Shown here: one piece after another, positions 1-64,000 of the stretch | How positions within the stretch are numbered: position 1 is the stretch's first letter | How the letters are laid out: each line of letters opens with the position of its first letter | DNA from: Microbotryum violaceum | Lineage: Eukaryota | NCBI GenBank assembly: GCA_001244265.2 | Contig: CDLV01000007.1 | Coordinates: 1,984,001-2,048,000 of the forward strand | Direction: 5' to 3' | DNA length: 64,000 nucleotides | Position numbers and translations under genes: made by a program | Notes under the pieces: generated by a model | Seen by the model: the letters and a program-made list of their open reading frames with translations, nothing else | The model's database searches: none | What the model was told of the DNA's origin: nothing

Positions 1-153
1 GGGCGCGAGGCTCTCACACTGTTAGCTTCCTATTCATCACTCTTGGCTAGAACTACATCGCTGACGTAGTAGAGTTGAGCAAATAGGTATGTTGTAATGA
101 TTCATCACTCTTGGCTATAACTACATTGCTGACGTAGTAGAGTTGATTGAATA
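1..153 (+). repeat. Copia family A LTR, 3' part (long form, duplicated U5)
   Basis: Matches LTRs 1096-1383 and 43236-43423; ends ...GATTGAATA; followed by a short copia GAG-pre-integrase fragment (154-183) from a host element. Confidence 0.9.
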
Positions 154-183
154 GTTCTGAGTTGACCGTGCCCCTGCTTACCC

Positions 184-995
<812 letters not shown>

Positions 996-2419
996 TCAGC
1001 TCGACAGAGGCGCCTCAATCGTTGCGCGCACCGCTAGCCCGCCCCTTGCGGTGGGACTTAGGCGCGCGCGACTGCCTCAGCGAGCAGGCGCCAGCTGTGA
1101 GGAATCCACTCTCCGCTCGGCTCAGGACTTAGGCGCGCAGAGCAAGCCTGGCGCACCGGCCCAGGACTTAGGCGCGCAGGGCGAGCCTGGGCCATTGGCT
1201 CAGCCCCAAGGTTCGCAGCCTGAGGACGTGAGGCGCGCGGCTCTCTTGTTGTTAGCTTCCTATTCATCACTCCTGGCTATAACTACATTGCTGATGTAGT
1301 AGAGTTGATTGAATAGGTATGTTGTAATGATTCATCACTCTTGGCTATAACTACATTGCTGACGTAGTAGAGTTGATCGAATAGGTTATAAGCCCAACGA
1401 GCTACCAGCCCGCCGCTCGCTCGCATTTTTCCTCGAGCCCAGCCACTCGTGCCGCCCACGTCCATCGCACCATCGCACAATGGACAGTAGCGACCCCACC
1501 ACGCCTTCGTCCCCCAGGGACCCCAGCCTCTTGCGTCTTCGATCACCAATCAACTCGCTACCCTGCAGGCCCAGCTCGCCGCCCTGCAGGCCTCGCAGCC
1601 CCTGCCGCCACCGCCTCGCAGCCCCCTGCCGCCCCCGCCTCTGCTGCCACTGCCTCGCAGCCCACTGCCGCCGCCGCCGCCGCCACCACCGCATCAAAAG
1701 TCGTCTTTCCCAAGCACGCTCGCCTCGACGGCTCCAAGTCGTTCACGAACTGGTTACGCCAGCTCCGGCTCATGCTTCCGAATCAGATTCGTGGTTACGT
1801 CCTTGATGGAGTCGTTCCCCCGACGTGGACGGCCGACCAGCTGGCCGCTCGTGACGACGCCGCGCGGGAAATTATCGTCGGCTCGATCGACTCCGCCGAC
1901 ATCTCGGCAACCCTCGACGCCATCCCAAGCGACGACCTGTCGGCGCCACGCATCTTCACCGCTCTCAAGGCTCGTTTTGCACCGGACGATGCTACCCGCA
2001 CCCTCGAGTTGTTCGCCCGCCTTTGGGATTTCAGGAAGATGCCTGCCTCCGTCGAGGCATACGACACCTGGCTGCGCGAGTACATGTCCATCGTACAAGA
2101 AATTCGCGACGCCAAAACTTCACTCAACGACGTACTCGCCACTCACGTGCTTGCCATGGTCCCATCGTGCCTCGACAGCTTCCGACTCACGTTCACGGAC
2201 GAGCAACGCAACCAACGCGACCTTCCCGAGCTGACGACGCTGACCGACCGCATTTGCGTCCAACTTCGTTCGGCGGGGCTCTCCACCTCGCACTCGGCCA
2301 TGCTCGCTACCGCCTCCCCATGCCCCGCCTGCCGCACCCCCGGTCACCGCCTTCGTGACTGCACCTCACGCGCTCAACACCCCCCACCGGCCCCTGCCGT
2401 CGCTGCCACAAGAAGGGTC

Positions 2420-2534
2420 TATTAGGAGCAATATACCACTGCACCAAAAGGAGAGGCACCTCTACTTCAGGGAGCGCATATTGTCCTAGAAGTGAGATGG
2501 AGGGAGGTTCAACAGGGTCATACAAAAAAAAAAA
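2420..2534 (+). mobile_element. 115-bp poly(A)-tailed insertion (5'-truncated LINE/SINE-like) in the A1 gag zinc knuckle
   Basis: Absent from the homologous site in A2 (~42195); ends in A11; flanked by GTC/GTC. Confidence 0.7.
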
Positions 2535-3762
2535 GTCACTGGGCCCTCGACTGCAAACCGCGAAGCGACCAAAAACGAACCGGCGACGACAACCAGGACA
2601 ACACACCCTCATCGGCGGCTCAACAACCGAATGTTGGCTATTTCGCCTCCTGCCTGCTCGCTCGCCGCCATCTCCCGACCAACGCCTTCGTCGTCGATTC
2701 GGGCGCCACGACTCACATGGTCGCCGACCGCTCCCTGTTCACGACTTATCGTCCAACGGCACACACCAAGATTGGCGGCATTGCCGGCGGTGTCACGGCC
2801 ATTGGCATGGGGATGTACCGTTTGTTGCCAACACCGGACACCCGATCATGTTGCGCGGCGTTCTGCACGCGCCGGGCCTTCATGTCAACCTTCTCTCCGT
2901 CTCTCGCCTTTGTGACACCGACCGCGTTCGGCTTGCCTTCACCAGCGACGGCATCGACATCACCAAGGACGGCCAGGCCATCGCTCACGGTACACGGGTT
3001 AACGACGGTCTCTACCTCCTGGACGCGGACCACACCAAATGTCAGCAGCTTGCCTTTCTCTCACGCTCTGAGTCTACCGTGCCCCTACTTACCCTCCACC
3101 GCTGCCTCGGCCACCTTGCTCCATCCTCTATACAGAAGATGATCGCTGCGGGTTTGCTGGACGGGTTTGGGGCCGGGTACAGTGACAAAGACGTAGAAGA
3201 GTTTGTTTGCAATGCTTGCCTTGTTCCAAAGGCCATTGTCTTCCTTTTCCCGACTCGGAGTCACATTCCCCGAGAGACTTGGTCTCGTGCACAGCGATGT
3301 CCTGTCGTTTCCCACTCCGTCCTTGACCGGGAAACGCTATCTTGTCACCTTCCTTGACGACCACTCTCGCAAACTTTGGGCATACGCAATCGATCACAAA
3401 AGCGACGTCTTCCCGACCTTCCAGACTTGGCTCGCCGAAGTGGAGTTAGAAACGGACGCGCGTCTACGGATCCTCCGCACCGACAACGGCGGCGAATACC
3501 GATCCAACGCGTTCACGGAGTTCTGCCAGTCCAGGGCATTCGTCGCCAATACTCTATTCCATATACGCCTCAGCAAAACGGCCGTGCCAAACGTGTCAAC
3601 CTCTCCATCGTCGAGGGCGTCCTCGCCCTCCTTGCTGACTCCCACCTGCCGGCCACTTTTTGGGACGAAGCGGCTGCATACTTCGTTTATTGCAAAAACA
3701 GGTGCTCACACTCAGCTTTGGCCAAACAGACTCCACAATTCGTTTGGAACGGCCAACGCACC

Positions 3763-8701
<4,939 letters not shown>

Positions 8702-8981
8702 GCACCATGACCACCGCCCTTCACCCGTTCGGCTGCGCGGCCTGGCTCACGGTCGCGCCGGACCTTCGCAGCAAGCTCGACCCCAAGGCCGCGCGCGTGA
8801 TTTTTACTGGTTACGACCTCGCCTCCAAGGCTTTCCGGTTCTTCGACCATTCCACCAACAAGGTTGTGCTTGGCCGAAATGCCACCTTCCTCGACGACGA
8901 CTTCCCTGGCCTACCAGTCAACACGCCCGTCGATGCGGACAACGCCGAACGCCAGTTTGTCATTCCCGCCGACACGCAGGC

Positions 8982-9361
8982 TGTGACAAGTCCACTCTCA
9001 GCTCGGCAGAGGCGCCTCGGTCGGTGCGCGCACCGCTAGCCCGCCCCTTGCGCTGGGGACTTAGACGCGCGCAACTGACTCAGCGCGCCAGCGCCGGGTG
9101 GATCCGTGCGCGTGCCCACTAGGCCGCCCCCTTGCGGTGGGACTTAGGCGCGCGCGACTGCCTTAGCGCGCTAGCAACTTCACCGCGACTGGGCCTATCC
9201 CAGCGCGGGTCCCCTTTCTATTTCTTAGCTTCCCTCTCACCACTTCTGTTCAACAATCGACCTCTCCTGACAGTAGTGGTGATTGTCTCATAGGTATGCT
9301 GAAATAGACCACTTCTGTTCAACAATCGACCTCTCCTGACAGTAGTGGTGATTGTCTCATA
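8982..9361 (+). repeat. Solo LTR, family B (long form)
   Basis: TGTGACAAG...CTCATA with TSD CAGGC at 8977-8981 and 9362-9366. Confidence 0.95.
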
Positions 9362-12063
9362 CAGGCCCCCGCCGCCACACCCGCTCCCGCCGTCAAGACG
9401 AGGACCCCACTAGTAAGGTCGGCGCACATGGACGTCTCATCCCCTCTTGATGATTCTGCCATGAGCGCCGTTGACGTGGCCCAGGGTACACTGGCGGATC
9501 CTTACTTAATTCTACAGATACCAGCCCCTCGTCGTCTCCGTCGCTCGCCCCGATTTCGTCTCCCGCCCCGTCCTCAGGGGGGGTACCGTCCATCGAGGAC
9601 TCGGATGATCCGCTTGACCTTCTGCACTCCGACACCGCGGTTCGCCTCCGCCTGATGGACGTACATCGATCGACGACGACACCCTGGTCACACCCACACC
9701 CGCTGTTGGCCCCGGGCAGCCCTCGACAACGACTCCCCTGATGAGATCGATTTCCTCTCTCGTCATCACCGCGCCTTCATCGCCACCGACGACGACGACC
9801 CCACCCTCGAAGCCATTCAGCCGGTCAAATCGATCACTAGCGACCCTCAGACCTGGCGTGAAGCAATGTCCAGCGACGAGCACGACCTCTGGGCTCAAGC
9901 CGCCTCCGACGAGTTCACCGCCATGCGCGACAATTTCAAGGTGTTCACCATCAAGCCTCGTTCCTCGGTACCACCGGGCGCCACCATCGTCACCTCCAAA
10001 TTCGTCTGGAAGACCAAGCGCAATGCACAGGGTGATATCACAGGGCGGAAGGCACGCCTTGTCGCGCAGGGTAACCGCCAGCGCGACGGCATTGACTTCT
10101 CAGAGACGTTTGCACCGTCGCCCGTTTCTCCTCCATTCGCTGCCTCCTCGCCCTTGCTGCTGCCAACGGCTATCACGTTCATCAGGCTGACATTGACAAG
10201 GCTTACCTTCACGGCGAGCTCGATCACGACATCTGGATGACGACGCCACGAGGTTTTGACTTCCAAGCGACCAGGTTCTCCGGCTGCGGCGCTCGATCTA
10301 CGGTCTTAAGCAGGCCGGTCGCATCTGGAATCGCCACATTGACACATCGCTCAGGAGTCTTGGGTACACGGCAACGGGCACTGATCACTGCATTTACTCT
10401 CGCGTTGATGATCAGAAGCAGCCCCATTATATCGCATTATATGTCGACGATCTCCTCATTGTCAGCCCCGCCCTCGACGAGATTGAGCGTGTCATCTCCG
10501 GCCTCGAACAGCAATACGGCGTCAAACGACTCGGCCCTGCAGAATACATCCTCGGCATCCAGATTCGACGCCTGGAAGACGGCTCCATTGCTTTATCTCA
10601 GGAGCGCTACATCATGAACGTGCTCGCCCGCTTTCACTTTGACACCACAACGCGCGGCGCTACGGTGCCAATGACGCCCGGCCTCTCGCTCACGGCAGTA
10701 CCGGGTCAGGGAACGGACCGCATTTGGTCGTGGTACCTGCAAGCCATCGGCTCCCTCCTATACATTTCACTCGGCACTTGCCCCGACATTGCCTTTGCCG
10801 TCTCGTACCTGTCCCGGTTTGCCAACAACCCGGCCGCCGCCATTGGGTCGCCGTCAAACACGTCCTTCGCTACCTTCGTGCTACGTACCGTGATGAGCTA
10901 CTCTACGCCTGCGGTCCAGCCAAGATTACAGGGGTGGTTGGCTATTCCGATGCAAACTGGGGTGCCTGCGTTGACACGTCAATCTCCACAATGGGCTTCG
11001 TCTTTTACTTGGCCGGCTCCGCTGTCTCTTGGTCATCGAAGCGTCAGACTCGGGTAGCAGATTCCACCACTGATGCCGAATACCTCGCCTTGTCGCACGC
11101 TGGTAAGGAGGCCATTTACCTCACACAACTCCTCTCGAGCTCCATGTTCGCCCAATCGATGCAGCCCACATCTTCACGGACAACGAGGCCGCGGCCGCCG
11201 TCGCCCACGACCCCGTTCGCACCTCCGGCACTCGGCACATCCGTCTCCGCGAGCACTTCGTCCGCGACATGGTCAACCAAGGCGATATATCCCTCTCCCA
11301 CGTTGGCACAGCGAACATGGTTGCGGACCTATTCACCAAAGCGCTAGGTCCCAAGATTTTTGGTACGCATTGCTATGCTCTGGGCCTCCGGACGCAACAC
11401 CCACAGCTCAAGTCTACCTCGCGTTTGCGTGGGGGGGGGTGTGAGGAATCCACTCTCCGCTCGGCTCAGGACTTAGGCGCGCAGAGCGAGCCTGGCGCAC
11501 CGGCCCAGGACTTAGGCGCGCACTTGCCTGGCGCACCGGCCCAGGACTTAGGCGCGCGGAGCGAGCCAGGCGCACACAGCCCCAGGACTTAGGCGCGCAG
11601 GGTGAGCCTGGGCCATTGGCTCAGCCCCAAGGTTCGCAGCCTGAGGACGTGAGGCGCGCGGCTCTCTTGTTGTTAGCTTCCTATTCATCACTCTTGGCTA
11701 TAACTACATTGCTGACGTAGTAGAGTTGATCGAATAGGTATGTTGTAATGATTCATCACTCTTGGCTATAACTACATTGCTGACGTAGTAGAGTGGATCG
11801 AATACCAGCGGACTCGGGCGCGCGCCCGCTAGGCCACCCCCTTGCGGTGGGGACTTAGGCGCGCGCGCCTGCCTTAGCGCGCTAGCAACTTCACCCGCGA
11901 CTGGGCCTATCTCAGCGCGGGTCCCCTTTCTGTTTCTTAGCTTCCCTCTCACCACTTCTGTTCAACATTCAACCTCTCCTGACAGTAGTGGTGATCGTCT
12001 CATAGGTATGCTGAAATAGACCACTTCTGTTCAACATTCAACCTCTCCTGACAGTAGTGGTGA

Positions 12064-16606
<4,543 letters not shown>

Positions 16607-16921
16607 TGTGACAAGTCCACTCTCAGCTCGGCAGAGGCGCCTCGGTCGTTGCGCGCACCCGCTAGCCCGCCCCCCTGCGCTGGGGACTTAGACGCGCGCG
16701 ACTGACTCAGCGCGCCAGCGCCGGGTGGATCCGTGCGCGTGCCCACTAGGCCGCCCCCTTGCGGTGGGGACTTAGGCGCGCGCGACTGCCTTAGTGCGCT
16801 AGCAACTTCACCCGCAACTGGGCCTATCTCAGCGCGGGTCCCCTTTCTGTTTCTTAGCTTCCCTCTCACCACTTCTGTTCAACAACCAACCTCTCCTGAC
16901 AGTAGTGGTGATCGTCTCATA

Positions 16922-19826
<2,905 letters not shown>

Positions 19827-19928
19827 TGATGATGTCACGCCTGCTCAAGCGGTGGTAAGTCTCTGATCGAAGGACCAAGGGAGACCAGACCAAGAAGTTG
19901 CTTCTTACACACCTGCTCAAGCGGTGGT

Positions 19929-20300
19929 TATGAGACAATCACCACTACTGTCAGGAGAGGTTGATTGTTGAACAGAAGTGGTCTATTTCAGCATACCTAT
20001 GAGACAATCACCACTACTGTCAGGAGAGGTTGATTGTTGAACAGAAGTGGTGAGAGGGAAGCTAAGAAACAGAAAGGGGGCCCGCACTGGGGTGAAATCG
20101 CTAGGGCGCTGAGGCAGCTGCGCGCGTCTAAGTCGCCACCTCAAGGGGGCGGCCTAGCGGCGCGCGCGCCCGAGTCCGCTGGCGCCTGCTCGCTGAGGCC
20201 GTCGCGCGCGCCTAAGTCCCCACTGCAAGGGGGCGGGCTAGCGGGTGCGCGCGACGACCGAGGCGCCTCTGTCGAGCTGAGAGTGGACTGACTCTTCACA
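19929..20300 (-). repeat. Solo LTR, family B (long form), inside the C2 3' LTR
   Basis: TSD GTGGT at 19924-19928 and 20301-20305. Confidence 0.95.
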
Positions 20301-20726
20301 GTGGTAAGTCTCTGATCGAAGGACCAAGGGAGACCAGACCAAGAAGTTGCTTGTTACACACCTGCTCAAGCACTACAGTAAGTTACCACATCTAGAGGGG
20401 TGAAAGATGATAGGAAGAGTAGTGCTCACCTGCTCAAGCGGTGGTAAGTCTCTGATCGAAGGACCAAGGGAGACCAGACCAAGAAGTTGCTTGAGCAGGA
20501 GAGAAACCAGAGTGGGGCCATTTGGCTGGGCCCAAGTCAGCCCAGCCAAAGTCAGGCGCACGGACCTGGCCCAGGTGCAGAGACCAGGCCCAGAGTGGGA
20601 GAGCTAAGGTGGTGAAAAGTAGGCCAAAAGTGATCAAAACGAAGAGAGGAGGATGTTGAGGTAGGTACAAGATACAAGAAGGACATGAAGGAGATATTTG
20701 ATCTCACACCCCCCCTACTTCGAGTA

Positions 20727-23700
20727 TCAGGGAGCACAGATACCGAGTCGACCGCGGTGCCGAGCAAAGAGGTCGCGTGACAATGCTTTGGTGAAGATGT
20801 CCGCTGTCATCTCACCAGTGTTGATGTACTGGACGACAATGTCGCCCATGGAAACCATATCCCGGACGAAGTGTTTGCGCAGGCGGATGTGCCGAGTCCG
20901 AGCATGAAATACCGGATTCTTGGTGAGAGCATTGGTGCCTTGGTTGACGCCGTAGATGAGGACGGGCTTTGAAGACGAAAGGCCAAGCTCACCAAAGAGC
21001 TGACGCAGAAAGATTGCCTCCTTACCAGCGTGTGACAGTGCGAGGTACTCGGCGTCACAAGTGGAGTCGGCAACGCGCGATTGAAGCCGGGAGGACCATG
21101 AGACGGCAGCACCTGCATAGACGAAAGTGTAACCCATGGTCGACTTGGAAGAGAGGACGCATGCACCCCAGTTGCAGTCGGAGTAGCCCAAGAGCGGTGC
21201 CGGATTCCCACGAGCGTAGCGTAAGCCGTGAGAAAGAGTGCCAGCGAGGTAACGGAAGGCGTGTTTGACAGCTCCCCAAGCAGCAGCGGAAGGCGAGTGA
21301 GAGAAGCGAGCCAAGTAACCGACGGTGTAAGCCAGGTCGGGCCGAGTACCAGTGGACGCGTACATAAGGGAACCAATGGCCTGCAGGTACCGAGTGCGAT
21401 CCGGGAATGGGGTGGGCTGCAGCTCGACTTCGAGGCGGAGATTGGGCTGCATGGGCGTGGCGACGGGATGGGCATCGGACATTCCAAATCGGGCAAGGAC
21501 GTCCTTGAGGTATTGTTCCTGACTCAGAGAGATGGAACCGTCTGGAGAGCGCCGGATCTGGATGCCGAGGACGTATTCTGCCTCACCGAGCCGTTTGACA
21601 CCATAGCGCTGCTCAAGACCCTGAAGGGTACGCTCAATCTCAGGGAGAGAGGGGCTGATCATGAGCAGGTCGTCGACATAGAGCGCAATGTAGTGGTGCA
21701 CATCACCCGTTGTCCTGACGTAGACGCAGTGGTCGGATTCGGTGGCAACGTAGCCGAGTGCGGACAAGGCAGAGTCAATCTCGTCGTTCCAGATGCGACC
21801 GGCCTGGCGCAAACCATAGAGGGACCGATGCAGTTGGAGGACCTTGCCTGGCATGTAGATGCCATCAGGCACACGAATGTACAGGGGTGCGTCGAGTTTG
21901 CCGTGCAGGTAGGCTTTGTCGATGTTGGCCTGGTGGACGTGGTACCCATGAGCAGCAGCAAGAGCCAGGAGTGCGCGGATGGAGGTGAATTTGGCCACGG
22001 GTGCAAAGGTCTCGTCAAAGTCAATGCCAGAGCGTTGGGAGTCACCACGAGCAACGAGACGGCCCTTGTAGGACTTGACTTGGCCATGCTGGTCGCGTTT
22101 GGTGCGGAAGACAAAGCGGGAGCCCAGGACCTTGGCGTCTGCTGGGACAAGGGACTCGTCAATCGGTGTGAACGCCGAAAAATCTCGCAAGAGTGAGTCA
22201 AACTCGTTGCGGGCCGCAAGACGCCATTCATCCGCTTGAGGAGTGGCCATGGCCGCTCGCCAGTGAGGTGGGTCGCGAGCGGGGGCAATCAGTTCCGCAG
22301 GGTCGGCGGGCGAGGTCTCAATGAGGGCGGCAGCGCCAGAGGCAAGGTAGGCCACGGCAGAGGGTGAGTGGAGTGCGTCATCCACGTCGTCGGGAAACTC
22401 CTGCGCCTGGCATAGCGAAGCAACATCGCGTGGGCGTGGCAGGAGATCGATCGGGTCCGGGGAGTCGGACCGAGCGGGTGAGGGTGGCGCTGGCAACGCA
22501 CGGGAGGCCACGGGGCGCGGGGAAGGACAAGGCGTGGAGATGGCCGAGTCAGAGCTACCTTGGTCAGAGGCGCTTGATGCAGGTGATTCCGGGTCAGGGA
22601 GCTCACGAGCAGGGGAGCCTTGGTCAGGGGCAGGGGGTGCGAGCGAGTCCTGGTCAGGGACCTCGCAGGCAGGGGCGGGACGGTGCGGGCCCTGGTCAGG
22701 GGCTGCCGGCACGGGTCGAGGTGGCTCAGCGCGAGGCGCAAGTGAGCGAGGGGAAGCAACGAGCGAAGGCTCAAGGGGGTCTACCTGGTCAGGGTATGCG
22801 TCAACAGTGACGGGGAGTGGGATTGGTTCAGCGCGAACGTCGGTGGCTGGCCGGAGTGCAGGGAACTCGGATTCACGGAAGACAACATTGCGGCTGAGTT
22901 GTATCCTGCGCGTGGACGGCTCGAAGAGTCGGAAAGCCTTGGCATGGTGGTCAAAACCAACGAACAGGAGGGGTACAGCCTTGGGGTCGAGGTCCGTGCG
23001 CTTGGCCGAGGGAAGGTGGTGCCAAGCGCGGCAGCCAAATGCGCGAAGGGTGGAGATGTCAGGCGCAAAGCCATGCCAACGAGCGTCGGGGATCTCACCA
23101 CCAATGCCGGCGTGAGGCATCAGGTTTTTGCAGTGCACATAGTACAAAGCGGCCTCACCCCAGAGGCGTGAATCAGCGCCAGAGGAGTAGAGCAGAGCAA
23201 GGATACCCTCCTTGATGGTGCGATTGCTGCGCTCAACACGCCCATTTTGTTGGGGTGTGTAAGGGATAGTGAGTTCCCGACGAATGCCTTTGCTTGCACA
23301 GAAGTCAACGAAGTTGCCCAGAGTAAACTCGCCTCCATTGTCAGAGCGGATGGTCTTCACCTTGTTGCCGGTGGCATTCTTGACTTCAAGGATCCAGTCG
23401 CAAAGGCGAGGGAAGACGTCACTTTTGAGTGCCAGGAGGATACACCAGTGCTTGCGAGAGAAGTCATCAATGATGACCAGCATGTACCGATGTCCACCAA
23501 ATGTAGGGCGAGGCATTTGCGCTACATCGACGTGGAGGAGATCCAGACGGCCAGAGGGGATGGACTTGGACCGGGCAAAGGGGAGGGCATGCGCTTTGGA
23601 AGCGAGAGAAGCATTGCAGTAAAAATCCCGGAGCTCCTGATCCTTATACACCCAATCCACCCCAGTAACCAAGCCTTTCTGCACAATGTTTTTGATTTGC

Positions 23701-25059
23701 GCAACGGGCAAGTGCGCGAGGCGACGGTGCAGAGTCAGCAAGGACACTTTGGTAGGGATGGCGAGGAGGGCTTTGGGCGTACAGGGTGTAGGTCCAAGTG
23801 CCAAGGCGTACAGGTTGTTCCCAATGGCTTGAGCGGTAGCAACGACGGCACCCAAGGGACGGGCGATGCTTGCACAACGAGATGCGAAGGAGACGCGGTA
23901 GCCAAGTTGATCCAACTGGAAGACGGACAGCAGGTTGCATGGGAGATCCGGTACCAGGAGGACATTGGACACGGTGATCGGACCCGTTGAAGTCTGGATG
24001 CAAATGGTGCCGCAGCCGGTGGAAGGGAGGGAGCCGGCGACGCCTCCAACTCGTGGGCCTGCGACCGTGCGAAGCTCGGAAAAAAGGCCCCTGTCGTTCG
24101 TCATATGGCAATTAGCGCCCGAGTCAAGGAGCCAAGCCGATTTGCGAAATGGCGAAGGTGTTGCGAGGAGACAGGCCGTGAACGACACAGAGTTGGGTGT
24201 GTCCACTGCGGCTGGTGACGCGACTGGCTGGGAGGCCTTCTTCTCGGCGGTGCGACGAGCTCGGTAGGCGGCGGCCCAGGCGGTGTCGAGGCATTCCGGA
24301 GCCAGTGCAACTTGCGACAAGACGGATTTGGGCACGGCTTTGAACAGCCGTGGCGGGACTGCGGGGTGGCGACGGCGGCAACAGGAGTATCGACGGGGCG
24401 GGCTTTGACATCGCGGTAAAGGCGCGTGAAGATCTCGGTGGCGGAGGGCATCGCAGTGGAATCGCCCTGGTCAGCAACGAAGGTGGTGCGCCAGGCGTCA
24501 AAGGACGAAGGAAGGCGAGCAAGCAAGTGCGAGGCGAGAAGGGCGTTCACGGTGACCTGCGAGTCCTGCAGCAGCCGGGCGTCGTTTTCGAAACTGTCGC
24601 GGAATTGCAGGAACAGGTCGGGAGTGACGGGCACAGGGTCGGAGCTGAAGAGGTGTTGGATGACCGGTAGCAGATCGACAGCAGAGACGGTGCCGTAGCG
24701 TTCGCGAAGTGCCTGCCAGACCTTGGGTGCTGCGAGTGATTCGTCGAGGTAAGGTGACAGGCCCGGGAGGACAGTTTGCGAATCAACGGAGGCGCAAATG
24801 GAGGAGCAGGCGTAGTGGTCCCAGAGAGGGACATACGAAGCAGGCCAAGACTCGAGTGGTACGCCCGTGTTGAGGTAACGGACGACGCCGGAGGCAGGCG
24901 TGAACGGATGGCGAGGACCCAGTCTCGGTAGCCGGACGAATTGCGAAGCAGCTCGGTCGTTGCGAAGGCCGCAGAGTGGGTGGGCGGGCGCAAGGGCGGC
25001 GCATCGGGCGTGGGCTCGCGGAGCTTGGCTTCAGGCGCGGAGGCGCCGGCGTCGGACAT
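20727..25059 (-). CDS. Copia C2 Gag-Pol; pol intact (1202-aa ORF), gag with a few 1-nt frameshifts
   Basis: LLDSGA protease, IRSDNGGEF/PQQNGRVER integrase, LYVDDLL RT and RNase H; gag ATG at 25059. Confidence 0.85.
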
Positions 25060-27126
25060 GTTGCGAAGGGTGAAAAAGTAGAGCGAAGGGCGGGCACGGA
25101 GGTGGCCGCACTGGTAGCTCGGTTGGGCTAATAACCTGTGATGTTGTCACGCCTGCTCAAGCGGTGGTAAGTCTCTGATCGAAGGACCAAGGGAGACCAG
25201 ACCAAGAAGTTGCTTTTTACACACCTGCTCAAGCGGTGGTAAGTCTCTGATTGAAGGACCAAGGGAGACCAGACCAAGAAGTTGCTTTTTACACACCTGC
25301 TCAAGCACTACAGTAAGTTACCACATCTAGAGGGGTGAAAGATGATAGGAAGAGTAGTGCTCACCTGCTCAAGCGGTGGTAAGTCTCTGATCGAAGGACC
25401 AAGGGAGACCAGACCAAGAAGTTGCTTGAGCAGGAGAGAAACCAGAGTGGGGCCATTTGGCTGGGCCCAAGTCAGCCCAGCCAAAGTCAGGCGCACGGAC
25501 CTGGCCCAGGTGCAGAGACCAGGCCCAGAGTGGGAGAGCTAAGGTGGTGAAAAGTAGGCCAAAAGTGATCAAAACGAAGAGAGGAGGATGTTGAGGTAGG
25601 TACAAGATACAAGAAGGACATGAAGGAGATATTTGATCTCACAGCGTCAACAATACTCTATCCCTCGCACGCCTCAACAATACGGTCGGGCGGAGCGGGT
25701 CAATCGTTCCATTGTTGAAGGCATTCTTGCCCTTCTGGCGGACGCCCATCTACCCAAGACATTCTGGGAGGAGGCTGCGGCTTACTTCGTTTACTGCAAG
25801 AACCTGGTTCAACACTCGGCTCTCAACAAGGCAACACCAAACTTGGTCTGGCAGGGCGGACGCACCACAGCCTCCGCGCTTCACCCATTCGGCTGCACAG
25901 CTTGGCTCACGGTCGCGCCCGAACTTCGCTCGAAACTCGACCCCAAGGCGGTTCGCGTTCTCTTCACCGGCTACGACCTGGCTTCCAAAGCCTTCCGTTT
26001 CTACGACACAACGACCAAGAAGATCATTTTGGGCAGAAATGCCAGCTTCCTCGACACTGAATTCCCCGGTTTACTTGGCGACTCCACCGAGGAAGACGCC
26101 GACACGCACTTCGCCAGCGCTCCCATTGCCGAACCTCAAGACACTGTCAAGACATGGACCCCACTAGTAAGGTCGGCGCACATGGACGTCTCATCCCCTC
26201 TTGATGATTCTACCATGAGCGCCGTTGACGTGGCCCCAGGGTACACTGGCGGAACCTTGCTTAATTCTACAGATGCCGAATCGTCCTCATCACCGTCTCC
26301 TGAGCCGCCCTCGTCGCCGTCGCCTGCGCTCTCGACTGCGCCCTCACCGTCATTCCCTGCGTCACCGTCACCCTCGGCCTTGCCAAACGACTCTGAATAC
26401 TCCGCGGATCCTCTCGACCTCATCAGCTCACAGCCCCAGGTTCGCCTCGACCCACCGGGCGTGCATCGCCCCGACTTCGGCAAGTACCGCGAGCCCGCAT
26501 CGGCTGAGGAGTCGCCCGACGAACTCGACCTCATTGGGCGCCACTCTCGTGACGAATCGCCGGACGAAATCGATTTCCTCACCCGACACCACCGCACTTT
26601 CATCGCGACCGACGACGACACCTCTGACACTGAGGCCATCCAGCCAGTCAAGTCCATCACAAGCGACCCACAGACCTGGCGCGAGGCAATGTCGAGCGAC
26701 AAAAGTGAAGTGTGGGCCAGGGCCGCCGATGACGAGTTCAATTCCATGCGCGACGACTTCAAGGTTTTCACCATCGAGGACCGCTCTACGGTACCCACCA
26801 GCGCGACCATCGTCACGTCCAAGTTCGTCTGGAAAACGAAACGGAACGCACTCGGCGAAATCACTGGACACAAGGCACGGTTGGTAGCGCAAGGAAATCG
26901 GCAACGGGACGGCATTGACTTCAACGAAACCTTCGCCCCGGTCGCCCAATTCTCCTCGATACGCTCACTCCTCGCGCTGGCGGCCGCCAACGGCTTGCAC
27001 GTACACCAAGCGGACATCGACAAAGCCTACCTTCACGGCGACCTCGATCACAACATCTGGATGACGGCACCGCGCGGCTTCGACCTTCCAGCGACAAGGT
27101 GCTTCGGCTGCGACGCTCCATCTACG

Positions 27127-32148
<5,022 letters not shown>

Positions 32149-33752
32149 GGATGTATCGCCACCGGTCTTCTCGCTCGTCGCCGCCAGCTTTGCACCAACT
32201 CTTTTGTCGTTGACTCGGGGGCAACCTTGCACATGGTCTCGGACAAGTCGCTGTTCACGACCTATTGCCACATCGCTCCGACAAAGATTGGAGGCATTGC
32301 AGGGGGCATCAACGCCATCTGAACGGGAAACATCGCCTTCGTTGCCGCCTCGGGCCATCCGATCACGCTCACTGGCATGCTGCACACTCCCGGCCTGTTC
32401 GTCAATCTCCTCTCGGTCTCTCGACTTTGCAACACCGACGACGTCCGTGTTGCCTTCACAAAACACGGCATTGACATCAACAAAGACGGCAACAACATCG
32501 CTGAAGGCACGAGGCTCGACGAGGGACTCTACTTGCTCGACGCTGATCATTCCAAATGTCAGCACCTTGCTCTCCTCTCTCGTTCACAGTCTTCCGTGCC
32601 CCTGCTGACTCTCCACCGCTGCCTCGGCCATCTCGCACCGTCGTCCATACAGAAGATGGTTGCCACTGGTTTGCTGGAGGGTCTCGGGGCCGGATATAGT
32701 GACGAAGAGGTAGAGAAGTTTGTCTGCAATGCTTGCCTCAGTGCCAAGGGCCATCGTCTTCCTTTTCCCGATTCGGATTCGCACTCCTCCGAGAGACTCG
32801 GCCTTGTGCACAGTGATGTGCTTTCCCTCCCCGAGCGGTCCTTGACTGGCAAACAGTACCTTGTCACGTTCCTCGACGATTACTCCCGCAAACTCTGGGC
32901 CTACGCAATCGGACACAAAAGCGAAGTGTTCGGCGTGTTCAAGACTTGGCTTGCCGAAGTCGAACTCGAGACGGGTGAAACATTGAAGGTCCTCCGAACC
33001 GACAACGGTGGCGAATACCGTTCGAAAGCGTTCACGGATTTCTGCAAGGCACGCGGCACACGCCGACAATACTCTATCCCTCGAACACCTCAACAGAACG
33101 GTCGTGCAGAGCGGGTCAATCGTTCCATCGTCGAAGGCGTGCTTGCGCTTCTTGCGGACGCACACTTACCCAAGACATTCTGGGAGGAGGCCGCAGCTTA
33201 TTTCGTATACTGCAAGAATATGTGTCAACACTCGGCTCTCGACAAGGCAACACCGAACTCGGTCTGGCAGGGCGGACGCACCACAGCCTCCGCGCTTCAC
33301 CCGTTCGGCTGTGCGGCTTGGCTCATGGTCGCGCCCAAACTTCGCTCTAAACTCGACCCGAAAGCGGTTCGCGTTCTGTTCACCGGCTACGACTTGGCTT
33401 CCAAAGCCTTCCGCTTCTACGACACTACAACAAAGAAGGTCACCCTGGGCAGAAATGCCACCTTCCTCAACACCAAATTCCCCGGTTTATGTGGCAACTC
33501 CGCCGAGCCAGACAATGACACGCACTTTGCCAGCGCTCCCTTCGCCGACCCTCAAACCACCGTCAAGTCATGGACCCCACTAGTAAGGTCGGCGCACATG
33601 GACATCTCATCCCCTCTTGATGATTCTTCCATGAGCGCCGTTGACCTGGCCCCAGGGTACAATGGCGGATCCTTACTTAATTCCACAGATGCCAAATTGC
33701 CCGCGTCACCGTCACCTGCGCCGTCCTCGTCACTGTCTCCTGAGCCGGCCTC
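32149..33752 (+). mobile_element. Internal copia B fragment (PR-IN)
   Basis: VVDSGAT and LRTDNGGEY motifs; in-frame stop near 32320; bounded by LTR ends of other elements. Confidence 0.85.
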
Positions 33753-38849
<5,097 letters not shown>

Positions 38850-41800
38850 TTGTCCGTGAAAATGTGAGCCGCATCGACCGGGCGAACGTGGAGCTCGGAG
38901 AGGAGTTGTGTAAGGTAAATCGCTTCCTTACCAGCATGCAACAAGGCGAGGTATTCGGCATCAGTGGTGGAATCTGCTACCCGAGTCTGACGCTTTGATG
39001 ACCAAGAGACGGCGGAGCCGGCCAAGTAAAAGACGAAGCCCATTGTGGAGATTGATGTGTCAACGCAGGCACCCCAGTTCGCATCGGAATAGCCAACCAC
39101 CCCTGTAATTTTGGCTGGACCGCAGGCGTAGAGTAGCTCATCACGGTACGTAGCGCGAAGGTAGCAAAGGACGTGTTTGACGGCAACCCAATGGCGGCGG
39201 CCGGGTTGTTGGCGAACCGGGACAGGTACGAGACGGCAAAGGCAATATCGGGGCAAGTGCCGAGTGAAATGTATAGGAGGGAGCCGATGGCTTGCAGGTA
39301 CCACGACCGAATGTGTTCCGTTCCCTGACCCGGTACTGCCGTGAGCGAGAGGCCGGGCATCATTGGCACCGTAGCGCCGCGTGTTGTGGTGTTGAAGTGA
39401 AAGCGGGCGAGCACATCTATGATGTAGCGCTCCTGGGATAAAGCAATGGAGCCGTCTTCCAGGCGTCGAATCTGGATGCCGAGGATGTATTCTGCAGGGC
39501 CGAGTTGTTTGACGCCGTATCGCTGTTTGAGGCCGGAGATGACACACTCAATCTCGTCGAGGGTGGGGCTGACAATGAGGAGATTGTCGACATATAATGC
39601 GATATAATGGGGCTGCTTCTGATCATCAATGCGAGAGTAAATGCAGTGATCAGTGCCCGTTGCCGTGTACCCAAGACTCCTGAGTGATGTGTCAATGTGG
39701 CGATTCCAGATGCGACCGGCCTGCTTAAGACCATAGATTGAGCGCCGCAGCCGGAGAACCTGGTCGCTCGGGAAGTCGAAACCTCGTGGCGTCGTCATCC
39801 AGATGTCGTGATCGAGCTCGCCGTGAAGGTAAGCCTTGTCGATGTCAGCCTGATGAACGTGATAGCCGTTGGCAGCAGCAAGGGCGAGGAGGCAGCGAAT
39901 GGAGGAGAAACGGGCAACGGGTGCGAACGTCTCCGAGAAGTCAATGCCGTCGCGCTGGCGGTTACCCTGCGCGACAAGGTGTGCCTTCCGCCCTGTGATA
40001 TCACCCTGTGCATTACGCTTGGTCTTCCAGACGAATTTGGAGGTGACGATGGTGGCGCCCGGTGGTACCGAGGAACGAGGCTCGATGGTGAACACCTTGA
40101 AATCGTCGCGCATGGCGGTGAACTCGTCGGAGGCGGCTTGAGCCCAGAGGTCGTGCTCGTCGCTGGACATCGCTTCACGCCAGGTCTGAGGGTTGCTAGT
40201 GATCGATTTGACCGGCTCAATGGCTTCGAGGGTGGGGTCGTCGTTGTTGGTGGCGATGAAAGTGCGGTGATGACGAGAGAGGAAATCGATCTCATCAGGG
40301 GAGTCGTCGTTGGAGGGCTGCCCGGGCCAACAGCGGGTGTGGGTGTGACCAGGGTGTCGTCGTCAGATCGATGTACGTCCATCAGGCGGAGGCAAACCGC
40401 GGTGTCGGAGTGTAGAAGGTCAAGCGGATCATCCGAGTCGTCGATGGACGGTCCCCCGGCTGAGGACGTGGCGGAGACGAAATCGGGGCGAGCGACGGAG
40501 ACGACGAGGGGCTGGTATCTGTAGAATTAAGCAAGGATCCGCCAGTGTACCCTGAGGCCACGTCAACGGCGCTCATGGCAGAATCATCAAGAGGGGATGA
40601 GACGTCCATGTGCGCCGACCTTACTAGTGGGGTCCTCGTCTTGATGGCGGGGGCGGGCGTGACGGCGGCGTCTGGCGTGTTGGCGGTGTCAGGCGCTGGC
40701 GCGTCGGCAGGAATGACAAACTGGCGTTCGGTGTCGTCCGCAACAACGGGCGTGTTGACTGGTAGGCCGGGGAAGTCGTCGTTGAGGAAGGTGGCATTTC
40801 GGCCAAGCACAACCTTGTTGGTGGAATGGTCGAAGAACCGGAAAGCCTTGGAGGCGAGGTCGTAACCAGTTGAAATCATGCGCGCGGCCTTGGGGTCGAG
40901 CTTGCTGCGAACGTCCGGCGCGACCGTGAGCCAGGCCGCGCAGCCGAACGGGTGAAGGGCGGTGGCCGTGGTGCGTTGGCCGTTCCAAACAAATTGTGGA
41001 GTCTGTTTGGCCAAAGCTGAGTGTGAGCACCTGTTTTTGCAATAAACAAAGTATGCAGCCGCTTCGTCCCAAAAGGTGGCCGGCAGGTGGGAGTCGGCAA
41101 GGAGGGCGAGGACGCCCTCGACGATGGAGAGGTTGAAATGTTTGGCACGACCGTTTTGCTGAGGCGTGTATGGAATAGAGTATTGGCGACGAATGCCCCT
41201 GGACTGGCAGAACTCCGTGAACGCGTTGGATCGGTATTTGCCGCCGTTGTTGGTGCAAAGGATCCGTAAACGCGCGTTCGTTTCTAACTCCACTTCGGCG
41301 AGCCAAGTCTGGAAGGTCGGGAAGACGTCGCTTTTGTGATCGATTGCGTATGCCCAGAGTTTGCGAGAGTGTTTGTCAAGGAAGGTGACAAGATAGCGTT
41401 TCCTGGTCAAGGACGGAGTGGGAAACGACAGGACATCACTGTGCACGAGACCAAGTCTCTCGGGGAATGTGACTCCGAGTCGGGAAAAGGAAGACGATGG
41501 CCTTTGGAACCAAGGCAAGCATTGCAAACAAACTCCTCTACATCTTTGTCACTGTACCCGGCCCCAAACCCGTCCAGCAAACCCGCAGCAATCATCTTCT
41601 GTATAGAGGATGGAGCAAGATGGCCGAGGCAGCGGTGGAGGGTAAGTAGGGGCACGGTAGACTCAGAGCGTGAGAGGAAGGCAAGCTGCTGACATTTGGT
41701 GTGATCCGCGTCCAGGAGGTAGAGACCGTCGTTAACCCGTGTACCGTGAGCGATGGCCTGGCCGTCCTTGGTGATGTCGATGCTGTCGCTGGTGAAGGAA

Positions 41801-43423
41801 AGCCGAACGCGGTCGGTGTCACAAAGGCGAGAGACGGAGAGAAGGTTGACGTGAAGGCCCGGCGCATGCAGAACGCCGCGCAACGTGATCGGGTGTCCGG
41901 TGTTGGCAACAAACGCTACATCCCCCATACCAATGGCCGTGATACCGCCGGCAATGCCGCCAATCTTGGTGTGTGCCGTTGGACGATAAGTCGTGAACAG
42001 GGAGCGGTCGGCGACCATGTGAGTCGTTGCGCCCAAGTCGACTACGAAGGCGTTGGTCGGGAGTTGGCGGCGGGCAAATAGGCAGGAGGCAACATATCCG
42101 ATGTTCGGTCAGTGAGCCGTGGAAGAAGACAAGTCGTCCTGGGTGTCGTCGCTGGTACGTGTCTGTTGGCCCCGGTTCTTGCAGTCGAGGGCCCAGTGAC
42201 CTCGCTTTTGGCAGCGGCGGCAGGGGCCGGTGGGCGGATGCTTTGCACGTGAAGTGCAGTCGCGCAGGCGGTGGCCGGGGCGCGGCAGGTGGGGCAAGAG
42301 GGGGCGTCGGCGAGCATGGCCAAATGCGAGGCCGAGAGGCCGGCGGATCGGAGCTGAACGCGGATACGGTCCGTTAAGGTCGTGAGCTCCGGGAGTTCGC
42401 GCTGGGCGCGCTGCTCGTCCGTGAACGTTAGCCGGAAGCTGTCTAGGCAGGACGGTACCATGGCGAGGATGTGGGTGGCGAGGACGTCGTTCAGCAATGT
42501 CTTGGCGTCGCGAATCTCTTGAGCAATGGCCATGTATTCTCGCAGCCAGGTGTCATAGGCCTCGACCGAGGCGGGCATCTTCCGAAAGTCCCAAAGGCGG
42601 GCGAATAATTTGAGGGTGCGAGTGGCGTCGTTCGGTGCGAAACAAGCTTTGAGTGCGGCGAAGATGCGTGGCGCCGACAGGTCGTCGCTTGGGATGGCGT
42701 CGAGGGTTGCTGAGACGTCGGCGGAGTCGATCGAGCCGACAATAATTTCCCGCGCGGCGTTGTCACGAGCGGCCAGCTGGTCGGCCGTCCACGTTGGGGG
42801 AACGACTCCATCAAGGACGTAACCACGAATCTGATTCGGAAGCGTGAGCCGGAGCTGGCGTAACCAGTTCGTGAACGACTTGGAGCCGTCTAGGCGAGCG
42901 TGCTTGGGAAAGACGACTTTTGATGCGGTGGTGGCGGCGGCGGCGGCGGCAGTGGGCTGCGAGGCAGCGGCGGCAGAGGCGGTGGCGGCAGGGGGCTGCG
43001 AGGCAGCGGCGGCAGGGTGCTGCGAGGCCTGCAGAGCGGCGAGCTGGGCCTGCAGGGTAGCGAGTTGATCGCTGATCGAAGACGCAAGAGGGCTGGGGTC
43101 CCTGGGGGACGAAGGCGTGGTGGGGTCGCTACTGTCCATTGTGCGATGGTGCGATGGACGTGGGCGGCTCGAGTGGCTGGGCTCGAAGAAAAATGCGAGC
43201 AAGCGGCGGGCTGGTAGCTCGTTGGGCTTATAACCTATTCGATCAACTCTACTACGTCAGCGATGTAGTTCTAGCCAAGAGTGATGAATAGGAAGCTAAC
43301 AGTGTGAGAGCCGCGCGCCCCAAGTTTCCCAGGCTCGCTCCGCGCGCCTAAGCCCTGGGCCGGTGTGCCTGGCTCGATCCGCGCGCCTAAGTCCTGAGCC
43401 GAGCGGAGAGTGGATTCCTCACA
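38850..43423 (-). mobile_element. Copia element A2, 3'-truncated in RNase H (5' LTR 43236-43423, short form)
   Basis: PBS GGTTATAAGCCC next to 43235; gag ATG at 43139; PR, IN, RT and partial RNase H ORFs. Confidence 0.9.
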
Positions 43424-45718
43424 AGAAGTGGCCAAGCTGGTTCTCCTGGCACCAATCCGGAACTCTGCCGGATCCTCCGCACCCACATGGTCTCGTTGCT
43501 GGCTGGCTGGTTGGACCTCTCCCTCGAGAAGCTTGCCCTCGACGCTCCGGTGGTCCCTACCAGTCCGGAGGCCGCTGAGGTTTTTAGTGACGCACACACG
43601 GACCAACCTCTCGAGTTCGATTACCAAGTCTTTGAGAGGATTGGTCGCGAGGAATGGAGCGTCATTGCGCAGCGACGCCAAGCCATTGCGACCCAGGCAG
43701 TGTGCTACAACAGCGCCCCACGTACTCGCGACCCGCTGCAGCCTTGGCTGCACCCCACGTTGCGACAGCTGCTACCGGCCATTCCCCGATCACGGGTGGC
43801 CCCCGCCCCGTTGCCCGACTCACCGTCGACGAGCGCGCGTACCTGGACCAGAACCACGGATGCTATCGCTGCCGCACTCTCAACGCCAACCACATCTTGC
43901 GCAACTGCCCCCGCTACTTGTCACCCATGGGAGCGTCCGCCACTCCGTCGACGCCAACGTTGACCGCTCCTGCGCCTCGCCCCGGGCCCCGTATGGTGGC
44001 GGCCATTCGGACCTTCCAAGAAACTGGCGATTCAACCGTGTTCGACGGCCTCAGCAGCGACTCGGAGGACGACAACGATCCTTCGTACACACCGCATCCC
44101 TTTCCCCCTTACCCGTCTCCCTAGCCGGCGCTCATGGTACTCTCCTTGCCTCCGCCCTAGTCAATTTGGGATCGCCTCAAACATTTCTCAGTGAGGAGCT
44201 TGTTCAGCGACTGGGTTTGGAACGGCGCGCCCTGGAACAGCATTCGAAGTACACCCTTGCAATGCAAACCCAAGTCCCCACTGTCTTCACCTGCACGCAC
44301 TTTGTTCGAGTCCCGCTCGAGCTGGCCAATGGGCTCTGGGCCGCAGGACCGACGTACGCCGAGGTAGCGCCCCTTGGGAAGGACCTTGCAATCATCTTGG
44401 GAGGCAACTTCATCTATCGGCACAAGATGGAGGTCGGCCTCTTCCCTCAGCCACACCTCACCTGCAAAGCCAACCCCATACACGCTATAGACCTGCTGGC
44501 GCTGTCGTCCCAGCCGTGCACTGCCGTGCGGGTTGCCGCAATTGCTCCGGTTTCTGACGACGAGGAGCAGCTCCGCCTTGCCGCGCTTGACCATCGCCTT
44601 CGAGCGGAGTTTGCCGACCGTTTTCCTGTGGATATCCCGCCTGTACACTCGTACCAATCCCGGTGCGACACCGTATTGAGCTTGACACTCTGTCCACTGT
44701 TGTCAACCTTCAAGGATACTCCCTCCCGAAGAAGTATCGCGAGGCATGGTACTTACTACTACAGGAACATCTTGCGGCCGGTCGCCTCCGCCCCTCTTGG
44801 TCGGCATACTCGTCACCCTCGTTCATCATCCCAAAGAAGGGCCGACGTGGATCCCACGATCGCCCCGCGCTGGGTGAACGACTACCGCGAGCTCAACAAG
44901 CACACCATCAAAGACCGCACGCCTCTGCCCTTGATGGACAACATTCTCTCAACATGCTCCAATGCGCAATTCTGGGCCAAGATTGACATGACCAACTCCT
45001 TCTTTCAGACCAAGATGGCGGAGGAAGACAGCCATAAGACGGCCGTGTCCACACCTTGGGGTTTGTACGAATGGACCGTCATGCCCATGGGCCTCTGCAA
45101 TGCCCCTGCCACCCACCAACAACGTGTCAACAAGGCGCTCCAAGGCCTGCTTGGCACCATCTGCTTCGTCTACCTCGACGACATCACCATCTTTGCGGAT
45201 ACACTGGAGGAGCACGAGGCCCGTGTTCGCCAAGTCCTGGATGCGCTGCGCCGTGCCAAACTCTATTGCTCGCCAACCAAAACCAACCTTGCCACTGCGG
45301 AGTGCTTGTTCCTTGGCCACATCATCAACCGAGCCGGAGTACATCATTGAAGACATTGTTGACGAGAGGATCCGTGCTGGCAAGCAGCAATACCTCATCT
45401 CGTGGCTCTCATGGCCATCAGACAGCAATTCATGGGAGCCTGCCGAGGCACTGGAGGATACGGAGGCATTGAATAGGTGGGAGCGTCGGAACGAGTAGGA
45501 TTTTTGACCGGAGGAGGGGATTTGTTTCAAGGCGGGGAGAGTGTAAGGCGCGCGCCTTACTACGGGCCACAGGGATTAGAAATAGAGATCGCGCGCACCT
45601 AGCTTCTTCAGTTCCCTCCCCATTGGGCTGACACCAGAAGCTAGTTGCAATCCATATAGCTTGCACCTGTCAGCTAGGTCGCCAGTGAGGCTCGAGAGCA
45701 ATCTCGTGCCTTTCAACA
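43424..45718 (+). mobile_element. Degenerate chromodomain Ty3/gypsy (chromovirus) remnant: gag 3' end, PR, partial RT, chromodomain, PPT and probable 3' LTR
   Basis: CYRC...H...C knuckle; PRWVNDYRELN, MPMGLCNAP and YLDD RT motifs; chromodomain YIIEDIVDER...YLISW...SWEPAEAL (45336-45498); purine tract then TGTAAGG at 45542; LTR end ...CAACA at 45718 is tentative. Confidence 0.85.
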
Positions 45719-47497
45719 TGGCTCGCATCGGAACGCGACCGCGTATGAGTGCTCTTCGATGGCCGCTCTCACTGTCACTGTCACTGTCGCTGTCGCTGAC
45801 GCTGTCATCAGCCAAGGATTGACCGGAATCACCCAAATTGGGCTCGTCAGAGTCGGAGTTGGACAAAAGGGTTTGGGGCACGGGCATGCGCCGCTTTCTC
45901 TTCCGAGTTGGGCGTGGAGACAGTTCATACAGAATTGTACTGGCTTGTGAGGATGCTCAACGGCTTTGGTCGTCCCTCCGACCTGCAAGAGGTGTGAGAG
46001 AACGTACTGGCTTGTGAGGAGGCGCTTCCGGTCATACCCACTCCACTCTCCTACGCTCTCGTTTATGCTTACCGCTGCGTCCGCAATGTCTGTTCTTACA
46101 TACCCTGGGTGTGTCAAACGTGCTCAGAATCGGATCAGTCAAAATCGCAATCCATCACCAAACTTGCCGCTCAACTCTGGAACTTCCTGAGAGACCAGGA
46201 GGACCTCGGATCTGCCCAACTTGGCGAGGACAACAAATAGTTTGTTTGCACGGCTTTTGCAGCGGCAGAGGCAGGAAATAATACGACTTTCACTTCGATA
46301 GTACCGCCCACCATCATCACACGGTCACCATCCGACATTCCTTCCCCAACTCTGATGGAGCAATGCAAAAAGTACATTGCAGAGTTGCGAAACCTGGCGC
46401 AACGCATGTCCAAGCTGTACGATGTGGAAACCCTGGCCTTTATTGTCCCTCGTGATCAAGACAACGTGTCGCCAGCGACGAACGCGACCGTCCATTCGAT
46501 AGGTGGGCTCAGATTTGCAGCTCACTGAAACAACTTCAAGGATCCATCCGGCAATTCCTTGTTGCCTAATTTTGCTTTCAAGATGAGCTGGGATGAGACA
46601 CTCAAGGCCAATGAACCGGCAGATCTGAAAGAGGGAGCCTCTTACTTTGGGCATGGGTGACTATGACTTTCTGCAGTTCGACTGTTGAAACGCAAGCACC
46701 CGTGACGACGTACTTTGTGTCGAGATTACAGTGAGCGTGTGAACTGCGCAGGAAGGAATTGCGACAAAGCAGTACGCTTGCTCTTAGCAACTTAGCAAAG
46801 AGTCCATTAATGTGCCACCAATGTACAATTCATTATATCATACAGAAAAAGACTGTTAGGGGTGATCAACTTCTGTTCCTTGCGTCTGAAAAGTCATCAA
46901 CCAAGTGCCAAGGCAAACACTCAACAGACCTGGTTGAGTGTGAGGCTCGGAGTGGCCATGGCAACACCACAGAAGACCTTTGTACAACATTGGGACTGTG
47001 AGCCAGATCAGGACTTTGTTCAAGTATACATCAAAATGTAGTCGGCAGTGTTGGGATATAATAAGTACTTTTGCAATCCCTGCTGACTGTTGGGGAACTG
47101 TCACCCAAGGCATGACACGGACTGCGCATGTGACTGACTGGCAGGGAGCGCGGTAAGTTCTACCTGTAGGAGATCTCAGTGCAGCCAGCGCAGCAAAGGT
47201 GCAATGGACGCTTGTGTTCACTCCCTCAGTGTAGCGCGCTCCTCCTCTAAACCTTACCGGTCGTGTTGGGCTTCCGGCTACCAGCTTTACTCGAGCGAAA
47301 TTGAACTTTTCAAGCGAGCCACCGCAAGATCGAGCGATTTAGCGAGGCCGGGTCTTGGATGTCTGATTGCTCTTGTTGCACTTCCTGGCAAAGTGTCGTA
47401 TAACGTGTAGAACTACTAGCGAAATGAACGCTTCATTGATCTCTTGACTATTTCAAGTAGCAACTGGGCAAAAGACTGCAACTATATATGATCAATC

Positions 47498-50400
47498 TCA
47501 AATTCCCCAAAAAACATCGCCATTGTCTTCATCAAAGTTTTCGATGATCTTGTCACTGAAGGCGCTGTAATTGGTAGTGTCGACGGAATGATGACTCAGA
47601 TCATCGCTCAAATGATCACTGATGTCAAGAAAGGTGTCATGATCCGTGGTGATGTTGTCCGACTCTCCGACCCTCCCATCATTGAATGCAGTCTGGCCAT
47701 GTGTGATCCGGCAAGCCACCCATTGTGGTTCGTTGAAAAACATCAACGTCGTTGGTGCACCACATTTGAAGCTCGACCCACTCCTTTATTTGCGGTTTAC
47801 CGGTTTGCCGGGTGCATTCCCACAGGTGATCTAGGCCGCCCTTCGAAAACCATCGGCGCGCAATAGTTCTAAGACGCTCTTCTTCTTGCTCGAGCAACAT
47901 CATCGCAGAGTCATCCTGCTCATCTAGTTGGTGTAATTGCTGGCGAACTTGCTGAAACTTTTTACGACGGCTTATCAGCCACCGTCCAATGCGACGCACT
48001 TCCCATCCTATTTGCTTGATCATTTGCTAGCATCTTGCGCAAGACCATACTGCTGGAATGACAACACAAACATCATCATCGTCGTAGGCCCAGGGCTCAG
48101 TGGGATGACTATATAATCCGTTGTTCCAGAGCGGCGCCAAGATGTCGAGTCTGAGCAGTTCGTTGAGATCCTCTGGGGCTGATGGCGGTACCCTTCGGGT
48201 TCTCAAGATCGAATGGGAATTCTGAGAATTGGCGAGGATGGCGGCATACTTTTTCACCTCGTCGTTATACATCGCCACTGCCTTCATGAGTCTTGGACGC
48301 AAATAATTAAAATTCACGACCAGGAGACCAGCCGCTTTTGTACCTATGAGCAGGCATTGCTACACATCAGCGTTCCTTCTGCCGGTGCAGAAGACTCGTA
48401 CCGAGGGCTTTACTGCCTAGGCGCGGGAGCCGCAGCCTTTCAGCTCCCTGTCAATATTGTACGACCAAGTCCCACAGCGAGCGAAATGCGACCATCAATG
48501 TGCAGGCAAATTCATTGCCTGGGCCAATGAAAGGTGTTGACATATTTAAGCGAGGACAAAGGGGATCACACCAGAGGATCACAATGGAAGAAGGGAGTGA
48601 TGTACCAGGGTCCAGGACACTGATGTTTATTTCCGGCGTGCGTAAGGAGGTCAGTTGATCATCAAGAACCTGCCCTTGTTTGACCAGCTGTTGAATTTTA
48701 GTCGACTGTTCCATAAGCTTGTTTGTATCTATGGTGTTCACGTAGGGTAGTTCTTCTCTGTAGAAATCGAAAAATGAAGACCGAAGTTAGGTTACCGGTT
48801 CGTGTCTCACTCCCAAACGACGACGATAGGTCAGACCCACCAGCTTGCTGCGATGTCTCTGTTAGTTAGCAAAGCTTGAACATGACGTTGCGTAACTCTT
48901 TGCGCTGCTCTTTCAGAGGGATCTGCTTGGATGCTGCACGTTGCGCGTGTCATTGTTCAAGGAGGGTAGCGACCGTCCATTCCGAGCAATTAACGACCTT
49001 AGCAATGACTCTGTCGGCTTCGGCCTTGAGCTTATTGCGTTTTTGAGTCGAGAATTAGGTTTGGTCACTGGGCATGATCGATACGCCAAGATCAGCGACA
49101 TGGTAAGGTAGTGCATGGAAGACCGGAAGCTTAGGCGAACCAAGATTGGTCAAATGCTGCTTGTTATAAGCAGACGCTTGACGATTGTGTTCTCCAGCGA
49201 GGCACTCGATGATTGATTCATGGGTATCATGCCTCGAAGCTGCGACCACAAGCGCTCGGTTCCCTCGCCATCAGTCAAACCAAAATTGGGTAGAAAGCGC
49301 GGATCAAAGTCAATCTGGCAGGACCACTTATGCGCATAGGCATGCATCGACGAGAGAGCAAATTCTAGACGCGGTAAGTGATCTGCCAGAAGATTGCGCT
49401 GCGCATACCGGGGAGAGATGAGTTGCTCAGCTACGAACTAAGCCAACGTCAGGCTGAGTGTCACAAACAAACTCACACAGCGTAAGTGCGACGATAATTT
49501 GCAGGCAATATCATACGCAACTCCAACGCGACTTCGATCCTGACTCAAACTTTGGTGGGAGCCCGATCCCGAGCTGGATCTGACGTTTGTAGCGTCACTG
49601 GTATGCGCAGGCCCCATAGTACAATCCGTTTCTCCAACTTCAACTTCTTCAAGAATCCATTTCAACAGCGACACGGGATATACTAACCTGCGGCAGACCA
49701 AATTCGCTTAGTAGTGTCCTTGCCTGGAGTCACAGATGGCCGGTCCACACATACTTTTCACCTGATTGATGCAGGTTGCAAAGTTGCAGGCAATGGTCAA
49801 GACGGCACACTGCAGCAATGAGGCCTGTGTTGGCCACTACATTTGACAAAGCGGAGGTCACACCACCATCTGCGGCCTTCCAGTTCGCTGTGCATTTGTC
49901 CTATATGATAGAATAGCCCGTTTAGCAATCACAGACAGTCGGGTCAACGCATTATTGGGTTCGGGTGACCCAACACCAGCAGCACCAAGGTACCTGCTTG
50001 CCCGCTTCAGTCGATCCGTCGATCAAAGCTTGCTCGTTTCGAATCTTGTCTGGTGACAGGAATAACGCTGGACGTGACTTGAGAGGATCATCATTTGCCC
50101 GGGCGAATCATCGATGCTGAAAATTGCCTTCGACAGCAATGATGACATCAAGGTCATTCTCGCTCTTGCCGGCTTCATCAATCCGAGGCCCAAAACATGC
50201 CGGACAAACGTCGGCCAGACGCTCGCGCGGGGAGAGGCCAAGGAGTCCGGCGGTCAAAGTTGCCTGCAGCTGTTGCATAAATCGATATTCATCCATTGCG
50301 GCTCGAATATGCTGACACACGGCTGGACCCTGGGAAGCATCCAATATTTTCTGTAAGCAACAGTGAATGTTACCGGCCTGTCCCTGTCCTAGAGCCCACC

Positions 50401-51686
50401 TTGTTAAAAGGATCCTCCGAGGATAGTTCAGAGGACCAAAAGAGGATGAGCGCTTCGGACATGCCTTAGATACCCAAAGGATCTAAACCCCCAGTAGGTG
50501 TCGAGATATTCAATCGTGCGAAAGGTGAATGCGGTGATGCCTTCTCTTTTTCGGATTGAAGATGACGACGTTGGGAGAAGACCGTGAGCTGCCAGGGCCC
50601 GGTTTAGATCTCGGAATAGCATGGGTAGTATCGTAGTTCTCGCATGCCTGCTCATGGTTGGGGGATATCAAATCCAAGACGATAGCGTAGGGGTGATTGA
50701 CAAAATATGTGCCTACCTGCAAAGAACAGTTGACAACCCGGACCTTTCTAGTGACTCGGCGTTCATGACATGCGTTGTACCACTCCTTGTCGTCCAGAGA
50801 AGGGACAACCCCGCTCTGTCGAAGCACTTCTTTGGCCTTTTTCTTCATCAATAGGTACGCCTGGAGAAGTTCAGGTCATTTTGACGCCTTAGTCTTAGCT
50901 TCGGCCCTCGCAGTCCGGCGACGATTGCGCTGCTTCTTGGCGTTTCTCTTGATTCGCGATCGCTTAAGTGAAGAGGGCGCTTGGTCTTGAGAAGCACCGT
51001 CTGGGTGGAATGGCAAATGCTCCGGTCCAGATGAGTATCCACCGCCAAAATCGCGACCGAAGTCGTAGTCGGGCTCAAAGCCGGACGCGCTGTTAGGCTC
51101 GAAGTCGTGCTCAAAGCCGCCAGTCTCGGTGTCTAGAGAATGAGAATGAGAATTTGAATTCCAGCTAGTCTACAAAGAGACGACCCTTATCGGGCGCTGG
51201 AGGTCACGCCGTTGCGCCATCGGCAATGTCAGTCCAAGGCTCGGACGATGATTTGTGGAGGCCGGCAATGGATTTCTCCGAATGCTCCTTCCGACGACGC
51301 GTTGACCTCTGGACCAATGGTGATGTGGGAGGGCTCGGCTGACGTTTTGGACGCCTCTTTGTCGGAGAGCGGAAAATACCGAAATTGAAGCCGAACGTCT
51401 TCTCGAACAGCTCGCTATCCGGGGACAACGATGGCTCCCTTTTCCGTACTCGCTTGGTCCATAATCTCCTCCTCTTCTTCTTCTTCGTCTTTGCCTCCTC
51501 CTCCGTTCCCACCGACGTCGTGGCCCCATTCTCGATCGTGTCCTTGTTGCTGGTCACCTTCTTCCTCCTCCTCACGGTCGTGTTCTTCTTGCGCTTGGTC
51601 TTGTCAGTGCGTTTTCCCTTCTCTGTTCCGACTGGCGATGCTGAGCTAGGTTGTAGAGGTGGTGGTGTGTGTGGTAGGATGTCCAT
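47498..51686 (-). pseudogene. CxC-associated KDZ (Kyakuja-Dileera-Zisupton) transposase, intron-containing and degenerate
   Basis: HAYAHKWSCQ...GLTDGEGTERLWS (49150-49347), VAYDIACKL, CPACFG...EGNFQHR (50108-50344) and a CxC1-like LAAHGLLP...AFTF segment; internal stops; boundaries approximate. Confidence 0.8.
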
Positions 51687-52314
51687 GCTTGAAGCGATGG
51701 GTGCAAGCCTGCAAGGCCTTGGGTGGAGGGAAGTGGGGGGACTCGTGGTGCTGAGGCAGATGGACCATTAGCGGGGATAAGTAGCAAGTGCCCCGATTAG
51801 TGACCACTTTTGCCTCCGGGGGCTGGGCCGGCTGGGTGTTGGCAGGGGAATGGTGCACCTAGCCCGTACCAACGTTATCCTGGGCCAAATCTCCAAAAAG
51901 CTTCCTCAACTCCCCGCGCGCGGTGTAGTATATTTGTTAGGCTTATCTTGACCCGCATAGGTGCTCGGGGCAGGACCTGCACAGGCTGGCAGCCGGTTGC
52001 AGCCGGCAGGACCTGGCAGCTGGACTAAAGGATTTGACTCATAGCGCGCGCGACCGCGGTTAAGCCACATTGGGCCGAAAGAGCCGACAGATATCGACAG
52101 ATGCTTCCCTCCCTTATACCGCGGTTTACTACTCAATAACATCATCACTTTTTAAGCACCAATTCTGCCATGTTGTATCTTCATGAGCGCCCCAGTGCGC
52201 AGGACCTTCACAGTCGCCACTCGGCGGGCAGTCCTATATCGATCGACCCGTATCATTTGATCGCGAGGAAGCCATGGAACATCGCAAAGGTTAAAATACA
52301 GCGCCATCTATTTC

Positions 52315-53640
52315 TTAATCCGAATCACTCAATTCGCCCAACCTCGGTCCAAGACGATCCTCCTCATCGTCCTCATCCGTGAGGTTGAGCCTCTCGGTCC
52401 TTTCGTACAAAGACGTATCGACCTCGACGCCATCTTCGTCTTCGAATCCACTGTCCGATGTGACGAGGGAAGGATCACCCTTTTCGAACAGTTGTCGACC
52501 TGTCGCAATGATGGTACAGATCGTCAGCTTCACCGCAGGATCGCAGCAGGACGTCGCCCGACTCCCGGCTCTCCCGACTGACCACTCAATTTGGACCTAA
52601 ACTTCTTGGCCTCTTCTCTCTCTTTTGGTGGCAAGGTTTTCAGTCGCTCCTGTTCCTCCTTGGCCGACGCATCGGCCATCTCCTTCTCGAATTTGAGCCT
52701 CCACTGCGCGAACGACTCGTTCGTGACTTTGGTGCCTTGCATTTTCCGTATCGCGGCCTGATCGCGCATGGCCGGGGTCGAGGAGATGGGAGTTGCATCA
52801 ACACCTACTCCAGGCCAGTGATGAGCTTGCTTTCTGATCGTCGCTCACCTCTTCTTCCTTCTCGTGCCGCTCGGCTTCCTCCTTTGCGAGTCTCACTTTC
52901 CGCTGTCGGACCAGCTCGACCAACGAATCCTTCAAATACGATGCTAGAGTGTACACCATTGCCTGATGTTGAAATGGACTCGGTCAATGTAGCTCCAGCT
53001 TTACAGATTGTGCAACCAACGACGAACTATCCCCAAATTATCCTCAGCAGCGGACTGTAACCCCGTGACGAGAGTCGAATTCTCTTCATCCGAGATCTCG
53101 CCTTCGATCGCTTCGACCTCGATGAGAGGGACCTCGTCCGGGTATGTTGGCGTGTATGTGATGAGGAGGGAGAGGACGTCTGTTTGCAGGGCCCTCAGCA
53201 TCGGTTTTGAAGATGGTCCGCAGCGGTTGTTCGAGCCAGCAAGAGTTGGTAGGGTGGGGGAGGAGGATCTAGGTCAGCTTGAGCCTCGCCTGGGGTAGTG
53301 GTCTTGGTCGTAGTGGGAGTAGGGACTTGCATGGTTCAGAAGGCGATTGCTCCTCCGGCTCAACCTTGAGTGCAAGCTTGTCATCCGATATTACTGAGAC
53401 ATCGAGAGCAGCACAAGGGTCGTCAGCCCCCCTCGCTCTTCAGCCAGAGCTGCTTGGGTAGCCTTTGTAGACACTTACTTGTGAGCTCATCGGCAAAAAT
53501 ACTCTCCAACACCTCAACTTCGGACCGTCGTTCCTCCGCGTAATCTATTCCAGAGCAGGGCAGGTCGCGAGGGATGATCGACGAGGAGTCAGTCGAGCTG
53601 CGAAGCGGGTATAAGGTGGGACAATCGACTGACCTGTCAT
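52315..53640 (-). CDS. GIR2: RWD-domain protein (Gir2/RWDD1-like), multi-exon
   Basis: Spliced reading MTDYAEERRSEVEVLESIF...YTPTYPDEVP...NLGIAMVYTL...GTKVTNESFAQWRLKF...LSGRQLFE with an acidic tail; GT/GC-AG introns keep frame. Confidence 0.85.
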
Positions 53641-53938
53641 GTTGGGCTATCCGAAGACCTCTTCTGACGATTTTCGCTAAAACCGAGGTGATGAATACTT
53701 GCTGTCTGGGCAAAGGGAGTACAAGAGCAAGAGCTTCGACTGACCAGCGCGAACTCGACGTTCAATCGGTCTCACAAGTCCACCCTAGTCCATCCAAGCT
53801 CGGGCCTCCTCTTTACAAGCGATCTCAGCAGACCACTCCCTTCTTTGTGCCCGTCTAATCAATGATAGCCGAAAATCGCGTATTTGGATTTCATGATGCT
53901 ATAACACAGAAGCTCGATCGCCCAAACATGCTCCCACT

Positions 53939-55560
53939 CTCTCGAAAGTCAGCGACCACGACCGACGCTCGTTCTTCGTTGAAGATCTTGCTCGACATCC
54001 TCGAGCCAATCCAGCTTGGAGATCCTGACTCTCTGCGGCGAGTCAAGCGAAAGCATAAGAGGGCATTAGTTCAAGTTCGCAGTATCACTTAAAGGAACAG
54101 AACATACCTCTTTTGTTCGTCAATCTCCTCCTTGATCTTGACCAGCTTCTGTCGCATCTTTTGATCAGCCTCGAGCTTTTTCTTCCCTCGGTCCGTACCC
54201 CTCAAATGCTCCGCACAGCCCATGACCCAAACCCTCTCGATCTTACGCAGCGAAGCCTCCAAGACGTCCAATTCGCACTTTGCCTCAACATAACGAAACG
54301 CATCCATCGGTTCATCCCACTTTCCCTCTCGCCCTCGGATTCTTACCGACTTGTTCACCCCAATTACAAATCGGGGCGACGAGCTTGAAAGGCGGGGGTT
54401 CGCCGAACGCACGTCGTTCAAAACTCAAAAGCCAATGGTTGAATCGTCTCCACATGGAAGTCGAGACCTTGGTGTCCATATTCTCGGTGAAGGGCATTGG
54501 TGCGGTCTTGGCCACTGACGCGGTACCGTTGCGGGCCGGATCCCAAGATCGTTCGGGTAGCCAGGAGCAGTAAGCCGAGTGTGAGCCACATGCAGATTGT
54601 TTGCCGCCAAAGACGACGGTCGTGATGCGGTCTGTTTCCCGACGATCGCTGGTGATGGCGTCTTCGGCTTGATAGATAGGCAGGTAAAGGGGGTACGCGG
54701 TGAGGATGAGCGAGTTCAACTGGGAAGTGTCTGTGATCAAGCCGCGAGGAGTGCGTGAAAGAATCTGGCATAGGTCAGTCGACTCCATCGTCGGCATGAG
54801 ATGAGCTCTCGATAAGGACCTACCAACGCTCACACCATGTCGGCTCTCGGTTGTGCTTGGAAGAGCCGCCAACTTGGCCAAGATGGTGAGGAGGTGCTGC
54901 GTGAAGTGAAAGGAATGACTGTCAAGGAGGTGGGCCAGGTTTGAACTGAGACGTTTCCTGACGACGAGTCTCGGACCGTGACGGTGGGGCCGCTGTGTTC
55001 CTCGACTGAATAAGGGACAGGTTCAGTAGCCCATCCCTCATCTTGGGATCCGCTCTCCAACGTTCGAGTTGTGATGGCCAATCGATCCAGTGGGGCTTGA
55101 GCGTGTCCCGGAACCTGATTATTGATAGCCGACAATGCTCGGCAGAGTTCTGGGAAGCATTGTGAGCACGGAATACACACCTACAGCACACAAGCATGAG
55201 TTGCGTTCTCATTCAAGGACTGACCACGACAGATGTTTTCGTCGTAGCCAGTTCTCCTGCCGTTCGAGATCCGGGACATCCCTCTGACGGCTAAATCGAG
55301 TCTCCCCACCGGCACCAAAAGAGCCGAAAAGGACTCAAGCCGCAAATCTGTGCCAGAAGCCCGCTTGGTCCCGATGATCTTGGCCAGGATTTGAACGAAC
55401 AGCGGCCGGAAGAACGAGAAATATCCCTTCGTGCCATGGGCGGCCAAGGTGGCGACTTAGATGGCCGCTAGTGGGGTTCGTTGGAACGGGACAGCTGCCG
55501 AGAGTAGACGGAGTGGAAGGGACAAAGGCATCCCCGAGCGTCAGTGATGCGGTTCAAGAC
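53939..55560 (-). CDS. Hypothetical intron-containing protein, possibly disrupted
   Basis: Consecutive minus-strand coding-like segments (55181-55447, 54312-54881, 54089-54421); no recognised domain; ends approximate. Confidence 0.4.
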
Positions 55561-56269
55561 CCACGGATAGTGGATGGGGGAACGGCACTGTACTCGCTTT
55601 GGATCTTGCCCCGTATTGTGCTTGCAGATGCCCCGCTCCGACTAGATCGTGAGCTCTCACTGACCCAAGCTTCGCAGTTAGACGAGACGACGAAGTGCCC
55701 AGACTGGGCGAGCGTTTTGAGGGTTCTGGCATGACCGATGGCTTGAGGGTTTGTTGGGTTGATCGTGTAGCATAGCTCCGGGTGAGAGATGCTCCACAAA
55801 GTTACACCGCCGCTGCTTCTCGGAGGAAGTCTCTAGGGGAGCTCGTTACGAGGTGGAGACTACGCTTTTGGGAGACCGTCGAGGTGACCCAGATTGAAGT
55901 CCAAGGCCCGACTTCAACGGCACGTCGACATCTTCCCACAAAAGCTGGCATCGGCAACTTGCATCCGCCGGCGTTCGACATGAAACAGACGAGGGGTGGG
56001 GTCTGCGAAGAGAGCGACTGGCGGCGAAAGCAACCGATTTTGCGATTCGCGCCTTTTCGCGCCCTTCCTAGCCCGTCTCGGCTTGAATGATGTTGTCCGA
56101 TTTATTTATTTATTTGACCAGTGGGAACCCGTTAAATTAACGGGAGGATGAAATTAAAACAATAGCAGTATAATCGAACAGTCTACATGATATCAGCGCA
56201 GAGTTTAAGAAAACACAATACGAAGTACAGCAAACAAACAAAATCCATTCATCTTATATTCATGTCGCG

Positions 56270-56790
56270 TGTTGCCGGACTTGGCTTCAAACACTCGTGC
56301 AATGAGATCCGGACGGTTGCACGCTGTATCGGCCCCAGTGCAGCCTTGGTTTCCGGTGAGTTGGAGACGTACGTCATCGTGATGAGCAGCGGAGGCTTTC
56401 CATGTTTGACAACGCACGCCATCGCATCCTGGTATCGCTGCGTGATGTCGCGATTTGGTTCGCTGTCTTTGCGGCCGTAGCGAGCCTGAGCGCGAGCGAG
56501 CAACACCATTGCCGCTTGACGCGCCGCTATCGATCACGGTCCTGGTCTTACTACTTTCTGTTCCCTCACGCTTTCTGTCGTATATCTTGAATCGAAGCCC
56601 ACCAACCATACGATGTGTTGCCTCTCCTGTCTGCTCCCAGCAACGCGTCAGCGTTTGCCGCTTCCACCCGCGGGCGAGGTTGGCACTGCGGTGTGGTATG
56701 TGCTTCAACGCCGGCAGATTTTGGTCAAAGAGCGTCTGGATCGGCTCGCCGAATACGATGATCTCTCGGTTGTCTGGTTAAGAATGCGTT
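56270..56790 (-). pseudogene. Helitron Rep (helitron_like_N) fragment
   Basis: QRYQDAMACVVKHGKPPLLITMT and, in another frame, RPDLIARVFEAK, both conserved Helitron Rep motifs. Confidence 0.85.
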
Positions 56791-56836
56791 TACCCATTTA
56801 CCCGCAGTTCATGAATCGCGGCCCACGGCATTCGGT

Positions 56837-58534
<1,698 letters not shown>

Positions 58535-58831
58535 GGCACCATGAGTGTCAATTCACCAGTTAGGCAATGACCGTCTCGAGTTTTCCGTGAGCGTGTGTAG
58601 CCATCTAGCTTGTATATTATGTCAATGGAGATCCTGCATTGCAAACATGGTTCACCCGAGGGTACAACGCACTCCGAAGGCGCAAATTCTTGTTCAATTT
58701 TTAACCTTAGGGCAGGGCGTAGATACACTACAACAGAGTCCCGCGCCTCCGGAAATGAGGAAGCGGTATGCGACGACATGCTTCATCAATTCTAGGACAC
58801 TCTTAACAAGCACTGTACAACCGGCGTGGCG

Positions 58832-59495
58832 ATGTGTACCCGCCGGAGATACACACGACCGGTGCCCTCTCCAGCTGTGTACCCCAGGGGTTCCACGGCT
58901 CAGGCGCGGTCCGTCGCCGCCGACGGCCTTGCTGACTGCACTACAACAAACTTCCACGCCCCCGTTCAAAGCTCAGGATGTGTCTGGGGTTACGGAATGG
59001 GATAACCTCTTGCGACGAGACTGTCGAAAAATTTGTTTGCTACATCCGACTTGCACTCTGAAAAGCTCGCAAGGCCAACGCACTTCCCTAGCTGAATTCT
59101 TCGTTCGAATCAGCCTCCGAGCAGAGCAGAGCGAAATTGCACTACAACGAACTTCCACGCACCCGCTCAAAGCCCAGGATATGTCTGAAGTTACCGAAAG
59201 GATTCACCTCCCGCCGTTGGAGACTCGTATATGTTATTATACAGTGATCTGTCACCGGTGACCGACTTGGCACCCCCGGGGCGGGAAAGCGCCTGTGTAC
59301 TCCCGGGGGCACGCAGGACTGGTCCACTCTTCCGCTGTGTACTCCCGGTAATGATCACACCCCGCACGCCGAATGACTTTGTACACCCGGGAGTACACAG
59401 CTTTGTCGGCGGCACAGGCCGGGTCCCTCGGGGTTACACTCTTGTACTCTTGTCGCGCGCCGACTCTGTGTATGTGTACCCCCGGGAGTACACAG
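58832..59495. repeat. Array of palindromic TGTGTAC(N)CCCGGGAGTACACA-like units plus a ~65-bp diverged direct repeat
   Basis: Units near 58832, 58876, 59295, 59336, 59379 and 59473; repeat pair ~58937-59001 and ~59138-59202. Confidence 0.7.
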
Positions 59496-60565
59496 CCCCT
59501 ACAAGGTCCTTGGCCGATGGACCGATATCCCTGCTCACTCGACTACATAAACTATCACGTCAACGGAGTAGGTATGCGGTGACGTGTTTCATTGATTTTT
59601 GCTGACATGTTATCGCAAGCACTGTACAACGGAGCGCCGTTGGACGCGTCTGGACCCATGCTTTGGGGTGCTGTTGGAACAGAACAACTACAGCAAAACC
59701 AATCCTCACCGCCCCCCGCCCCCCTCTGGCAACGTTCCCAAACCTGAACCTGCAGATGTCAGCACCGATGCGCACCAAATTTTAGTCTTTAACTTAGCAG
59801 AACCTTCAAGCTTGTCACGTACTGCAGTTCGGTGAGTGTGGCGGTGGCGACCGGCTCGTGGGATCGTGGTCGTCAACGCGTCAACGCCTGATTAAGGCTG
59901 ACATTCATTTTACTTTTGTGCACTGGCGTACATTTCCACCATGTGCGATATGGGCCGCATACAAAAAGCAAAGTCCTTCAATAACAAATAATCTACAGTC
60001 AACAAATGCGCCAAACCATCCCTAGCTAGCCCATGGGCTCGTCGAGAATCTCGAGGTCGTCCGGTGCGGATTCGAGCGTCCGAACGAAAGCCTCGGGGCT
60101 TATAGTCAAGATGTCCCTCGAAGTAGCCTGTCAGGTCAGAACTTGAAGCGATTCCATTTATGCCTGCCCATTGTCTGATACAGATGTCGTAGATTGATTC
60201 GAGAATGTGTTACTGTGTGTTACAATAGTTGGTGCTCGTGTTAGAACTGAGGCCGGTCTGATTTGGCGCTGAGCGGGAGGAGGCTGGAAGAGACAGCTCT
60301 GTGGGCGATTGCACAAGTACTCCCTAATAATAGGTCAATCTCATTAGCAAGTTGCCCTAGTCCTGGGGCCATCCAGCAACCCGGGTTGCAGGCGGGCATG
60401 TATGGCTACGCCGCGCGGAAGCGAGGGTCGAAGGCGCGCCGCGCGCGCCACTTTTTAGCGTGCTTATGTATATAGCCAGAGGTGATAACTCTCTGCTTCC
60501 CAGACGACCGGTTTTGCGTGCCTGCCACATCGTAGTGTAGTTCCTTCAACCATCCAGTTCTGCTA

Positions 60566-61830
60566 TTGCCGAAGAGTCATCTGCAAGCTTTCACGTCCCG
60601 TCTGCTGTACAACAATCTTCACGGAGAGCAGCGGGGCAGCAGAGACGTCGGCAGCTGCCGCGTTCCTCCTCCGCACTCGACTCCTCCCAGACTGCGACTC
60701 AATACGGTCGGACCACTGTTGAGGACAATATTCAGCGCAAGGGTCGAGGAGGGCGTAGTGGGCAGCGGTCAATTGGGATCACTTTTTTGGAGCCTCCGTC
60801 GGAAGGACGCACGTAAAAAGGACGCAGCGAGCAATCCGGAGCAGGACGACACAATTCCAGACGAGATCTCGACTTCCGGTATGCATGGCGACCATCCACG
60901 ACTCGAGCTACTCACCGAGAACGAACTCTCAATTCGTTTTTTCTACGAGTCGAAGGCGTGCTTGCACGCTCTGGCCCCGTCCTATACACGTGAGTTGTAC
61001 CCGTCAGGACGCACGGCCATAGATAATCTAATCCCTCGTACTATGGTTAAATGCAGGCAAGGCGAGCTTCCGCTGAAGGCGTACGATCCTCTCATCGTTG
61101 CTGAAAATGGAGCGTCTAGGAAACATCACCGGCAGATTTTGCCAGTGTTCTCGATGTGATTCTCAAGGCGCCAAGTACATCATCAAACACCTGAGGCACA
61201 CCACAGAGGAAAGCTACCACGAGTTTTCAAGTTACGACGGGGCAATCATCGAAGCAGACAAAATGAGCCAACCCACACAAAACTCGCAGGTCGAAAATGC
61301 CGAGGACGACCTGCAGGACTTGGCGATGAACACGCAACGCAGTCAGTCAATCGACAGACGAGAGGGCACAATCCGTGGCGTATGAACTCCCAACAACGAG
61401 ACGAGTTTGTCGAGAAACTCCTACTCAAGTACAAGCAATATACTCGGGGCCTAAATTATGGACGACTGAGAACTTTCTTCGACGATTGCATCGAGCCGGG
61501 CGTCGATGTAATCGAATGCGAGGACTTCGGGAGCCAAGTCATGGCTAGCGACGAAGGCGCACTTGGTTCGCTTCATCTCTTTAATGATGACTGAGCCGGC
61601 CTGCACGCGGATAAGGCAAGTATTCAGTAGTTTTATTGAATCAGGAGAATCAATTCGAGAAGTATAAAGTTTTGCCCACCTGCTCGGCGATCCAGTCATT
61701 GATTCGGCTGCTTGACTCTGCGCCATCCTCGCGTGCAAGTCGTAGAATGATATCATGTACACGCTTGAGGCTGGACCAGTTGCTGTTGAACAGCTTTTGT
61801 CGGTGTGTTTGAACGCCTTCAAATCGTGTG
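60566..61830 (+). pseudogene. Degenerate unknown coding sequence
   Basis: Protein-like plus-strand ORFs (60566-61159, 61098-61385, 61382-61594) continuing with in-frame stops. Confidence 0.3.
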
Positions 61831-62479
61831 GATGGGTTGAAGTACCACGACAGGTATTGACATAGCGAGATATCGCGGCTACGAAATTCAGCGAATAGAT
61901 CCGCCTCGCAGCGATTGTTTTGGCGAGTTGATGAGTTATGACGTTTGCTTGTTCGGGTCATTTTTGGTTTTAGATATTATCGCGCTTAATGTGGCCGACG
62001 GATCATCGTGAAAAGCGGAGAACAGCGAACCGTACGGAAAGGGATCAAGCCGAACGGAGCAGGCTCGCCGACTATGCGCTCGGACCATCTGAGGCCCGAT
62101 CGACCGAAATCGCAGAGCTCGGATCGTTGTAGCTCCACCCACAGCTTATGAAAGCTCTCGCCATTTGGGGTATGTCATTCTTTGAGCATGAAGAAAAACA
62201 GAGTCCTTCACTTTTGCATGGATGCGCCTCCTTGCCAAGTTACAGAGCACCACCCCAAAATGGCCCTGAAATTTCGGAGGGCAACTGGGCCAAGCGCGCC
62301 GATAACTCGTAAGCCCCTCCCAGAGGGAGGGCTTAGTTGAGCTTACGGCTGGCGCGATCTGGCGCGATTGAGCGAGTCAGCGTCATCGAGCGAGGCGCCG
62401 CTTTCGCAGCTCAACCTATTAGCCGGGCCACGCGTTGAAGCGATTTGGACCACGCCAGTCCGCACTCCAGGCCAACAGT

Positions 62480-64000
62480 ATGGTCAAAAGCAAGTCATCG
62501 GCCTCGTCCGGCACTCGCAAAAAGAATGCCGCCAAGAAGAAAGCTCGAGAGGCCCACGATGACGAAGGGGTCGAGGAGGAGGGCTCGATCGCCGGCGGCA
62601 CAGGACAGGCTGGGACGGGCAAGCAACCGATGCAGCGCGGTCAGAAGAAGGACAAGAAGGTCAAGAAGGATCGTTTCGCACCCATGGTCAAGTCGTACAT
62701 TCCACCTCCGCCTCCCCCCAAGGGAGTACCCGACCCGGTCGACGTTTGGCTCGCAGGTGGATCGGCCGTCGACGCCGAGCTCGTGGTAGTGTTGCGACGG
62801 CTGGCCAAGAAGGACGAAGCTACAATTATCAAGGGTATCGAAGGCCTCGAGATGTGGGTGCGAAAAGTCATCAAGGACGAAGCACAAGCCGTCGATGAGG
62901 ACGAGCAGTGGAAGCTCGATAAGCGCAGAGACGATCTGACTGCGAGTATGGACGTTTGGGTGAGTTCAACCACCCACACTCAAGTATAAGCCTGAATTAT
63001 ACGTCACATTTTCAACATCATGTCTGCCGTGGATGCTGTGCCGTATTACCTCCCGCTGCAAAAAAGGCTGACTCTCCGTGATCTATCCCCAGGCTCATCA
63101 TTTCAATCGCATCTCACTATATCCCTCACGCCGCCTTCGACTACAGGTCCATTCGCTTCACCAGCTGCTAACGTCGAAACCTCACCATCCTTCGCTGCTC
63201 CTCGCCTCGACCCGGTCGAGGCTGCTGGCGCCGAGCTGGCTGGAGCAGAAGGACTACGTCGGATCGTGGTGCTGCAGTACATTCGATGGCGACAGAGCAG
63301 TACGAAGCGCCGCTCGTCGGTCCTGGGACAGTGTCGTGCTACCGAACGATCAGAAGCTTGCATCAGCACGCGAGACGGACCAGGTCGAGGGAATAGATCT
63401 GCAGGAGCACGCCGAGAGCATTTTGGACTATGCCACTCGCCTGATCCTAACACCGCACTCTGTACCAAAAACAGGGGACGAATCTGACGACCCATCCTTA
63501 CTCAAAATGCAGGCTCTCTTGGCCATCTCTTCCCTCTTGTCGAGTCTTCCTTCGCCGTTACCGCTCTCGGAAACGGCCCTTGACTTCCTCACGAGTCAAG
63601 ATCTCTGGGAGCTCACCAAATCTTCCGAACCGGCCGCACTTCGACGAGCCTTGTACGAGTTGTTGGGTGCAGCGACTGGGCGCACTGATGACGAGCTGCT
63701 CGCCAAGAATGATGGGATCACGAGGATTGCCCACAGCGTGCTGAAGGAGTGCTGGGACGAGGATGAGGGATGGGCCGGCATTGTCTCGTTCTTGCGGCGC
63801 TATCCCCAAGCTTGGTCACTCGCCGACGAACCGGAAGCAAGTAAATTCAGGACTGACGATGGGGATTCGTCGAGTGACGGATTCAATTATGACGACGAGG
63901 ACGAGGAGCAAGCGGCCGAGAACAAGCACGTGGCCTCTCCATCGAAAGGTGTCACCACACCCAAAAAGCCCGATGCTTCTCCCGAGTTTCCGTCCCCTAC
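62480..64000 (+). CDS. LTN1: Listerin E3 ubiquitin ligase (RQC), 5' part; runs off the window
   Basis: MVKSKSSASSGTRKK...LRRLAKKDEATIIKGIEGL...W|AHHFNRISLYPSRRLR...GSWCCSTFDGDRAVRSAA resembles the Ltn1/Rkr1 N-terminal domain; intron 62960-63092 (GTGAGT, GCTGAC, CAG). Confidence 0.8.

Follow-up and report, generated by a model that had tools for sequence, protein, structure and literature searches.

Retroelements are expected to lose introns that are spliced from their template RNA. The major splice donor of HTLV-1/BLV and of the foamy viruses lies in the R region of the LTR. The known splicing of the copia transcript removes pol to produce the gag mRNA, and its donor is located outside the LTR. 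Drosophila copia and certain other Ty1/copia elements are primed by a half-molecule of tRNA-iMet, and we know of no duplicated U5 leader unit in Drosophila copia. Ogre-type plant LTR retrotransposons splice their RNA. The BARE plant LTR retrotransposon is also described, at least in outline, as splicing its RNA (PMC3735527), and introners are transposons that create introns in host genes (PMC12130899). The literature searched, mostly at the level of abstracts, contains neither an LTR element with a U5 intron nor a mechanism that rebuilds one.

Three related Ty1/copia families of the locus analysed here, designated A, B and C, carry a whole leader unit more than once, twice in A and B and three times in C. 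The leader unit, 54 nt long in A and B and 60 nt with a further 16-nt tail in C, probably begins where transcription starts and reaches the LTR end. A conserved spacer of 12-15 nt beginning with GT separates the units, and the spacer and the next unit together make up an intron-like string of 68-72 nt. Since the 3' part of this putative intron repeats the upstream exon, its removal would place a normal leader of a single unit directly before the primer binding site (PBS). As in HTLV-1/BLV and the foamy viruses, the putative donor is within the LTR and so at both ends of the RNA; whereas the acceptor of these viruses is far downstream and their spliced RNAs are subgenomic and do not serve as templates, the putative donor, branch site and acceptor are all in U5 here, ending at the PBS. 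As in BARE and Ogre, host splicing would separate the roles of the transcripts, although the introns of those elements, as far as their outline descriptions go, are internal and lack a repeat that would enable rebuilding, in contrast to a putative intron in U5. The locus shares with introners a mobile element that carries or creates splice signals, but with introners the whole element becomes the intron of a host gene, whereas here the putative intron is inside the element's own leader. A self-restoring intron in the copia leader is the favoured, though tentative, reading of these features, possible though short of probable. The first-pass annotation had described the duplicated leader of A and B and interpreted it as an intron that is restored in every replication cycle; the observation is confirmed and extended here, and the intron interpretation is partly supported by the sequence.

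The window, namely the whole 64-kb stretch of DNA that was analysed, is a nest of Ty1/copia elements with Pfam matches to RVT_2, rve, gag_pre-integrs, Pol_BBD and SH3_retrovirus. In the open reading frame (ORF) at 20727-24335 on the minus strand, Pfam places Pol_BBD at residues 68-146, rve at 265-361, SH3_retrovirus at 421-492 and RVT_2 at 730-963, and the location of the integrase upstream of the RVT_2 reverse transcriptase in pol is the Ty1/copia order. The LTRs start with TGTGA, a run of G (polypurine tract) precedes the 3' LTRs, and target-site duplications (TSDs) of 5 bp, as in Ty1/copia, delimit five units, which are one A element, one B element and one C element and two solo B LTRs (Table 1). 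The order of integrase and RVT_2, the 5-bp TSD and the polypurine tract are the same as in copia. A matching TSD is absent in three more candidate pairs, namely B(+) 942/16921, B'(-) 38849/33753 or 38849/184 and C(+) 29901/32148, and LTR pairs of this kind were left out of the element-level comparisons. The left part of the B LTR ending at 12073 begins at 942/980, and the insertion of the A element separates it from the right part. A credible Pfam family was not obtained for any of ten ORFs from 51-64 kb, so the window provides no recognisable host genes and hence no host introns for comparison; there are no tRNA genes within the window.

Table 1. Positions of the elements, LTRs and associated features in the window. 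Long and short denote LTRs with more than one leader unit and with one leader unit, respectively.
Feature	Position	Strand	Details
A(+) element	1096-11804	+	TSD CCAGC; LTRs long at both ends
Family A 5' LTR, long	1096..1383	+	unit 1 1262-1315; G + spacer 1316-1329; unit 2 1330-1383; putative intron 1317-1384
Family A PBS	1384..1406	+	GGTTATAAGCCCAACGAGCTACC; putatively complementary to internal part of initiator-type tRNA-Met, D loop to anticodon arm
Family A 3' LTR of 1096-11804 element, long	11440..11804	+	units 11683-11736, 11751-11804; nine-G polypurine tract upstream
Other family A 3' LTR end, long	1..153	+	units 32-85, 100-153; chimera
Family A 5' LTR, short	43236..43423	-	single unit 43236-43289; PBS 43213-43235
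Family B 5' LTR right part, long	11806..12073	+	units 11951-12004, 12020-12073; putative intron 12006-12074; PBS 12074-12096
B(-) element	3763..8701	-	TSD GGTGC; 5' LTR long, 3' LTR short
B(-) element 5' LTR, long	8701-8403	-	units 8525-8472, 8456-8403
B(-) element 3' LTR, short	4074-3763	-	one unit; one 85-nt U3 repeat more than 5' LTR
Solo family B LTR, long	8982..9361	+	TSD CAGGC
Solo family B LTR, long	19929..20300	-	TSD ACCAC; inside 3' LTR of C element
Family B 5' LTR, long	27127..27509	+	spacer GGTACGCTGAAATAG; private TTTGAC variant in both units; PBS 27510-27532
Family B 3' LTR, short	16607..16921	+	unit 16868-16921; polypurine tract upstream
Family B 3' LTR, short	33753..34064	-	polypurine tract upstream
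Subfamily B' 3' LTR, short	184..494	-	from unit BLAST and flanks
Subfamily B' 5' LTR, short	38620..38849	-	PBS 38597-38619
C(-) element	25643-19825	-	TSD GACGC; LTRs long at both ends
Family C 5' LTR, long	25137..25643	-	three 60-nt units 25424-25365, 25284-25225, 25212-25153; PBS 25136-25113
Family C 3' LTR of C(-) element, long	19825..20708	-	20708-20301 + 19928-19825, interrupted by solo B LTR
Family C 3' LTR, short	18895..19169	+	one unit 19094-19153
Family C 3' LTR, short	31854..32148	+	one unit 32073-32132
Family C 5' LTR fragment	29901..30029	+	spacer + last unit, so at least 2 units; PBS 30006-30029

A PBS starting with GGTTAT follows six A/B 5' LTRs and two C LTRs, giving 8 matches in the window against 0 expected. 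A degenerate PBS pattern was found 120 times in metagenome contigs, and 108 of these matches are inside tRNA-Met(CAT) genes called by ARAGORN, at about nucleotides 19-41 of the tRNA; these genes look bacterial and are not the host's own, and the positions opposite U33/C34 are mismatched in all four PBS variants. ARAGORN called no tRNA at the other 12 matches, the majority of which are no more than about 50 nt from the end of a contig. The PBS thus looks like a site that would pair with about nucleotides 19-41 of an initiator-type tRNA-Met, resembling the half-tRNA priming of Drosophila copia, in which a PBS of the GGTTAT type likewise abuts the LTR and pairing involves the anticodon arm of the initiator-type tRNA-Met and not its CCA end. 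A tRNA-Ile primer was considered and dropped, as the anticodon positions are inconsistent among the families. A search pattern combining the spacer and the PBS matched viral contigs 2 times and prokaryote genomes 11 times, in all cases as AT-rich chance matches without a repeated unit, and the pol protein has no match in the viral contigs. A protein atlas search yielded eukaryotic matches of mixed affiliation, among them Basidiomycota, Streptophyta and Oomycota, and a fungal host is an assumption of the present analysis.

The LTRs of family A end in two 54-nt units separated by the spacer GGTATGTTGTAATG, and those of family B end in two 54-nt units that differ from those of A and are separated by the spacer GGTATGCTGAAATAG. 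The intron-like string reads GTATGT...CTGAC...TAG in A (68 nt) and GTATGC...CTGAC...TAG in B (69 nt), and excision of either string produces ...ATAG|GTTAT, which is the unspliced U5/PBS junction. The positions of the units, spacers and intron-like strings given by the first-pass annotation for A and B all hold on re-reading. The first base of unit 1 in A and B is an A after a pyrimidine, right behind a CT-rich tract, and such a configuration is typical of fungal transcription start sites. An origin of the spacer from the tRNA primer was also considered and dropped, because similarity is not visible by eye, and so was a cap origin of the G in front of unit 2, which would suit A and B but not C.

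A census by BLAST of both units against the window, together with inspection of the flanks, produced 14 LTR ends of the A/B type. Eight of them are long, with two units (three in A and five in B), and six are short, with one unit (one in A, three in B and two in B'). The single unit of the short LTRs is the same as the predicted spliced product, so that the six sites reported earlier as equal to this product are all correct; the position 16607 reported for one of them is the start of its LTR and not of its unit. An A/B LTR with three units is not present among the 14. The base after the final TA in four long 3' or solo LTRs is G, C, C and A, respectively, consistent with the previous statement that the terminal AG is normally missing at the end of the 3' LTR: it is absent in most of these four. 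A low-depth contig of sample X1 "goes back 69" in the A repeat and may be a three-unit A LTR.

The third family, C, which adds to the A and B families noted earlier, has the same unit-spacer-unit plan and is much more diverged. The C units each end with ...GAGCAG, and the spacers between them have the form GTGTGTAA[A/C/G]AAG, with GTGTGTAAAAAG in the long 5' LTR at 25137..25643. The long C LTR has an extra 57-nt piece, GTGAGC...TGTAG, together with TGCTTGAGCAG after unit 1. The 16-nt tail at the end of the C LTR precedes the PBS and has the general form GCGTGACA[A/T]CATCACA, being GCGTGACAACATCACA in the 5' LTR. The two LTRs of the C(-) element are identical at 503 of 507 aligned bases, and the number of units per C LTR is 1 or 3. 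The internal C spacers begin with GT, whereas the related terminal tail begins with GC. By eye, the start of the C unit resembles the starts of the A and B units, and the C tail resembles a spacer with GT changed to GC. The lack of conservation of the GT/AG plan across families had been named in advance as an observation that would speak against the intron; the plan recurs in C, in which the only branch candidate is CTTAC.

The donor hexamer is GTATGT in 3/3 A spacers, GTATGC in 4/5 and GTACGC in 1/5 B spacers, and GTGTGT in 5/5 inter-unit spacers of C, while the extra piece of both long C LTRs starts with GTGAGC. Every spacer of the three families thus fits GTRNGY at its start. The candidate branch site of A and B is CTGAC, 22-23 nt upstream of the terminal TAG, and the nearer AGs after CTGAC are only 3-10 nt from the branch A. 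The short-intron consensus used for comparison is a general fungal one and not one taken from host introns; A and B conform to it, and C does so only with a branch site relaxed to YTNAY (CTTAC). As judged from their letters, the splice signals of A and B are canonical, and those of C are weaker, namely at the branch point. All upstream ATGs of the B leader are in the spacer and would be removed with the intron, and so are those of the A leader except one that results from a private C>T change. A strict intron test, which demands GTRNGY, a CTRAY located 10-35 nt before the end and a final YAG, was applied to strings of 68, 69 or 72 nt on both strands. Only 9 of 383,570 strings passed, and all 5 of them that are preceded by AG are these LTRs, indicating that the intron-like strings do not arise by chance. 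However, the AG|GT of the donor and the TAG|G of the acceptor both stem from duplication of the U5|PBS junction A|GGT and so are not independent evidence. The remaining independent signal, donor positions +3 to +6 plus the branch site, is by our own estimate a coincidence of about 1 in 150. Among the joints listed for the contigs of X15, X17, X1 and X2 over 11400-13600, 0/12 skip 68 or 69 nt; since the short forms exist as DNA, such a skip in contigs would be no proof of splicing.

It is exceedingly improbable that the repeats reflect chance similarity or an assembly artefact. The eight A/B loci and the C loci have different flanks and TSDs, and the background of intron-like strings is about 1 in 100,000. 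The arrangement of unit 1, spacer and unit 2 is spanned by DNA contigs of two other samples (X1 record 2 and X2 record 26), so that it is not an artefact of the window's assembly. A contig of a fourth organism, X17, reads ...AAATAG GTATGTTGAAATG CATTCG..., in which the arrangement is kept and the spacer is near-identical. No evidence pointing to chance or artefact was found in this analysis.

The units within an LTR provide a record of their replication. There are 0 differences between the two units in 5/5 long LTRs of family B, whereas units compared between B LTRs show 0-4 differences over 54 sites, on average 2.4 (40 comparisons). Among the B variants shared by the two units of a copy are an A/T transversion and a CA>TG double change, for which parallel C>T damage cannot account. 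Since the B units are identical within LTRs that differ from each other, one unit must have been rewritten repeatedly from the other during replication. The three units of family C were also identical at insertion. In family A, the numbers of unit differences within LTRs are 5, 3 and 1 against a mean of 2.83 between LTRs, showing no homogeneity. Two of the three unit differences in the A LTR ending at 1383 are CG>TG, and unit 1 of its sister 3' LTR carries none of the three, indicating that these differences arose after insertion. The A LTR ending at 153 is a chimera, whose U3 and unit 1 have the markers of the short copy at 43236 and whose unit 2 has markers of the type seen in the LTRs ending at 1383 and 11804. 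This chimera suggests that R may extend past position 28 of unit 1. The simplest route to such rewriting would be the one proposed earlier, in which first-strand cDNA with a single unit anneals to the last of the units in a transcript of the 3' LTR. It is rather likely that the duplicated leader unit is maintained by strand transfer.

A self-restoring intron would operate as follows. The 5' copy of the putative intron would be spliced, and copying of the spliced RNA would produce a minus-strand strong-stop DNA with one unit. This one-unit DNA would anneal to the last unit in the 3' LTR transcript, and its extension would then run through the spacer, unit 1 and U3, so that both new LTRs would be long again and the last unit would be rewritten from the first. 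Annealing to unit 1 instead would give rise to short LTRs. We infer for this scheme that transcription starts at the first base of the unit, that poly(A) is added inside or beyond the last unit, that the RNA is spliced and that the spliced RNA is the template. The identity of the B units in 5/5 long LTRs is exactly what such a rebuild would give, and the chimeric A LTR would be expected if its unit 2 came from the 5' end of a second RNA; both fit a self-restoring intron. The lack of unit homogeneity in A and the three units of C, with CTTAC as the only branch candidate, weaken it. Thus, the within-LTR unit identity predicted from self-restoration stands in B, and in C at insertion, and does not stand in A, and repeat switching by reverse transcriptase predicts the same.

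It is possible, if doubtful, that there is no splicing and that reverse transcriptase alone made and reshuffled a tandem duplication of R/U5. Template switching or an early or misaligned first-strand transfer would then delete, add and homogenise units, conservation of the spacer would have some other cause, such as a function as a poly(A) signal, and GT...AG would be a by-product of the A|GGT duplication. Retroviral reverse transcriptases often delete direct repeats, and the short forms, the discordant LTRs and the crossover of the chimera between its units resemble the outcomes of such repeat deletion and of R-region strand-transfer recombination. The unit number varies among copies (1-2 in A/B, 1 or 3 in C) and between the LTRs of one element, as is characteristic of tandem slippage. 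In the TSD-matched B(-) element 8701-3763, a long 5' LTR is paired with a short 3' LTR, and the two are discordant in the number of units (2 vs 1) and in the number of 85-nt U3 repeats. Since a spliced template would give two short LTRs, the short 3' LTR of this element must have come from slippage or later deletion and not from splicing, and short LTRs therefore also arise without splicing. The two LTRs of the A element, with lengths of 288 and 365 nt, differ in the number of U3 repeats, so that slippage is active there too. The occurrence of C LTRs with 1 or 3 units is as in a slipping tandem array, as would be the X1 contig if it has three A units. In addition, the duplicated junction accounts for both the donor AG|GT and the acceptor TAG|G, the spacer is conserved along its whole length, and repeat template switching would produce the same one-unit cDNA and the same homogenisation. 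Yet a short form cannot regain the spacer, so that the long forms should decay unless they bring an advantage, and a mechanism of reverse transcriptase alone proposes none. Misaligned transfer of full-length cDNA should also make three-unit LTRs, but these account for 0/14 A/B LTR ends, and all spacers of the three families agree with the consensus at donor positions +3 to +6, with only the terminal pseudo-spacer of C having GC. Retroviral vectors lose such repeats, whereas here the repeat is kept in three diverged families with its copies staying identical. Because the long form persists in these families although deletion of the repeat is irreversible, it presumably has a function.

A real intron may also be present without being self-restoring, although this seems unlikely. 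Unspliced RNA would then be the template and spliced RNA would be translated, rare copies of the spliced RNA would be short, and the repeat would give both RNAs the same U5 end beside the PBS. The canonical signals, the identity of the short LTRs to the spliced product and the departure of the upstream ATGs with the spacer are all in agreement with this. Separate RNA pools for translation and replication have been described, at least in outline, for BARE (PMC3735527). However, the identical units in 5/5 long LTRs of B are left unexplained by such an intron on its own. Moreover, the unique sequence is only the 14-15-nt spacer, so that packaging could hardly tell the two RNAs apart, and a verified element with two short LTRs was not found in the window.

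A self-restoring intron would bear on how a retrotransposon is expressed in its host. Intron-dependent expression occurs in basidiomycetes. The duplicated leader may be an adaptation that lets the element keep a 5'-UTR intron in an intron-requiring host and yet replicate via spliced RNA, a device that would be old, because A, B and C share it, and probably common across this copia lineage; this extended reading is somewhat unlikely as a whole. If true, strand transfer that rebuilds an intron would resolve the conflict of expression with replication in a new way, and the repeated units would make first-strand transfer traceable by a natural marker system. Should there be no splicing, the retention and homogenisation of an R/U5 duplication in three families would still call for a functional explanation. 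The spacer also resembles what we take to be a poly(A) signal, consisting of TATGT plus an A-rich part. By eye, 11/14 spacer positions are conserved between A and B, not the donor alone, and the conserved block of the unit is wider than CTGAC. Since the whole spacer and more than CTGAC in the unit are conserved in this way, it is possible that the spacer serves another role, such as that of a poly(A) signal.

Among the three related Ty1/copia families of the window (A, B and C), three candidate LTR pairs combine a long 5′ LTR, carrying two or three copies of the leader repeat unit, with a short 3′ LTR carrying one, and the opposite arrangement occurs in none (Table). The target-site duplications match only in the family B element on the minus strand. 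The one-sided direction of these three pairs may be due to chance (1 in 8). Alternatively, the discordant pairs may hint at a one-cycle route that yields unlike LTRs.

In the consensus leaders, upstream ATGs occur only in the spacer between the units (1316-1329 and 12005-12019), where they start mini-ORFs of 2-7 codons, and a leader with a single unit contains none. The primer binding sites would pair with an initiator-type tRNA-Met from the D loop to the anticodon arm, the matching tRNA genes found being of bacterial type. In none of the four variants of the site (AA, TC, TT and TA) does the base opposite the wobble position C34 match, and those of B and its subfamily B′ are additionally mismatched opposite U33.

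In the family C long LTRs, unit 1 is followed by an extra piece of 57 nt, GTGAGC...GGTAACTTACTGTAG, and then by a second TGCTTGAGCAG. Judged by its sequence, this piece taken alone likewise resembles a short intron. A CT-rich stretch inside it is similar to the border between U3 and unit 1 in family A.

Coordinates of primer binding sites, family C long LTRs and discordant LTR pairs
Feature	Position	Strand	Remark
Primer binding site	1384-1406
Primer binding site	12074-12096
Primer binding site	25113-25136
Primer binding site	38597-38619
Family C long LTR with extra piece	25137-25643	(-)
Family C long LTR with extra piece	19825-20708	(-)
Candidate pair, long 5′/short 3′	8701-3763	(-)	matching target-site duplication
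Candidate pair, long 5′/short 3′	942/16921	(+)	without matching target-site duplication
Candidate pair, long 5′/short 3′	29901/32148	(+)	without matching target-site duplication

Differences among copies are mostly C>T and T>C in all four contig runs compared with the window, and several of the between-unit differences are CG>TG, a pattern similar to that left by repeat-induced point mutation or by the loss of methylated CpG.

In the right part of the window (43410-45350 and 45-64 kb), a plus-strand ORF with RVT_1 (43410-45350) adjoins the short A element and possibly derives from a retroelement outside copia, of gypsy type or otherwise. Since none of the 10 ORFs tested from 51-64 kb has a credible Pfam family, that segment may consist of decayed repeats.

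U3 contains tandem repeats. In family A they measure about 39 nt and have a CAGGACTTAGGCGCGC core (1118-1217, 11462-11638); in family B they measure about 85 nt (3965-4074, 9023-9105 and others). Their number is unequal between the two LTRs of the A element (288 vs 365 nt) and of the minus-strand B element (299 vs 312 nt). At 942-1017, the initial 38 nt of a family B LTR (TGTGAAGAGTCCAC...GCGCCTCG) are doubled in tandem at the LTR start.

Follow-up and report, generated by a model that had tools for sequence, protein, structure and literature searches.

A tandem array of predicted hairpin modules at the U5 end of a Microbotryum copia LTR, with intron-like borders most likely produced by repeat phasing

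The long terminal repeat (LTR) of a Ty1/copia retrotransposon, here called family C, ends in a run of short units bordered by GT...AG. It lies in the stretch of Microbotryum violaceum DNA analyzed here, 64,000 nucleotides in all and referred to as the window. The first-pass annotation of this DNA described the units as back-to-back introns of the kind removed by recursive splicing. Our analysis indicates that the feature is probably a tandem array of a U5 hairpin module in which copy-choice or slippage adds and removes units. Its GT...AG borders most likely follow from the phasing of the repeat through a joint that reads A/GGT. This reading is carried by the array itself, by the many equivalent registers in which its units can be lost, by a design shared with two other LTR families (A and B), and by paired LTRs that carry unequal numbers of repeats.

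The array is read on the minus strand, from 25436 down to 25137. It opens with a founding unit (unit0, 72 nt, 25365-25436), in which the arms CCTGCTCAAGC (5′, 25434-25424) and GCTTGAGCAGG (3′, 25374-25364) pair. An odd unit of 68 nt follows (25297-25364, GTGAGC...GAGCAG), and then two units of 72 nt, unit 2 (25225-25296) and unit 3 (25153-25224), both of the form GTGTGT...GAGCAG. The LTR closes with a 16-nt tail, GCGTGACAACATCACA (25137-25152), the U5 terminus and att end, and a putative primer-binding site (PBS) lies directly after it at 25109-25136, starting with GGTTATTAGCCCA at 25136. Each added unit has GTG first and GCTTGAGCAG last, with ACTTAC 10-12 nt ahead of GCTTGAGCAG. In these respects the first-pass annotation was exact: its unit bounds, its lengths of 68, 72 and 72 nt, and its placing of ACTTAC in every unit all agree with the minus-strand reading. 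Over 87 nt, units 2 and 3 have 97.7% identity, and the final 64 nt of unit 3 are identical to unit0. Tandem Repeats Finder reports the region 25148-25427 with a period of 72, 3.9 copies, 71% matches and a score of 314. The family C units form a head-to-tail tandem-repeat array.

The odd unit has in common with the 72-nt units only the GTG start and the ACTTAC...GCTTGAGCAG end. Reading its sequence reveals an inverted repeat of its own, AGCACTAC/GTAGTGCT. Descent from a 72-nt unit by divergence is unsupported for its core, as 1038 of 2000 shuffled sequences align with the regular 72-nt core equally well. A search of the rest of the 64-kb window found no donor for this core or for the family A joint described below. 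The unrelated core counts against an array reading, and so does the nature of what the odd unit shares with its neighbors, namely the positions of a would-be 5′ site, branch point and 3′ site.

Four public runs (X2, X15, X17 and X19), all fragmented contigs, were compared at 90% likeness. The odd unit is present entire, together with both neighboring unit edges, in contigs of X2, X15 and X17, which are differently coded organisms, with one other letter in each. A diverged form occurs in the fourth run. The contigs of all four runs hold no joints, and 31-letter words are blind to the short and long forms, unit0 and unit 3 having 64 nt in common. Contig depths for the odd unit, U3 and internal sequence are of the same order in these runs, although such depths are not copy numbers. 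A metagenome scan with a 24-nt unit motif gave 0 matches, and an Rfam search of 24900-25700 gave two matches only, both at chance level (E 0.49 and 0.75).

The element that carries the array is a complete Ty1/copia element, with a TG...CA LTR pair, a 5-bp target-site duplication (TSD), integrase upstream of an RVT_2-type reverse transcriptase (RT), a PBS and a polypurine tract. Its 5′ LTR (25137-25643, minus strand) is a long form of 507 nt. Its 3′ LTR (19825-20708, minus strand) is also long and has the same four-unit layout, split at 19929-20300 by a family A solo LTR with a TSD of its own, ACCAC. The TSD GACGC stands on both sides of the C element. Between the two LTRs, 4 of 507 positions differ, and these lie without exception in the repeat or tail region. 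The pol open reading frame between them (20727-24335, minus strand) encodes 1202 aa with integrase before RT, the copia order, and matches the Pfam families Pol_BBD, rve (residues 265-361), SH3_retrovirus and RVT_2 (residues 730-963, E 4e-59). Its best relatives are Microbotryum silenes-dioicae proteins, 92-98% identical. A polypurine G-run is found just before the LTR starts at 20708, 31854 and 18895.

Two further family C copies are truncated, one at 16921-19169 and one, with an internal deletion, at 29901-32148. Both end in short LTRs. The short LTR at 31854-32148 (plus strand), a 3′ LTR after a G-run polypurine tract, consists at its U5 end of unit0 and the tail. The short 3′ LTR at 18895-19169 (plus strand) belongs to a diverged subfamily whose U3 is 87.5% identical. 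A 5′ LTR fragment at 29901-30005 (plus strand) comprises the last part of a unit, then a 72-nt unit and the tail, and the PBS comes next. Near-identical copies are densely nested across the window in both orientations, and a nearby stretch of 1811 nt, in inverted orientation, is 100% identical. In the part of the window from 44 to 64 kb, a homologue search with one open reading frame found no match, and 9 of 10 long open reading frames lacked a credible Pfam family (eight without a match, one with a below-cutoff match to Dsh_C).

The long and short forms are related by a simple subtraction. When 25153-25364 (212 nt) is taken out of the 507-nt LTR, the remaining 295 nt match the LTR at 31854-32148 with one mismatch, at LTR position 137, in U3. 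The LTR ending at 19169 is identical to the same product over its last 78 nt. The first-pass annotation had proposed that removing the 212 nt yields the short C LTR ends at 19169 and 32148, and this is borne out.

What that subtraction says about mechanism is another matter. Sliding the deletion along the long LTR gives 65 registers that lead to an identical short product, and GT...AG borders the deletion in only one of them. Unit 3 and unit0 have 64 nt in common and the 65 registers are equal, so exact excision is what any tandem repeat would show. A single 72-nt unit can be lost in 55 registers and the 68-nt unit in 14, again with one GT...AG register in each case. Loss of an intron should be placeable only at splice sites, and the 65 registers of the 212-nt loss do not have this property. 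At the AGGT frequency of the window, a unit of 68-72 nt contains AGGT on a given strand with a probability of 0.23-0.25. The GT...AG phasing of the family C units is therefore no more than chance, and the copies differ by whole units, with a breakpoint that is undefined inside the shared homology. Losses that fall on CAG/GT boundaries, which had been put forward as a mark of splicing, lose that meaning when one of 65 equal registers has them. The proposal of back-to-back introns removed by recursive splicing drew no support from the tests run and, given the register ambiguity, is not needed.

Families A and B repeat the design. The end of the long family A LTR consists of a 53-nt unit, the joint GGTATGCTGAAATAGA, the unit again and then the PBS, GGTTATTCGCCCA. 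Short family A LTRs end after the first unit, exactly at ...CATA. The long family B LTR has the joint GGTATGTTGTAATGA between two units, with a 68-nt period. The extra module (69 nt in A, 68 nt in B) places GGTATG right after the LTR-end motif, ...CATA or ...AATA, and the joint thus starts with GGT where the PBS (GGTTAT) starts after the last unit. Since GGT of the joint is placed like GGT of the PBS, the AG/GT of these families is the terminal A of the LTR followed by GGT. The family C joint reads ...GAGCA/GGTGTG. A PBS starting GGTTAT directly after the LTR end is common to all three families, and all 8 of the 8 PBS-like matches to GGTTATNNGCCCA in the window lie directly after an LTR end. 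Families A and B match C in having 68-72 nt of the U5 end duplicated, with a PBS of one type immediately following. The first-pass annotation had noted a common design in these families, and its inference of a shared mechanism from the same design in unrelated LTR families is upheld by the duplications in all three.

We also considered the joint as a second, alternative PBS, and rejected this idea because the joint has no likeness to the PBS past GGT. ARAGORN found no tRNA genes in the 64-kb window. One LTR variant from run X2 (a loose end at 25219, other strand) has GTGTGT running straight into sequence resembling the LTR tail plus PBS. GTGTGT can therefore start the tail as well as a unit.

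Repeat number varies widely among the LTRs. The window holds 19 LTR copies (five of C, ten of A and four of B), 11 of them long and 8 short. Long forms make up 6 of 8 5′ LTRs versus 2 of 8 3′ LTRs (Fisher one-sided p 0.066, by hand calculation and with copies that are not all independent). TSDs were verified for three elements and two solo LTRs. The C element (GACGC) has a long/long pair. So does the B element at 1096-11804 (plus strand, TSD CCAGC), in which the 5′ LTR (1096-1383) has two U5 units around GGTATGTTGTAATGA and the 3′ LTR (11440-11804) has 77 nt more of a 36-40-nt repeat. In the A element at 8701-3763 (minus strand, GGTGC on both sides), the 5′ LTR (8403-8701) is long, with two U5 units around GGTATGCTGAAATAGA and one copy of an 82-84-nt repeat, and the 3′ LTR (3763-4074) is short, with one U5 unit and two copies of that repeat. 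Paired LTRs of single TSD-flanked insertions are thus unequal in repeat number at three different arrays. The 82-nt repeat difference within the A element offers GT...AG in 0 of 3 registers and the 77-nt B difference in 0 of 20, on either strand. Repeats without any GT...AG register also vary between paired LTRs, so repeat number changes without need of splice sites.

The repeated segment is a predicted hairpin. In the RNA fold of the short C LTR (-40.7 kcal/mol, z -3.06, with 1 of 200 shuffles as good), the unit0 hairpin is closed by an 11-bp stem of CCUGCUCAAGC with GCUUGAGCAGG. The short forms of the other families also have a predicted U5 hairpin beside the PBS, with z of -2.90 in A and -2.13 in B. 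In the long C form, the 5′ arm is predicted to pair with the last 3′ arm and the array to be looped out (z -3.41). The LTR ending at 19169 differs from the 295-nt form in 35 columns. All 35 fall between positions 1 and 217 of the 295, and the final 78 positions are free of differences, so the module is kept, or exchanged, as a block. Such a hairpin next to the PBS may have a role in priming, strand transfer, packaging or expression.

Taken as a mechanism, the repeating module would be a hairpin-forming segment of about 60 nt just upstream of the LTR terminus and PBS, plus a joint of 9-16 nt. Arrays would be built and resized when reverse transcriptase switches templates between modules of the RNA leader or of the cDNA, with slippage or unequal exchange in DNA as a probable added route. 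Switches backward and forward between two packaged RNAs could expand and shrink the array and keep its units alike. The outcome would be long LTRs, with up to unit0, the odd unit and two further units, and short LTRs with unit0 alone. Every module joint reads A/GGT, like the LTR-end/PBS junction (CA or TA, then GGTTAT), and because the joints read A/GGT, phasing through AGGT yields GT...AG. If a unit were deleted while minus-strand strong-stop DNA was being made, and the product then moved to the other RNA, pairs with a long 5′ and a short 3′ LTR could result. The lean of long forms toward 5′ LTRs (6/8 versus 2/8) would be accounted for by this proposed strong-stop deletion, and it stands among the points against the array reading. 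We infer that reverse transcriptase is the main agent of array change, and long forms may persist because extra hairpin modules help the element.

Work on retroviruses gives this mechanism a precedent. In the available text of PMC3187697, retroviral direct repeats are unstable and are precisely deleted by template switching, both when RNA is being copied and when DNA is. The rate of deletion there rises with repeat length and identity, and deletion is rare below about 82% identity. The array fits this pattern, with near-identical 72-nt units open to gain and loss and a dissimilar odd unit that would seldom pair with them.

The chief alternative is that the units are short spliceosomal introns located in the 5′ leader, which arose when a segment containing AGGT was tandemly duplicated. 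Splicing would proceed stepwise through the regenerated CAG/GT or in one 212-nt step, and reverse transcription of the spliced RNA would give the short LTRs. We regard this as unlikely, although a good deal of the sequence is compatible with it. The GT...AG borders and the unit lengths of 68-72 nt are confirmed, and such lengths suit fungal introns. The borders hold for all three C units and for the B unit, whereas the A unit has them solely when the first PBS nucleotide, G, is counted in. The joints look like good fungal splice sites. All have the form GT-R-N-G (GTGAG and GTGTG in C, GTATG in A and B), with 3′ ends of CAG or TAG. The purine at +3 and G at +5 have a chance of about 0.15 per independent joint by rough arithmetic. 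As candidate branch motifs, C has CTTAC 15 nt before CAG, and A and B have CTGAC 22-23 nt before TAG, and the restriction of the odd unit's likeness to signal positions is also what an intron would be expected to have. By the established scheme of reverse transcription, genomic RNA necessarily includes whatever lies between R and the PBS. The units lie in that interval, so they are present in genomic RNA and exposed to the spliceosome. Functional introns that arose by duplication of an AGGT segment are described in the accessible text of two papers (PMC3265369, PMC4974935). The part of PMC7175516 available to us likewise records a cryptic intron within Tf2 and, in Cryptococcus, RNAi that is coupled to the spliceosome and acts on transposon RNAs that splice poorly.

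Several observations weigh against introns. The exactness of the excision is uninformative, given that 1 of 65 registers is GT...AG, and AG/GT is already accounted for by the LTR end plus GGT. The near identity of units 2 and 3 requires duplication, and splicing cannot create such repeats. A spliced template would give two short LTRs, so the short 3′ LTR of the A element at 8701-3763 cannot have come from one, and the long-5′/short-3′ pair of this single insertion is left unexplained. Efficient splicing and copying predicts that short LTRs should prevail, yet 11 of 19 are long here. The branch-like CTTAC of family C departs from CTRAY, the fungal branch-point consensus, the comparison of splice sites being with the fungal consensus and not with that of this organism. 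Finally, the 5′ site of the first added unit sits inside the 11-bp stem of the predicted fold.

The intron idea can be extended to all three copia families. Each would have turned a duplicated U5 hairpin into a leader intron by way of the A/GGT of the LTR-end/PBS junction, both leader forms would have been copied into long and short LTRs, and C would have three abutting introns with zero-length exons. In this fuller form we consider it a shade more doubtful.

A different view is that the size differences arose only after integration, through slippage, unequal crossing-over or gene conversion, with no role for reverse transcription and no function for the module. Such processes would explain why paired LTRs of TSD-flanked insertions are unequal at three arrays and why the differences within the C LTR pair fall 4 of 4 times in the repeat or tail region, and the dense nest of near-identical copies in both orientations would favor them. 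However, independent insertions, and solo LTRs that each have a TSD, show the same long architecture and joint sequence, and the odd unit is found in contigs of three differently coded organisms. The arrays were thus inherited through transposition and are not local products. The U5 module is also more conserved than U3, and purely post-integration change is quite improbable. An assembly artefact, with the repeat mis-expanded or collapsed, is most improbable of all: tandem repeats in multi-copy elements are error-prone to assemble and the nearby 1811-nt inverted stretch of 100% identity is unusually perfect, but both LTRs of the C element have four units and yet differ at 4 positions, and X2, X15 and X17 each contain the odd unit with both neighboring unit edges and one other letter.

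An array resized by copy-choice or slippage has clear relatives. Like the direct repeats of retroviruses and LTR retrotransposons, it is a block within the LTR that undergoes precise, homology-dependent deletion and varies in copy number among copies and between paired LTRs. Enhancer repeats in LTRs are unstable in the same way, as the consulted portion of PMC3187697 reports. The classic LTR repeats are U3 enhancers, whereas the array described here occupies the U5 terminus, in contact with both the att end and the PBS, and has a predicted hairpin module as its block. Drosophila copia has size variants of the LTR-ULR. In the text of PMC3442997 at hand, the term 'LTR-ULR' is mentioned in passing.

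The intron systems are similar in form. As in introns formed by AGGT duplication, a duplicated unit is bounded by GT...AG and its removal restores the sequence before duplication (PMC3265369 and PMC4974935, in their available text). Those introns are in protein-coding genes and their splicing was demonstrated, as far as the available text goes, while the C units are in a retrotransposon leader, vary in number and are known from DNA alone. As in recursive splicing and in stwintrons, a 3′ site abuts a 5′ site (CAG/GT, at the 2 internal joints), and taking out one unit would create a donor anew. Known cases of recursive splicing are in very long introns. The C units, in contrast, are 68-72 nt, and the whole array is 212 nt only. 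Fungal stwintrons, as presented in the portion of PMC12403724 available, are nested, whereas the C units are serial. With respect to priming, Ty5 uses a 3′ end made by cleavage of the initiator tRNA in its anticodon loop, according to the part of PMC5371799 available to us. The putative PBS GGTTAT, located right after the LTR end at 8 of 8 sites in three families, resembles this Ty5/copia type of priming by internally cut initiator tRNA-Met when compared by sequence type. In the main texts of the literature searched, there was no paper on leader or LTR introns, or on U5-end tandem arrays, in Microbotryum elements.

If the units are indeed ordinary tandem repeats, the family C LTR is a worked example of a trap, in which any tandem repeat with an AGGT in it can pass for an intron that has been cleanly lost. 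In LTR retrotransposons with a PBS that opens with GGT, this AGGT comes at no cost from the junction of LTR end and PBS, so that presence or absence of GT...AG segments in LTRs should not be taken as splicing unless RNA shows it. In this anther-smut-like genome, three copia families multiply a predicted hairpin beside the PBS. Unequal repeats in paired LTRs also bear on the dating of insertions by LTR divergence and on the annotation of transposable elements in repeat-rich, possibly non-recombining regions. If, instead, the units are introns, a rare birth of introns by duplication would have been caught in a mobile element, and this would bear on the control of basidiomycete transposons by spliceosome-coupled RNAi.

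The Ty1/copia LTR families A and B share a duplication at the U5 end (69 nt in A, 68 nt in B), and the PBS adjoining it is of the same type in both. The LTRs considered for this duplication lie at 8403-8701, 3763-4074, 8982-9361, 19929-20300, 27127-27509, 1096-1383, 11440-11804 and 43236-43423. The joint, the short sequence GGTATGYTGWAATRGA between units, shows about 80% similarity across the two families, but within either family the two copies of the unit are nearly identical. This pattern in the sequences suggests concerted evolution of the U5 array of A and B. An exact 38-nt tandem duplication at 942-1016 covers the extreme start (TGTGAAG...) of an LTR of family A, so terminus-spanning LTR duplications also occur at the U3 end.

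In the family C array, GCUUGAGC (minus strand, 25153-25374) is self-complementary if G-U pairs are allowed, and the ends of neighbouring C units can therefore pair, closing each unit as a loop. The ACTTAC of the C units is the complement of GTAAGT, which places a consensus-like 5′ splice motif on the plus strand in every unit. The letters ACTTAC are also found at the 5′ end of U1 snRNA.

In the full C element, the paired LTRs are free of differences over their first 355 nt, and all four of their differences (25144, 25216, 25252 and 25288) fall inside the last 152 nt, comprising the repeat and tail. Three of the four are in units, two at the joint A-run and one in a unit body. The internally deleted C element at 29901-32148, in which the last 1.8 kb is joined to the PBS region, is 100% identical over 1811 nt to the full element (20710-22520), which lies 7.5 kb away in inverted orientation. 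The deleted element has a truncated 5′ LTR, and at the truncation, homology to the host element extends to 29904; this 4-nt overlap suggests a microhomology junction.

All three C copies are nested in copies of another repeated element, each at a different position (related sites at 25644-25720, 29403-29479, 13964-14040 and 6640-6716). Throughout the left 44 kb of the window, LTR elements of either orientation are nested within one another in several layers. From 44000 to 64000, G+C is lower (0.49-0.57 versus about 0.59-0.61), and nine of the ten long stop-to-stop frames there have no credible Pfam family: eight had no match at all and one had only a below-cutoff match to Dsh_C. The tenth, at 43398-45350, matches RVT_1 (gypsy-like RT). 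No tRNA genes were found anywhere in the 64-kb window.

Among the 19 LTRs of families C, A and B in the window, the long form, with more than one U5 unit, occurs in 6/8 5′ LTRs versus 2/8 3′ LTRs, and in both solo LTRs. The 5′ versus 3′ lean (Fisher's one-sided p = 0.066, calculated by hand on non-independent copies) may reflect chance among such copies. Alternatively, it may be a trace of array resizing during reverse transcription.

Follow-up and report, generated by a model that had tools for sequence, protein, structure and literature searches.

The linker between integrase (IN) and reverse transcriptase (RT) in two copia families of Microbotryum violaceum contains a near-invariant block of 118 nt, which is confirmed here as a real feature. 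With moderate confidence we interpret it as a structure-gated optional spliceosomal intron (intron 2) together with 16 upstream bases, held constant by selection at the RNA level and belonging to a two-intron scheme. Removal of intron 1 (95 nt, located after the protease, PR) would create a stop codon at the joint and yield Gag-PR, removal of intron 2 (101 nt) would shift the frame and yield Gag-PR-IN with a short tail and without RT-RH, and retention of both introns would provide the full Pol and the genomic RNA. We infer that the spliced RNAs are translated, and likewise the function of the structure and the purpose of the arrangement, which may be to provide more IN than RT or to provide less RT.

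The window, i.e. the whole analysed stretch of 64,000 nt, consists in its bases 1-45,500 of a nest of LTR retrotransposons. The families A, B and C show the copia domain order and the Pfam domains Pol_BBD, gag_pre-integrs, rve, SH3_retrovirus and RVT_2; they are Ty1/copia LTR retrotransposons with the order PR-IN-RT and an RVT_2-type RT, and families A and B have the single-ORF design in a Microbotryum-type fungus. The best 120 of 261 protein homologues all belong to Microbotryum saponariae, M. silenes-dioicae and M. intermedium. In RT, family C shares about 65% identity with A and B. The studied block is carried by a fragment of sub-lineage B' whose left end is cut by a family C element and whose right end is cut by a B LTR:

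25644-27126, forward strand: copia fragment of sub-lineage B' carrying the studied block (end of the IN core, SH3, linker, start of RT)
26156-26273, forward strand: near-invariant block, 118 nt, defined by alignment, fourfold sites and 128 copies
26167-26172, forward strand: donor GTAAGG of the preliminary description (106-nt cut), conserved, without an observed joint
26260-26272, forward strand: branch-site motif CTTAAT, with the variant CTTAAC in 6 of 128 copies, followed by the acceptor CAG

The adjoining family C element (20301-25643, minus strand) has 408-bp LTRs that are 99.5% identical, indicating a young insertion. The copia nest is bordered by a decayed gypsy-type fragment (RVT_1; 43398-45500, forward strand), which precedes lower-GC host sequence. 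A Pfam search with 10 ORF pieces from the host side returned no domain. Furthermore, a 69-nt GT..AG segment, the tail of which repeats the preceding 57 bases, was noticed at an LTR end (27442-27510, forward strand), with further copies near 9294 and 12006 and, on the minus strand, at 8470 and 19996; it lies outside the stretch covered by the read contigs described below.

The preliminary description had placed seven copies of the block in the window, and all of them were recovered, those at 6086, 36082 and 40517 on the minus strand, which it had left unstated. They align nearly letter for letter over 26156-26273. As it had also proposed, positions 26167-26272 comprise 106 nt from GTAAGG to CAG with the branch-like motif CTTAAT, and the Pol frame stays open through the block when it is retained (ORF 25624-27294). 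Genome-wide (33 Mb, 20 contigs) 192 matches to the first 25 bases of the block were found, and none to the reversed control. We examined 132 copies (60 top-ranked loci, 69 exact matches to the first 25 bases and three more window copies), a sampling that understates the variation in 26161-26185 due to the exact 25-base match. The 128 complete copies share 92.4-100% identity with the studied copy (median 96.6%); the other four (L100, L121, L123 and L125) are interrupted, three of them by an LTR-like insert and L100 by an AT-rich, possibly mitochondrial-like stretch.

The claimed near-identity across the families holds throughout, the block being 95-100% identical to the studied copy in 60 of 60 loci, while family A shares only 68-79% identity with it in the fully aligned IN and RT segments. 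The flanking linker, described earlier as unalignable between A and B, is indeed poorly alignable, yet part of its columns can be aligned at 57-70% identity. The conserved stretch stops at most 2 nt from the acceptor, and the only recurrent changes in the branch motif among the 128 copies are T/C exchanges at its last base.

A scan of synonymous sites revealed constraint at the nucleotide level. Comparing 30 family A loci with the studied copy, 698 of 702 fourfold-degenerate sites are identical in the block (99%), as against 757 of 1566 in IN and 775 of 1794 in RT (43-48%); for 14 main-B loci the corresponding numbers are 322 of 336, 673 of 851 and 699 of 1035. Since the copies in these counts are related and not independent, lineage pairs give the fairer view, and one such pair agrees at 23 of 25 sites in the block versus 44 of 115 in the IN core. 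Just before RT, at about 35580-35820 on the minus strand, the synonymous identity of A and B is raised a second time, though less strongly (14 of 16 fourfold sites). Conservation of the encoded peptide, for instance as an integrase tail motif, could be considered given that the Pol frame is open through the block and that the peptide is near-invariant in the gene models of the three Microbotryum species named above. However, most of the common block variants alter the amino acid at a first codon position (26197, 26212, 26254, 26266) while the synonymous sites are frozen, and peptide constraint is therefore rejected as the sole cause and appears extremely improbable as the explanation of the block.

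Exchange of segments between the families at the block, as suggested in the preliminary description, does occur. Lineage D (L080, L081, L082, L102) is an A/B mosaic that switches at the block, its IN side being 81-89% identical to A and 69-72% to B, and its downstream side 83-87% to B and 58-76% to A; its branch motif is canonical and ends in C. The gene models of M. saponariae show a similar A/B mosaic and seem to switch back near 35580-35820. The crossovers at the block in lineage D and in six B/B' mosaics among the 132 copies could point to template switching or gene conversion alone as the source of the identity, the splice sites then being cryptic. A single recent recombination tract is excluded, though, by ten diverged lineage representatives (five A-type, two D and three B-type) which share the block at 92-99% while their flanks are 57-96% alike. 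Lineage D itself differs by 11-19% from A upstream and by 13-17% from B downstream, but by only 3-7% in the block. Moreover, in both families the models of M. saponariae and M. silenes-dioicae encode a near-identical peptide that differs chiefly at the hairpin loop, the end of the conserved tract coincides with the acceptor, and the tolerated changes cluster in loops. Taking into account that exchange takes place at the block and yet only the block stays constant, selection is needed; repeated exchange without it is unlikely as the cause, and we consider homogenisation alone quite improbable.

Evidence for splicing was sought in contigs from 4 of 13 listed sequencing runs, runs with a small share being left unused, aligned to the B copy at 34080-38600. 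No run recorded as RNA contains the stretch; the RNA status of the runs X1, X2 and X3 is guessed, and X3 carries an organism code that differs from that of the other three runs. Only two of 15 joint rows, both in X3, which contributed five rows, have CT..AC ends, corresponding to GT..AG on the sense strand of the element. One of them, at 36083-36185, skips 101 letters with 59 letters on the shorter side and two ambiguous letters, which fit an AG|GT...AG| cut of 101 nt; a 106-nt cut would give none. Beyond the acceptor, at 36067, the spliced contig accounts for the entire X3 depth (14.3 of 14.3). The other joint, at 37119-37215, skips 95 letters without ambiguous letters, as predicted for intron 1. 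An 876-nt joint in X3 (36800-37677) was rejected as splicing, as it has no GT-AG register and a 7-nt direct repeat, and presumably represents a deletion or an artefact.

The earlier proposal of an intron is thus supported by a GT-AG joint at the predicted acceptor, but its donor and length are not borne out by that joint, the observed donor being the AAG|GT located 5 nt downstream and the intron 101 nt long instead of 106 nt. A joint of 106 nt was absent from the contigs of the four runs, contigs being prone to drop rare forms. Gene models that splice at the block mostly use the 106-type donor and in few cases the 101-nt donor; these models are predictions and were given no weight as evidence. 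One of ten M. intermedium gene models reads through a diverged block in which Thr replaces the Ser codon bearing the 101-nt donor, so that this donor would be missing there and only the upstream one could remain. Signals of the U2 type (GT donor, branch motif, YAG acceptor) are present, the 101-nt donor deviating from the consensus at +3.

Neither joint was found in the three runs other than X3; X1 and X2, likewise guessed to be RNA, provided unspliced contigs that span intron 1 as well as the donor of intron 2. For each intron the splicing is seen in one contig from one run of one study, with the skipped letters marked as not known. The genome contains no copy of the joined 101-nt form (192 unspliced matches) or of the joined intron 1 form (203 unspliced matches), and the search for the joined 106-nt form returned a single unrelated match with two mismatches. 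Altogether the case for splicing is specific but thin, and the case from the sequence is strong.

Transferred from the observed joint or identified by sequence, intron 2 and the stop codon following it are located as follows:

26172-26272, forward strand: intron 2 of the studied copy, 101 nt, AAG|GT...CAG|, position transferred from the joint at 36084-36184
36084-36184, minus strand: intron 2, B copy showing the joint in the X3 contig
6088-6188, minus strand: intron 2, B copy, by sequence
9418-9517, forward strand: intron 2, A copy, 100 nt (C run shorter by one C), by sequence
14491-14590, forward strand: intron 2, B copy, 100 nt, by sequence
33588-33688, forward strand: intron 2, B copy, by sequence
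40519-40619, minus strand: intron 2, A copy, by sequence
26301-26303, forward strand: stop codon 9 codons past the 101-nt joint of the studied copy, by sequence

None of the window copies has an AG between the branch motif and the acceptor. The expectation that splicing removes RT is borne out for family B, where in 28 of 30 loci the 101-nt cut shifts the frame into a hydrophobic tail that ends at a stop within 9-17 codons. The Arg/His/Pro-rich product predicted earlier finds no support, as it belongs to the unobserved frame of the 106-nt cut (204 codons here). Stops follow within 21-29 codons in 15 of 30 family A loci, and the frame continues for at least 44 codons in the other 15, mostly re-entering the Pol frame at indels. 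Based on these reading frames the product of intron 2 splicing would be Gag-PR-IN without RT-RH. Downstream of intron 2 the B linker contains three copies of an acidic motif, xxD[PE][LI]D[LF][LI] (about 26400-26580, forward strand), and family C contains one (near 22460, minus strand). The motif would be lost from the spliced integrase and is a candidate host-binding or targeting motif.

Intron 1, between PR and the IN zinc finger, was identified in seven copies, and a candidate in family C lies at the homologous place:

37120-37214, minus strand: intron 1, 95 nt, B copy with the X3 joint, forming TAA after PR
41599-41693, minus strand: intron 1 of family A with the same ends and TAA joint, by sequence
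28901-28995, forward strand: further copy, by sequence
3041-3135, 13462-13556, 19318-19412 and 32558-32652, forward strand: further copies, by sequence
23679-23782, minus strand: candidate intron 1 of family C, 104 nt, with a predicted joint forming a stop

Its removal joins T with AA to a stop directly after PR in all seven window copies found (7 of 7). Both of its ends are retained by 20 of 30 A loci and by 23 of 30 B loci, and the remaining loci mostly do not extend over this position. The ends of the family C candidate are kept in 30 of 30 loci, and the codon after the acceptor starts with AA or AG, so that TAA or TAG is the predicted joint in all 30, among them the loci of a subfamily with about 74% protein identity. 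Intron 1 therefore appears to be an optional intron that would stop translation before IN and give the structural protein, the translation being predicted. Only 8-12 of about 22 fourfold sites of intron 1 are identical between A and B, and since its interior varies to this extent, splice signals alone seem to need no frozen interior. The linker of family C was also searched for a frozen block, without success; all that is kept there is a short donor-like motif (22790-22779, minus strand; 8 of 8 loci shown, across subfamilies). This motif is possibly the counterpart of intron 2.

The three helices named in the preliminary description are predicted in the isolated block. The whole block folds modestly better than shuffled sequences (z -1.7; reverse strand z -0.7), and its central hairpin P2 alone reaches z -5.0 against 300 shuffles, this window having been chosen after the fold was seen. 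The predicted elements are:

26174-26224, forward strand: central hairpin P2 with the apical stem 26191-26207, covering donor positions +3 to +8
26166-26173 with 26254-26261, forward strand: donor-branch stem P1
26157-26174, forward strand: hairpin P0, 4 bp with a 10-nt loop and a centred 6-nt palindrome (26163-26168)
26234-26252, forward strand: small hairpin P3, forming together with P1

The robust part of the fold is P2, whose probability is at least 0.9 in 14 of 14 copies folded alone and in 12 of these 14 when the longest flanks are included. The pairing of the donor with the branch region, central to the earlier description, depends on the context: P1 exceeds 0.5 in 8 of 14 copies alone, but in only 3 of 14 with the longest flanks. 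P0, the 3' strand of which contains the 101-nt donor, is predicted to be mutually exclusive with P1. It is absent from the isolated block and exceeds 0.5 in 0 to 10 of 14 copies depending on flank length (6 of 14 at the longest). In either fold, P0 or P1, the 101-nt donor is predicted to be paired. A weak donor that is paired in P2 plus P0 or P1 would make retention of intron 2 the default, and the structure would set the spliced share.

Among the 15 sites with substitutions in at least 3 of the 128 copies 11 are unpaired, 3 keep the pair and 1 breaks it, so that 14 of 15 agree with a pairing model which was derived from one of the same copies. C-to-T changes retain G-U pairs regardless of selection. 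The covariation check detected no two-sided compensatory change in the 128 copies, the variation being too low for power. An Rfam search gave no match (best E 0.3, far below the gathering score), and the search for long-range pairing of the block with the rest of the A or B element returned only 11-nt matches, none common to both families. A central polypurine tract was rejected because the sense strand has no purine run, and a metagenome scan with a 20-base motif yielded two matches, both bacterial and due to chance, their resemblance being confined to the motif.

The interior of the block is frozen to a degree that intron 1 does not require, which makes a second role of the block likely, a dimerization or packaging signal being the main candidate. 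The block might even be primarily such a signal within pol, splicing either clearing it from translated RNAs or being incidental; two RNAs would pair through the palindrome in the loop of P0, and a loop shared between the families would allow them to co-package and recombine. This would agree with the frozen stretch starting exactly at the start of P0, with the formation of P0 in 10 of 14 copies at one flank length, with the preservation of its palindrome in 161 of 165 matches, with the mosaic structure of lineage D, which changes type at the block, and of the M. saponariae models, and with the lack of spliced DNA copies in the genome. However, copies lacking intron 1 are also absent although they could retain the block, and six-base palindromes occur at 74 of 5101 positions of the B element, so that two in 118 nt are close to chance. 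Furthermore, P0 comprises only 4 bp and is missing from the isolated fold, and the M. intermedium model implies one broken pair in it. The retroviral dimerization signal (DIS) and PAL1/PAL2 of Ty1 resemble the predicted P0 in placing a palindrome in a hairpin loop just upstream of a splice donor, but they are located in the 5' leader and have been shown experimentally, while P0 is predicted, AU-rich and situated in mid-pol (PMC12789967, PMC6844567). Its loop also lacks the GC dyad given for retroviral signals in the relevant section of a review (PMC12789967). We regard a primary packaging role as unlikely, albeit worth keeping in mind.

An alternative starts from the genomic setting. On each contig the listed block copies are grouped in a single cluster. 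According to a preprint, 77-94% of the centromeric transposable elements of the genus Microbotryum are Copia and Ty3 (10.1101/2022.08.03.502670). The block-bearing clusters may be centromeres. A weak, folded intron might act as a silencing signal, its slow splicing feeding RNAi or heterochromatin, and be kept because the repeats are located in such centromere-like clusters. The spliced RNA would have an early stop and a long 3' tail, and a review describes weak introns in fungal transposon RNA, i.e. the cryptic intron of Tf2 in S. pombe and SCANR in Cryptococcus (PMC7175516). There, however, the intron serves silencing by the host, while here it is conserved by the element lineages. Freezing across diverged lineages requires selection on replicating lineages, for which self-silencing is a poor fit, and this explanation appears very improbable.

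Under the favoured reading as a structure-gated optional intron, an extended version can be envisaged in which the two introns give three outputs and intron 2 is in addition a two-state switch: a kissing loop would hide the donor and mark the RNA for dimerization or packaging, splicing would destroy the loop, the shared loop would permit co-packaging and recombination of the families, and the spliced integrase would lose acidic motifs that may steer insertion into centromere-like regions. Taken as a whole this version is rather unlikely.

The product of the Drosophila copia subgenomic RNA includes the protease. As described in a study of EVD and other Arabidopsis Ty1/copia elements, which cites the Drosophila case, this RNA resembles the situation here in that splicing leads to an excess of structural product, but it arises from one intron of about 3 kb spanning pol instead of two short ones (PMC5580714). 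The Arabidopsis elements themselves show optional splicing conserved in position across families with a frameshift to a new stop; their splicing is focused on the protease domain and linked with early polyadenylation, and the sections of that study available mention no IN-RT intron (PMC5580714). Here intron 1 follows PR and intron 2 follows IN. The closest parallels to the single-ORF design are provided by BARE1 of barley (Ty1/copia), with a short (104-nt) optional GT-AG intron, an early stop and a spliced form absent from the genome (PMC3735527). Its single intron is situated at the start of PR and yields Gag only, in contrast to the elements studied here, in which intron 1 follows PR and another intron separates IN from RT. 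The intron of BARE1 is also described as U-rich, and a frozen hairpin is not mentioned in the portion of the paper available (PMC3735527). The rice centromeric element CRR also drops rt by splicing, creating two ORFs, but belongs to the Gypsy superfamily and has another gene order (PMC3735527). Splicing in Ogre restores Pol rather than ending it (PMC6317226), an Arabidopsis transcript atlas contains spliced Gag isoforms and antisense RNAs (10.1101/2024.04.02.587720), and Tca2 of Candida has been read as stop-codon bypass, splicing being thought unlikely (PMC2194720). Our literature search, mainly of open papers without supplements, found no report of copia splicing in Microbotryum and no copia intron between IN and RT.

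Knowledge of how protein balance is controlled in single-ORF copia elements comes largely from plants and flies; in these a single splice leads to the structural protein. The present data extend this scheme to a fungus, with a stop formed by the joint in three families (predicted in families A and C), and add a splice that would separate integrase from reverse transcriptase. The block also marks a recombination point of diverged families within the repeat clusters. With its 118 nt it offers a small, defined target for asking if splicing is gated by RNA structure and if mid-pol can accommodate a packaging signal.
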